Shown here: in pieces, positions 1-29,237 of the stretch | Layout: the number at the start of each line of letters is the position of its first letter | Numbering within the stretch: position 1 is the first letter of the stretch | Sequence record: NC_028943.1 | DNA: 29,237 bases | Source: Escherichia phage pro483 | Strand: one strand, 5' to 3' | Notes under the pieces: generated by a model | What the model was told of the DNA's origin: nothing | What the model saw: only the letters and a program-made list of their open reading frames with translations | Database searches by the model: none | Position numbers and translations under genes: made by a program

Positions 1-13
1 ACCAATAACTGAC
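1..13. repeat. attL: Left copy of terminal direct repeat (putative attL core), accaataactgac
   Basis: Exact 13-bp match to 29225..29237; lies about 90 bp beyond the 3' end of int, as expected for P2-type attL. The repeat may be longer but is cut by the window edge. Confidence 0.6.
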
Positions 14-103
14 TTGGTAGCCCCCGCCGTAGCGGTATTTTCTGTTGTATTACAATTAGTTAAATTACTCATATCGCTTCAATTGGCTCTAGTTAACTCT
101 GGT

Positions 104-1099
104 TTATGGACGCATTATGGACATTCCTGACACCGGGTTAAGAGTCACAGCATCTTGTAAGAAATCCGGTGCAAAGTGTGCGTAGGTCATAGTTTGCTGA
201 ATGTTAGAATGACCCAGGATGCGCTGCAATGTGATTATGTTACCTCCATTCATTATAAAATGTGTGGCAAATGTATGCCTCAAAACATGTACTGCTTGTC
301 CGTCAGGTAAATCGGGTTTTACTTCCCTGAGAGCGTTACGCACTTTGTAGTAACTGGCATTAAAAAGCCTGCCTGAATTTTTGGTCTTGATCCGTTTAAT
401 CAGGTCCTGCGAAACGGGAATTGTCCTGCGTTTTCCGTTTTTAGTTTTCATAAACGTAACCATCTGGTTAATGATGTGTTCAGCTTTTAAATTAGACACT
501 TCACTCCAGCGTCCACCAGTAGAAAGGCAGACCAGAGTTGCATTTAATTCATCACCATCAAGCATGGATAACAGCCGCGTAATCTCTTCACTGGACAAAA
601 AAGCCATTTCCGTAACAGCTTCACGTAACCGTTTAATCTCACGGAACGGGTTGTGAGAGTGGTATTCACCGGCGTCAATTAACTTGGTGAACATCCCGCT
701 CATTATTGCCAGATGTCGATTTACGCTGGCTGGTTTCAGACCATCGTTCATCATTACAACGCGATAATCAGTTATCGTTTTCTTTGTTAGCTGGTCAGCT
801 CTGGACACTCCCATTTCTGCAAATTTGGCGATTATTGTCGTTAAACGCCCCCGTTCAATATCTCCACGCTCATGTGATTTTCCGTGATATATCCACCATC
901 TGCCTAACAACTCTGTAAGAGTTCGGCGGTCGGCTGGTTTCTCCAACCACTCTTTGTTGTGGTAGTTAACCAGTACATGACGTTCGAATGCTTGAGCTTC
1001 ACCTTTAGTTTTAAATTTCCGCCTGATACGTTTTCCATCTGCACCCTGCGGTCTGACGTCCACTTCATAACGACCATCATCGAGCTTTTTAATAGACAT
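104..1099 (-). CDS. int: Tyrosine-type site-specific integrase (P2 Int-like)
   Basis: 331-aa ORF; C-terminal catalytic region HxxR...Y (VLRHTFATHF...GHSNIQQTMTYAHF) typical of tyrosine recombinases; adjacent to the att repeat and co-oriented with the repressor as in P2. Confidence 0.93.
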   Translation of the reverse strand: MSIKKLDDGRYEVDVRPQGADGKRIRRKFKTKGEAQAFERHVLVNYHNKEWLEKPADRRTLTELLGRWWIYHGKSHERGDIERGRLTTIIAKFAEMGVSRADQLTKKTITDYRVVMMNDGLKPASVNRHLAIMSGMFTKLIDAGEYHSHNPFREIKRLREAVTEMAFLSSEEITRLLSMLDGDELNATLVCLSTGGRWSEVSNLKAEHIINQMVTFMKTKNGKRRTIPVSQDLIKRIKTKNSGRLFNASYYKVRNALREVKPDLPDGQAVHVLRHTFATHFIMNGGNIITLQRILGHSNIQQTMTYAHFAPDFLQDAVTLNPVSGMSIMRP

Positions 1100-1192
1100 A
1101 AAGCCCTCCGATGACGCTGTTTACTTCTACTACTTGAAAATTAATGCAATTTTCTTTCGTACATTTACTACACACATATGCTGAATAAATCG

Positions 1193-1492
1193 TCAGCCAG
1201 TCTTCTGGTCTGAGTGGTGCAAGGTTGTTGAGTCTTGCCCAATGTGTGCGAGAGCCGGGGCTATTTGTCCAGCTGCTGGATCTGTTTCATCAAACATGAA
1301 CCAGTCACGATACTTGCGAAAGCGTGGATGCTTAAACAGCTTCATACCTGCTTCCATAGGCATTTTTGATTTTCCTGATTCATATCCATGATATGTGTAG
1401 TAATTAATTCCAATCAATTCAGCAAGTTCCTTAGTTTTAAGGCGTTCGGATTCACGGATGAGCTTTAGTTTCTCACTTTGTTCACTTGACAT
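1193..1492 (-). CDS. C: Immunity repressor, P2 C-type (HTH)
   Basis: 99 aa from ATG at 1492 (the ORF track extends it from a TTG at 1510); C-terminal ...GQIAPALAHIGQD...HSDQKTG closely resembles my memory of P2 C; divergent from cox. Confidence 0.85.
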   Translation of the reverse strand: MSSEQSEKLKLIRESERLKTKELAELIGINYYTYHGYESGKSKMPMEAGMKLFKHPRFRKYRDWFMFDETDPAAGQIAPALAHIGQDSTTLHHSDQKTG

Positions 1493-1585
1493 AATTTTGC
1501 TAATCTCCAATTATATTGTTACTTGGCAATTTGTGATTCGCTCAAAAAGGCTCTAGATGGCTCCAGTTGGTGAATCGCAAATCTT
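1493..1585. promoter_or_regulatory. C/cox divergent switch region (putative Pc/Pe promoters and operator)
   Basis: 93-bp intergenic region between divergent repressor and cox; imperfect dyad ATTTGTGATTCGC (1529-1541) / GTGAATCGCAAAT (1570-1582); candidate rightward promoter TTGTGA (1531-1536) - 17 bp - TAGATG (1554-1559). Confidence 0.45.
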
Positions 1586-1957
1586 ATGGAGGATAGCAAA
1601 GTGACGACAAATGTAGAAATTTCTTGTCCAACTAGCGATGAGGCAAGTTTCGAAAATGAAGCCAAACGTAAAAGCATTCAGATTTCAGAGCGCCCATCTG
1701 ATTTGCTGTCGAAAGAAGGTTTTGCTCTTTACATCGGTAAGACACCACGCGCGGTGGCTGAAATGGCTAAAGCAGGAAAGCTGCCAGCCTTCTACATGAC
1801 AGACCCATTAAAACCAAGAGGGAAAGCTGAATTATGGATTAATCGCCGTGAGTGGGACAAGTACGCAGCCCAGCTAGTTGATGAAGCTCCGACAGAATGG
1901 CATGACTGGAAAAATCGCATTAGTTACAGCAAATCAAGACATGGCCGTGCGGCTTAA
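1586..1957 (+). CDS. cox: Cox-like excisionase / switch regulator, with N-terminal extension (start uncertain: ATG 1586 or GTG 1601)
   Basis: Core FALYIGKTPRAVAEMAKAGKLPAFYMTDP aligns with the remembered P2 Cox HTH region; GGAGGA at 1588-1593 favours GTG 1601; about 40 extra N-terminal residues relative to P2 Cox. Confidence 0.7.
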   Translation: MEDSKVTTNVEISCPTSDEASFENEAKRKSIQISERPSDLLSKEGFALYIGKTPRAVAEMAKAGKLPAFYMTDPLKPRGKAELWINRREWDKYAAQLVDEAPTEWHDWKNRISYSKSRHGRAA

Positions 1958-1967
1958 GGTGGAAAGG

Positions 1968-2138
1968 ATGAACGAGCCTCGTTGTATTGCTCAGTTATTG
2001 CGTAACGAAAGCCCCAGGGCGATTGAGTTCACCATCACCCACGGTAAGGGGCGTAAGGGAATCATTATCCGCACCAAAAAACAGAGTCCGTTAAAGAAGG
2101 CTCTGACCTTTCTGAAAAGCCGGAGGGTCTGGAAATGA
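1968..2138 (+). CDS. Small basic hypothetical protein (occupies the P2 orf78 position)
   Basis: 56 aa from ATG 1968 preceded by AAGGTGGAAAGG; sits between cox and B; lysine/arginine-rich C-terminus. Confidence 0.5.
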   Translation: MNEPRCIAQLLRNESPRAIEFTITHGKGRKGIIIRTKKQSPLKKALTFLKSRRVWK

Positions 2139-2635
2139 CAGTGATGACGCTTAATCTCGTTGAAAAACAGCCAGCAGCTATGCGCCGGATAATTGGTAAG
2201 CATCTTGCCGTCCCTCGCTGGCAGGAGACATGCGATTATTATAATCAGATGATGGTACGCGAACGGCTAACGGTTTGCTTCCATGCGCAGTTAAAACAGC
2301 GTCACGCAACGATGCGTTTTGAAGAAATGAATGATGTCGAACGTGAACGACTGGTATGTGCAATTGATGAATTGCGTGGGGCATTCTCAAAACGCCGTCA
2401 GGTTGGCGCAAGTGAGTATGCATATATTAGTTTTTTAACAGTCAGTCAGCGTCGTACTTTATTTATGCATGCCGGATTGACTGAAAAAGAATTCAACCAG
2501 CCATACTGGCGAATTAATGAAGAATCATGTTACTGGCGTGATGCTTTATTCCGTGCATTACGTGAATTATTCAGCCTGTTTGAGTATGCACCGACAATTC
2601 TGACGTCGGTAAAACCAGAGCAATATCTGCATTAA
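2135..2635 (+). CDS. B: Replication protein B (P2 gpB, helicase-loader-like)
   Basis: 166 aa; N-terminus MTVMTLNLVEKQPAAMRRIIGKHLAVPRWQ... matches my memory of P2 B nearly residue for residue. Confidence 0.9.
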   Translation: MTVMTLNLVEKQPAAMRRIIGKHLAVPRWQETCDYYNQMMVRERLTVCFHAQLKQRHATMRFEEMNDVERERLVCAIDELRGAFSKRRQVGASEYAYISFLTVSQRRTLFMHAGLTEKEFNQPYWRINEESCYWRDALFRALRELFSLFEYAPTILTSVKPEQYLH

Positions 2636-2698
2636 GTAATTAACCAGAGTTTTTAACGCACTTAATTGTGCGGGGCTTCTTTTTGCCTGGAGAAAGTC

Positions 2699-2923
2699 AT
2701 GCATACAGTTTCTGAAAATCAGTGCGGTAAATACGCATTACTGCTGCAACAGGCCAGAACCGAAGCACAGGCCGACGCAGCGACGCGCTTTTCTTCTCAT
2801 CTTGACGCCATGGTTCGCCACATCACAAAGGCGGAGTTATCCCGCGTGGAGATAGTCGAGCTGCTCAGTCAGGAGTCGGAAAAATTTCACAATATCGGAT
2901 TGTCTCGCGGGGAGGTGCTTTGA
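2699..2923 (+). CDS. Hypothetical protein (P2 orf80 position)
   Basis: ATG 2699 with GGAGAAAG Shine-Dalgarno; the ORF track starts it at an upstream TTG; conserved position in the early operon. Confidence 0.6.
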
Positions 2924-3225
2924 TGTCCTGTTCTCGTTCAGTTGTATTACTGAATAACGCCTTAAAAATCGCCGTTATGAGAAATGGCGATTTATCTCTT
3001 ATTCAACTTGGTCTTGATAAAGAAAAACGCGAAATAACTGAGTCTGTTATCGCGATTTATCAGAACGAATTAAATCTCCTGTCTGATGTGGTCAATTTAC
3101 TTGTTAAACGCGCTGTATTTCACAAGCAAATCTCCTCCGTGGATGAACTGACGAAATTAACGACAGAAATTGCCAGCTATTGCGCTGATGAATTTAAAAA
3201 ACTTAACGACAAAAGGAGCTGGTAA
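2920..3225 (+). CDS. Hypothetical protein (P2 orf81 position)
   Basis: 101-aa ORF, start overlaps the upstream stop (ATGA) consistent with translational coupling. Confidence 0.6.
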
Positions 3226-3449
3226 TGCCGGACAACGTAGATTTTATTCAGGAACAACAGGCTGAATTACTGGAGCGCCAGATTAACGCGGCAAGGGTAA
3301 AGCATTGCGGTGTTTCTGCGCTGGTTTGCGAAGAGTGTGACGCGCCAATACCTGCTGCCCGTCGTGCGGCTTATCCGTCAGCCACGCGTTGTGTTTCCTG
3401 CCAGTCAGTCTTTGAAGCAAAAAACAAACATTACCGGAGAACGTCATGA
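3225..3449 (+). CDS. TraR/DksA-family C4 zinc-finger protein (P2 orf82 position)
   Basis: 74 aa with CxxC...CxxC (CEECDAP...CVSCQ) near the C-terminus, typical of TraR/DksA-like zinc fingers. Confidence 0.7.
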   Translation: MPDNVDFIQEQQAELLERQINAARVKHCGVSALVCEECDAPIPAARRAAYPSATRCVSCQSVFEAKNKHYRRTS

Positions 3450-3721
3450 GTATTCGTATTGAAATTGGCGAACGTTATGTCGTTACCAGTGACAGCTTTC
3501 AGTTTATTCTCCACGAGAAAAAGAGAGCTGAAAGCGGTAAAAACGCCGGTCAGGAATGGCTGGCGGTGGTTGGTTATTACCCGAAATTAGGCCAGCTCGT
3601 TTCCGGCCTGATGCATCACGATATTCTGACCGGAAGCGCAAAATCTTTTGCTGATTTAAACGCGCAGGTTGAGCAACTCAGCAAGCGTTGTTCAGAGGCT
3701 TTTGGCTCATATGGCCGTTAA
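3446..3721 (+). CDS. Hypothetical protein (P2 orf83 position)
   Basis: 91-aa ORF overlapping the upstream stop and the gene A start. Confidence 0.6.
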   Translation: MSIRIEIGERYVVTSDSFQFILHEKKRAESGKNAGQEWLAVVGYYPKLGQLVSGLMHHDILTGSAKSFADLNAQVEQLSKRCSEAFGSYGR

Positions 3722-5882
3722 AGCCTCCGGGCGTTTTGTCCCTCCGTCAGCATTTACCGCAGGCACCGGTAAGGCGTTTACCGGTGCTTATGCATGGAAC
3801 GCGCCACGCGAGGCTGTCGGGCGCGAAAGACCTCTTACACGTGACGAGATGCGTCAGGTGCAAGGTGTTTTATCCACGATTAACCGCCTGCCTTACTTTT
3901 TGCGCTCGCTGTTTACTTCACGCTATGACTACATCCGGCGCAATAAAAGCCCGGTGCACGGGTTTTATTTCCTCACATCTACTTTTCAGCGTCGTTTATG
4001 GCCGCGCATTGAGCGTGTGAATCAGCGCCATGAAATGAACACCGACGCGTCGTTGCTGTTTCTGGCAGAGCGTGACCACTATGCGCGCCTGCCGGGAATG
4101 AATGACAAGGAGCTGAAAAAGTTTGCCGCCCGTATCTCATCGCAGCTTTTCATGATGTATGAGGAACTCTGCGATGCATGGGTTGATGCGCATGGTGAAA
4201 AAGAATCGCTGTTTACGGATGAGGCGCAGGCTCACCTGTATGGTCATGTTGCTGGCGCTGCACGTGCTTTCAATATTTCCCCGCTCTACTGGAAAAAATA
4301 CCGTAAAGGACAGATGACCACGAGGCAGGCATATTCTGCCATTGCCCGTCTGTTTAACGATGAGTGGTGGACTCATCAGCTTAAAGGCCAGCGTATGCGC
4401 TGGCATGAAGCGTTACTGATAGCTGTCGGGGAGGTCAATAAAGACCGTTCTCCTTATGCCAGTAAACACGCCATTCGTGATGTGCGTGCGCGCCGCCAGG
4501 CAAATCTGGAATTTCTTAAATCGTGTGACCTTGAAAACAGGGAAACCGGCGAGCGCATCGACCTTATCAGTAAGGTGATGGGCAGTATTTCTAATCCTGA
4601 AATTCGCCGGATGGAGCTGATGAACACCATTGCCGGTATTGAGCGTTACGCCGCTGCAGAGGGTGATGTGGGGATGTTTATCACGCTGACCGCGCCGTCA
4701 AAGTATCACCCGACACGTCAGGTAGGAAAAGGCGAAAGTAAAACCGTGCAGCTTAATCACGGCTGGAACGATGAGGCATTTAATCCAAAGGATGCGCAGC
4801 GTTATCTCTGCCGTATCTGGAGCCTGATGCGCACGGCATTCAAGGATAATGATTTACAGGTCTACGGTTTGCGTGTCGTCGAGCCACACCACGACGGAAC
4901 GCCGCACTGGCATATGATGCTTTTTTGTAATTCACGCCAGCGTAACCAGATTATCGAAATCATGCGTCGCTATGCGCTCAAAGAGGATGGCGACGAAAGA
5001 GGAGCCGCGCGAAACCGTTTTCAGGCAAAACACCTTAACCGGGGCGGTGCTGCGGGATATATCGCGAAATACATTTCAAAAAACATCGACGGCTATGCAC
5101 TGGATGGTCAGCTCGATAACGACACCGGCAGGCCGCTGAAAGACACTGCAGCGGCTGTTACCGCATGGGCGTCAACGTGGCGCATCCCGCAATTTAAAAC
5201 GGTTGGCCTGCCGACAATGGGGGCTTACCGTGAACTACGCAAATTGCCGCGCGGCGTCAGCATTGCTGATGAGTTTGACGAGCGCGTCGAGGCTGCACGC
5301 GCCGCCGCAGACAGTGGTGATTTTGCGTTGTATATCAGCGCGCAGGGTGGGGCAAATGTCCCGCGCGATTGTCAGACTGTCAGAGTCGCCCGTAGCCCGT
5401 CGGATGAAGTTAACGAGTACGAGGAAGAAGTCGAGAGAGTGGTCGGCATTTACGCGCCGCATCTCGGCGCGCGTCATATTCATATCACCAGAACGACGGA
5501 CTGGCGCATTGTTCCGAAAGTGCCGGTCGTTGAGCCTTTGACTTTAAAAAGCGGCATCGCCGCGCCTCGGAGTCCTGTCAATAACTGTGGAAAGTTCACC
5601 GGCGGTGACGTTCCGGTTATGCACCCTACACCGTCTGAGCATGCCGCAGCGGTGTTAAATCTGGTTGATAGTGGTGTTATCGGATGGGATGACCCGGAAG
5701 TTGTGACGGTGCTCAGGAGTGCATTAAAACATGGTGCACCGAGACCGAATTGGCAACAAAGAAACTGCGAACCATTAAAACCGTACCAGATAGCGCCATC
5801 AGGGCGGATGACAAAGGCTGAACGTTCGCAGATTCCACGCATCCATTTCGAGCTGGCACTAATTGGTAAAACCTATCAATAG
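3711..5882 (+). CDS. A: Replication initiation endonuclease A (rolling-circle nickase, P2 gpA)
   Basis: Start taken at ATG 3711 (MAVKASGRFVPP..., matching the remembered P2 A N-terminus); 723 aa, against about 761 aa remembered for P2 A; the 3' end abuts the AT-rich cargo. Confidence 0.9.
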   Translation: MAVKASGRFVPPSAFTAGTGKAFTGAYAWNAPREAVGRERPLTRDEMRQVQGVLSTINRLPYFLRSLFTSRYDYIRRNKSPVHGFYFLTSTFQRRLWPRIERVNQRHEMNTDASLLFLAERDHYARLPGMNDKELKKFAARISSQLFMMYEELCDAWVDAHGEKESLFTDEAQAHLYGHVAGAARAFNISPLYWKKYRKGQMTTRQAYSAIARLFNDEWWTHQLKGQRMRWHEALLIAVGEVNKDRSPYASKHAIRDVRARRQANLEFLKSCDLENRETGERIDLISKVMGSISNPEIRRMELMNTIAGIERYAAAEGDVGMFITLTAPSKYHPTRQVGKGESKTVQLNHGWNDEAFNPKDAQRYLCRIWSLMRTAFKDNDLQVYGLRVVEPHHDGTPHWHMMLFCNSRQRNQIIEIMRRYALKEDGDERGAARNRFQAKHLNRGGAAGYIAKYISKNIDGYALDGQLDNDTGRPLKDTAAAVTAWASTWRIPQFKTVGLPTMGAYRELRKLPRGVSIADEFDERVEAARAAADSGDFALYISAQGGANVPRDCQTVRVARSPSDEVNEYEEEVERVVGIYAPHLGARHIHITRTTDWRIVPKVPVVEPLTLKSGIAAPRSPVNNCGKFTGGDVPVMHPTPSEHAAAVLNLVDSGVIGWDDPEVVTVLRSALKHGAPRPNWQQRNCEPLKPYQIAPSGRMTKAERSQIPRIHFELALIGKTYQ

Positions 5883-5985
5883 TGATTTAATGAAATTTCG
5901 GAGTCATAAATATTGTGTATTTAACTAGATGATTGCAATATAAGTGCTTATTATTTATGCGATTATAGCCATAACGGAGCTGAGT

Positions 5986-6915
5986 ATGAGTGTTGCAAGG
6001 CATCATCATTTTTTATCCCAATGTTATTTGAAAGGGTTTACAAGTAATGGGGGGAAAAAATCAAAATTAACTGTAATAGATTTAAAGGAGCGCAAAACCT
6101 TTGAGAGTAATACTCGCAATGTCGGGGGGGTTAGAGATTTCAACCGATTAGAATTGGATGGAGTTGACCCAAACTATCTCGAGAGTTCTCTTGCAGAGTT
6201 TGAAGGCAGTGTCGCTACTCATTTAAGAAAACTTGAGGAGGGGGGCGAGTTTTCAGGCGAAACCAAAGATGTTATTCTGGAGTTTATTTCCTTATTGGCA
6301 ATACGTACGCCTGCTCAGCGAGAACATTTATCATCTCCATTGAAACAAATAGCAAAGTTTATCATGAAATCCTCAGTTAGTTCGGCTGAGCGTTGGGACG
6401 ATTGCAAATTAGCTTATGAGAAAGAAATGGGTGAGTCTTTGCCATATGATCTCGCTTACGAAAAAATTAAAAATTTTGTGGATGGGGATAATTTCGAAAT
6501 CAATGTAATCAGAGAGTTCATGATAGATATGGAAATGAAATGTGTACCTGTTATCACCAAGTTGTTGCATCAACGCAACTGGTCACTTATGACCATATCT
6601 GATGGGCAAGGGTCATTTATAACTTCAGATAACCCAGTTTGCTTAATGTGGACTAATCCTGAATTAGCACGAGGCCCTTATTCCCCCGGGTTTGGTGTAA
6701 AAGACACTTTAGTTTTGTTCCCAGTATCAAAAAACCTTCTTTTGGCGGGCGAGTTTGATGGTCATGAGGGTGTATTCAGTTGTAATGAGGAGCAGGCTGC
6801 GGTCTTCAATACTTCAGTCATTCGGCATACCGCAGAAAGAATATTTTCATCTAATGATAATTTCAAATTTTTAGACTCATCTAAAAAAATGAAGCAAGGC
6901 AAAAGCCTGGTTTGA
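5986..6915 (+). CDS. Cargo gene in the P2 tin/old hotspot: DUF4238-like protein, candidate single-gene anti-phage defence
   Basis: 309 aa from ATG 5986 (GGAG 6 nt upstream); N-terminal HHFLSQCYLKGFT and internal FITSDNPVCLMW resemble the DUF4238 (PF14022) signature from memory; strongly AT-rich against GC-rich flanks; located between A and cos. Confidence 0.75.
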   Translation: MSVARHHHFLSQCYLKGFTSNGGKKSKLTVIDLKERKTFESNTRNVGGVRDFNRLELDGVDPNYLESSLAEFEGSVATHLRKLEEGGEFSGETKDVILEFISLLAIRTPAQREHLSSPLKQIAKFIMKSSVSSAERWDDCKLAYEKEMGESLPYDLAYEKIKNFVDGDNFEINVIREFMIDMEMKCVPVITKLLHQRNWSLMTISDGQGSFITSDNPVCLMWTNPELARGPYSPGFGVKDTLVLFPVSKNLLLAGEFDGHEGVFSCNEEQAAVFNTSVIRHTAERIFSSNDNFKFLDSSKKMKQGKSLV

Positions 6916-7130
6916 TAGCGGTTTTTCTATGATTTTACTAGGAGAATTCTACCCTTAATCAGTGTGTTTAAAATGATTAATTGTCATAACATTTTTTCAT
7001 TTTTAGGTGTGCCTAGAAATGCATTCAATTGCATGCGTTTTCCTCCCCTGTTGCGTCTGAGCGCCACCAGTGCCGGCGCGCCTCCGGTGTATTCGTGCAC
7101 CTGCATTAAAACCGACCCATAAAGCGGGCA

Positions 7131-7149
7131 GGCGAGGCGGGGATAGCAC
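7131..7149. other. cos: cos site (cohesive-end sequence), ggcgaggcggggatagcac
   Basis: One mismatch to the remembered P2 19-nt cohesive end GGCGAGGCGGGGAAAGCAC; correct position between the cargo locus and Q. Confidence 0.7.
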
Positions 7150-7290
7150 TGCGCGCTGGCGGTGGTGCTGATTTTATTTTTTCAGCGTCTGAGCGCGTCG
7201 TGATGGCGTTTAGATTGTTCGCCGGGGCGTTGGTGTGTCTGCGGGATGTTTTGTGCGGTGGTGAGCGTGTGAGGGCGTGATGACAGGGTG

Positions 7291-7312
7291 TAAAAAGCCG
7301 CCCGCAGGCGGC
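7291..7312 (-). terminator. Rho-independent terminator downstream of Q (minus strand)
   Basis: GCCGCC-cgca-GGCGGC hairpin (7297-7312) followed on the minus strand by a T-run (complement of AAAAA 7292-7296), immediately after the Q stop. Confidence 0.6.
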
Positions 7313-7317
7313 GATGT

Positions 7318-8352
7318 TCAGCCGTTGTCAGTGTCCAGTGAGTAGTTTTTAAAGCGGATGACCTCCTGACCGAGCCAGCCGTTTATTTCCCGAATCCTGT
7401 CCTGTAACGGGATAAGCTCATTGCGGACAAAGACCTTTGCCACTTTCTCAATATCACCCAGCGACCCGACGTTCTCCGGCTTGCCGCCCATCAACTGAAA
7501 GGGGATGCGGTGCGCGTCCAGCAGGTCAGCGGCGCTGGCTTTTTTGATATTAAAAAAATCGTCCTTCGTTGCCACTTCACTGAGCGGGATAATTTTAATG
7601 CCGTCGGCTTTCCCCTGCGGGGCATAGAGAAACAGATTTTTAAAGTTGTTGCGGCCTTTCGACTTGACCATGTTTTCGCGAAGCATTTCGATATCGTTGC
7701 GATCCTGCACGGCATCGGTGACGTACATGATATATCCGGCATGAGCGCCGTTTTCGTAATACTTGCGGCGGAACAGCGTGGCCGACTCATTCAGCCAGGC
7801 AGAATTAAGGGCGCTGAGATATTCCGGCAGGCCGTACAGCTCCTGATTAATATCCGGCTCCAGCAGGTGAAACACGGAGCCGGGCGCGAAGGCTGTCGGC
7901 TCGTTGAAGGACGGCACCCACCAGTAAACATCCTCCTCCACGCCACGGCGGGTATATTTTGCCGGTGAGGTTTCCAGTCTGATGACCTTACCGGTGGTGC
8001 TGTAACGCTTTTCCAGAAACGCATTACCGAACACCAGAAAATCCAGCACAAAGCGGCTGAAATCCTGCTGGGAAAGCCACGGGTGCGGAATAAACGTTGA
8101 AGCCAGAATATTACGTTTGACGTAAATCGGTGAGCTGTGATGTACGGCAGCACGCAGGCTTTTTGCCAGACCGGTAAAGCTGACCGGTGGCTCATACCAT
8201 CTGCCGTTACTGATGCACTCGACGTAATCCAGAATGTCACGGCGGTCGAGTACCGGCACCGGTTCACCAAAGGTGAATGCCTCCATTTTCGGGGCGCTGG
8301 CGGTCATTTTTTTTGCCGCAGGTTGCGGTGTTTTCCCTTTTTTCTTGCTCAT
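7318..8352 (-). CDS. Q: Portal protein (P2 gpQ)
   Basis: 344 aa; position and orientation as P2 Q; start overlaps the P stop (ATGA). Confidence 0.93.
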   Translation of the reverse strand: MSKKKGKTPQPAAKKMTASAPKMEAFTFGEPVPVLDRRDILDYVECISNGRWYEPPVSFTGLAKSLRAAVHHSSPIYVKRNILASTFIPHPWLSQQDFSRFVLDFLVFGNAFLEKRYSTTGKVIRLETSPAKYTRRGVEEDVYWWVPSFNEPTAFAPGSVFHLLEPDINQELYGLPEYLSALNSAWLNESATLFRRKYYENGAHAGYIMYVTDAVQDRNDIEMLRENMVKSKGRNNFKNLFLYAPQGKADGIKIIPLSEVATKDDFFNIKKASAADLLDAHRIPFQLMGGKPENVGSLGDIEKVAKVFVRNELIPLQDRIREINGWLGQEVIRFKNYSLDTDNG

Positions 8353-10124
8353 CAGTAAAACTCCAGAATGGTGGATGTCAGCGGGGTGCTGATACCGGCG
8401 GTGAGTGGCTCATTTAACAGGGCGTGCATGGTCGCCCAGGCGAGGTCGGCGTGGCTGGCTTCCTCGCTGCGGCTGGCCTCATAGGTGGCGCTGCGTCCGC
8501 TGCTGGTCATGGTCTTGCGGATAGCCATAAACGAGCTGGTGATGTCGGTGGCGCTGACGTCATATTCCAGACAGCCACGGCGAATAACGTCTTTTGCCTT
8601 GAGCACCATTGCGGTTTTCATTTCCGGCGTGTAGCGGATATCGCGTGCGGCGGGATAGAACGAGCGAACGAGCTGGAACACGCCGACACCGAGGCCGGTG
8701 GCATCAATTCCGATGTATTCGACGTTGTATTTTTCGGTGAGTTTGCGGATGGATTCAGCCTGGGTGGCAAAGTCCATGCCTTTCCACTGGTGACGCTCAA
8801 GTATTCTGAATTTGCCACCGGCCACCACCGGCGGTGCCAGCACCACGCATCCGGCACTGTCGCCACGGTGTGACGGGTCGTAACCAATCCAGACCGGGCG
8901 GGAGCCGAACGGATTCGCGGCAAACGGCGCATAGTCTTCCCATTCTTCCAGCGTGTCGACCATGCAGCGTTGCAGCTCCTCGAACGGGAACACCGACGCC
9001 TTGTCGTCAACAAATTCACACATGAACAGGTTTTTAAAATCGTCGGCGCTGTTTTCGCGTTTAAGCTGCTCAATGTCGAACAGCGTGCAGCCACCTTTCA
9101 GGGCGTCCTCAATGGTGACAATCTGCCGCCACTGACCGTCCGCACAGAGAAGCCCACCGGCAAGAGCGTTATGACTGACGTCGATTTCCACGCGTTCGGC
9201 GGCGCTGGCGCGTCCCCGGTTGAACAGTTCACCCGACCAGAACGGGTAGGCGTCGTGCGCCAGCGTGGACGGGGTGGAGAAATAGGTCGAGCGCAGGTGA
9301 CTCTGTGAGGCCATACCTGATGCCACCTTACGCAGTACCTGAAAATTCGGTATCCAGAAAATCTCGTCGACGTACAGGTCGCCGTTATGGCTCTGCGCGG
9401 TGTTGGAGTTGGTGCCGAGAAAAATCAGTTTTGCGCCGTTATTGCCCAGGACAATCGGGTCACCGGTCAGGTCAACGTCAACCAGCCGGGCAAAGGCGAT
9501 GATGTATTCGCGGAACACATACGCCTGCGTTTTACTGGCCGACAGAAAAATCTGGTTATGACCGGTTTTCAGGGCGCGCAGCAGCGCCTCGCGGGAAAAA
9601 TAAAACGTCGCGCCAATCTGGCGGGATTTCAGGATATCGCGGATGCGGTGCTCAAGCCCGGCGCGATACCAGTGCAACTGATATTCGAAAGACTGCTCAA
9701 AGAAAATCTGCTCCAGCTTTTCGATAGCCTCGTCACTGAAAAAATTCTTTTTCGGTTTGCGCCGCCCGCCTTTGTTGCGGTTAGCGATGTTCGGATTAAG
9801 GTCTGCCTCGTTGCCGGTCTGGCTGTAGCGGTTTACCCGTGCCAGTCGTTCAATCTGGCGTCCGAGCAGGTCAATTTCCTTGAAGTCACCGCCGGTTTTC
9901 TGCGGTTTGATGATGAGCTGGGTCAGCCGCGCTTCCAGACTCATTTCGACACGGCTGATGGGGGCAACGCTGTCCCAGCCGTCGCGCTGTTTCCAGCTCT
10001 GCACCGTCGGGCGTTTCATCTGCAACATGGCGGCAATCTGCGGCACGGAAAACCCCTGCCAGTACAGCAGCGCCGCCTGCCGACGCGGGTCGTGTAAAAG
10101 AGTGGTGTCTGTGGTGATGGTCAT
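8352..10124 (-). CDS. P: Terminase large subunit, ATPase (P2 gpP)
   Basis: 590 aa from ATG at 10124 (MTITTDTTLLHD...; the ORF track starts at an upstream TTG); large minus-strand ORF paired with the portal gene. Confidence 0.9.
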   Translation of the reverse strand: MTITTDTTLLHDPRRQAALLYWQGFSVPQIAAMLQMKRPTVQSWKQRDGWDSVAPISRVEMSLEARLTQLIIKPQKTGGDFKEIDLLGRQIERLARVNRYSQTGNEADLNPNIANRNKGGRRKPKKNFFSDEAIEKLEQIFFEQSFEYQLHWYRAGLEHRIRDILKSRQIGATFYFSREALLRALKTGHNQIFLSASKTQAYVFREYIIAFARLVDVDLTGDPIVLGNNGAKLIFLGTNSNTAQSHNGDLYVDEIFWIPNFQVLRKVASGMASQSHLRSTYFSTPSTLAHDAYPFWSGELFNRGRASAAERVEIDVSHNALAGGLLCADGQWRQIVTIEDALKGGCTLFDIEQLKRENSADDFKNLFMCEFVDDKASVFPFEELQRCMVDTLEEWEDYAPFAANPFGSRPVWIGYDPSHRGDSAGCVVLAPPVVAGGKFRILERHQWKGMDFATQAESIRKLTEKYNVEYIGIDATGLGVGVFQLVRSFYPAARDIRYTPEMKTAMVLKAKDVIRRGCLEYDVSATDITSSFMAIRKTMTSSGRSATYEASRSEEASHADLAWATMHALLNEPLTAGISTPLTSTILEFY

Positions 10125-10297
10125 GAATACCTCGCCGTGATGAATACACGGCAAGGCTACTGAGTCGCGCCCCGCGATTCGCTAAGGTGCTGTTGTGTCA
10201 GTTATAAGCCATCCGGGACTGATGGCGGAGGATGCGCATCGTCGGGAAACTGATGCCGACATGTGACTCCTCTAATCACTATTCAGGACTCCTGACA
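10125..10297. promoter_or_regulatory. Divergent P/O intergenic region, expected site of Ogr-dependent late promoters
   Basis: Position only: 173-bp gap between divergent late operons. I could not find a clean TGT-N12-ACA activator motif by eye. Confidence 0.4.
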
Positions 10298-11152
10298 ATG
10301 GCAAAAAAAGTCTCAAAATTCTTTCGTATCGGCGTTGAGGGTGACACCTGTGACGGGCGTGTCATCAGTGCGCAGGATATTCAGGAAATGGCCGAAACCT
10401 TTGACCCGCGAGTCTATGGTTGCCGCATTAACCTGGAACATCTGCGCGGCGTCCTGCCTGACGGTATTTTTAAGCGTTATGGCGATGTGGTCGAACTGAA
10501 GGCCGAAAAGATTGACGATGATTCGGCGCTGAAAGGCAAATGGGCGCTGTTTGCGAAAATCACCCCGACCGATGACCTTATCGCGATGAACAAGGCCGCG
10601 CAGAAGGTCTATACCTCAATGGAAATTCAGCCGAACTTTGCCAATACCGGCAAATGTTATCTGGTGGGTCTGGCCGTCACCGATGACCCGGCAAGCCTCG
10701 GCACGGAATACCTGGAATTCTGCCGCACGGCAAAACACAACCCCCTGAACCGCTTCAAATTAAGCCCTGAAAACCTGATTTCAGTGGCAACGCCCGTTGA
10801 GCTGGAATTTGAAGACCTGCCTGAAACCGTGTTCACCGCCCTGACCGAAAAGGTGAAGTCCATTTTTGGCCGCAAACAGGCCAGCGATGACGCCCGTCTG
10901 AATGACGTGCATGAAGCGGTGACCGCTGTTGCTGAACATGTGCAGGAAAAACTGAGCGCCACTGAGCAGCGCCTCGCTGAGATGGAAACCGCTTTTTCCG
11001 CACTTAAGCAGGATGTGACTGACAGGGCGGATGAAACCAGCCAGGCATTCACCCGCCTGAAAAACAGTCTCGACCACACCGAAAGTCTGACCCAGCAGCG
11101 CCGCAGCAAGGCCACCGGTGGTGGCGGTGACGCCCTGATGACGAACTGCTGA
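10298..11152 (+). CDS. O: Capsid scaffolding protein (P2 gpO)
   Basis: 284 aa from ATG 10298 (MAKKVSKFFRIG...); same length as P2 O; precedes the major capsid gene. Confidence 0.9.
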   Translation: MAKKVSKFFRIGVEGDTCDGRVISAQDIQEMAETFDPRVYGCRINLEHLRGVLPDGIFKRYGDVVELKAEKIDDDSALKGKWALFAKITPTDDLIAMNKAAQKVYTSMEIQPNFANTGKCYLVGLAVTDDPASLGTEYLEFCRTAKHNPLNRFKLSPENLISVATPVELEFEDLPETVFTALTEKVKSIFGRKQASDDARLNDVHEAVTAVAEHVQEKLSATEQRLAEMETAFSALKQDVTDRADETSQAFTRLKNSLDHTESLTQQRRSKATGGGGDALMTNC

Positions 11153-11210
11153 CCGGCGTCAGTCAGTCCGGGAAAACCTTCACGATTAACCCTTAATTTC
11201 AGGAAAAACT

Positions 11211-12284
11211 ATGCGCCAGGAAACCCGCTTTAAATTTAATGCTTACCTGTCCCGTGTTGCCGAACTGAACGGCATCGACGCCGGTGATGTGTCGAAAAAA
11301 TTCACCGTTGAACCGTCGGTCACCCAGACCCTGATGAACACCATGCAGGAGTCCTCTGACTTTCTGACCCGCATCAACATTGTGCCGGTCAGCGAAATGA
11401 AAGGGGAAAAAATTGGCATCGGTGTCACCGGCTCCATCGCCAGCACCACCGACACCGCCGGTGGCACCGAGCGCCAGCCGAAGGATTTTTCGAAGCTGGC
11501 GTCCAGTAAGTACGAATGCGACCAGATTAACTTCGATTTTTATATCCGCTACAAAACGCTGGACCTGTGGGCGCGTTATCAGGATTTCCAGCTCCGTATC
11601 CGTAACGCCATTATCAAACGTCAGTCCCTTGATTTAATCATGGCCGGTTTTAACGGCGTGAAGCGTGCCGAAACCTCTGACCGCAGCAGCAATCCGATGC
11701 TGCAGGATGTGGCGGTCGGCTGGCTGCAGAAATACCGCAATGAAGCCCCGGCGCGCGTGATGAGCAAGGTCACTGACGAGGAAGGCCGCACGACCTCTGA
11801 GGTTATCCGCGTGGGTAAGGGCGGTGATTATGCCAGCCTCGATGCACTGGTGATGGATGCAACCAACAACCTGATTGAACCGTGGTATCAGGAAGACCCT
11901 GACCTTGTGGTGATTGTGGGACGTCAGCTACTGGCGGACAAGTATTTCCCCATCGTTAACAAGGAGCAGGACAACAGCGAGATGCTGGCCGCTGACGTCA
12001 TTATCAGCCAGAAACGCATCGGCAACCTGCCGGCGGTACGCGTCCCGTACTTCCCGGCGGATGCGATGCTCATCACGAAGCTGGAAAACCTGTCCATCTA
12101 CTACATGGATGACAGCCATCGCCGCGTGATTGAGGAAAACCCGAAACTCGACCGCGTGGAGAACTACGAGTCAATGAACATTGATTACGTGGTGGAAGAC
12201 TACGCCGCCGGTTGTCTGGTGGAAAAAATTAAGGTCGGTGATTTCTCCACCCCGGCTAAGGCGACCGCAGAGCCGGGAGCGTAA
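11211..12284 (+). CDS. N: Major capsid protein (P2 gpN)
   Basis: 357 aa, same as P2 N; position after the scaffold gene. Confidence 0.93.
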   Translation: MRQETRFKFNAYLSRVAELNGIDAGDVSKKFTVEPSVTQTLMNTMQESSDFLTRINIVPVSEMKGEKIGIGVTGSIASTTDTAGGTERQPKDFSKLASSKYECDQINFDFYIRYKTLDLWARYQDFQLRIRNAIIKRQSLDLIMAGFNGVKRAETSDRSSNPMLQDVAVGWLQKYRNEAPARVMSKVTDEEGRTTSEVIRVGKGGDYASLDALVMDATNNLIEPWYQEDPDLVVIVGRQLLADKYFPIVNKEQDNSEMLAADVIISQKRIGNLPAVRVPYFPADAMLITKLENLSIYYMDDSHRRVIEENPKLDRVENYESMNIDYVVEDYAAGCLVEKIKVGDFSTPAKATAEPGA

Positions 12285-12287
12285 CCG

Positions 12288-13031
12288 ATGACGAGTCCCG
12301 CACAGCGCCACATGATGCGGGTCTCGGCAGCGATGACCGCGCAGCGGGAAGCCGCCCCGCTGCGACATGCAACTGTCTATGAGCAGATGCTGGTCAAGCT
12401 GGCCGCAGACCAGCGCACACTGAAAGCAATTTACTCAAAAGAGCTGAAGGCCGCGAAAAAACGCGAACTGCTGCCGTTCTGGTTGCCGTGGGTGAACGGC
12501 GTGCTGGAGCAGGGCAAAGGTGCACAGGATGACATTCTGATGACGGTCATGCTGTGGCGTCTGGATACCGGCGATATTGCCGGTGCGCTGGAGATTGCCC
12601 GTTATGCCCTGAAGTACGGTCTGACCATGCCGGGTAAACACCGCCGCACCCCGCCGTACATGTTCACCGAGGAGGTGGCGCTCGCGGCCATGCGCGCCCA
12701 CGCTGCCGGTGAGTCTGTGGATCCCCGCCTGCTGACGGAGACCCTCGAACTGACCGCCACGGCTGACATGCCTGATGAAGTGCGCGCAAAGCTGCACAAA
12801 ATCACCGGTCTGTTTCTGCGTGACGGTGGTGATGCCGCCGGTGCGCTGGCTCACCTGCAACGTGCGACACAGCTCGACTGTCAGGCAGGCGTCAAAAAAG
12901 AGATTGAACGACTGGAGCGGGAGCTGAAACCGAAGCCGGAGCCGCAACCCAAAGCGGCCACCCGTGCCACGCGTAAGACCCGGAGCGTGACACCGGCAAA
13001 ACGTGGACGCCCGAAAAAGAAAGCCAGTTAA
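12288..13031 (+). CDS. M: Terminase small / endonuclease subunit (P2 gpM)
   Basis: 247 aa, same as P2 M; lysine/proline-rich basic C-terminal tail. Confidence 0.88.
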   Translation: MTSPAQRHMMRVSAAMTAQREAAPLRHATVYEQMLVKLAADQRTLKAIYSKELKAAKKRELLPFWLPWVNGVLEQGKGAQDDILMTVMLWRLDTGDIAGALEIARYALKYGLTMPGKHRRTPPYMFTEEVALAAMRAHAAGESVDPRLLTETLELTATADMPDEVRAKLHKITGLFLRDGGDAAGALAHLQRATQLDCQAGVKKEIERLERELKPKPEPQPKAATRATRKTRSVTPAKRGRPKKKAS

Positions 13032-13130
13032 CAACCGAATGCGCCCCGCGCCAGGGCGGCACGCCGGTCAGTGAGGGTGAATCACCTGACACTACACCGG
13101 CGTCCACCGCCCGACTTTTCAGAGGTAGTC

Positions 13131-13640
13131 ATGATGACGCTGATTATTCCGCGAAAGGAGGCTCCCGTGTCCGGTGAGGGTACGGTGGTCATCCCGCAAC
13201 CGGCAGGCGACGAGCCGGTGATTAAAAACACGTTCTTTTTTCCCGATATCGACCCGAAGCGCGTCCGGGAACGTATGCGCCTTGAGCAGACCGTCGCCCC
13301 CGCCCGTCTGCGTGAGGCCATCAAGTCAGGCATGGCTGAAACGAATGCGGAGCTGTACGAGTACCGCGAACAGAAAATTGCTGCCGGTTTTACGCGTCTG
13401 GCGGACGTCCCGGCGGACGACATCGACGGTGAAAGCATCAAAGTTTTTTACTACGAGCGCGCCGTGTGTGCGATGGCGACCGCGTCGCTTTATGAACGTT
13501 ATCGCGGTGTGGATGCCAGTGCGAAAGGCGACAAGAAGGCCGACAGCATTGACAGCACCATTGATGAGCTGTGGCGGGATATGCGCTGGGCAGTGGCGCG
13601 CATCCAGGGCAAGCCGCGCTGCATCGTGAGTCAAATCTGA
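13131..13640 (+). CDS. L: Head completion/stabilisation protein (P2 gpL)
   Basis: 169 aa from ATG 13131 with AGAGGTAG Shine-Dalgarno (the ORF track starts earlier); matches P2 L length. Confidence 0.85.
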   Translation: MMTLIIPRKEAPVSGEGTVVIPQPAGDEPVIKNTFFFPDIDPKRVRERMRLEQTVAPARLREAIKSGMAETNAELYEYREQKIAAGFTRLADVPADDIDGESIKVFYYERAVCAMATASLYERYRGVDASAKGDKKADSIDSTIDELWRDMRWAVARIQGKPRCIVSQI

Positions 13641-13843
13641 TGAAGACCTTTGCGCTACAGGGCGACACGCTCGACGCCATTTGTGTCCGGTATTACGGGC
13701 GCACTGAGGGCGTGGTTGAGACCGTGCTCGCCGCAAATCCGGGACTGGCTGAACTGGGTGCGGTGCTGCCACACGGCACCGCCGTCGAACTGCCCGACGT
13801 TCAGACCGCGCCCGTGGCTGAAACTGTCAATCTGTGGGAGTAA
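13640..13843 (+). CDS. X: Tail protein X (P2 gpX)
   Basis: 67 aa from ATG 13640 overlapping the L stop (ATGA); MKTFALQGDTLDAICVRYYG... Confidence 0.8.
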   Translation: MKTFALQGDTLDAICVRYYGRTEGVVETVLAANPGLAELGAVLPHGTAVELPDVQTAPVAETVNLWE

Positions 13844-13846
13844 CGC

Positions 13847-14128
13847 ATGACAGCAGAAGAAAAAAGCGTCCTGTCGCTTTTCATGATTGGGGTGCTGATT
13901 GTTGTCGGCAAGGTGCTTGCCGGTGGTGAACCCATCACCCCGCGTCTGTTTATCGGGCGCATGTTGCTCGGTGGTTTTGTCTCGATGGTTGCCGGTGTTG
14001 TTCTGGTGCAGTTTCCTGACCTGTCACTGCCTGCGGTGTGCGGTATCGGCTCCATGCTGGGTATCGCCGGTTATCAGGTGATTGAGATTGCCATTCAGCG
14101 CCGCTTTAAGGGCAGGGGGAAACCGTAA
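13847..14128 (+). CDS. Y: Holin (P2 gpY)
   Basis: 93 aa with hydrophobic transmembrane stretches and a charged C-terminus; first gene of the lysis cassette. Confidence 0.85.
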   Translation: MTAEEKSVLSLFMIGVLIVVGKVLAGGEPITPRLFIGRMLLGGFVSMVAGVVLVQFPDLSLPAVCGIGSMLGIAGYQVIEIAIQRRFKGRGKP

Positions 14129-14625
14129 TGCCGGTTATTAACACGCATCAGAATATCGCCGCCTTTCTCGACATGCTGGCCGTGTCCGAAGGGACGGCGA
14201 ATCATCCGCTGACGAAAAACCGGGGCTATGACGTGATAGTCACCGGACTGGACGGGAAGCCGGAAATTTTCACCGACTACAGTGACCACCCGTTCGCACA
14301 TGGCCGACCGGCGAAGGTGTTTAACCGTCGCGGTGAAAAATCCACGGCCTCCGGTCGCTATCAGCAGCTTTACCTGTTCTGGCCGCATTACCGCAAACAG
14401 CTTGCCCTGCCGGATTTCAGTCCGTTGTCACAGGACAGACTTGCCATTCAGTTGATCCGCGAACGCGGTGCACTGGATGACATCCGGGCGGGACGCATTG
14501 AGCGAGCCATTTCACGCTGTCGAAATATCTGGGCGTCCCTGCCGGGTGCCGGTTACGGTCAGCGTGAGCATTCACTGGAAAAACTGGTCACCGTCTGGCG
14601 TACCGCTGGCGGCGTACCGGCTTAA
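14128..14625 (+). CDS. K: Endolysin, lysozyme-like (P2 gpK)
   Basis: 165 aa, same as P2 K; follows the holin with ATGA-type overlap. Confidence 0.9.
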   Translation: MPVINTHQNIAAFLDMLAVSEGTANHPLTKNRGYDVIVTGLDGKPEIFTDYSDHPFAHGRPAKVFNRRGEKSTASGRYQQLYLFWPHYRKQLALPDFSPLSQDRLAIQLIRERGALDDIRAGRIERAISRCRNIWASLPGAGYGQREHSLEKLVTVWRTAGGVPA

Positions 14626-14639
14626 ACGGAGTAAACACC

Positions 14640-15065
14640 ATGAAGAAATTATCCCTTTCACTGATGCTGCACGTGTCGCTGGCGCTGATGCTGGCACTGT
14701 CCCTGATTTACCCGCAGAGCGTGGCCGTCAATTTTGTCGCTGCCTGGGCGATTCTGGCGACGGTTATCTGTGTGGTTGCCGGTGGTGTCGGCGTGTATGC
14801 CACTGAGTATGTGCTGGAACGCTACGGGCGGGAGCTGCCGCCGGAATCGCTGGCCGTGAAGATTGTCGCGTCGCTGTTTTTGCAGCCGGTGCCGTGGCGC
14901 AGACGGGCGGCGGCTCTGGTGGTGATGGTGGCGACGTTTATCTCGCTGGTCGCTGCCGGGTGGATTTTTACCGCGCTGATTTACCTCGTGGCGTCGGTGT
15001 TCTTCCGGTTGATACGCACGGCCTGTCGTCAGCGTTTTGAGGGGCGGGAACCATGTCAAAGCTGA
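14640..15065 (+). CDS. lysA: Lysis accessory membrane protein LysA
   Basis: 141 aa, multiple hydrophobic segments; P2 lysA position and length. Confidence 0.8.
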   Translation: MKKLSLSLMLHVSLALMLALSLIYPQSVAVNFVAAWAILATVICVVAGGVGVYATEYVLERYGRELPPESLAVKIVASLFLQPVPWRRRAAALVVMVATFISLVAAGWIFTALIYLVASVFFRLIRTACRQRFEGREPCQS

Positions 15066-15478
15066 TGATTGTGCTGGTTGTGTTGTTATCACTGGCGGTG
15101 GCCGGTCTGTTTCTGGCGAAGCATGAAAACGCCAGCCTGCGCACCTCGCTGGACAGGGCGAACAACGTCGCCAACGGGCAGCAGACGACCATCACCATGC
15201 TGAAAAATCAGCTTCATGTTGCCCTCACCAGAGCAGACAAAAACGAGCTGGCGCAGGTGGCACTGCGTCAGGAACTGGAGAACGCCGCGAAGCGTGAAGC
15301 ACAGCGCGAGAAAGCCATCACGAGGTTACTCAATGAAAACGAAGATTTTCGCCGCTGGTACGGCGCTGACCTGCCTGATACTGTGCGCCGGTTGCACCAG
15401 CGCCCCGCCTGCGCCGACGCCAGTGATTGTCAACAACGCCTGCCCGAAAGTGAGTCTTTGCCCGATGCCGGGCAGTGA
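15053..15478 (+). CDS. lysB: Lysis protein LysB (Rz-like inner-membrane spanin)
   Basis: 141 aa, N-terminal transmembrane segment (LMIVLVVLLSLAVAGLF) then a charged coiled-coil-like region. Confidence 0.8.
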   Translation: MSKLMIVLVVLLSLAVAGLFLAKHENASLRTSLDRANNVANGQQTTITMLKNQLHVALTRADKNELAQVALRQELENAAKREAQREKAITRLLNENEDFRRWYGADLPDTVRRLHQRPACADASDCQQRLPESESLPDAGQ

Positions 15479-15623
15479 CCCGCAGACGAACGGCGATTTA
15501 AGTGCCGATATCCGGCAGCTTGAGAACGCGCTGGCACGCTGTGCCAGCCAGGTAAAAATGATTAAACACTGTCAGGACGAAAACGATGCTCAAACCCGAC
15601 AGCCTGCGCAGGGCGCTGACTGA
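15333..15623 (+). CDS. lysC: Lysis protein LysC (Rz1-like outer-membrane lipoprotein spanin), embedded in the +1 frame of lysB
   Basis: 96 aa from ATG 15333; signal peptide with lipobox (LILCAGC) and a proline-rich stretch; overlaps the 3' half of lysB out of frame and extends past it. Confidence 0.75.
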   Translation: MKTKIFAAGTALTCLILCAGCTSAPPAPTPVIVNNACPKVSLCPMPGSDPQTNGDLSADIRQLENALARCASQVKMIKHCQDENDAQTRQPAQGAD

Positions 15624-16053
15624 TGCCGTCACGGTGCTGAAAACTAACCCCGATATGTTGCGGATATTCGTGGATAACGGGAGTATTGCCTCCACACTGG
15701 CGACGTCGCTGTCATTCGAAAAGCGTTACACGCTCAATGTGATTGTGACCGACTTTACCGGTGATTTTGACCTGCTCATCGTGCCGGTGCTGGCGTGGCT
15801 GCGGGAAAATCAGCCCGACATCATGACCACCGACGCAGGCCAGAAAAAGGGCTTCACGTTTTATGCGGACATCAACAATGACAGCAGCTTTGATATCAGC
15901 ATCAGCCTGATGCTGACCGAGCGCACGCTGGTCAGTGAGGTGGACGGCGCGCTGCATGTGAAGAATATCCCGGAACCCCCGCCGCCGGAGCCGGTCACCC
16001 GCCCGATGGAGCTTTATATCAATGGTGAACTGGTGAGTAAGTGGGATGAATGA
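15586..16053 (+). CDS. R: Tail completion protein R
   Basis: 155 aa, same as P2 R; position after the lysis cassette. Confidence 0.85.
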   Translation: MLKPDSLRRALTDAVTVLKTNPDMLRIFVDNGSIASTLATSLSFEKRYTLNVIVTDFTGDFDLLIVPVLAWLRENQPDIMTTDAGQKKGFTFYADINNDSSFDISISLMLTERTLVSEVDGALHVKNIPEPPPPEPVTRPMELYINGELVSKWDE

Positions 16054-16498
16054 GTTTAAGCGTTTTGAAGACCGGCTGACCGGACTGATTGAGTCGCTGT
16101 CACCGTCAGGGCGTCGGCGACTGAGCGCCGAACTGGCGAAACGTCTGCGTCAGAGTCAGCAGCGCCGGGTGATGGCACAGAAAGCCCCGGACGGCACACC
16201 CTACGCACCACGCCAGCAGCAGAGCGCCAGAAAAAAGACCGGTCGCGTTAAGCGAAAAATGTTTGCGAAACTTATCACCAGTCGTTTTTTGCATATCCGC
16301 GCCAGCCCGGAGCAGGCATCAATGGAGTTTTACGGCGGGAAGTCGCCGAAAATCGCCAGTGTGCATCAGTTCGGTCTGTCGGAAGAAAACCGGAAAGACG
16401 GTAAGAAAATTGATTATCCGGCGCGTCCTCTGCTCGGCTTTACCGGTGAGGATGTGCAGATGATTGAAGAGATTATCCTGGCTCACCTCGACCGTTAG
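16046..16498 (+). CDS. S: Tail completion protein S
   Basis: 150 aa, same as P2 S; overlaps the R stop. Confidence 0.85.
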   Translation: MNEFKRFEDRLTGLIESLSPSGRRRLSAELAKRLRQSQQRRVMAQKAPDGTPYAPRQQQSARKKTGRVKRKMFAKLITSRFLHIRASPEQASMEFYGGKSPKIASVHQFGLSEENRKDGKKIDYPARPLLGFTGEDVQMIEEIILAHLDR

Positions 16499-16564
16499 TT
16501 GTGCCATTCCCGACACCTCATCGGCACATTGCCGCCGGTATGACCCGGCGGCATCCTTCCCGTT
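16499..16564 (+). promoter_or_regulatory. S/V intergenic region with dyad and hairpin (expected late promoter for the V operon)
   Basis: TGTGCC (16500-16505) ... GGCACA (16523-16528) inverted repeat; perfect 8-bp stem GCCGCCGG-tatgac-CCGGCGGC (16531-16552) 13 bp upstream of the V ATG. Confidence 0.4.
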
Positions 16565-17200
16565 ATGAACACTCTCGCAAATATTCAGGAACTCGCGCGC
16601 GCACTGCGCAACATGATCCGCACCGGCATTATCGTCGAAACCGACCTTAACGCCGGTCGCTGCCGTGTGCAGACCGGCGGCATGTGCACCGACTGGCTTC
16701 AGTGGCTGACCCATCGCGCCGGACGTTCGCGCACATGGTGGGCACCTTCCGTGGGGGAACAGGTGCTGATTCTGGCCGTGGGCGGTGAACTCGACACGGC
16801 GTTCGTTCTGCCGGGGATTTATTCCGGCGATAACCCCGCGCCGTCTGCGTCGGCGGATGCCCTGCATATCCGTTTCCCTGACGGGGCGGTGATTGAGTAT
16901 GAACCCGAAACCAGTGCACTCACGGTAAGCGGAATTAAAACGGCCAGCGTGACGGCTTCTGATTCTGTTACTGCCACGGTGCCGGTGGTCATGGTGAAAG
17001 CGTCAACCCGCATCACCCTGGACACCCCGGAGGTGGTCTGCACCAACAGACTGATTACCGGCACGCTGGAAGTGCAGAAGGGCGGGACGATGCGCGGCAA
17101 CATTAAACATACCGGCGGTGAACTCTCATCAAACGGTAAGGTACTGCATACCCATAAACACCCCGGCGACAGCGGCGGCACAACCGGGAGTCCTCTATGA
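16565..17200 (+). CDS. V: Baseplate spike / assembly protein V
   Basis: 211 aa, same as P2 V. Confidence 0.9.
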   Translation: MNTLANIQELARALRNMIRTGIIVETDLNAGRCRVQTGGMCTDWLQWLTHRAGRSRTWWAPSVGEQVLILAVGGELDTAFVLPGIYSGDNPAPSASADALHIRFPDGAVIEYEPETSALTVSGIKTASVTASDSVTATVPVVMVKASTRITLDTPEVVCTNRLITGTLEVQKGGTMRGNIKHTGGELSSNGKVLHTHKHPGDSGGTTGSPL

Positions 17201-17544
17201 CAGCGCGTTATCTTGGAATGAATCGCAGTGATGGCCTGACTGTCACTGACCTTGAGCATATCAGCCAGAGTATCGGCGATATCCTGCGCACGCCGGTCGG
17301 CTCACGGGTGATGCGTCGTGATTACGGCTCATTGCTGGCGTCAATGATTGACCAGCCGCAGACCCCGGCGCTTGAGTTGCAGATTAAGGTCGCCTGTTAC
17401 ATGGCGGTGCTGAAATGGGAACCCCGCGTCACCCTGTCATCCGTCACCACTGAGCGCAGTTTTGACGGGCGAATGACGGTCACGTTAACCGGCCAGCACA
17501 ACGACACCGGCCAGCCACTTTCGTTAACCATCCCTGTGAGTTGA
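17197..17544 (+). CDS. W: Baseplate wedge protein W (gp25-like)
   Basis: 115 aa, same as P2 W; ATGA overlap with V. Confidence 0.9.
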   Translation: MTARYLGMNRSDGLTVTDLEHISQSIGDILRTPVGSRVMRRDYGSLLASMIDQPQTPALELQIKVACYMAVLKWEPRVTLSSVTTERSFDGRMTVTLTGQHNDTGQPLSLTIPVS

Positions 17545-17548
17545 AACC

Positions 17549-18457
17549 ATGCCGATTATCGACCTGAACCAGCTACCCGCACCGGATGTGGTCGAGGAGC
17601 TGGACTTTGAAACCATTCTTGCCGAACGCAAGGCGACACTGATTTCCCTTTACCCGGAAGACCAGCAGGAGGCGGTTGCCCGTACCCTGACGCTGGAATC
17701 CGAGCCTCTCGTCAAACTGCTGGAGGAAAATGCTTATCGTGAGCTTATCTGGCGTCAGCGTGTGAATGAGGCCGCACGGGCGGTAATGCTGGCCTGTGCC
17801 GCCGGTAATGACCTTGATGTGATTGGTGCCAATTACAACACCACGCGCCTGATTATCACCCCGGCAGATGATTCGACCATCCCGCCGACACCGGCAGTGA
17901 TGGAGTCTGACACCGATTATCGTCTGCGTATTCAGCAGGCGTTTGAGGGCTTAAGCGTCGCCGGGTCGGTGGGAGCCTATCAGTATCATGGTCGCAGTGC
18001 CGACGGGCGTGTCGCGGATATCTCTGTCACCAGTCCGTCTCCGGCCTGCGTCACTATCTCTGTGCTGTCACGTGAAAATAACGGCGTCGCATCCGAAGAC
18101 CTGCTGGCCGTGGTGCGTAACGCCCTTAATGGCGAGGACGTCAGGCCGGTGGCCGACCGCGTGACCGTGCAGTCTGCCGCCATCGTTGAATACCAGATAA
18201 ACGCCACGCTTTACCTTTACCCTGGTCCCGAAAGCGAACCCATCCGCGCTGCTGCCGTGAAAAAGCTGGAAGCGTACATCACGGCACAGCACCGGCTGGG
18301 GCGCGACATCCGTCTGTCTGCCATTTATGCCGCGTTGCATGTGGAAGGCGTGCAGCGTGTCGAGCTGGCCGCACCTCTGGCTGACATTGTGCTCAACAGT
18401 ACGCAGGCGTCTTTCTGCACCGAATACAGCGTCGTGACCGGAGGCTCGGATGAGTGA
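17549..18457 (+). CDS. J: Baseplate assembly protein J
   Basis: 302 aa, same as P2 J. Confidence 0.9.
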   Translation: MPIIDLNQLPAPDVVEELDFETILAERKATLISLYPEDQQEAVARTLTLESEPLVKLLEENAYRELIWRQRVNEAARAVMLACAAGNDLDVIGANYNTTRLIITPADDSTIPPTPAVMESDTDYRLRIQQAFEGLSVAGSVGAYQYHGRSADGRVADISVTSPSPACVTISVLSRENNGVASEDLLAVVRNALNGEDVRPVADRVTVQSAAIVEYQINATLYLYPGPESEPIRAAAVKKLEAYITAQHRLGRDIRLSAIYAALHVEGVQRVELAAPLADIVLNSTQASFCTEYSVVTGGSDE

Positions 18458-19061
18458 TTCGCGCCTGCTGCCGACCGGCTCATCACCGCTTGAAGTTGCC
18501 GCCGCAAAAGCCTGTGCGGAAATTGAAAAAACGCCGGTCAGTATTCGTGAGCTGTGGAACCCGGACACCTGCCCGGCAAATCTGCTGCCGTGGCTGGCGT
18601 GGTCATTTTCGGTTGACCGCTGGGATGATAAGTGGCCGGAAGCGACAAAACGCGCTGTTATCCGCGATGCGTATTTCATTCACTGCCATAAGGGCACTAT
18701 TGGTGCGATTCGCCGTGTGGTGGAGCCGCTCGGCTATCTGATTGAGGTGAGGGAGTGGTGGCAGCTCAACGAGGAGCCGGGGACGTTCCGCATCGTTGTT
18801 GGCGTGCTTGAGCAGGGTATTACCGAGGAAATGTATCAGGAGCTGGAGCGTCTCGTTGCTGATGCAAAACCTGCAAGCCGCCATCTGACGGGACTGGCTA
18901 TCAGTTTAAGTACAACCGGCAACATTTTTGCCGGTGCGGGATGCTATCACGGCGACGCCCTGACGGTTTATCCCTACACCCCGGAGGCCATTATTGTCGG
19001 AGGGGATTATTTCCCGGCCTCGGCCATTCATTTAATTGATAACCTGAGAGTAAACGCATGA
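18450..19061 (+). CDS. I: Baseplate / tail protein I
   Basis: 203 aa (P2 I is about 176 aa from memory); overlaps J and H in the operon. Confidence 0.85.
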   Translation: MSDSRLLPTGSSPLEVAAAKACAEIEKTPVSIRELWNPDTCPANLLPWLAWSFSVDRWDDKWPEATKRAVIRDAYFIHCHKGTIGAIRRVVEPLGYLIEVREWWQLNEEPGTFRIVVGVLEQGITEEMYQELERLVADAKPASRHLTGLAISLSTTGNIFAGAGCYHGDALTVYPYTPEAIIVGGDYFPASAIHLIDNLRVNA

Positions 19062-20257
19062 CAGTGAAATACTACGCCATTCTGACTAATCAGGGCGCGG
19101 CACGGCTGGCTAACGCGACGATGCTCGGCAGTAAGCTGAATCTGACGCAAATGGCCGTTGGTGATGCAAATGGTGTGTTACCAACACCAGACCCTGCACA
19201 AACAAAACTGATTAACCAGAAACGCATTGCACCGCTGAATCTTCTGAGTGTTGACCCGAATAACCAGAGCCAGATTATTGCGGAGCAAATCATCCCTGAG
19301 AACGAGGGCGGATTCTGGATCCGTGAGATTGGGCTTTATGATGATGAAGGCGTACTCATTGCGGTGGCAAACTGCCCGGAAACGTACAAACCGCAGTTGC
19401 AGGAAGGAAGCGGTCGTACCCAGACTATCCGCATGATTCTGGTTGTCTCGAATACCGAAGCCATCACGCTGAAAATCGATCCGTCGGTGGTACTGGCGAC
19501 CCGTAAATACGTGGATGATGAAGTCCTGGAATTAAGGCTGTATGTGGATGACCAGATGAGAAACCACATTGCCGCACAGGATCCTCATACCCAGTATGCA
19601 CAGAAACATAATCCGACATTTACCGGAGAACCAAAAGCGCCGACGCCTGCCGCAGGAAATAACACCACGCGGATTGCGACCACTGCGTTTGTTCAGGCCG
19701 CTATTACCGCTCTGATTAACGGTGCGCCAGCCACGCTGGACACACTGAAAGAAATTGCCGCAGCCATTAACAATGACCCGAAATTCAGCACCACCATTAA
19801 CAATGCGCTGTCAGGTAAGCAGCCACTGGATGAGACGCTGACTCATTTGAGCGGAAAGGATGTTGCCGGCCTTCTCGCATACCTTGGTTTGGGAGAAGCG
19901 GCAAAACGGGATGTAGGGACAGGGGAAAATCAGATACCGGACATGGCCTCGTTTGCCAGTGGTGATGGATGGATGAAATTACCCAACGGGAAAATCCTGC
20001 AATATGGTCGTGGTGCGGTTACGCCGACATTATCGACGCAAACAATGAGAATTACATTCAGCATCCCTTTTCCTAAAAAAGTGGACTGCGCCATGCTTAC
20101 TCATTCTGGTGATGGTGGTGCGCCTTTAGGTGCTGGGCGGGGATTCGTGATGACCGCAGAAGGCCCAACATTAACCGGTTTTAATTCTGCTTACAGAACG
20201 TCATCAACCAGCGACACGGTATCGATGAATTACAGTTGGTGGGCTGTTGGTGAGTAA
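19058..20257 (+). CDS. H: Tail fibre protein H (constant N-terminal part plus currently expressed variable C-terminal module Hv)
   Basis: 399 aa; N-terminus MTVKYYAILTNQGAARLANA... is P2 H-like; a 26-bp recombination site sits in-frame at codons LAYLGLGE (19872-19897). Confidence 0.9.
   Translation: MTVKYYAILTNQGAARLANATMLGSKLNLTQMAVGDANGVLPTPDPAQTKLINQKRIAPLNLLSVDPNNQSQIIAEQIIPENEGGFWIREIGLYDDEGVLIAVANCPETYKPQLQEGSGRTQTIRMILVVSNTEAITLKIDPSVVLATRKYVDDEVLELRLYVDDQMRNHIAAQDPHTQYAQKHNPTFTGEPKAPTPAAGNNTTRIATTAFVQAAITALINGAPATLDTLKEIAAAINNDPKFSTTINNALSGKQPLDETLTHLSGKDVAGLLAYLGLGEAAKRDVGTGENQIPDMASFASGDGWMKLPNGKILQYGRGAVTPTLSTQTMRITFSIPFPKKVDCAMLTHSGDGGAPLGAGRGFVMTAEGPTLTGFNSAYRTSSTSDTVSMNYSWWAVGE
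19872..19897. repeat. Left crossover site for the DNA invertase (gix/hix/cix-like), TTCTCGCATACC-TT-GGTTTGGGAGAA
   Basis: 26-bp pseudo-palindrome resembling hixL/gix sites (TTxTC..AAACC / GGTTT..GAxAA); inverted relative to the site at 21775-21800 with the GGTTTGGGAGAA half identical. Confidence 0.65.
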
Positions 20258-20277
20258 TTTTATTCAGGGTGATTTAT

Positions 20278-20721
20278 ATGAACGAATATGTTTATAGCGC
20301 AAGGCATAATGCTTTTTTCCCTGTGGATATGATTGATAAATATAAATCAGAGGGATGGGATTTATCAGACGCTAAGGAAGTAAATCAAAATATTATCAGT
20401 GAGTTTATGGCTGAACCGCCACAAGGAAAAATCCGTATTGCCGGAGATGATGGGCTGCCTGCGTGGGCAGATATTCCTCCACCCACGCATGAAGAGCTTA
20501 TTGAAATTACTGAATCAGAAAGACAGCTACTAATTAACCAGGCCAACGAATACATGAACAGTAAGCAATGGCCCGGTAAAGCCGCTATTGGTCGTCTGAA
20601 AGGTGAGGAACTGGCGCAATATAATTTGTGGCTGGATTATCTGGATGCACTGGAGCTGGTTGATACCTCCAGTGCACCAGATATTGAATGGCCTACGCCT
20701 CCGGCAGTTCAGGCCAGATGA
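20278..20721 (+). CDS. G: Tail fibre assembly chaperone G (orientation currently expressed)
   Basis: 147 aa from ATG 20278 (the ORF track starts at GTG 20269); C-terminus ...LWLDYLDALELVDTSSAPDIEWPTPP resembles the conserved tail-fibre-assembly C-terminal motif; AT-rich 5' half. Confidence 0.8.
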   Translation: MNEYVYSARHNAFFPVDMIDKYKSEGWDLSDAKEVNQNIISEFMAEPPQGKIRIAGDDGLPAWADIPPPTHEELIEITESERQLLINQANEYMNSKQWPGKAAIGRLKGEELAQYNLWLDYLDALELVDTSSAPDIEWPTPPAVQAR

Positions 20722-21295
20722 CATCCGGCGCGGTGCTGGTATCTGTTGCCGTCACCGCGTCAATGTAATCCAGCACAGCGTTAAGTCTGGTTGTTTCTGC
20801 CTGCGTCAACTTCCGTCCGGCCTGTAATTTCAGCTGAATCAGACTAATGGAAGCCATTGCTGCATCAATCAGTGACTGGCGCTGTGCTTCTGCCGCGTCT
20901 ACTGCGGCACTATGCTGTGCCTCAGTATCCGTCACCCATTTCTCACCATCCCATTTATCATATGGCGTTAACGGGGCGATAGTGGTTGTATTTTCAGGGT
21001 AATCACCCGGAGCTGTGATTTCTTTCGATTCTCCTGTTTCGGTGCTATAGATGATTTCACCGCGATGGTCTGGCACATATTCCCATGAGTTAAAATCTGC
21101 AGAACGGCAGATTGCATAACCAGCTTTGTATGCGCCTGGGGCATCTAAACAGGAATATGCCGGAATGCCGACACCAATAGCAAGATATTCAGTTGAGGCT
21201 GAAATATATTCCCAACTCATGACATCAAAGTTATAAACAGTAATTTCTCCTGCCATAGTGGCAATTAATTCACTGTTTAATTCTGCGTTATTCAT
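20693..21295 (-). CDS. Alternative tail fibre assembly chaperone G' (partner of Hv')
   Basis: 200 aa on the opposite strand; C-terminus ...LNAVLDYIDAVTATDTSTAPDVIWPELPEA shares the motif with G; converges tail-to-tail with G (29-bp overlap). Confidence 0.8.
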   Translation of the reverse strand: MNNAELNSELIATMAGEITVYNFDVMSWEYISASTEYLAIGVGIPAYSCLDAPGAYKAGYAICRSADFNSWEYVPDHRGEIIYSTETGESKEITAPGDYPENTTTIAPLTPYDKWDGEKWVTDTEAQHSAAVDAAEAQRQSLIDAAMASISLIQLKLQAGRKLTQAETTRLNAVLDYIDAVTATDTSTAPDVIWPELPEA

Positions 21296-21786
21296 TATGC
21301 AGCCCTCACAATATAGTTAAAAGCGACATTTCGTGGGCGTGTTTCATTCGCACCTGCAGGTTTAGTCGTTGCCGCAACAACACCACCCTCTGTAATAGCC
21401 GGGTTGGGAATTGGGTAATTATCGAAGTCAATGGCCGGAGACAGGGGCTTGATTTGTTTTAAAATCGTGGTGCCTGTAAAACTTTCCAGAGTCTGGTCGT
21501 TAGTTCGTGAAGTCCAGATTCCCCAATAGTGGTTATGACTGACAATCGCACCGTCCTGAAGCGTTAATAATCCCCTTCCGTTATCCACTCCACGCCCATC
21601 ATCCCAGCCACGAATAAACTCACCGCGTAAATCAGGCAATTTATTTGTCGGGTAAACCTTTGCCAGTTCCGGGTATTCTTCAGCAGAAAAAGCCGCCCCG
21701 TTGCATTTCAGCCAGCCTGTCGGCGGAGTGGCTGAAGGCCACGGAACAGGCACACCGACGGGTAATGCCGAACCTTCTCCCAAACC
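21295..21786 (-). CDS. Alternative tail-fibre C-terminal module Hv' (promoterless; fused to the H constant region only after inversion)
   Basis: ORF of 177 aa on the track, but the functional part starts at the crossover (codons GLGE at 21775-21786); contains a tail-collar-like motif (WLKCNGAAFSAEEYPELAKVY...LPDLRGEF); same codon phase as H across the shared GGTTTGGGAGAA. Confidence 0.7.
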   Translation of the reverse strand, partial: GLGEGSALPVGVPVPWPSATPPTGWLKCNGAAFSAEEYPELAKVYPTNKLPDLRGEFIRGWDDGRGVDNGRGLLTLQDGAIVSHNHYWGIWTSRTNDQTLESFTGTTILKQIKPLSPAIDFDNYPIPNPAITEGGVVAATTKPAGANETRPRNVAFNYIVRAA

Positions 21787-21800
21787 AACGTTTATGAAAA
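21775..21800. repeat. Right crossover site for the DNA invertase, TTCTCCCAAACC-AA-CGTTTATGAAAA
   Basis: Reverse complement TTTTCATAAACG-TT-GGTTTGGGAGAA shares the full right half with the left site; lies 56 bp upstream of the invertase start. Confidence 0.65.
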
Positions 21801-21855
21801 TGCAGAGATAACGGGTAACTGGCATCATCTCCGGTTTTTATTCAGGGGGATGCTC

Positions 21856-22449
21856 ATGCTTATTGGCTATGTACGCGTGTCAACAAATGACCAGAACACG
21901 GAATTGCAGCGTAACGCGCTGGAGTGCGCAGGATGTGAGCTGATTTTTGAGGATAAAATCAGCGGCACTAAGTCCGACCGACCGGGACTGAAAAAACTGC
22001 TCAGGACATTATCGGAGGGGGATACACTGGTGGTCTGGAAGCTGGACAGGCTGGGGCGTAATATGCGGCATCTGGTCATTCTGGTTGAGGAACTGCGCGA
22101 ACGCGGCGTTAATTTTCGCAGCCTGACGGATGCTATTGATACCAGCACGCCGATGGGGCGTTTTTTCTTTCATGTGATGGGTGCCCTGGCTGAAATGGAA
22201 CGAGAACTCATTGTCGAGCGGACTCGGGCCGGGCTGGAAGCGGCCAGAGCCAAAGGTCGTATTGGTGGCAGACGTCCTAAACTCTCCACGAGTGAGTGGG
22301 AGCAGGCCGGGCGTTTGCTGGCTGCAGGGGAGTCACGTCAACGCGTGGCACTGATTTTTGATATTGGTCTGTCCACGCTCTATAAAAAATTCCCCTCATC
22401 AGCGACAAAGAATAAATTGTGTCATCCCTTAACCAACCGGGACAAATAG
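21856..22449 (+). CDS. Serine DNA invertase (Gin/Pin/Hin/Cin family)
   Basis: N-terminus MLIGYVRVSTNDQNTELQRNAL... with catalytic serine context and C-terminal HTH, closely resembling Gin/Pin; start at ATG 21856 (GGGGGA Shine-Dalgarno spacing fits better than ATG 21850). Confidence 0.9.
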   Translation: MLIGYVRVSTNDQNTELQRNALECAGCELIFEDKISGTKSDRPGLKKLLRTLSEGDTLVVWKLDRLGRNMRHLVILVEELRERGVNFRSLTDAIDTSTPMGRFFFHVMGALAEMERELIVERTRAGLEAARAKGRIGGRRPKLSTSEWEQAGRLLAAGESRQRVALIFDIGLSTLYKKFPSSATKNKLCHPLTNRDK

Positions 22450-22508
22450 CCTGACATCTCCGGCACAACTGAAAATACCACTCACCCATTAACCACGGAG
22501 TTAAACGG
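22450..22508 (+). promoter_or_regulatory. Intergenic region upstream of FI (expected late promoter)
   Basis: Position only; ACGGAG Shine-Dalgarno at 22495-22500; no motif confidently recognised. Confidence 0.35.
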
Positions 22509-23699
22509 ATGAGTGACTATCATCACGGCGTGCAGGTGCTGGAGATTAACGACGGCACCCGCGTCATTTCCACCGTATCCACTGCCATTGTCGGCATGGT
22601 CTGCACGGCCAGCGATGCGGATGCGGAAACCTTCCCCCTCAATAAACCTGTGCTGATTACCAATGTGCAGAGCGCAATTGCAAAGGCCGGTAAAAAAGGC
22701 ACTCTGGCGGCATCGTTGCAGGCCATCGCCGACCAGTCAAAACCGGTCACAGTTGTCGTGCGTGTGGAAGACGGCACCGGCGACGACGAGGAAACGAAAC
22801 TCGCGCAGACCGTTTCCAATATCATCGGCACCACCGACGAAAACGGTCAGTACACCGGACTGAAAGCCCTGCTGGCGGCAGAGTCGGTAACCGGTGTTAA
22901 ACCGCGTATTCTCGGAGTGCCGGGACTGGACACCAAAGAGGTGGCTGTTGCACTGGCATCAGTCTGTCAGAAGCTGCGCGCTTTCGGGTATATCAGCGCA
23001 TGGGGCTGTAAAACCATTTCCGAGGTGAAAGCCTACCGTCAGAATTTCAGCCAGCGTGAGCTGATGGTCATCTGGCCGGATTTCCTCGCATGGGATACGG
23101 TCACGAGTACCACCGCCACCGCGTATGCCACTGCCCGTGCGCTGGGACTGCGTGCCAAAATCGACCAGGAGCAGGGCTGGCATAAAACGCTGTCCAACGT
23201 CGGGGTAAACGGTGTTACCGGCATCAGCGCATCTGTATTCTGGGATTTGCAGGAGTCCGGCACCGATGCTGACCTGCTGAACGAGTCAGGCGTCACAACG
23301 CTGATTCGTCGTGACGGTTTCCGCTTCTGGGGTAACCGTACCTGCTCTGATGACCCGCTGTTCCTCTTTGAAAACTACACCCGCACCGCGCAGGTGCTGG
23401 CCGACACGATGGCTGAGGCGCACATGTGGGCGGTGGACAAGCCCATCACCGCAACGCTGATTCGCGACATCGTTGACGGCATCAATGCCAAATTCCGTGA
23501 GCTGAAAACAAACGGCTATATCGTGGATGCGACCTGCTGGTTTAGCGAAGAATCCAACGATGCGGAAACCCTCAAGGCCGGAAAACTGTATATCGACTAT
23601 GACTATACACCGGTGCCTCCTCTCGAAAACCTGACCCTGCGCCAGCGTATCACCGATAAATACCTGGCAAATCTGGTCACCTCGGTTAACAGCAATTAA
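22509..23699 (+). CDS. FI: Contractile tail sheath protein FI
   Basis: 396 aa, same as P2 FI. Confidence 0.95.
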   Translation: MSDYHHGVQVLEINDGTRVISTVSTAIVGMVCTASDADAETFPLNKPVLITNVQSAIAKAGKKGTLAASLQAIADQSKPVTVVVRVEDGTGDDEETKLAQTVSNIIGTTDENGQYTGLKALLAAESVTGVKPRILGVPGLDTKEVAVALASVCQKLRAFGYISAWGCKTISEVKAYRQNFSQRELMVIWPDFLAWDTVTSTTATAYATARALGLRAKIDQEQGWHKTLSNVGVNGVTGISASVFWDLQESGTDADLLNESGVTTLIRRDGFRFWGNRTCSDDPLFLFENYTRTAQVLADTMAEAHMWAVDKPITATLIRDIVDGINAKFRELKTNGYIVDATCWFSEESNDAETLKAGKLYIDYDYTPVPPLENLTLRQRITDKYLANLVTSVNSN

Positions 23700-23711
23700 G
23701 GAGCCTGACCG

Positions 23712-24230
23712 ATGGCAATGCCGCGCAAACTCAAGTTAATGAACGTCTTTCTGAACGGCTACAGCTATCAGGGCGTTGCAAAGTCCGTCACGCTGCCAAA
23801 ACTGACCCGTAAGCTCGAAAACTATCGCGGTGCGGGGATGAACGGCAGCGCACCGGTAGACCTCGGCCTTGATGACGATGCGCTGTCAATGGAGTGGTCG
23901 CTCGGTGGCTTCCCGGATTCGGTTATCTGGGAGCTCTACGCCGCAACCGGCGTGGATGCCGTACCGATTCGTTTTGCTGGCTCTTACCAGCGCGACGATA
24001 CAGGCGAAACGGTGGCCGTCGAGGTGGTCATGCGTGGCCGTCAGAAAGAAATCGACACCGGCGAGGGTAAACAGGGAGAAGACACCGAGTCGAAAATCTC
24101 CGTGGTCTGCACCTATTTCCGGCTGACGATGGACGGTAAGGAGCTGGTCGAAATCGACACCATCAACATGATTGAGAAGGTGAACGGCGTCGACCGGCTG
24201 GAGCAACACCGCCGCAATATCGGCCTGTGA
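23712..24230 (+). CDS. FII: Tail tube protein FII
   Basis: 172 aa, same as P2 FII; strong AAGGAG Shine-Dalgarno at 23697-23702. Confidence 0.95.
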   Translation: MAMPRKLKLMNVFLNGYSYQGVAKSVTLPKLTRKLENYRGAGMNGSAPVDLGLDDDALSMEWSLGGFPDSVIWELYAATGVDAVPIRFAGSYQRDDTGETVAVEVVMRGRQKEIDTGEGKQGEDTESKISVVCTYFRLTMDGKELVEIDTINMIEKVNGVDRLEQHRRNIGL

Positions 24231-24286
24231 TTTTCATCCGGTCAGCCAGGCTGACCGGTTAACCCTGATTCAGAAGTGAGAAAACC

Positions 24287-24562
24287 ATGAACAAAGAAAA
24301 TGTGATTACCCTGGACAATCCGGTCAAGCGTGGTGAGCAGGTTATCGAACAGGTCACGCTGATGAAACCCAATGCCGGGACGCTGCGCGGTGTCAGTCTG
24401 GCTGCGGTCGCGAACTCCGAAGTCGATGCACTGATTAAAGTGCTGCCGCGCATGACGGCACCGATGCTGACCGAACAGGAGGTCGCCGCGCTGGAACTGC
24501 CTGACCTTGTGGCGCTGGCCGGTAAGGTGGTCGGTTTTTTGTCGCCGAACTCGGTGCAGTGA
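24287..24562 (+). CDS. E: Tail assembly chaperone E
   Basis: 91 aa, same as P2 E; contains the slippery heptamer T-TTT-TTG at 24535-24541 near its 3' end. Confidence 0.85.
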   Translation: MNKENVITLDNPVKRGEQVIEQVTLMKPNAGTLRGVSLAAVANSEVDALIKVLPRMTAPMLTEQEVAALELPDLVALAGKVVGFLSPNSVQ

Positions 24563-24714
24563 CGTTTCCGAAAAATCTCTCGGTCGATGACCTGATGGCG
24601 GATGTGGCAGTGATATTTCACTGGCCGCCATCAGAACTGTATCCCATGAGCCTGACCGAACTCATCACATGGCGCGAAAAGGCGCTCCGGCGAAGCGGAA
24701 ACACGAATGAGTAA
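24287..24714 (+). CDS. E': Tail assembly chaperone E+E' (programmed -1 ribosomal frameshift product)
   Basis: A -1 shift at TTTTTTG (24535-24541) continues in an open frame to TAA 24712-24714 (hand-translated ...VAELGAVTFPKNLSVDDLMADVAVIFHWPPSELYPMSLTELITWREKALRRSGNTNE), ending just inside the T start; about 142 aa, as remembered for P2 E+E'. Confidence 0.7.
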
Positions 24715-27154
24715 CAATGTAAAATTACAGGTATTGCTCAGGGCTGTTGACCAGGCATCACGCCCGTTTAAATCCATCCGTACAGCGAGCAAATCGCTGT
24801 CGGGGGATATCCGGGAAACACAAAAATCACTGCGCGAGCTGAACGGTCAGACATCCCGTATTGAGGGATTTCGCAAGACCAGTGCACAGCTCGCCGTGAC
24901 TGGTCATGCACTTGAAAAGGCTCGGCAGGAAGCAGAAGCCCTTGCCACACAGTTTAAAAACACCGAACGTCCGACCCGTGCTCAGGCGAAAGTGCTGGAA
25001 TCAGCAAAGCGAGCGGCGGAGGACTTACAGGCGAAATATAACCGCCTGACGGATTCCGTTAAACGCCAGCAGCGGGAACTGGCCGCTGTGGGAATTAATA
25101 CCCGCAATCTTGCACATGATGAGCAGGGACTGAAAAACCGTATCAGTGAAACCACCGCACAGCTTAACCGGCAGCGCGACGCGCTGGCGCGTGTCAGTGC
25201 GCAACAGGCAAAACTTAACGCAGTCAAACAGCGTTATCAGGCCGGAAAGGAACTGGCCGGAAATATGGCCTCAGTAGGCGCTGCCGGTGTGGGGATTGCG
25301 GCGGCGGGAACGATGACCGGAGTTAAGTTGCTGATGCCCGGTTATGAGTTTGCGCAGAAAAACTCAGAATTGCAGGCCGTGCTCGGAGTGGCAAAAGACT
25401 CCGCCGAAATGACCGCACTACGCAAACAGGCGCGCCAGCTCGGCGACAATACCGCCGCCTCGGCGGATGATGCGGCCGGTGCACAGATAATCATCGCGAA
25501 AGCGGGTGGAGATGCTGCGGCTATTCAGGCGGCAACGCCGGTCACGCTGAATATGGCACTGGCGAATCAGCGGTCGATGGAAGAAAACGCGCAACTGTTG
25601 CTGGGGACTAAGGCATCCTTTCAACTGTCAAATGATGATGTCAGCCATGTGGGCGACGTGTTGTCGGCAACGATGAATAAGTCGGCGGCTGATTTTCAGG
25701 GGCTCAGTGATGCACTGACTTACCTCGGGCCGGTTGCGAGGACGGCGGGTGTAAGTCTTGAGCAGGCAGCGGCCATGACAGGTGTGCTGCATGACAATAA
25801 CATCAGGGGGTCAATGGCGGGTACTGGTAGTAGTGCCGTTGTCACCCGATTACAGGCTCCGACAGGGAAAGCATGGGAAGCACTCAAAGAGCTTGGCGTT
25901 AAAACCTCGGACAAAAAGGGAAATATGCGTCCGTTGTTCACCATTCTGAAAGAGATTCAGGCCAGCTTTGATAAACACAAGCTGGGAACGTCTCAGAAGG
26001 GGGAATACCTTAAAACCATTTTTGGTGAGGAAGCCCTGAAATCAGCGAACGTTTTACTGGCAGCGGCTGCAAGCGGAAAACTGGATAAGCTGACCGCCAC
26101 GCTGAAAGCCTCGGACGGTAAAACGGAAGAGCTGGTTAAAATCATGCAGGATAACCTCGGCGGTGACTTTAAGGAGTTTCAGTCTGCTTATGAGGCGGTG
26201 GGGACTGACCTGTTTGACCAACAGGAAGGCGCACTGCGTAATCTCACGCAGACGGCCACAAAGTATGTGTTAAAACTCGACGGCTGGATCCAGAAAAACA
26301 AATCACTGGCGTCAACCATCGGCCTTATTGTCGGTGGCGCACTGGCGCTTATTGGCATCATCGGTGCAATTGGTCTTGTAGCCTGGCCGGTTATCACCGG
26401 CATTAATGCCATCATCGCGGCAGCAGGCGCAATGGGGGCAATCTTCACGACGGTTGGCAGTGCTGTTATGACGGCCATCGGGGCGATTAGCTGGCCGATT
26501 GTGGCTGTGGTGGCCGCCATTGTCGCCGGGGCGTTGCTTATCCGTAAATACTGGGAGCCTGTCAGCGCATTCTTTGGTGGTGTGGTTGAAGGGCTGAAAG
26601 CAGCATTTGCGCCGGTGGGGGAGCTGTTCTCGCCACTGAAACCGGTGTTTGACTGGCTGGGCGAAAAGTTACAGGCCGCGTGGCAGTGGTTTAAAAACCT
26701 GATTGCCCCGGTCAAAGCCACCCAGGACACCCTGAACCGTTGCCGTGATACTGGCGTCATGTTCGGGCAGGCACTGGCTGACGCGCTGATGCTGCCGCTT
26801 AATGCGTTCAACAAACTGCGCAGCGGTATTGACTGGGTACTGGAAAAACTCGGCGTCATCAACAAAGAGTCTGACGCACTTGACCAGACTGCCGCCAGAA
26901 CTCATGCCGCCACGTATGGCACAGGTGGTTATATTCCGGCGACCAGCTCTTATGCAGGCTATCAGGCTTACCAGCCGGTCACGGCACCGGCTGGTCGCTC
27001 TTATGTGGACCAGAGTAAAAACGAATATCACATCAACCTGACGGGCGGTACTGCGCCGGGGACACAGCTTGACCGCCAGTTACAGGATGCGCTCGAAAAA
27101 TACGAGCGGGATAAACGTGCGCGCGCCCGTGCCAGCATGATGCATGACGGTTAA
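24707..27154 (+). CDS. T: Tail tape-measure protein T
   Basis: 815 aa, same as P2 T; Ala/Gly-rich hydrophobic central region typical of tape-measure proteins. Confidence 0.92.
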   Translation: MSNNVKLQVLLRAVDQASRPFKSIRTASKSLSGDIRETQKSLRELNGQTSRIEGFRKTSAQLAVTGHALEKARQEAEALATQFKNTERPTRAQAKVLESAKRAAEDLQAKYNRLTDSVKRQQRELAAVGINTRNLAHDEQGLKNRISETTAQLNRQRDALARVSAQQAKLNAVKQRYQAGKELAGNMASVGAAGVGIAAAGTMTGVKLLMPGYEFAQKNSELQAVLGVAKDSAEMTALRKQARQLGDNTAASADDAAGAQIIIAKAGGDAAAIQAATPVTLNMALANQRSMEENAQLLLGTKASFQLSNDDVSHVGDVLSATMNKSAADFQGLSDALTYLGPVARTAGVSLEQAAAMTGVLHDNNIRGSMAGTGSSAVVTRLQAPTGKAWEALKELGVKTSDKKGNMRPLFTILKEIQASFDKHKLGTSQKGEYLKTIFGEEALKSANVLLAAAASGKLDKLTATLKASDGKTEELVKIMQDNLGGDFKEFQSAYEAVGTDLFDQQEGALRNLTQTATKYVLKLDGWIQKNKSLASTIGLIVGGALALIGIIGAIGLVAWPVITGINAIIAAAGAMGAIFTTVGSAVMTAIGAISWPIVAVVAAIVAGALLIRKYWEPVSAFFGGVVEGLKAAFAPVGELFSPLKPVFDWLGEKLQAAWQWFKNLIAPVKATQDTLNRCRDTGVMFGQALADALMLPLNAFNKLRSGIDWVLEKLGVINKESDALDQTAARTHAATYGTGGYIPATSSYAGYQAYQPVTAPAGRSYVDQSKNEYHINLTGGTAPGTQLDRQLQDALEKYERDKRARARASMMHDG

Positions 27155-27168
27155 GGAGGTAACGAAAA

Positions 27169-27648
27169 ATGATGCTCGCGTTAGGTATGTTTGTTTTTAT
27201 GCGCCAGACGCTGCCACACCAGACCATGCAGCGTGAATCAGATTATCGCTGGCCGTCAAATTCCCGTATCGGCAAACGGGATGCCTTTCAGTTTCTCGGT
27301 GCGGGTGAGGAAAACATCACGCTTGCCGGTGTGCTTTATCCTGAACTGACCGGCGGAAAGCTGACGATGACCACGCTCAGACTGATGGCAGAGGAAGGCC
27401 GGGCGTGGCCGTTGCTGGATGGCACCGGCATGATTTACGGCATGTATGTCATCAGCAAGGTGAGTGAAACAGGGAGTATTTTCTTTGCAGACGGCACACC
27501 CCGGAAAATTGATTTTACGCTGTCGCTCACCCGCGTTGATGAATCACTGGCCGCGCTTTATGGCGATATCGGTAAACAGGCGGAATCGCTCATCGGTAAG
27601 GCTGGCAGTATGGCGACTAAATTCACGGATATGACGGGGGCGGGATAA
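27169..27648 (+). CDS. U: Tail protein U
   Basis: 159 aa, same as P2 U; AAGGAGGT Shine-Dalgarno. Confidence 0.9.
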   Translation: MMLALGMFVFMRQTLPHQTMQRESDYRWPSNSRIGKRDAFQFLGAGEENITLAGVLYPELTGGKLTMTTLRLMAEEGRAWPLLDGTGMIYGMYVISKVSETGSIFFADGTPRKIDFTLSLTRVDESLAALYGDIGKQAESLIGKAGSMATKFTDMTGAG

Positions 27649-28811
27649 TGCTGGATGCACTGACATTTGATGCAGGCAGTACGCTGACGCCGGATTACAT
27701 GCTGATGCTCGACAGCAGGGATATTACCGGCAATATCAGCGACCGTCTGATGAGTATGACCCTGACGGATAACCGGGGCTTTGAGGCTGACCAGCTTGAT
27801 ATTGAACTGAACGATGCCGACGGGCAGGTCGGGCTGCCGGTTCGTGGCGCTGTCCTGACGGTGTATATCGGCTGGAAAGGTTTTGCCCTGGTATGCAAAG
27901 GGAAATTTACCGTTGATGAGGTTGAACACCGGGGCGCACCGGATGTGGTCACCATCCGCGCCCGGAGTGCAGATTTTCGCGGGACGCTCAATTCCCGCCG
28001 GGAAGGCTCCTGGCATGACACCACGCTCGGTGCGATTGTTGAGGCGATAGCCACCCGTAACAGGCTGGAAGCCAGTGTCGCTCCGTCACTGGCCGGAATT
28101 AAAATCCCGCACATCGACCAGTCGCAGGAGTCCGATGTGAAATTCCTGACCCGTCTTGCTGAACGCAACGGCGGCGAGGTGTCGGTAAAAATGGGAAAAC
28201 TGCTGTTTCTCAAAGCGGGGCAGGGGGTGACGGCCAGCGGTAAAAAAATCCCGCAGATCACCATCACCCGCAGCGACGGTGACCGTCATCATTTTGCGAT
28301 TGCTGACCGTGGAGCCTATACCGGCGTAACGGCAAAGTGGCTTCACACCAAAGACCCGAAGCCGCAAAAGCAGAAGGTAAAACTGAAACGCAAAAAGAAA
28401 GAGAAACACCTGCGCGCACTGGAGCACCCGAAAGCGAAACCAGTCACGCAGAAGAAAGCGCCAAAAGTACCGGAAGCGCGCGAAGGTGAATACATGGCCG
28501 GTGAGGCTGACAACGTTTTTGCCCTGACCACGGTATATGCCACGAAAGCGCAGGCCATGCGCGCCGCTCAGGCGAAGTGGGATAAGCTGCAACGGGGCGT
28601 GGCGGAGTTCTCCATCAGCCTGGCTACCGGTCGGGCAGATATTTACACGGAAACACCGGTCAAAGTGTCAGGCTTTAAGCGCGTCATAGACGAGCAGGAC
28701 TGGACAATCACTAAGGTGACACATTTTCTGAATAATAGCGGCTTCACGACGTCCTTAGAGCTTGAGGTCAGGCTTTCTGATGTGGAGTACGAAACAGAAG
28801 ATGATGAATGA
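27648..28811 (+). CDS. D: Tail protein D (baseplate hub / late gene D)
   Basis: 387 aa, same as P2 D; ATGA-type overlap with U. Confidence 0.9.
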   Translation: MLDALTFDAGSTLTPDYMLMLDSRDITGNISDRLMSMTLTDNRGFEADQLDIELNDADGQVGLPVRGAVLTVYIGWKGFALVCKGKFTVDEVEHRGAPDVVTIRARSADFRGTLNSRREGSWHDTTLGAIVEAIATRNRLEASVAPSLAGIKIPHIDQSQESDVKFLTRLAERNGGEVSVKMGKLLFLKAGQGVTASGKKIPQITITRSDGDRHHFAIADRGAYTGVTAKWLHTKDPKPQKQKVKLKRKKKEKHLRALEHPKAKPVTQKKAPKVPEAREGEYMAGEADNVFALTTVYATKAQAMRAAQAKWDKLQRGVAEFSISLATGRADIYTETPVKVSGFKRVIDEQDWTITKVTHFLNNSGFTTSLELEVRLSDVEYETEDDE

Positions 28812-28829
28812 TGTTTTTATTTTATCTAT

Positions 28830-28859
28830 TTGTTTTATAAGGATAAATTAACTAGAATG
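28830..28859 (+). promoter_or_regulatory. Candidate sigma70 promoter for ogr
   Basis: TTGTTT (28830-28835) - 18 bp - TAGAAT (28854-28859) in the AT-rich region upstream of ogr. Confidence 0.4.
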
Positions 28860-28892
28860 GCACCATCAACAAAACCGGAAGAGGTGCTCGCG

Positions 28893-29111
28893 ATGTTTCA
28901 TTGTCCTTTATGCCAGCATGCCGCACATGCGCGTACAAGCCGCTATATCACTGACACGACAAAAGAGCGTTATCACCAGTGTCAGAACGTGAATTGCAGC
29001 GCCACGTTCATCACTTATGAGTCGGTACAGCGATACATCGTGAAACCGGGAGAAGTCCACGCCGTAAGGCCGCACCCGTTGCCGTCAGGGCAGCAAATTA
29101 TGTGGATGTAA
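28893..29111 (+). CDS. ogr: Late gene transcriptional activator Ogr (zinc-finger)
   Basis: 72 aa from ATG 28893 (MFHCPLCQHAAHARTSRYITD...), matching the remembered P2 Ogr essentially throughout; the ORF track starts at an upstream TTG. Confidence 0.92.
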   Translation: MFHCPLCQHAAHARTSRYITDTTKERYHQCQNVNCSATFITYESVQRYIVKPGEVHAVRPHPLPSGQQIMWM

Positions 29112-29122
29112 TTACAAACAGA

Positions 29123-29149
29123 AAGCCCCTCAGTCGAGGGGCTTTTTTT
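29123..29149 (+). terminator. Rho-independent terminator after ogr
   Basis: GCCCCTC-agtc-GAGGGGC hairpin (29125-29142) followed by TTTTTTT (29143-29149). Confidence 0.85.
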
Positions 29150-29224
29150 GTCGATGTGGTCAATGTGTGGACGTGACCAGAAATAAATCCTTTTATTTCA
29201 TACAATTAGATATCAAAAAATGTC

Positions 29225-29237
29225 ACCAATAACTGAC
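29225..29237. repeat. attR: Right copy of terminal direct repeat (putative attR core), accaataactgac
   Basis: Exact match to positions 1-13. Confidence 0.6.

Follow-up and report, generated by a model that had tools for sequence, protein, structure and literature searches.

The 13-bp terminal repeat of the P2-like prophage pro483 and the phage-supplied leader of pflA

Gene content and attachment region of the prophage

The stretch of DNA analyzed here, 29,237 nucleotides of Escherichia phage pro483 (NC_028943.1; hereafter the window), is a P2-like (Peduovirus) prophage. Its genes are arranged in the order int, C repressor, cox, replication gene A, portal, terminase and capsid genes, lysis genes, baseplate, tail fiber, sheath, tube and tape measure genes, D, and ogr, and no transposase is encoded by the element. 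A reading made from the sequence only had placed int beside the left copy of a terminal 13-bp repeat, and ogr with its terminator beside the right copy; the Pfam matches and a hairpin downstream of ogr bear this out (Table 1). The stop codon of int lies 90 nt from the repeat. Int has the same sequence as that of Peduovirus P24E6b (100% identity), is found at an identity of at least 99% in 18 phage records, shares about 55% identity with P2-type Int, and groups with the P2-type integrases by similarity. Adjoining int are the C repressor, whose match to HTH_19 falls under the curated cutoff and which RefSeq annotates as an HTH regulator, a Cox homolog, and two promoter-like sites facing each other (1486..1537). 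Cox is presumed, by homology, to serve as excision directionality factor and lytic-switch repressor. The hairpin downstream of ogr is rich in G+C and was called as a terminator on the minus strand too, so that it may also stop host transcription entering from attR and thereby insulate the prophage.

Table 1. Features of the attachment region and neighboring genes (window coordinates)
Feature	Position	Strand	Basis or remark
attL core (pflA side)	1..13	none	Repeat scan and host-flank reading
Phage-supplied 20-codon leader MSNLTNCNTTENTATAGATK	13..72	-	In frame with pflA; ATG at 72-70
Pre-ATG stretch, 33 nt, from int stop to leader ATG	73..105	-	Most conserved stretch
int, P2-type tyrosine integrase	104..1099	-	Pfam Int_N (2.4e-22) and Phage_integrase (1.3e-18)
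Arm-type Int sites, int-side arm (P'), predicted	105..123	+	TATGGACG at 105-112, TATGGACA at 116-123
C-type immunity repressor (HTH)	1193..1492	-	Upstream of int, same strand
Promoter-like site facing cox	1486..1514	+	Consensus scan only
Promoter-like site facing C-int	1537..1510	-	Consensus scan only
cox	1586..1957	+	Pfam Phage_Cox, 3e-29
ogr, late-gene activator, Ogr_Delta zinc finger	28893..29111	+	Pfam Ogr_Delta
ogr terminator, hairpin GCCCCTC-AGTC-GAGGGGC, A run and T7 run at its sides	29122..29149	+	Scan
Arm-type Int sites, ogr-side arm (P), predicted	29155..29173	+	TGTGGTCA at 29155-29162, TGTGGACG at 29166-29173
attR core (pflB side)	29225..29237	none	Repeat scan and host-flank reading

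Two further regions of the window caught our attention. A serine invertase gene (Resolvase and HTH_7 domains; 21850-22449) lies beside oppositely oriented cassettes (19058-22449), comprising a tail fiber C terminus with a Collar domain on the minus strand (21295-21828) and tail fiber assembly genes on the plus strand (20269-20721) and the minus strand (20693-21295). Judged by these domains and orientations, the region looks like a candidate Gin/Cin-type invertible host-range switch, which to our knowledge is absent from P2 itself. A DUF4238 protein of 323 amino acids (5944-6915) is encoded in the interval from replication gene A to the portal gene, where P2 has its accessory genes old and tin, and this position suggests that it may be defense or exclusion cargo. 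In some of the other prophages integrated at this site, the interval is filled by different genes, for instance those annotated as "ATP-binding protein" or "ComEC/Rec2 family."

Each phage arm contains a pair of predicted arm-type Int sites in the same orientation and with 11-bp spacing, and the P' pair, which overlaps the int stop codon, is conserved in relatives. All four sites match tgTGGaCa, the published consensus of P2-type arm sites (PMC3448106). This motif is not rare in the window, with 12 matches against 7 expected, and the evidence thus lies in the paired placement and not in the motif as such. The ogr-side arm is common to P2-like phages with different integrases (P22H4, 9W, P22H1, and P24C9) up to 29201-29208 and diverges from there on, so that homology ends 17 to 24 bp before the core and the ogr-side arm sites are common to phages with different site specificities. 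From this comparison, positions 29201-29208 mark the module boundary of the att/int cassette, and the shared-arm pattern fits an Int whose arm-binding domain is conserved while its core-binding domain varies. The IHF consensus WATCAANNNNTTR, with one mismatch allowed, was found in neither arm, a consensus scan being a weak test in so AT-rich an arm. A dyad-symmetry scan for the overlap region gave no center consistent between attP and attB (best score, 5 to 6 of 8).

The 13-bp core and the four att forms

The 13-mer ACCAATAACTGAC occurs on the same strand at both ends of the window, as the sequence-only reading had claimed, and no third copy exists in the window even with up to two mismatches. 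Since the window was cut on the repeat, its terminal position is uninformative by itself, and the test was made outside the window. In the chromosome of Escherichia coli GPEC1210 (L146), the order is focA-pflB-[13-mer]-ogrK...int-[13-mer]-pflA. A 35.5-kb region of this chromosome contains exactly two co-oriented copies of ACCAATAACTGAC, spaced 29,960 bp apart, whereas two copies were obtained in 0 of 100 shuffles. Generally in E. coli genomes, the left end adjoins pflA and the right end adjoins pflB. Inspection of the host flanks, which had been proposed as a check, showed that both copies lie in chromosomes with host DNA outside and that the repeat is not an artifact of window extraction.

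In window orientation, attL with its host flank reads ...GTGAATGCG|ACCAATAACTGAC|TTGGTAGC... and attR with its host flank ...AAAATGTC|ACCAATAACTGAC|ATTGCGGTG... (vertical strokes delimit the core). The sequences mismatch immediately on either side of the 13-mer, and perfect identity therefore extends over exactly 13 bp; a perfect core of more than 13 bp, which had been thought possible because the window ends at the repeat, is ruled out. Two bases further out, on the pflA/ogr side, the four bases AATG match again, which brings the agreement to 17 of 19 positions.

All four att forms were found in sequences outside the window. An attB query, assembled from the attL host flank, a single core, and the attR host flank, was matched with 100% identity over 813 bp, and attB is intact in 5,014 of 5,426 complete E. 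coli genomes. With a query joining the right window end, the core, and the left window end, contiguous attP (ogr-core-int) was detected at 97 to 99% identity in 15 phage genome records, among which are wastewater isolates and P2-like phages plating on Yersinia, and contiguous attP was also present in a 32.3-kb IMG/VR contig (L022). Among the complete E. coli genomes, 405 contain the attL junction, in every case at the identical nucleotide, and 393 contain the attR junction; in about 7.5% of these genomes the prophage is inserted and the body of pflA is intact. The identical core is common to attL, attR, attB, and attP, and all four forms fit one reciprocal crossover, which supports the earlier proposal that the repeats are attL and attR of an integrated P2-like phage. 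Free phage DNA contains this 13-mer too, which excludes a target duplication of the transposon type and shows the recombination to be site specific and based on homology.

A copy identical to the window was not found among the complete E. coli genomes, where the best match covers 96% of it at 97.4% identity. In Escherichia albertii NBRC 107761 (L005), an Int with 100% identity is encoded at the same junction with pflA. The EP91A prophage is about 4 kb longer than the window. In E24377A (L002, 1-2355), a closely related prophage carries istA and istB of the IS21-family element ISEc62 within its tape measure gene and is defective because of this interruption.

MG1655, which lacks a prophage here, has a single copy of the 13-mer (NC_000913.3, 951066-951078). 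Position 950293 in an older version of the MG1655 sequence, which we take to be shifted by about 777 bp, corresponds to about 951070 and falls inside the core. Given this offset, the core agrees in position with the integration site listed for PhiD145 and PhiD160 at MG1655 950293 (Table 1 in Nilsson et al. 2011, PMC3448106), where the Pectobacterium prophage ECA29 is grouped with the PhiD145 site. The integration site is thus already known, its equation with that of PhiD145 resting on the coordinate and the offset.

A lead on the crossover position comes from a single 2.3-kb metagenome contig (L119, region 1-700), in which the E. coli-type int-side arm, after ...AAGTCAGT, is joined to an Rz-like lysis gene of a lambdoid prophage. 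This junction suggests a secondary-site integration into another prophage. The unoccupied counterpart (L144, 1441-1560) reads GCATGTCAGTAATAGTGG and shares with attP at the switch point GTCAGT alone, which suggests that strand exchange might take place within the GTCAGT(T) part of the core, window positions 7/8 to 13, although this contig provides only a lead.

The start of pflA in lysogens and in Salmonella

The reverse complement of the core, G TCA GTT ATT GGT, consists of the last base of the pflA start codon and codons 2 to 5 (MSVIG). This location in the pflA coding sequence, at the start codon, was missed by the sequence-only reading. Integration separates pflA from the promoter, ribosome-binding site, and start codon that it normally uses. 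At attL, AAG now stands where the native ATG was. The native pflA promoter region stays at attR, about 29 kb away, together with the ribosome-binding site (GGAG) and the first two bases (AT) of the start codon, and these now head an orphan open reading frame of eight codons, MSVIGDIF followed by a stop (L001, 4420-4640). Transcription from the native pflA promoter at attR would run antisense into ogr.

In place of the lost start, the phage arm contributes a leader of 20 codons. Its ATG follows the int stop codon by 31 nt, its last codon, AAG, replaces the native ATG, and its fusion to pflA is annotated in RefSeq as a PflA of 265 amino acids. The 33 nt between the int stop and the leader ATG are presumed, from their conservation and position, to be the translation initiation region, and the Shine-Dalgarno match ahead of the ATG is poor (GAAG). 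A scan detected no terminator-like structure between the int stop and the core. By analogy with P2, the most plausible source of leader-pflA transcripts is read-through from the prophage's C-int operon. A candidate phage promoter in the 3' end of int (TTAACC-16-CATAAT, 141..114) was not relied on, its -10 element being poorly conserved: it reads CAGAAT in Scandinavium, and in Salmonella no equivalent is predicted at that position.

The Int relatives from Scandinavium, Pseudescherichia, and Rahnella, 76 to 80% identical, are all encoded directly upstream of pflA, and their leaders have the same length and frame as in E. coli. Further lineages came from leader-pattern scans of viral and metagenome contigs, from which three viral-contig matches and most metagenome matches were discarded as unrelated genes. 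In all eight diverged lineages, with Int identity down to 76%, the leader has 20 codons, no indels, and its ATG. The pflA frame is free of stop codons in the eight lineages, whereas each other frame has one to five, and an ATG at the native position is retained in the Rahnella type only. By chance, a leader frame would be open with a probability of about 0.13 to 0.27 per sequence and would stay open with one of about 0.6 per lineage. The contrast in pN/pS between frame 0 (0.57) and frame 2 (0.68) is small. As proof of coding on its own, the open frame is thus statistically weak, and the absence of indels could also reflect a spacing constraint on attP. The argument for coding rests instead on a fossil of the leader in Salmonella, described below.

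In the lineages detected by Int homology (the E. coli, Scandinavium, Pseudescherichia, and Rahnella types; window 13-35, minus strand; L006-L011), a G-rich run resembling a Shine-Dalgarno sequence (GGGGG, AGGAG, or AGAGG) lies 6 to 9 nt ahead of the codon standing in for the native ATG. Since this codon is still ATG in the Rahnella type, the ancestral design may have been a ribosome-binding site combined with the native ATG. Another possibility is that the run belongs to a core-type Int binding site.

Three Salmonella metagenome contigs (L072, about 6000-8430; L096, about 11040-14704; L122, about 1-3820) contain the leader fused to pflA without a prophage. The order is pflB, sopD2 on the opposite strand, a truncated 3' end of int, leader, and pflA. 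The identity of sopD2 is based on NCBIfam equivalog matches of 725 and 610 bits. The int remnant comprises about 230 to 250 bp, is 70% identical to window positions 39-286, and has decayed by an in-frame stop codon and frame-breaking deletions; the distal arm site has decayed as well. The 265-amino-acid leader-PflA is a "MULTISPECIES [Salmonella]" protein found in at least 1,000 contigs, and a second variant is found in 820 contigs. In Salmonella, AAG or AAT occupies the position of the native start codon, and the leader ATG is therefore the sole in-frame ATG, GTG, or TTG before the Fe-S cysteine motif.

Divergence between two Salmonella lineages was measured against the third codon positions of pflA as a near-neutral yardstick. 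Nucleotide differences amount to 18.8% at these positions, 20.7% in the int remnant, 11.7% in the 60 nt of the leader, and 3.0% (97% identity) in the 33 nt ahead of the leader ATG. With no phage functions remaining, the 3% difference implies strong purifying selection on the leader start region. The leader peptide itself seems only loosely constrained, with 5 of 20 residues differing versus 5 of 245 in the PflA body. Such a divergence pattern is expected if the region provides the translation start of pflA together with a tolerated N-terminal extension. Salmonella is a fermenter producing formate and gas, so that leader-PflA is probably active there, and by the same reasoning lysogens of E. 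coli are probably not null for pflA. Given the gene order, sopD2 may possibly have been brought to the pflA site as cargo by a P2-like phage.

Alternative explanations, related systems, and implications

We consider it very probable that the 13-mers represent the cores of attL and attR in a P2-like prophage integrated at the PhiD145-type site at the start of pflA, with the phage leader compensating for the lost start. Int would bind two arm-type sites per phage arm as well as the core and recombine attP, located between ogr and int, with an attB spanning the G of the pflA start codon through codon 5. Strand exchange must lie within the 13 identical base pairs, and excision would be directed by Cox. 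Integration displaces the native pflA promoter, the ribosome-binding site, and the AT of the start codon by about 29 kb, to attR. The int-side arm would compensate by an in-frame ATG and the 20-codon leader, so that the lysogen would encode the 265-amino-acid PflA, its transcript arising by read-through from the C-int operon. We lean, with less assurance, toward the further view that the int-side attP arm evolved as a gene repair cassette for pflA and was domesticated in Salmonella after decay of the prophage. This view includes the start with its leader, a probable read-through from the immunity operon, and sopD2 as possible phage cargo.

Other origins of the repeat can be weighed against this explanation. 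A chance match or an artifact of window cutting might be suspected, as the window ends exactly on the repeat by construction and 13 bp is short for a core of the P2 family. However, whole chromosomes hold both copies with host DNA outside, the empty sites have one copy, bordered by sequences 100% identical to the outer attL and attR flanks, and free phage carries the joined form; this reading is already refuted, and we give it practically no credence. Duplication of a target site by a transposition-like insertion would likewise predict one copy in the empty site and two around the insert. It is just as implausible, since free phage genomes already have one copy of the 13-mer between ogr and int. 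The element, moreover, has a tyrosine integrase, Cox, and arm-type sites but no transposase, and 405 genomes share the exact nucleotide of insertion. The chances are about even that the 13 bp are the perfectly matching portion of an imperfect functional core of about 20 to 30 bp, as in P2. The AATG two bases out (17 of 19 positions), the frequent imperfection of P2-family cores (PMC3448106), and the CAAT-N7-ATTG symmetry of attB around AACTGAC point to such a core, whereas the dyad scan, with its best score of 5 to 6 of 8, found no center consistent between attP and attB. A longer functional core refines the attachment-site explanation and does not exclude it.

It could also be argued that the prophage inactivates pflA and that the leader is a by-product of an arm conserved for the binding of Int, Cox, or IHF. 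A review describes ECA29 as disrupting pflA (PMC13492144), frame conservation is weakly significant by itself, the Shine-Dalgarno match is weak, a convincing conserved promoter is lacking, and the indel-free spacing is a possible attP constraint. We nevertheless judge inactivation unlikely. The ATG, the 20 codons, and the absence of stops in the pflA frame only are common to eight of eight lineages, and the pflA body is intact beside the insertion in about 7.5% of the complete E. coli genomes. Moreover, in phage-free Salmonella with a decayed int, the start region differs by only 3%, compared with about 19 to 21% for neutral sequence, and the leader ATG is the only in-frame start before the Fe-S cysteine motif.

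The explanation of the repeats as attachment cores of a P2-like prophage can be set beside known systems. P2 (attP/attB locI; Int, IHF, and Cox) resembles the window in the order ogr-attP-int-C-cox, in two direct arm-type repeats per arm, in a Cox homolog, and in face-to-face switch promoters. Unlike P2, the window phage has an Int with about 55% identity to that of P2, a different core and host site, a 13-bp identity block, and no match to the IHF consensus, and it integrates inside a gene, whereas P2 integrates between genes. The P2 core comprises 27 bp and is imperfect. Site-specific recombination of PhiD145 and PhiD160 is reportedly the subject of a study by Mandali et al. from 2010 (Virology 408:64). 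Like the window phage, PhiD145 and PhiD160 have a P2-type Int, a complex attP, and arm repeats of the tgTGGaCa type (PMC3448106), a likeness by reported site and description and not by Int or attP sequence.

ECA29 of Pectobacterium atrosepticum, compared here by description, is likewise P2-like, uses the PhiD145 site, and is integrated in pflA. In the relevant passage of a 2026 review (PMC13492144, citing Evans et al. 2010), it is described as disrupting this gene, whereas our data suggest that the phage group of the window would replace the 5' end instead. Such a replacement has a precedent in dusA-specific integrases and islands, which insert at the 5' end of a coding gene and supply a replacement 5' end, possibly with a promoter (Farrugia et al. 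2015, PMC4482086), and the gene may stay functional. However, these islands belong to an unrelated integrase clade and use another host gene, and their replacement mimics the lost N-terminal beta-strand, whereas the window phage removes only the initiator Met and adds a nonhomologous extension of 19 residues; the resemblance is an analogy, not a family assignment. In phage 186, HP1, and others that integrate in tRNA genes, the attP core duplicates part of the target and the gene survives (PMC3448106). These phages restore a 3' end with identical sequence, whereas the window phage acts at a 5' end and replaces expression signals.

The searchable literature contained nothing relevant on pflA and P2-like phages, nor on sopD2 together with pflA or pflB; a conserved replacement start and its fixation in Salmonella beside sopD2 were not found there and may be described beyond it. 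The call of the prophage boundaries is routine, as the site is known and phages with an identical integrase have already been sequenced. What we add to the known site are the exact 13-bp core, its location at the start of pflA, the conserved start supplied by the phage, and the fixation of this start near sopD2 in Salmonella.

For genome interpretation, this insertion is better not counted among knockouts of pflA, and the 265-amino-acid PflA of RefSeq is a hybrid. If the hybrid PflA is active, lysogeny rewires the control of pflA, and the description of ECA29 as disrupting the gene may need to be revisited. If, moreover, the int-side arm is a gene repair cassette, the activator of a central anaerobic enzyme would be coupled to prophage control. 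The Salmonella fossil offers an evolutionary origin for the longer PflA of Salmonella and for the genomic location of sopD2, and represents a rare instance of an attP arm permanently built into a host gene.

Follow-up and report, generated by a model that had tools for sequence, protein, structure and literature searches.

The early region of Escherichia phage pro483 contains a small open reading frame (ORF) between the genes cox and B, and this locus raises the question of whether the frame encodes a real protein and what such a protein would do. We analysed the ORF within a window of 29,237 nucleotides (the whole stretch of DNA under study, from sequence record NC_028943.1), which represents a near-complete P2-like (Peduovirus) genome. 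The encoded 56-aa protein matched PHROG 273 (function unknown) with an E value of 3.8e-40, residues 1-56 aligning with profile positions 1-56 of 56, and tblastn gave 98.2% identity over 100% of the query to the product of P2 orf78 (NC_001895), and likewise to AF063097. The gene is named Orf78 in AF063097, with no function note, orf78 in phages L-413C and D8, and gp78 in Wphi. P2 Orf78 shares with the protein studied here its length of 56 aa, its position between cox and B, and its ATGA overlap with B. The sole substitution is E20 in pro483, where nearly all E. coli relatives have D20. While the P2 gene follows a cox of 91 aa, pro483 orf78 is preceded by a heterotypic cox of 123 aa. It is near certain that the ORF at 1968-2138 is the orf78 of P2-like phages. 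The gene is already catalogued, and the finding is a re-discovery of a known, uncharacterised gene; since orf78 is already annotated in the P2 record AF063097, the re-discovery is in itself ordinary. The initial annotation, made from the letters of the DNA, had seen no obvious function in this ORF, and none is assigned in Pfam, NCBIfam, PADLOC, PHROG or searchable papers. Pfam, NCBIfam and PADLOC scans of the 56-aa protein and of all 67 family members in our alignment (A1) returned nothing meaningful. Among the searchable papers, the one that lists P2 Orf78 (PMC3091744, table 4) gives 'unknown' as its function, and no experimental study of orf78 came up, the main P2 papers lying outside this literature. 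A word-indexed search returned 187 clusters, all from Enterobacterales, and when 1.84 billion representative proteins were searched exhaustively with an HMM, only 32 clusters were returned, all belonging to the orf78 family, with no outgroup. As judged from these sequence searches, the orf78 family is narrow.

The boundaries proposed in the initial annotation were exact, with an ATG at 1968 and a TGA at 2136-2138 on the plus strand. Upstream, int (104-1099) and the C repressor gene (1193-1492) lie on the minus strand. A consensus scan detected a plus-strand promoter-like site, TTGACA-17-AATTAT (1486..1514, 10/12 matches). In the P2 record the -35 hexamer of the early promoter Pe overlaps the start of gene C, as it does at this site, and by analogy we infer that the site occupies the position of Pe and would serve cox, orf78 and B. 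The upstream neighbour of orf78 is cox (1586-1957, plus strand; Pfam Phage_Cox, 3e-29), the last gene of the immunity module, which is of a type unlike canonical P2 and is labelled Cox in phage D8. This heterotypic cox has an N-terminal extension, and some records annotate only 65 aa. The Shine-Dalgarno sequence of orf78 is as strong as had been claimed: TAAGGTGG (1955-1962) matches the consensus TAAGGAGG at 7/8 positions, with a 5-nt spacer to the ATG. The TAA within TAAGGTGG is the stop codon of cox, and TAAGGAG is found at the same distance from the ATG in most of the relatives with unrelated upstream DNA and in many with other upstream genes. Downstream, gene B (2135-2635, plus strand, 166 aa) matched PHROG 235 at 1.8e-103, and its product gpB carries the annotation 'required for lagging strand synthesis'. 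The ATG of B overlaps the orf78 stop codon (ATGA), and its Shine-Dalgarno sequence, GGAGG (2122..2126), lies inside codons 52-53 of orf78, 8 nt ahead of the B start codon. These two codons are CGG AGG here (2121-2126), and CGG AGG, AGA GGG or AGG GGG across loci. A terminator-like hairpin followed by a T-run (2657..2682, plus strand), found by scanning, ends the cox-orf78-B segment; the P2 record AF063097 marks a putative rho-independent terminator at the equivalent place. The genes orf80 to orf83 and A come after B.

Nucleotide substitutions were compared across 28 species-level Enterobacterales prophage loci. Among the loci less than 90% identical to the stretch, residues 1-38 (1968..2081) had pN values of 0.01-0.35 against pS values of 0.3-0.9, whereas residues 39-56 (2082..2135) had pN values of 0.3-0.8 against pS values of 0.2-0.95; the loci L004-L006, with 95-98% identity, held too few substitutions to inform this measure. 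These values indicate strong purifying selection on residues 1-38, and alignment A1 and an AlphaFold2 model delimit the same conserved core. Eleven residues are invariant and 14 are nearly invariant, and the invariant ones (P4, I7, A8, L11, I23, T24, H25, G28, G31, I33 and I34) use 2-5 synonymous codons each. The orf78 frame is the only one open in all 29 sequences compared, the five remaining frames holding stop codons in essentially every locus. Because this frame alone is open, because the codons of the invariant residues vary, and because pN is low in the core, orf78 is almost certainly a genuine protein gene and not a chance ORF. Conservation across P2-like phages, a matter raised in the initial annotation, was borne out by the selection on the core in the 28 loci and by the intact ORF in 78 of 80 close IMG/VR relatives, and few small genes in the P2 early operon are as well conserved as orf78. 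An RNA element was also considered for this region and rejected: no Rfam match was found, the folding energy was no better than that of shuffled sequences (z = +0.7), and every other frame was closed.

The conserved part of the protein differs from the part that first draws attention. Orf78 is strongly basic, with 15 lysines and arginines against three acidic residues and a pI of 11.7, and throughout the family the pI is 10.3-12 and the net charge +7 to +13. The AlphaFold2 model (pLDDT 76, pTM 0.40) predicted a helix at residues 7-14 (PRCIAQLL), a beta-hairpin (21-25/32-36) with an H-G-K-G-R-K-G loop, and a second helix at 41-55. The loop is conserved in the family as H-G-K/R-G-R-K-G and is rich in glycine and basic residues. 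The lysine/arginine-rich C-terminus emphasised in the initial annotation is present, since the last 18 residues include six lysines or arginines and no acidic residue, but it is the least conserved part of the protein; what is conserved is the N-terminal helix and the hairpin. The tail exists in several unrelated versions, including a non-helical, less basic Yersinia type, and the positions in it that vary least, R52 and R/G53, are those whose codons make up the Shine-Dalgarno site of B. The basic character of the tail is partly dictated by that site. The family and fold searches recovered no recognisable DNA- or RNA-binding domain or fold such as helix-turn-helix, ribbon-helix-helix or AbrB-like. 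A Foldseek search of the model against BFVD gave a best E value of at least 0.7, and a sequence profile search of the PDB gave 0.83, neither identifying a relative. We also considered a membrane-targeting amphipathic tail and rejected it, the hydrophobic moment of the P2-type tail being no better than that of shuffled sequences (191/500).

The association of orf78 with its neighbours was examined in 28 genome loci, 13 Yersinia-type viral loci, 80 IMG/VR loci and annotated phages including P2, L-413C and D8. In all 130 copies examined, orf78 lies directly upstream of B and overlaps it, whatever the immunity module; among the 142 sequences compared, 130 had orf78 and all 130 of these had B. The stop/start overlap, ATGA or ATGnnnnnTGA, occurs in every locus, and the phage collection contains 73 records with orf78 and 73 with full-length B. 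Pairwise distances of orf78 correlated with those of B (r = 0.84, a value that adjacency alone inflates), orf80 (0.78) and orf83 (0.75), against 0.49 for cox and 0.37 for C. In a Megablast search, phages with the canonical P2 immunity region matched only from query position 469, which corresponds to window position 1968, the ATG of orf78. Homology to canonical P2 begins exactly at this ATG, which places the boundary of the immunity module with the next one at the start of orf78. In addition, the switch ahead of orf78-B can be of the P2 type (C/cox) or of the 186 type (CI/apl/cII). By these sequence comparisons, orf78 belongs to the replication and early-function module, not to the immunity module, and it is inherited as a unit with B. 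According to Odegrip et al. (2000), as cited in PMC12661323, gpB of P2 binds the host DnaB helicase.

B was found without orf78 in five distant loci. Prophages of Dickeya, Pectobacterium and Yersinia mollaretii encode B homologues, 46-49% identical, without orf78, the slot being occupied by an unrelated ORF of 156 aa that includes a hydrophobic segment (L115, 1534-2004), by an unrelated 113-aa ORF (L116, 1624-1965) or by nothing (L118, 1945-2000). In L116 and L118, B has its own Shine-Dalgarno sequence and starts after a gap, with no coupled ORF upstream. The dependence is one-way: orf78 never occurs without B, and B sometimes occurs without orf78. Several rearrangements were observed around this pair. 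In prophages of E. albertii (L006, 2264-2900) and Huaxiibacter (L016, 2392-2951), an insert of about 700 bp that carries two ORFs, one in each direction, separates cox from orf78, and the cox/orf78 junction therefore accepts extra cargo. In two E. coli prophages (L120 and L121, 3001-4391; CP022154 and CP051001), an IS30-family element with an HTH_38 + rve transposase interrupts orf78 at about codon 46 and parts it from B; this prophage lineage accounts for 30 blocks of the collection, of which 24 contigs were read. Two natural in-frame deletion fusions were found in E. coli, P0188 joining Orf78 1-45 to B 21-166 and P0183 joining Cox 1-52 to B 20-166. The two fusions stop at nearly the same point in B, and the prophages encoding them are probably defective.

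Outside the family, the sole candidate relative detected for the conserved core of about 38 residues is Fil of phage 186, which inhibits cell division and is not a regulator. Phage 186 carries fil, followed by the overlapping gene dhr, in the slot that cII bounds on one side and the terminator with the DUF2732 gene (a homologue of orf80) bounds on the other. Fil has 75 aa and belongs to Pfam PF10893 (Phage_186_Fil, DUF2724); notes in the GenBank record state for fil that 'overexpression blocks cell division' and for dhr that it 'inhibits host DNA replication'. Other prophages carry at this slot either Fil with DUF5347 (L123-L126) or Fil with Dhr (L127-L128), and Fil overlaps the next gene in phage 186, L123-L125 and L127, with no overlap in L126. 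Fil resembles Orf78 in several respects. Its gene is the first after the switch genes and lies ahead of the terminator and the DUF2732 gene; the protein is small and basic (pI 10.6), with a conserved N-terminal part and a variable tail, which reaches the next gene; and the two share an N-terminal motif, M..EP..(I)A.LL...SP. On the other hand, Fil lacks the G-K-G-R-K-G loop, P2-type Orf78 lacks the motif GWI.G.DGKRWHP, and the partners of Fil are dhr or DUF5347, never B, whereas the partner of orf78 is B. The Fil tail itself differs by partner, Dhr or the unrelated 112-aa DUF5347, with forms of 66 aa and 75 aa. In the 142 sequences, orf78 and Fil never co-occur.

Direct comparison of P2-type Orf78 with Fil gave a weak signal. 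No match to PF10893 (gathering score 25 bits) was found at E <= 10 for the 56-aa protein or for any of the 67 members of A1. Profile alignment with hhalign gave a probability of 8-19% and a P value of 0.001-0.004 over the 16-19 columns of the shared motif; the score was attained once in 200 column shuffles and almost equalled by the reversed control, so that the controls are borderline. At this level, the Fil motif EPSFASLL.K.SP is partly present in pro483 Orf78 as EPRCIAQLLRNESP, and GWI.G.DGKRWHP is absent from it. A Yersinia subtype of orf78 (A7) does contain the latter motif, as GIIIRPDGRRWAPP; its members have 57-58 aa, always overlap B and carry a conserved tail, RPDGRRWAPPxGTF. This subtype aligned with P2-type Orf78 at a probability of 96% (E 2e-9) and with Fil at a probability of 54% (E 1.2e-4) over 36 collinear columns. 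The score obtained with Fil, 25.5, exceeded that of every one of 300 column shuffles (maximum 19.8), and the reversed control scored 8.9. In a Pfam scan, all 11 members of the subtype matched PF10893, with a best E value of 0.011, and the sole other match was of one member at E 0.2; the best PF10893 score was 13.2 bits (L129), under the gathering score. In the alignment of the Yersinia subtype with Fil, the hairpin loop, an invariant feature of orf78, is deleted, and a structure model of Fil (pLDDT 62) was too poor for a fold comparison. Taken from these alignments, it is likely that Orf78 and Fil are remote homologues.

Our preferred reading, which we hold tentatively and at somewhat less than even confidence, is that orf78 encodes a Fil-like, host-directed early protein that most likely acts on cell division. 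By analogy with P2, Pe would drive transcription of orf78 together with cox and B; translation would start from the gene's own Shine-Dalgarno sequence and be linked to that of B through the ATGA overlap. The N-terminal helix and the beta-hairpin would form the functional part, and the basic tail would be a variable appendix carrying the ribosome-binding site of B. In P2-type phages the gene would then correspond to 186 fil, to which it is probably remotely homologous. It may open an exchangeable early cassette of two genes, with a small first product that would be directed at the host and a second gene that would handle replication, B by binding DnaB in P2 and Dhr by depressing host replication in 186. 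However, only for Fil is a cell-division phenotype documented, in an annotation of the GenBank entry for 186, and a B-specific role would account equally well for the strictly one-way linkage between orf78 and B.

Such a role would be that of an accessory replication factor physically partnering gpB, for example a basic adaptor that helps B bring DnaB to the displaced strand, with translational coupling setting a fixed ratio between the two. A gene that never occurs without B, while B is found without it, shows the pattern expected of an accessory to B; all 130 copies adjoin and overlap B behind two kinds of immunity module, orf78 and full-length B are equally numerous in the phage collection, their distances correlate, and the net charge of the family is consistent with the idea. 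We nevertheless consider it unlikely. In Dickeya, Pectobacterium and Y. mollaretii, B keeps its own Shine-Dalgarno sequence without orf78, and since B exists without orf78 it has no general need of it. Furthermore, the pairing of Fil with the unrelated dhr and DUF5347 argues against a partner-specific contact of Orf78, no DNA-binding fold was found, and the distance correlation is inflated by adjacency. Alternatively, the peptide itself might be functionless, its translation merely delivering ribosomes to the start of B, as the stop/start overlap in every locus and the position of the B Shine-Dalgarno sequence inside the orf78 tail could suggest. The 11 invariant and 14 nearly invariant residues, together with the low pN relative to pS in the core, make this very improbable; B also has a good Shine-Dalgarno sequence of its own and starts uncoupled in L116 and L118, and no RNA structure sequesters its start.

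The initial annotation had proposed a small regulator or nucleic-acid-binding protein, which in this operon could tune early transcription, termination after B or the translation of B. The site, within the early regulatory operon and just before the terminator, would be appropriate, and both the high pI of the family and its glycine-rich, basic loop point in this direction; the high positive charge alone makes nucleic-acid binding by Orf78 possible. Against this, the searches matched no nucleic-acid-binding family or fold, helix-turn-helix and ribbon-helix-helix included, and neither a conserved RNA structure (z = +0.7) nor an Rfam match was found. The lysine/arginine-rich tail on which the proposal drew evolves fast and is replaced in the Yersinia subtype, and the family travels with the replication module, not with the switch that it would supposedly regulate. 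The proposal thus found little to sustain it, and we regard a regulatory role as quite improbable.

Returning to the Fil-like, host-directed reading, short early proteins of temperate phages that are dispensable for the basic lytic machinery and target the host divisome include lambda Kil, Rac KilR and Qin DicB. Their likeness to Orf78 is an analogy of kind only and depends on the putative link to Fil. If that link is true, orf78 gains a testable phenotype, filamentation on induction, and the early regions of P2 and 186, otherwise described as non-homologous at this position, would be unified. In a wider form that we consider doubtful, Orf78 and 186 Fil would constitute one unrecognised superfamily whose members open host-takeover cassettes, the first protein arresting division and the second (B, Dhr or DUF5347) capturing or shutting down the host replication machinery. 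If this superfamily reading is true, P2 has an unnoticed cell-division inhibitor.

Two further features of the phage were observed outside the early operon. Just after A, at the position of the P2 tin/old cargo hotspot, a plus-strand gene of 323 aa (5944-6915) matched DUF4238 in Pfam (5e-39) and 'DUF4238-Pers' in PADLOC (1.8e-219), and it is therefore a candidate anti-phage defence gene. The region at 19058-22449 carries a tail-fibre gene and an assembly gene on the plus strand, with an alternative collar-domain fragment and a second assembly gene on the minus strand (20693-21828). A serine invertase gene (Resolvase + HTH_7; 21850-22449) comes next, and by analogy the region looks like an invertible host-range switch of the Mu G-segment type.

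What the first reader, a model, noticed from the sequence alone, without database searches (positions are those of the whole stretch)
5780..5890. Gene A ends early, at the cargo junction
The A product here is 723 aa, whereas I remember P2 A as about 761 aa. The last residues (HFELALIGKTYQ) run straight into AT-rich cargo DNA, suggesting that cargo acquisition replaced the native 3' end of A. This would mark the left insertion boundary and may alter the A C-terminus.
Basis: partly seen in the sequence, partly recalled or inferred. Interest (0 to 1): 0.4.

Follow-up and report, generated by a model that had tools for sequence, protein, structure and literature searches.

The report
Defence cassette clips phage replication gene
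In this P2-like prophage, a small anti-phage gene cassette is joined inside the 3' end of the replication gene A, replacing its last 45 codons with 7 new ones; this is an extreme case of ordinary cargo swapping at a known phage hotspot.

Summary
Gene A (window 3711-5882, +) encodes 723 aa, and P2 A encodes 761 aa. Homology to every other P2-like A gene stops at about 5860 (codon 717). The last seven codons and the TAG-TGA stops come from the left end of an AT-rich cassette of about 1.16 kb (5862 to about 7020). The cassette carries one DUF4238 defence gene and sits in the known gpA-gpQ/cos hotspot. The same cassette, with the same left edge, occurs in Citrobacter and Enterobacter P2 remnants joined to a different A remnant.

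In 77 other close relatives A is 744-766 aa, with 42 distinct C-terminal tails across the 81 loci. All 77 keep a conserved helix-helix-hairpin module that is broken only in the 723-aa allele. Two independent deeper truncations exist in other genera.

The truncated A is probably still functional, though this is inferred and not shown:
- The catalytic core and ori are intact.
- The prophage is otherwise complete.
- The allele is intact in 14 E. coli genomes, in at least three mosaic backbones at two att sites.
- Phage 186 A lacks the module.

More generally, the A 3' region is linked to the cargo from the ori nick onward, so the swapped unit runs from ori to cos. This is a modest variant of a known phenomenon.

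The parts
3711..5882 (+). Gene A, the rolling-circle replication initiator (gpA), as a 723-aa C-terminally truncated allele.
   Evidence: ORF and translation. Pfam Phage_GPA 1.3e-123 over residues 133-462. 94-95% identical to P2, S164 and FSL SP-004 A over residues 1-719. Y450/Y454 and the HHDGTPHWH motif are invariant in the alignment. The exact protein is AKH49370.1 of phage pro483.
5550..5590 (+). ori core inside gene A. The P2 nick site (P2 position 29892) maps to about window 5569.
   Evidence: The P2 record annotates the nick at 29892, which maps by register to window 5569. This stretch is 99.9% identical across 81 loci and 30 of 30 identical to five relatives.
5590..5859 (+). Variable post-ori part of A (codons about 627-716). 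It is a native A sequence, but an allele that travels with the cargo.
   Evidence: Identity to relatives drops to 60-90% here. Pairs of loci with the same cargo are 95.8% identical here, against 88.6% for pairs with different cargo, while the A 5' part is 97.3% in both groups. pN/pS is 0.26, against 0.04 in the core.
5860..5882 (+). Junction. The last 6-7 codons of A (L/I-G-K-T-Y-Q) and the TAG stop (followed by TGA) are supplied by the cassette.
   Evidence: Homology to A genes ends at 5859. Homology to cassette copies in Citrobacter and Enterobacter begins at 5862 in all 10 loci.
5862..7020 (+). AT-rich cargo cassette of about 1.16 kb in the gpA-gpQ/cos hotspot.
   Evidence: GC 0.38-0.40 against 0.52-0.58 in the flanks. 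The right edge is where homology to other P2-like prophages resumes (query position 1421 = window 7020). The cassette is 84.5-85.9% identical in other genera.
5986..6915 (+). DUF4238 gene (309 aa), a single-gene anti-phage system.
   Evidence: Pfam PF14022 4.2e-39. PADLOC DUF4238-Pers 1.5e-219, full length 1-309 of 309. RefSeq WP_001515549.1. A DUF4238 protein from this P2 hotspot gave strong resistance to T7 (PMC9122126).
7131..7149 (+). cos cohesive-end sequence GGCGAGGCGGGGATAGCAC, with one mismatch to P2.
   Evidence: blastn of the P2 cos region and direct reading of the sequence.
7318..8352 (-). Portal gene Q, the right flank of the hotspot, with the tQ terminator at 7297-7312.
   Evidence: 99.4% identical to P2 Q. 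Terminator scan.

Best explanation
The window is a complete P2-like prophage. It runs from attL to attR between pflA and pflB, and its A protein is identical to that of phage pro483.

In the known defence hotspot between gene A and cos/Q, a DUF4238 cassette of about 1.16 kb is joined inside the A reading frame at codon 717 by a non-homologous join. The join replaced the native last 45 codons of A, the orf91-type gene that often follows A, and any earlier cargo. The cassette's own left end now supplies 6-7 codons and a double stop.

The cut keeps the first helix (P2 residues 702-717) of a small, confidently predicted C-terminal module. It removes the second helix and the beta-hairpin, which carry the nearly invariant residues W725, E726, L730, R732 and G733.

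Inferred, not shown: the shortened A still works as the replication initiator. The HUH/two-tyrosine core and the ori are untouched, and the post-ori tail is an accessory region under weak constraint.

Shown more generally: in P2-like phages the unit that is swapped with the cargo starts at the ori nick inside A, not at the A stop codon. The A C-terminus therefore hitch-hikes with the cargo and is frequently rewritten.
For: Breakpoint:
- Protein and DNA alignments lose homology at about 5860.
- No remnant of the lost module is found anywhere in the window.
- The GC content steps down at the junction.
- The cassette edge at 5862 is defined independently by 10 Citrobacter and Enterobacter loci, where the cassette adjoins a different A remnant.

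Hotspot and cargo identity.

Rarity and the wider pattern:
- 77 of 77 other close relatives are 744-766 aa and keep the W-E-L..L.RG motif; there are 42 distinct last-8 tails across the 81 loci.
- Representatives across Enterobacteriaceae are mostly 752-779 aa; the few shorter ones examined (731-740 aa) differ at the N-terminal start call and keep the C-terminal motif.
- Independent truncations occur at about residue 682 (P0087, on at least 5 contigs) and about residue 709 (P0027), each directly followed by other cargo.

Structure: residues 700-749 are predicted with pLDDT of roughly 87-90, as helix 702-717, helix 724-731 and a hairpin at 735-744.

Functionality (inference):
- Every essential P2 gene is full length in the window.
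- PGAP annotates the 723-aa A as intact.
- The module is at least 99% identical in 14 complete genomes. It is present in at least three mosaic prophage backbones at two att sites (yegS/yegR and pflA/pflB), in hosts whose flanking DNA differs by 0.6-2.2%.
- 39-44 substitutions separate the 723-aa alleles, with pN/pS of 0.06-0.07 and no disruption.
- pN/pS is 0.33 in the lost module against 0.04 in the core.
- Phage 186 A (694 aa) shares no homology beyond the ori and lacks the module.

Linkage: same-cargo and different-cargo pairs are equally similar up to codon 623 and diverge from codon 624 onward.
Against: - None of the roughly 75 isolated or sequenced close P2-like phages in the phage collection has a truncated A; all keep the module. 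Viability of a phage with this allele is therefore not demonstrated here.
- The module carries residues conserved at 90% or more across Enterobacteriaceae and is still under purifying selection (pN/pS 0.33), so it does something.
- In Citrobacter and Enterobacter the same cassette sits in degraded prophage remnants.
- The low pN/pS among the 723-aa alleles could be imported by recombination from functional full-length alleles: all differences lie in codons 13-617 and none in 618-723.
- Transfer between backbones could occur by prophage-prophage recombination without a lytic cycle, since some genomes carry two P2-like prophages.
- The breakpoint is resolved only to a few nucleotides, because GGTA at 5865-5868 also matches native A by chance.
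Confidence: 0.8

Rival explanations
1. The prophage is replication-defective. The truncation inactivated A, and the element persists as a cryptic carrier of the DUF4238 defence gene. It is maintained by host-level selection and spread by vertical descent and prophage-prophage recombination.
For: No isolated phage in the collection carries a truncated A. The lost module has nearly invariant residues. The same cassette sits in degraded P2 remnants in other genera. Several carrier genomes have two P2-like prophages that could recombine.
Against: All other essential genes are intact and 91-100% identical to P2, apart from a naturally different tail-fibre module. A stays open in every copy despite 39-44 substitutions, with pN/pS of 0.06-0.07. 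The module occurs in at least three mosaic backbones, at two att sites, and in hosts from pigs, poultry, humans and water on three continents. Phage 186 replicates with an A that lacks this module. The exact protein was deposited as a phage record, pro483, although how that record was obtained could not be checked.
Confidence: 0.2
2. The early stop arose in place, through a nonsense or frameshift mutation in a native full-length A gene, and the AT-rich DNA downstream is simply the usual intergenic or cargo DNA.
For: GGTA at 5865-5868 and a few scattered bases still match native A.
Against: Downstream of 5862 there is chance-level identity to native A 3' ends in every frame, and tblastn with the P2 C-terminus finds nothing in the window. 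The stretch 5862-5882 belongs to the cassette, as seen in other genera where it is not part of A at all.
Confidence: 0.03
3. 723 aa is ordinary length variation, and the 761-aa figure applies only to P2 itself.
For: A lengths do vary (744-766 aa in close relatives, up to 779 aa in other genera), and the tails are hypervariable.
Against: No other close relative is shorter than 744 aa, and all keep the motif that is missing here.
Confidence: 0.02

Closest known systems
Bacteriophage P2 gpA (NP_046795, 761 aa), the cis-acting rolling-circle initiator with ori inside its own gene.
   Same: 94% identical over residues 1-719. It has the same Phage_GPA domain, the same Y450/Y454 and HHDGTPHWH motifs, and an identical ori core.
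   Different: It lacks P2 residues 717-761, which include the second helix and the hairpin of the C-terminal module, and ends in 6-7 cassette-encoded residues. The following orf91 (DUF3850/ASCH), tin and old are absent.
The P2 gpA-gpQ (cos-proximal) defence hotspot, also called the 'TO region' (Odegrip 2006; Rousset et al. 2022, PMC9122126; NAR 2026, PMC13586616).
   Same: Same position, between A and cos/Q. The cargo is a single DUF4238 gene, one of the systems validated from this hotspot (against T7).
   Different: The papers I could read define the locus as the genes lying between gpA and gpQ. Here the junction lies inside gpA, and linkage with the cargo starts at the ori nick. I found no statement of this in those texts, and Odegrip 2006 could not be retrieved.
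Phage 186 A protein (NP_052289, 694 aa).
   Same: A GPA-family initiator with ori inside the gene. It is a viable phage whose A has only 83 residues after the nick.
   Different: Only 37% identical. Its post-ori tail is unrelated in sequence, so it is not a truncation of the P2-type module.
Other truncated P2-type A alleles: P0087 (684 aa; an NCBI Klebsiella aerogenes assembly and a metagenome scaffold) and P0027 (which ends at about P2 residue 709).
   Same: A stops early inside the post-ori region and is followed directly by foreign cargo, in otherwise P2-like early regions.
   Different: They have different breakpoints and different cargo (a DUF676/CTD8 + MC4 + AAA_23 set, and three unannotated genes), so they are independent events.

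Membership tests
Phage_GPA (PF05840), the P2 gpA-type rolling-circle replication initiators | Significant match to the family profile across the catalytic domain. | tested here: met
   Pfam PF05840, E = 1.3e-123, residues 133-462 covering profile positions 1-321 of 321.
Phage_GPA (PF05840), the P2 gpA-type rolling-circle replication initiators | Two catalytic tyrosines (P2 Y450 and Y454, named from my own knowledge of Odegrip & Haggard-Ljungquist 2001) and the histidine-rich metal-binding motif. | tested here: met
   GYIAKYISKNIDGY and EPHHDGTPHWH are invariant between the window, P2, S164 and FSL SP-004 and across 88 sequences. Catalysis itself was not tested.
Phage_GPA (PF05840), the P2 gpA-type rolling-circle replication initiators | ori, with the nick site, located inside the gene's own coding sequence. 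| tested here: met
   The P2 nick site at 29892 maps to window position about 5569, in a stretch identical to relatives.
Phage_GPA (PF05840), the P2 gpA-type rolling-circle replication initiators | Complete P2-type C-terminal module (helix, helix, hairpin; W725 E726 L730 R732 G733). This is a feature of the P2 subgroup, not of the whole family. | tested here: not met
   The module is missing after residue 716-719. It is also absent from 186 A, so it does not define family membership.
P2 gpA-gpQ defence hotspot cargo | Located between gpA and gpQ, adjacent to cos, with composition and content that vary between otherwise similar phages. | tested here: met
   The cassette spans 5862-7020, cos lies at 7131-7149 and Q at 7318-8352. 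Other relatives carry different DNA at this position.
DUF4238 single-gene defence system (PADLOC DUF4238-Pers, Pfam PF14022) | Full-length match to the defence-system profile. | tested here: met
   PADLOC PDLC03000, E = 1.5e-219, 1-309 of 309. Pfam PF14022, E = 4.2e-39.
DUF4238 single-gene defence system (PADLOC DUF4238-Pers, Pfam PF14022) | Confers phage resistance. | not testable with these tools
   Resistance to T7 was reported for a DUF4238 protein cloned from this P2 hotspot (PMC9122126). I could not confirm that the clone is identical to this gene.

The most novel reading that the evidence does not exclude
The cos-proximal hotspot of P2-like phages is bounded by the two programmed DNA breaks of the lytic cycle: the gpA nick at ori on the left and the terminase cut at cos on the right. 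On this reading, the breaks themselves (nick-primed or end-primed recombination and illegitimate joining), and not merely the last stretch of conserved homology, drive cargo turnover. That would explain why linkage with the cargo starts within about 30 nt of the nick, why A remnants in other genera break immediately after the ori core, and why A tails are repeatedly rewritten or clipped. A weaker variant is that the A C-terminal module is functionally matched to the cargo.
Probability: 0.2. Interest if true: 0.6.

Novelty: new variant of a known kind. Interest (0 to 1): 0.3.

Why it matters
This case shows that defence-gene turnover in the P2 hotspot reaches into an essential gene. It gives a natural deletion series (about residues 682, 709 and 717), which suggests the last 45-80 residues of gpA may be dispensable and points to a small conserved module of unknown role. 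It also moves the effective left boundary of the hotspot to the replication origin. This matters for surveys that delimit hotspots by gene borders, and for engineering P2-type vectors or cargo swaps.

Tried and rejected
- I searched the window for a displaced remnant of the missing A 3' end using tblastn with the P2 C-terminus. Nothing was found.
- The full-length AlphaFold model of gpA was poor (mean pLDDT 53) and was used only for the C-terminal segment.
- The junction DNA has no unusual secondary structure (z = 0.23).
- The promoter scan found nothing above chance upstream of DUF4238.
- Odegrip et al. 2006, which first described this variable locus, is not held in the library. I could not check whether it already notes the boundary inside A.
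- The pro483 genome record is not in the phage collection, and the papers that mention it give no data on induction or plaques.
- An in-place nonsense mutation and ordinary length variation were both considered and rejected (see the rival explanations).

Full report
**What is there**

The window is a complete P2-like prophage.
- Every essential P2 gene is present at full length: Q, P, O, N, M, L, X, Y, K, R, S, V, W, J, I, FI, FII, E, T, U, D, ogr, B and A. They are 82-100% identical to P2.
- The int-C-cox module is only 35-53% identical to P2.
- The ends of the window align with the edges of a prophage inserted between pflA and pflB in E. coli TOK-001.
- Gene A occupies 3711-5882 (+) and encodes 723 aa ending ...RIHFELALIGKTYQ, followed by TAG TGA.
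- P2 A is 761 aa, S164 A is 761 aa and FSL SP-004 A is 756 aa.

**The breakpoint**

- Protein and DNA alignments with P2, S164, FSL SP-004 and the closest full-length relatives (L007, L008) are in register up to window position about 5859. Beyond that they fall to chance.
- GC content drops from 0.53-0.58 to 0.38-0.40 at this point.
- The missing C-terminus is not found anywhere else in the window.
- The downstream gene (5986-6915) is a DUF4238 protein. It is a full-length match to PADLOC DUF4238-Pers (1.5e-219) and to Pfam PF14022.
- Homology to other P2-like phages resumes at about 7020. It is followed by cos at 7131-7149 and the portal gene Q.
- This is the known gpA-gpQ/cos defence hotspot. 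A DUF4238 gene from that hotspot was shown to protect against T7 (PMC9122126; see also PMC13586616).

**Independent definition of the cassette edge**

Near-identical DUF4238 proteins occur in Citrobacter freundii, Enterobacter hormaechei and E. ludwigii, inside degraded P2-like remnants. In all ten loci fetched, DNA homology to the window (84.5-85.9%) starts at 5862 and runs through cos. Upstream of the cassette, the A remnant in those loci breaks right after the ori core (..SPVNNCG) and continues into unrelated sequence. Three conclusions follow:
- The stretch ATTGGTAAAACCTATCAATAG (5862-5882) belongs to the cassette.
- In the window, this stretch happens to be read in the A frame as I-G-K-T-Y-Q-stop.
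- The join replaced native codons 717-761.

**How unusual it is**

- In 81 loci, 77 other alleles are 744-766 aa and all retain a W-E-L-x-x-L-x-R-G motif. These 81 loci comprise the window, three phage records, one E. coli chromosome locus (H41) and 76 of the 80 IMG/VR relatives in which the A 3' end could be read. Only the window, that E. coli chromosome (H41) and two IMG/VR contigs carry the 723-aa form.
- The last eight residues fall into 42 different types. Rewriting of the extreme A tail by cargo exchange is therefore routine, and this case is the deepest cut among close relatives.
- Representatives across Enterobacteriaceae are mostly 752-779 aa. The few shorter ones examined (731-740 aa) owe their length to different N-terminal start calls and keep the C-terminal motif.
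- Two independent C-terminal truncations turned up. P0087 (684 aa; at least 5 contigs, including a Klebsiella aerogenes assembly and a metagenome scaffold) is followed by a DUF676/CTD8 + MC4 + AAA_23 set. P0027 ends at about P2 residue 709 and is followed by unannotated genes.
- The exact junction is found in 8 IMG/VR contigs and in 14 of 5426 complete E. coli genomes. That is 14 of the 1605 genomes with any match to the query, or roughly 1% of P2-like loci.

**What was lost**

AlphaFold on the C-terminal 126 residues of a full-length relative (28-sequence alignment, mean pLDDT 77) predicts three parts:
- a helical pair at residues 641-675;
- a low-confidence linker;
- a confident module with pLDDT of roughly 87-90 for residues ~706-745: helix 702-717, helix 724-731 and a hairpin at 735-744, followed by a disordered hypervariable tail.

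The window allele keeps the first helix only. W725, E726, L730, R732 and G733 are conserved at 90% or more in 88 sequences. Fold searches gave no credible match, so the module's role is unknown.

**Is the shortened A functional? (inference)**

Evidence for:
- The Phage_GPA domain, the two tyrosines, the histidine motif and the ori are intact.
- PGAP calls the gene intact.
- The A(723)-DUF4238 module, at 99% identity or more, sits in at least three mosaic prophage genomes. These have different int/immunity modules, different tail fibres and different other cargo. They occupy two attachment sites (yegS/yegR and pflA/pflB). Their hosts come from pigs, poultry, water and humans, and the flanking host DNA differs by 0.6-2.2%.
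- The 723-aa alleles differ by 39-44 substitutions with pN/pS of 0.06-0.07.
- Constraint on the lost module is about 8-fold weaker than on the core: pN/pS is 0.33 against 0.04.
- Phage 186 A shares nothing with P2 A beyond the ori and has only 83 post-nick residues.
- The exact protein is the replication protein of the GenBank phage record pro483.

Evidence against:
- None of the roughly 75 close P2-like phages in the phage collection has a truncated A.
- The low pN/pS may be imported by recombination, because all differences lie upstream of codon 618.
- The provenance of pro483 could not be checked.

I put the probability that the shortened A is functional at about 0.7.

**A broader pattern**

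Among 3240 pairs of loci, those sharing the same downstream cargo are no more alike than other pairs in A codons 114-613 (97.3% in both groups). In codons 629-718, however, they are much more alike: 95.8% against 88.6%. A 30-nt sliding comparison places the onset of this linkage at codon 624, immediately after the ori core, which is itself 99.9% identical in all loci. The 723-aa alleles show the same pattern: they are identical from codon 618 to the stop and diverged upstream. The exchanged unit is therefore ori-to-cos, and the A C-terminus is effectively part of the cassette.

The simplest cause is that the ori core is the last stretch with enough identity for homologous crossover. A more interesting possibility, which is untested, is that the gpA nick and the cos cut themselves stimulate exchange.

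**Verdict**

The hotspot and its cargo are already known. What is new is modest:
- a junction that invades an essential gene;
- a natural deletion series of the gpA tail;
- the ori as the effective left boundary of the hotspot.

Noticed in passing
window 19058-22449: In place of P2 H-G-fun(Z) there is what looks like an invertible tail-fibre segment. It comprises a tail fibre gene (19058-20257), a tail-fibre assembly gene (20269-20721), an oppositely oriented alternative fibre C-terminus (21295-21828, minus strand) with its own assembly gene (20693-21295, minus strand), and a serine invertase (21850-22449; Resolvase + HTH_7, 1.8e-52).
   Followed up: partly
L011 7942-8070, L037 6208-6336, L067 7935-8063: Three IMG/VR P2-like loci carry a second, diverged (38% identical) 'ghost' copy of the A C-terminal module about 190 nt downstream of the A stop codon. 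It looks like a footprint of an earlier cargo swap that brought another A 3' end along with it.
   Followed up: no
L006 7061-8353 (between window positions 7156 and 7177): One carrier of the same A(723)-DUF4238 module has a 1.29-kb insertion a few bases to the right of cos. Its content was not examined; it may be an IS element or further cargo.
   Followed up: no
window 104-1957: The integrase, C repressor and cox are only 53%, 51% and 35% identical to those of P2, and the prophage sits between pflA and pflB. The same A-DUF4238 module also occurs with a P2-type 337-aa integrase at yegS/yegR.
   Followed up: partly
window 16495-16565: The P2 orf30 locus between S and V is empty here (a gap of about 70 nt). 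The related TOK-001 prophage carries a 246-aa hypothetical gene at that position.
   Followed up: no
L099 3276-3869; L096 2999-3394: In Enterobacter and Citrobacter, the DUF4238 cassette lies in degraded P2 remnants. The A remnant there diverges immediately after the ori core (..SPVNNCG), then runs through 34 unrelated codons to a stop. This is a second case of a break at ori.
   Followed up: partly

Follow-up and report, generated by a model that had tools for sequence, protein, structure and literature searches.

What is the single AT-rich gene between gene A and cos of this P2-like phage, and what could it do there? The window, which is the whole stretch of 29,237 nt analyzed here, carries one gene of the DUF4238 family at this position. 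By sequence comparison, this gene is very probably the stand-alone anti-phage gene Rst_DUF4238, an AT-rich cargo that is exchanged horizontally and occupies the A-cos-Q hotspot of P2-like phages. A publication of 2022 already covers the gene, its slot and its phenotype, and the gene is detected by DefenseFinder as well as by PADLOC. The finding counts as known because Rousset et al. (2022; PMC9122126) cover the family, the slot, the T7 phenotype and this exact accession. We therefore describe the evidence for the assignment, the movement of the gene between phages and a possible mode of action, and we compare the gene with related systems.

The gene is found in a plus-strand ORF (positions 5944 to 6915 in the six-frame ORF list), in which an in-frame ATG at 5986 gives a soluble protein of 309 aa (34.9 kDa, pI 6.0). 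We assigned the start to this ATG because a GGAG sequence lies upstream of it, the RefSeq annotation of identical DNA uses the same start, and all homologs compared begin at its Met. The GC content is 0.373 in the region 5883 to 7035 versus 0.536 in the rest of the window. This region is the lowest-GC stretch of 1.15 kb in the window, 3.2 SD under the mean. The motif HHFLSQCYLKGF forms residues 7 to 18 of the protein and the motif TSDNPV residues 213 to 218. The initial annotation, made from the letters alone, had described a 309-aa gene alone in the slot, a low GC content and these N-terminal and internal motifs; the ORF list, the RefSeq start, the Shine-Dalgarno sequence and the base composition agree with it in each respect.

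In a Pfam search, the protein matched DUF4238 (PF14022) with 135.1 bits and E = 4.2e-39, with residues 7 to 291 aligned to positions 2 to 280 of the 281-position model. The gathering threshold of PF14022 is 27 bits, and the protein is above it over the full model. DUF4238 is the sole Pfam match. The PADLOC model PDLC03000 (DUF4238-Pers) gave 725.5 bits over positions 1 to 309 of 309, which is essentially a self-match. In PHROGs, the protein belongs to phrog_29785 (function unknown, 741 bits); an NCBIfam search with it gave no match. WP_001515549.1, which is encoded by identical DNA in a P2-like prophage, is annotated as DUF4238. No sequence or structural similarity was detected to the catalytic domains of known nuclease, NTPase or NADase effector families (PD-(D/E)xK, HNH, HEPN, TOPRIM, TIR, SIR2, P-loop), and diverse DUF4238 members showed no weak recurring Pfam or PADLOC matches. 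The protein has no transmembrane segment (maximum Kyte-Doolittle 19-residue mean 1.09, GRAVY -0.34) and is not of the membrane-acting effector type. The HMM searches, the domain searches and the hydropathy values thus uphold the initial guess of a DUF4238 protein with no nuclease, ATPase or transmembrane signature.

The family has been found in the same slot before. Rousset et al. (2022; PMC9122126) described the locus between gpA and gpQ in E. coli P2-like prophages, where 18,150 loci showed 1,650 gene arrangements, and they cloned eight of the systems found there. The DUF4238 gene of the E. coli TA007 P2 hotspot (pFR101) conferred strong T7 resistance. In that work the gene was cloned alone, with its native upstream DNA, in a low-copy vector; the DNA and protein sequences of pFR101 are given in their Table S2A (PMC9122126). 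The TA007 phenotype comes from a plaque assay with eight phages only, and protection was reported against T7 alone (PMC9122126). WP_001515549, the exact protein of the window, is repeatedly present in the hotspot census of that paper, one entry of which reads 'DUF4238 + hypothetical'. Partition systems and cytolethal distending toxin are examples of non-defense cargo that the P2 hotspot also carries (PMC9122126). A 2024 survey placed Rst_DUF4238 among the systems without assignment to any known domain family. In a literature search we found no mechanism of DUF4238 defense; the matches to 'PF14022' were Plasmodium gene identifiers. The description of the family as a reported single-gene defense of unknown mechanism, given in the initial annotation, is therefore correct.

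Table 1. Positions of the hotspot features and of the tail-fiber module in the window
Feature	Coordinates	Strand	Remarks
P2 gene A (replication endonuclease)	3711-5882	+	Left hotspot border; Phage_GPA, 412 bits
Exchanged block	5550-7120		99-100% identical in L019, flanks 66-81%
Variable cassette	5845-7019		Homology stops at 5800-5844 and is back at 7020-7098 (three P2-like phages)
31-nt block TCATAAATATTGTGTATTTAACTAGATGATT	5904-5934	+	Identical in TA007 insert amid diverged non-coding DNA
Shine-Dalgarno GGAG	5976-5979	+	6 nt before ATG 5986; also kept in the active TA007 insert
DUF4238 gene	5986-6915	+	309 aa; WP_001515549.1; Rst_DUF4238 / PADLOC DUF4238-Pers
cos-like 19-mer GGCGAGGCGGGGATAGCAC	7131-7149		One mismatch to P2 GGCGAGGCGGGGAAAGCAC
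Portal gene Q	7318-8352	-	Right hotspot border (Pfam, RefSeq); followed by the terminase gene
Tail fiber gene	19058-20257	+	
Caudo_TAP chaperone	20269-20721	+	
Alternative chaperone	20693-21295	-	
Alternative fiber C-terminus	21295-21828	-	Collar domain
Serine invertase	21850-22449	+	Resolvase and HTH_7 domains

The borders of the hotspot and the elements within it are shown in Table 1. The start of gene A was taken from the RefSeq annotation of identical DNA; its ORF is open from a TTG at 3669. In E. coli NZ_CP062901, identical DNA forms part of a complete P2-like prophage with the gene order int-C-cox...A / DUF4238 / Q-P-O-N-M-L..., adjoining yegR. The P2 sequence that corresponds to the cos-like 19-mer is the P2 cohesive end. 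This P2 19-mer was taken from the P2 insert in Table S2A of PMC9122126. The window gene has both properties of P2 A-cos-Q hotspot cargo, that is the position between A and cos/Q and the variable content of the slot.

The 31-nt block upstream of the gene is a candidate promoter or regulatory element. A scan for the sigma-70 consensus found no plus-strand site upstream of the DUF4238 gene, and a recognizable promoter was rejected on this ground. A terminator or RNA structure downstream of the gene was also rejected, since the predicted fold is not better than those of shuffled sequences (z = -0.74). The cassette is flanked by a 23-nt imperfect direct repeat CATTAAAACCG... (5773 to 5795 and 7104 to 7126, 19 of 23 positions identical), the right copy of which lies within conserved cos-proximal sequence. 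We considered the repeat as a recombination site and rejected it. The repeat is probably a chance match, since other P2-like phages have the left copy in a poorly conserved form or lack it.

In another part of the window, positions 19058 to 22449 form a putative invertible tail-fiber module (Table 1). It looks like a host-range switch of the Gin/Cin/Pin type. P2 itself has Z/fun at this position.

Comparison with other P2-like phages confirmed the proposal that the A-cos slot holds variable cargo. We found 117 deposited P2-like phages that share the flanks at 95 to 97% identity and do not have the insert. The insert was sought both as DNA and as protein in 50,697 deposited phage records and was found in none of them. 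Other cargo in the slot of P2-like phages includes DUF4209, DUF3850 with a hypothetical protein, Fic/VbhT, and old-tin; the first three are the slot contents of the three phages that define the breakpoints of the variable cassette. Because homology to other P2-like phages ends at 5800 to 5844, the last 40 to 80 nt of gene A (within 5800 to 5882) belong to the variable segment. This gene A tail is homologous to the TA007 DUF4238 insert. Each cargo would thus supply its own gpA C-terminus.

The cassette was found in 14 of 5,426 complete E. coli genomes, in all cases with at least 99.7% identity, and the P2-like cos-Q flank was found in 1,711 of the same 5,426 genomes. The DUF4238 cassette is rare in E. 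coli. In IMG/VR, eleven viral contigs encode relatives. Eight of these show 99.7 to 100% identity, two (L020 and L021) carry 92 to 93% identical alleles on a P2-like backbone in which gpA is 84% and gpQ ~80% identical, and the remaining one carries a 36% identical relative. Comparison of the window with contig L019 revealed an exchanged block of 1.6 kb that is almost identical between the two, with flanks much more diverged (Table 1); one nucleotide difference was found within the DUF4238 ORF. Besides the ORF, the block takes in ~100 nt on its upstream side and ~200 nt on its downstream side, and the crossovers lie in the 3' part of gene A and at cos. This difference in identity between block and flanks points to a recent move of the block between diverged P2-like phages. 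The 1.6-kb block is evidently a unit that is swapped between diverged P2-like backbones.

One contig, L012 (IMG/VR UViG_2711768052_000004), is otherwise a 97 to 99% identical P2-like contig and has an insertion of ~1.3 kb to the right of cos, at a point between window positions 7156 and 7178. Positions 5410 to 6411 of L012 encode a 333-aa protein with hydrophobic C-terminal segments; this ORF is absent from the window. The L012 arrangement may be the one recorded as 'DUF4238 + hypothetical' in the published census. The insertion would mark a second position for cargo, on the side of cos that faces Q.

The DUF4238 gene is under strong purifying selection. Compared with two 92 to 93% identical alleles, dS is 0.31 to 0.39 and dN is 0.036 to 0.041 (dN/dS 0.11 to 0.12), and in codons 1 to 86 dN/dS is 0 to 0.02. 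In the first 199 coding nt, all 14 differences from the TA007 insert are synonymous changes at the third position. Homologs with 38 to 54% identity are common in Gammaproteobacteria, and a second branch with ~20% identity is common in Alphaproteobacteria. PF14022 stands alone in almost all of the ~190 homologs listed, the full-length ones being 300 to 350 aa long, and no domain fusions were found among these ~190 homologs, which cover the two distant branches. DUF4238 relatives with 22 to 54% identity are also found on 25 plasmids. The neighbors in five plasmid contexts are integrases, IS elements, TA modules, a TIR protein and a TrlF-like ATPase; the genes directly beside the relatives show no relation to each other, and no neighbor gene is conserved across these five contexts and phage Smp131. 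In these data the DUF4238 gene always stands alone, with no conserved partner and no fusion. This agrees with the definition of Rst_DUF4238 / DUF4238-Pers as a single-gene system, and the window cassette also has one gene, with neighbors that are not conserved. Enterobacter NZ_CP091490, a 107-kb 'plasmid' classified as non-mobilizable, carries a DUF4238 gene with 54% identity in its region from 88 to 99 kb. The neighbors of this gene are of phage type (integrase, Gp49, PhoH, DNA ligase, YafO toxin), which suggests a phage-plasmid with similar cargo.

An AF2 model, for which 65 sequences were aligned, shows a mean pLDDT of 91 and a pTM of 0.87. The N-terminus of the model has strands at residues 6 to 8, 28 to 32, 37 to 41 and 48 to 50 and a short helix at 12 to 18. 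Five helices follow across residues 64 to 195, and the C-terminus is beta-rich (198 to 304) with one helix at 268 to 281. A Foldseek search of the PDB with this model gave no match (best E 0.08, TM at most 0.14), and PDB sequence and profile searches gave only chance matches to NusG (E ~0.5). In BFVD, V9IQH5 is the only significant Foldseek neighbor (E = 2e-10).

In a set of 53 sequences that covers both branches and reaches down to 18% identity, H8, L15, F18, D32, E66, E73, P109, W199, T213, G235 and N275 are invariant; Y14, D215 and P246 show a conservation of 90% or more in the same set. In the close subfamily, a conservation of at least 90% is reached by 29 of the first 60 columns, at the N-terminus, versus 18 of 136 columns in the helical part. 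The invariance of H8, D32, E66, E73, T213 and N275 suggests an enzyme center; these residues could also be merely structural. Three known motif types were tried and rejected. An HUH-type motif (H-U-H plus Tyr) does not fit since only H8 is invariant at depth, a Zn site with C13 does not fit since relatives have Phe or Tyr in its place, and PD-(D/E)xK does not fit since there is no invariant Lys.

How could such a protein act against T7? We propose that one polypeptide would both sense T7 infection and act. The N-terminal beta-meander, which is hyper-conserved, and the beta-region at the C-terminus would together form the active center, with H8, D32, E66, E73, T213 and N275 as its residues, along with Y14 and D215, which are near-invariant. 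Sets of His, Asp and Glu of this type are typically seen in metal-dependent hydrolases or transferases whose substrate is a phosphoester or a nucleotide. Specificity or regulation would come from the five-helix insert (64 to 195), which is more variable, together with the C-terminal surface; these parts would set when, or on what, the core acts. This enzyme-type reading is favored because the His/Asp/Glu/Glu(/Asp/Asn/Thr/Tyr) set is kept in hosts that never meet T7, and from such conservation a catalytic, probably metal-binding center would be expected. A self-contained enzyme-type effector that is triggered by T7 is our best reading of the protein, put forward tentatively; taken on its own, it is less likely than not to hold. 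It is possible, if short of probable, that DUF4238 represents a new enzyme fold without a solved relative, in which a single 35-kDa polypeptide combines sensing with an undescribed catalysis centered on the invariant His/Asp/Glu/Glu/Thr/Asn set. The swappable hotspot alleles differ in two parts of the protein, the helical insert and its C-terminal region, and in this way they could tune which phage is recognized.

The protein could instead be a non-enzymatic blocker that stops infection by stoichiometric binding to something specific to T7; possible targets are T7 RNA polymerase, the entering DNA end and an early host-takeover protein. In that case the invariant residues would have a structural role or form part of a binding surface. 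Protection reported only against T7 among eight phages fits one phage-specific target, and no catalytic family or fold has been recognized in the protein. However, the His/Asp/Glu/Glu/Thr/Asn set is shared without exception by sequences with as little as 18% identity, in hosts as different as Escherichia and Rhizobium that do not meet T7. Such wide conservation is not expected of a binding surface for one phage protein, and the most variable part of the protein is the helical insert, not the core. We consider a blocker unlikely. The presence of non-defense cargo in the same hotspot (PMC9122126 census) raises the question whether the gene is a moron whose main role is another service to prophage or host, such as a stress or metabolic enzyme or an addiction toxin, with the T7 phenotype of TA007 a by-product of plasmid-borne expression. 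Outside phages, members of the family are widely found on both plasmids and chromosomes, and the plus-strand scan found no promoter consensus upstream; both would be in keeping with a moron. It is nevertheless very unlikely, as the published test was carried out in a low-copy vector with native upstream DNA (PMC9122126), the neighbors of distant relatives are typical defense-island or mobile-element genes (TIR, TrlF-like ATPase, TA modules, integrases, IS), and the gene sits in the old/tin slot.

A hidden two-component system, with a small protein or RNA partner in the 100 nt of non-coding DNA upstream or the 200 nt downstream, is hardly probable at all. The exchanged block does include these non-coding stretches, the census has its 'DUF4238 + hypothetical' entry, and an additional ORF of 333 aa lies close to cos in L012. 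Against a partner, no ORF of at least 40 aa lies wholly in the cassette besides the antisense ORFs within the gene, the downstream RNA fold does not stand out from shuffles, no neighbor is conserved across relatives, and the extra ORF of L012 does not occur in the window. The remaining value of the locus is that DUF4238 is one of few validated single-gene defenses without a mechanism. It offers several handles for mechanistic work: a confident model without a PDB neighbor, a short list of invariant residues, two natural alleles that are 92% identical and differ only outside the N-terminal core, and the evidence for a 1.6-kb block that moves as a unit between P2-like phages.

Among known systems, P2 old and tin occupy the same slot between A and cos as the DUF4238 gene, and they too allow a prophage to exclude unrelated phages. 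Of the two, Old is a nuclease of the ATPase-TOPRIM type, and the target of Tin is the ssDNA-binding protein of T-even phages. Neither is related to DUF4238 in sequence or fold and, unlike Old, the DUF4238 protein has no recognizable ATPase, TOPRIM or other catalytic domain. The Stenotrophomonas phage Smp131 protein gp44 (V9IQH5) carries the annotation DUF4238 and shows a marginal Pfam DUF4238 match (27.5 bits), and H8, E66, E73, D215 and N275 still align in it. In its phage, which belongs to the Peduoviridae, it is likewise accessory cargo and is placed between the integrase/replication module and the portal gene. It differs in having only 12 to 18% identity to the window protein and in its neighbors (integrase and SRAP peptidase), and no phenotype has been reported for it. 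Smp131 gp44 is a distant second case of DUF4238 as cargo of a P2-type phage.

The closest system is the DUF4238 gene of TA007 (pFR101). The two proteins differ by 25 substitutions, all within residues 87 to 301, in the helical insert and the C-terminal beta-region, and none in invariant columns; these could change the specificity of the window allele or lead to its loss, the T7 phenotype being that of the TA007 allele. Both proteins belong to the same Pfam family and have 309 aa, and they are identical at 284 of 309 positions (92%) without gaps. Both genes are located directly after gene A in a P2-like prophage, with homologous upstream DNA, an identical Shine-Dalgarno sequence and the common 31-nt block. 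Read across from the 92% identical TA007 allele, the window allele is likely to defend its host against T7 as well.

Follow-up and report, generated by a model that had tools for sequence, protein, structure and literature searches.

Layout of the tail-fibre locus

The window analysed here is a 29,237-nucleotide stretch of Escherichia phage pro483 (NC_028943.1). Its tail-fibre gene H starts with a constant N-terminal part, Hc (19058..19885, plus strand), which carries the Pfam Phage_tail_fib N-terminal domain (E 8.9e-63), lies outside the invertible segment and would be expressed in both orientations. The segment itself is ~1.9 kb long (19885..21787, measured between the centres of its two sites). 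In the orientation found in the window Hc continues into Hv (19886..20257, plus strand), the expressed, gp53-like C-terminus, whose Gp53-like_C domain (Pfam, E 6e-12) spans residues 307-398 of the 399-aa H product. The tail-fibre assembly chaperone paired with Hv, G (20278..20721, plus strand; Pfam Caudo_TAP, E 2e-31), is annotated in relatives as a 147-aa tail fiber assembly protein and most likely starts at the ATG at 20278, which PGAP uses in those relatives.

An opposed cassette lies on the minus strand. Hv' (21295..21786) encodes an alternative C-terminus with a Collar domain (Pfam, E 2.9e-15), and G' (20693..21295) encodes the alternative chaperone paired with it (Pfam Caudo_TAP, E 1.7e-32), silent in this orientation. 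The DNA of G' is 88% identical to e14 tfaE, and in flipped genomes the gene is found directly downstream of H'. The original prediction gave the same limits for Hv and Hv', recognized both chaperone genes and described the minus-strand ORF as promoterless. These limits are right, and within the window no promoter-like site was found upstream of Hv' on the minus strand. A promoter search covering both the invertase gene and Hv' gave nothing convincing, with matches no more numerous than in shuffled sequences. An Rfam scan of the window returned no matches.

Both crossover sites encode G-L-G-E in phase, in H on the plus strand (...AYLGLGEAAKRD) and in the minus-strand ORF (...NVGLGEGSALP), as had been claimed. 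Flipping the segment in silico produces an intact 439-aa H', in which Hv' is fused to Hc at G-L-G-E, followed by G'; the proposed exchange of both the H C-terminus and the chaperone is borne out. The fused 439-aa H' is present as a called gene in contig L007 and in strain TW14359. The N-terminal sequence is identical in the 399-aa and 439-aa products. Each of the two fusions gives an uninterrupted ORF with tail-fibre domains, and each occurs as a called gene in genomes. The arrangement is that of the Mu G segment: a constant N-terminus outside, and inside two opposed in-frame C-termini, each with its own chaperone.

Crossover sites, invertase and presumed enhancer

The left, pixL-like site (19872..19897) reads TTCTCGCATACC-TT-GGTTTGGGAGAA on the plus strand, and the right site (21775..21800) reads TTCTCCCAAACC-AA-CGTTTATGAAAA, which is e14 pixR. 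Exchange is predicted at the central TT (19884-19885) and the central AA (21787-21788), respectively. The sequences and coordinates of the two inverted 26-bp sites were reproduced exactly, and this pair is the longest inverted repeat within 18900-22600 (30 nt, 80% complementary). A search with the degenerate Din-type consensus TTCTCNNAAACCWWGGTTTNNGAGAA, allowing ≤3 mismatches, found these two sites and no others across the 29-kb window, and found none in 100 shuffles. A chance inverted repeat is thereby ruled out. The significance belongs to the full 26-mers; the 12-nt half-site alone, with 2 mismatches allowed, was not significant.

The number of sites also bears on whether the locus could resemble a shufflon, in which crossover sites and fibre variants both exceed two, as in Min of p15B. 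The family includes systems of this kind, and they also occur in P2-like prophages, one of which, in EPEC, has three sites and four variants. The window contains only two consensus-like sites (≤3 mismatches) and two cassettes, and the natural variants found are two simple orientations. Membership of the Min/shufflon type, which has at least three crossover sites, was rejected on these grounds, and a multi-site system is extremely improbable.

Comparison with known hix, gix, cix and pix sites placed both sites in the Din family. The right site agrees at 26/26 positions with published pixR (PMC3241671) and with the site adjoining pinE in MG1655; for the left site the agreement with e14 and published pixL is 23/26. 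The inner 16 nt of the right site are the repeat CCTTCTCCCAAACCAA, mapped experimentally for inversion of the e14 P segment by PinE (PMC12529663). The left site is identical in EC4115, TW14359, L007 and phage KC618326. On the plus strand the central dinucleotides are TT (left) and AA (right). Read along the direction of its own site, each is AA, as in hix, cix and pix, and the two sites are compatible for inversion. The pair shows the features of dix sites in the published table (PMC3241671): two 26-bp imperfect palindromes, in inverted orientation, matching the consensus and sharing central dinucleotides. The sites had been described as gix-like. Their Din-type, inverted 26-bp nature stands, but they differ from gix at 8-9 of 26 positions, and the gix assignment was dropped in favour of pix.

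Adjoining the segment is the gene for a Pin-like, Din-family serine DNA invertase of 197 aa (21856..22449, plus strand; Pfam Resolvase, E 1.8e-52; HTH_7, E 4.5e-13), which starts at the ATG at 21856 and not at 21850. The protein shares 85% identity with PinE, 78% with Cin and 75% with Gin, and matches the Gin structure 3uj3 over residues 1-182 (E 1.6e-93). It has the architecture of a small serine recombinase, with an N-terminal catalytic domain and a C-terminal helix-turn-helix; the YVRVST motif with catalytic Ser9 aligns with Gin, Pin and Cin. R42/K46/K47/R50 and Q150/R153/L154 are all present, in a residue numbering that we take to be that of Hin minus 1, as for Gin. Fis/enhancer-dependent invertases are marked by Hin K47, K/R48 and K/R51 and by Q151, R154 and L155 (PMC3798978). 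These invertase-specific residues are conserved in the window protein as K46, K47 and R50 in basic helix B and Q150/R153/L154 in helix 1 of the DNA-binding domain. Where the host has other Pin-type invertases, these could flip the segment in trans.

A Fis-dependent recombinational enhancer is presumed to lie inside the 5' end of the invertase gene (21874..21945, plus strand). The candidate is the counterpart of the annotated P1 cin enhancer (cin nt 19-90), to which it is 80.6% identical. Fis-like 15-mers are found at 21878-21892 and 21926-21940 (gene nt 23-37 and 71-85), the first core ~98 bp from the centre of the right site. The two cores occupy the same positions in five invertase genes, 48 nt apart centre to centre, which agrees with the spacing in the hin enhancer (PMC3798978). 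Invariant third positions number 5/24 in the enhancer as against 16/110, no clear sign of extra conservation at synonymous sites, in a comparison of just four independent genes and over a region that is also coding. The window switch may depend on Fis and the enhancer, as its family does.

Both orientations in natural genomes

The orientations of the segment were compared between genomes. Contig L007 corresponds to the window flipped in silico (flip 19884-21788) with 1 mismatch in 8,594 bp, and it encodes an invertase protein identical to that of the window; contig L008 is also flipped. In O157:H7, flipping the equivalent segment of strain EC4115 yields the sequence of strain TW14359 over 6,501 bp, with 0 mismatches. 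The native orientation is represented by 68 complete E. coli genomes and the flipped one by 76. The natural inversions have their breakpoints inside the 26-bp sites, placeable only within the 15 bp that the sites share (TTGGTTTGGGAGAAG). A literature search for a report of inversion in the O157:H7 P2-like prophage found none.

The switch is evidently real and active, and near-identical relatives suggest that the window's own copy is active too. The alternative is a fossil: an inherited architecture in which this copy has an inactive invertase or enhancer and the orientations in databases are old fixed states. It could draw on the absence of a detectable invertase promoter, on relatives such as phage S164 with visibly decayed sites, and on a substitution in the enzyme: the residue adjoining the conserved DRLGR motif, S in Gin, Pin, Cin and the O157 copy, is N69 here. 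This substitution is probably harmless, because a contig that carries the allele is in the flipped state and because the corresponding residue of gamma-delta resolvase is D. L007, with the identical invertase, is a single base from the flipped window in 8.6 kb, EC4115 and TW14359 differ by the flip alone, and the ~1:1 split of orientations (68:76) among close relatives suits frequent flipping. In addition, the sites, the catalytic serine and all signature residues are intact. A fossil switch is very unlikely.

The perfect 15-bp inverted repeat common to both sites could also be taken to mean that the segment is inverted by general (RecA-type) homologous recombination and not by the invertase. 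A repeat of 15 bp is far too short for efficient RecA recombination, and a near 1:1 distribution among near-clonal strains needs a high rate. The repeats are moreover bona fide pix sites beside a Pin-type invertase, and the e14 segment stays in a single orientation in pinE and pinE pinQ mutants (PMC12529663). This route has hardly any probability.

It is highly probable, then, that the tail-fibre operon of this P2-like (Peduovirus) phage or prophage contains a functional site-specific inversion switch of the Pin type (Din family).

Related switches, proposed mechanism and role

The switch is already known in kind: it is of the Pin/Gin/Cin type, with published examples in the e14 P segment, in Fels-2 and in two EPEC P2-like prophages. 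The closest relative is the P segment of e14, a cryptic prophage of E. coli K-12, which has the same in-frame G-L-G-E crossover and the same order (fibre-chaperone / chaperone'-fibre' / invertase) in a segment of 1.8 kb vs 1.9 kb here. The DNA of G', the Hv' flanks, the right site and the invertase is 82-88% identical between the two. The middle of Hv' (~21345-21582) differs from e14, and outside the site the Hv/G cassette of the window, which encodes the gp53-like tip, shows no relationship to stfP/tfaP. The short StfP of e14 belongs to a defective lambdoid remnant, whereas H, which houses the switch here, is a gene of a P2-type myovirus that looks complete.

In Mu (G segment, Gin, gix) and P1 (C segment, Cin, cix), as in the window, a fibre with a constant N-terminus is served by two oppositely oriented Sv-U cassettes between 26-bp sites; a Din invertase is encoded alongside, and its gene contains an enhancer near the 5' end (annotated in P1, presumed here). 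Their segments are larger (3 and 4.2 kb) and their cassettes different. Their sites depart from those of the window at 5-9 of the 26 positions, the centre of gix being GA and not AA, and P1, unlike the window, has its invertase on the opposite side of the segment with respect to S. Salmonella Hin/hix belongs to the same enzyme family and uses the invertasome mechanism, with 26-bp sites and a Fis enhancer located within the hin gene. The DNA that Hin inverts comprises a promoter and the hin gene itself, whereas the window invertase lies outside the segment and coding 3' ends are exchanged.

Among P2-like elements, Fels-2 (Fin) and the two EPEC E2348/69 prophages have an invertase adjoining an invertible fibre C-terminus, a likeness based on published layout; inversion was sequenced in EPEC cultures and between LT2 and LT7 for Fels-2. 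Cassettes differ among the invertible P2-like members. Deposited Peduovirus genomes also carry annotated invertases, e.g. KC618326, which has it in the same slot between G and FI. In P2 the gene order is H-G-terminator-fun(Z)-FI, and the stretch from the last 744 nt of H through U contains no invertase and no such crossover site. The original prediction of a Mu G-segment-style switch that P2 does not have therefore holds for the layout, for the occurrence of both orientations in isolates and for this stretch of P2, but such a switch is not unusual for P2-like phages.

By analogy with the family, the serine invertase (21856-22449) would bind the two 26-bp sites as dimers, and the sites would be synapsed on a Fis-bound enhancer in the first ~90 nt of the invertase's own gene. 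Both sites would be cut at the central dinucleotide (TT/AA), half of the complex rotated by 180 degrees and the ends religated, inverting the ~1.9-kb segment. Since both sites are in frame at the G-L-G-E codons, Hc (H residues 1-276) could join either Hv, giving the 399-aa fibre with a gp53-like tip followed by chaperone G, or Hv', giving the 439-aa fibre with a collar-domain tip followed by G'. The late V-W-J-I-H-G operon presumably expresses only the cassette that faces it, and a lysogen population would consequently be expected to release two kinds of virions. The two virions would probably differ in receptor specificity and host range, a form of bet-hedging, as suggested by the unrelated tips (Gp53-like_C vs Collar) and by the precedent of Mu and P1, where swapping the fibre tip changes adsorption specificity.

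A real switch might instead serve mainly the lysogen, through host-level phase variation or defence in which Stf-like chimeras alter the cell surface and block phages. In e14, inversion of the homologous segment at the same repeats was reported in 2025 to inhibit T2 adsorption (PMC12529663), and the similarity of G', the Hv' flanks and the right site to tfaE/stfE noted above points the same way. The window, however, differs from e14 in having the look of a full P2-type genome: its head, tail, lysis and replication genes are all present, and the late operon is intact, with H encoding its baseplate-attached fibre. Late-gene expression is not expected in an uninduced lysogen. In an intact myovirus a swap of the fibre tip acts directly on adsorption specificity, as in Mu and P1. 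Host defence as the main role is quite unlikely, and host-range variation of the phage is the preferred reading. An additional benefit to the host is conceivable although improbable: the orientation of the switch in the lysogen, or its flipping in trans upon phage attack, may change susceptibility to unrelated phages. If so, one cassette would serve both phage host range and host defence.

In principle the switch offers nothing that Mu, P1, e14 and Fels-2 do not already show, and its value is mainly practical. It accounts for 1.9-kb inversion differences among near-clonal genomes, including O157:H7 outbreak strains, and explains breaks in short-read assemblies at the segment. It also lies behind two results of annotation pipelines: a fibre gene labelled as a pseudogene when the segment is in one of its orientations, and a silent cassette labelled as a free-standing 'phage tail protein'. 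In phage biology, and in phage therapy or typing, a lysate of such a P2-like phage would probably be a mixture of two adsorption specificities.

Locus layout and crossover sites

Taken as a whole, the window looks like a complete genome of the P2 type and shares about 97% identity with several Peduovirus phages; its invertible cassette sits between G and FI, at a position that varies. On the plus strand, a homologue of P2 gene I (18450-19061, Pfam Tail_P2_I) is followed by the tail-fibre gene H (19058-20257, 399 aa, with a Phage_tail_fib N-terminal domain and a Gp53-like_C tip) and the chaperone gene G (20278-20721, Caudo_TAP). The minus strand carries a second chaperone gene, G' (20693-21295, Caudo_TAP), and the promoterless alternative C-terminus Hv' (21295-21786, Collar domain). 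A serine recombinase gene (21856-22449, Resolvase and HTH_7) and the sheath gene FI (22509 onward, phage sheath domains) follow on the plus strand. In P2 the order is H, G, terminator, fun(Z), FI; the invertase is absent and no crossover-like site was found in the stretch covered, which starts 744 nt before the end of H and extends through U. The remark in the original prediction that P2 has no such switch is therefore right.

The two predicted 26-mers, TTCTCGCATACC-TT-GGTTTGGGAGAA at 19872-19897 (left) and TTCTCCCAAACC-AA-CGTTTATGAAAA at 21775-21800 (right), proved exact in sequence and position, and form the longest inverted repeat of the region (30 nt, 80% complementary). A 12-nt half-site with two mismatches allowed gave 3 matches against 2.4 expected and is statistically unremarkable alone. 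With up to 3 mismatches allowed, the Din-type consensus TTCTCNNAAACCWWGGTTTNNGAGAA matched only these two sites in the 29-kb window and none in 100 shuffles; a multi-site shufflon is excluded by this count. Both sites encode G-L-G-E in frame, as predicted: H on the plus strand reads ...AYLGLGEAAKRD at the left site, and the minus-strand ORF 21295-21828 reads ...NVGLGEGSALP at the right site.

The silent Hv' appears as a 177-aa ORF (21295-21828, minus strand) owing to an ATG at 21828, outside the invertible segment, and no promoter-like site was found upstream of it on that strand. In relatives the Hv' cassette is labelled as a free-standing "phage tail protein". A 16-nt direct repeat, TTTTATTCAGGG(T/G)GAT, lies directly 5' of the G and invertase start codons (20258-20273 and 21836-21851); the two genes may share it as a ribosome-binding region, or it may reflect how the cassette was put together.

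Both orientations in deposited genomes

The predicted flipped form, built in silico as the reverse complement of 19884-21788, encodes an intact H' of 439 aa, with G' after it. When the native and flipped forms of a 3.5-kb region were compared with complete E. coli genomes, collinear matches were found in 68 and 76 genomes respectively, each as a single piece (best 96.9% identity). O157:H7 strains EC4115 and TW14359, whose 26-bp sites are identical to those of the window, differ by exactly this flip over 6,501 bp, with 0 mismatches once flipped. In EC4115, PGAP calls H a pseudogene ("missing C-terminus") with a separate "gp53-like domain-containing protein" (L001 1559-2758, window 19058-20257); the native-orientation ORF is actually intact at 399 aa, and the split appears to be an artefact of annotation that depends on orientation.

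Contigs encoding exactly the invertase protein of the window were also looked up. One (L007, GCA_017528185.1) differs from the flipped window at a single base in 8,594 bp, and another (L008) is also flipped. A 253-kb contig (GCA_025522875.1) starts 2 nt past the right-site crossover dinucleotide (window 21790), a break typical of an assembler meeting a mixed-orientation culture. The sites have 15 bp in common, TTGGTTTGGGAGAAG, which include the central dinucleotide, and the breakpoint cannot be located more finely than this stretch.

These differing deposited genomes provide evidence from nature for inversion at these sites, and the segment was correctly interpreted as an invertible tail-fibre switch. 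A fossil switch that no longer inverts is unlikely, since the parts are intact and genomes that are nearly identical carry the segment in opposite orientations. RecA recombination over 15 bp is implausible, and inversion by that route is an implausible explanation here. Also against it, pin mutants of e14 are locked in one orientation (PMC12529663).

Site type, invertase and putative enhancer

Annotated Mu, P1 and e14 loci served as comparators. The right site matches the e14 site beside pinE in MG1655 at all 26 positions, and the left differs from the e14 left site at 3 positions. The published Din-family table (pixR, TTCTCCCAAACC AA CGTTTATGAAAA; pixL, TTCTCCCAAACC AA GGTTTTCGAGAG; PMC3241671) gives the same result, the right site being pixR and the left 3 off pixL, so the sites do align with known crossover sequences. 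The experimentally mapped e14 repeats, TTGGTTTGGGAGAAGG and CCTTCTCCCAAACCAA (PMC12529663), are inner parts of the pix sites. The gix (Mu) and cix (P1) sites differ from those of the window at 5-9 positions, and the central dinucleotide of gix is GA, unlike here. By sequence the sites are therefore assigned to the pix type, and the "gix-like" label of the original prediction is rejected.

Identity of the invertase is highest to PinE (85%), followed by Cin (78%) and Gin (75%), and its match to the Gin crystal structure has E 1.6e-93. The catalytic serine is present, as are two features that work on Hin found to be specific to Fis/enhancer-dependent invertases (PMC3798978): the basic residues of helix B, and a Q/R/L patch in helix 1 of the DNA-binding domain. 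Codon 69 (22060-22062), directly after the conserved DRLGR motif, encodes Asn; the residue is Ser in Gin, Cin, PinE and the O157 copy. This allele is found on at least 7 contigs, flipped wherever orientation was readable (L007 and L008). Because gamma-delta resolvase has D at the equivalent position and a same-allele contig is flipped, N69 is regarded as probably harmless. The promoter search identified none for the invertase. The gap that separates the right site from the start of the invertase gene contains a terminator-like hairpin with a T-run after it (21817-21836, plus strand), which could insulate the gene from late-operon read-through; terminator-like sites across the region number 11, against 3.4 in shuffles.

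The P1 record annotates an enhancer at cin nt 19-90, and the window equivalent (21874-21945) is 80.6% identical. Two Fis-like 15-mers within it (invertase gene nt 23-37 and 71-85) keep their positions in all five genes compared, those of the window, O157, e14, Mu and P1, with their centres 48 nt apart. The first core lies about 98 bp from the right-site centre; in the hin enhancer the Fis sites have "47 bp between their centers" and lie 99 bp from hix (PMC3798978). Since the stretch is also coding and third codon positions gave no clear excess constraint (5/24 in the enhancer vs 16/110), 21874-21945 is only consistent with a putative Fis-dependent enhancer.

Cassette exchange and the tail-fibre switch

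In another contig (L010, 492-520) and in phage S164, similarity to the window begins exactly at the right site (window 21772-21800), and the cassettes to its left are different or decayed. The crossover sites are therefore also boundaries of evolutionary cassette exchange. The inner halves of the S164 sites (L011 1395-1420 and 2746-2771) have diverged. The Hv'/G' cassette (window 20641-21796) has 93% DNA identity to stf/tfa of the lambdoid phage HK97, and part of the H constant region (19631-19832) matches that of P1 gene S at 72-76% identity; tail-fibre mosaicism here spans unrelated phage families. In KC618326 ("Escherichia phage P2" from O157:H43 T22; sites at 1395-1420 and 3256-3281) the two sites are exact inverses of each other (26/26), and the right one is not pixR-like. 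Its invertase CDS (3353-3847) is annotated at 495 nt vs 594 in the window and may be truncated or mis-started.

The pro483 switch is of a kind already known, with no departure from known systems; Mu, P1, e14 and Hin are textbook examples. Deposited Peduovirus genomes have "DNA invertase" annotated in the same slot. Two invertible loci were shown by sequencing in EPEC P2-like prophages (PMC4272514), and tail-fibre inversion adjoins fin in Fels-2 (PMC7953296). The literature search found no paper on exactly this O157-type prophage. A host-defence role has been reported for e14 (PMC12529663); a similar role may exist here, with low probability, and for an intact myovirus it would be secondary.

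The locus has two crossover sites, an enzyme of the invertase family and two in-frame fusions, and both of its orientations occur in nature. By analogy with the family, dimers of the invertase bound at both sites would synapse on the Fis-bound enhancer, the central dinucleotides would be cut, the complex rotated and the ends religated. The late V-operon would then read Hc-Hv-G or Hc-Hv'-G', where Hc is the constant part of H, and virions would carry a fibre tip of either the gp53-like or the collar type, directed at different receptors.
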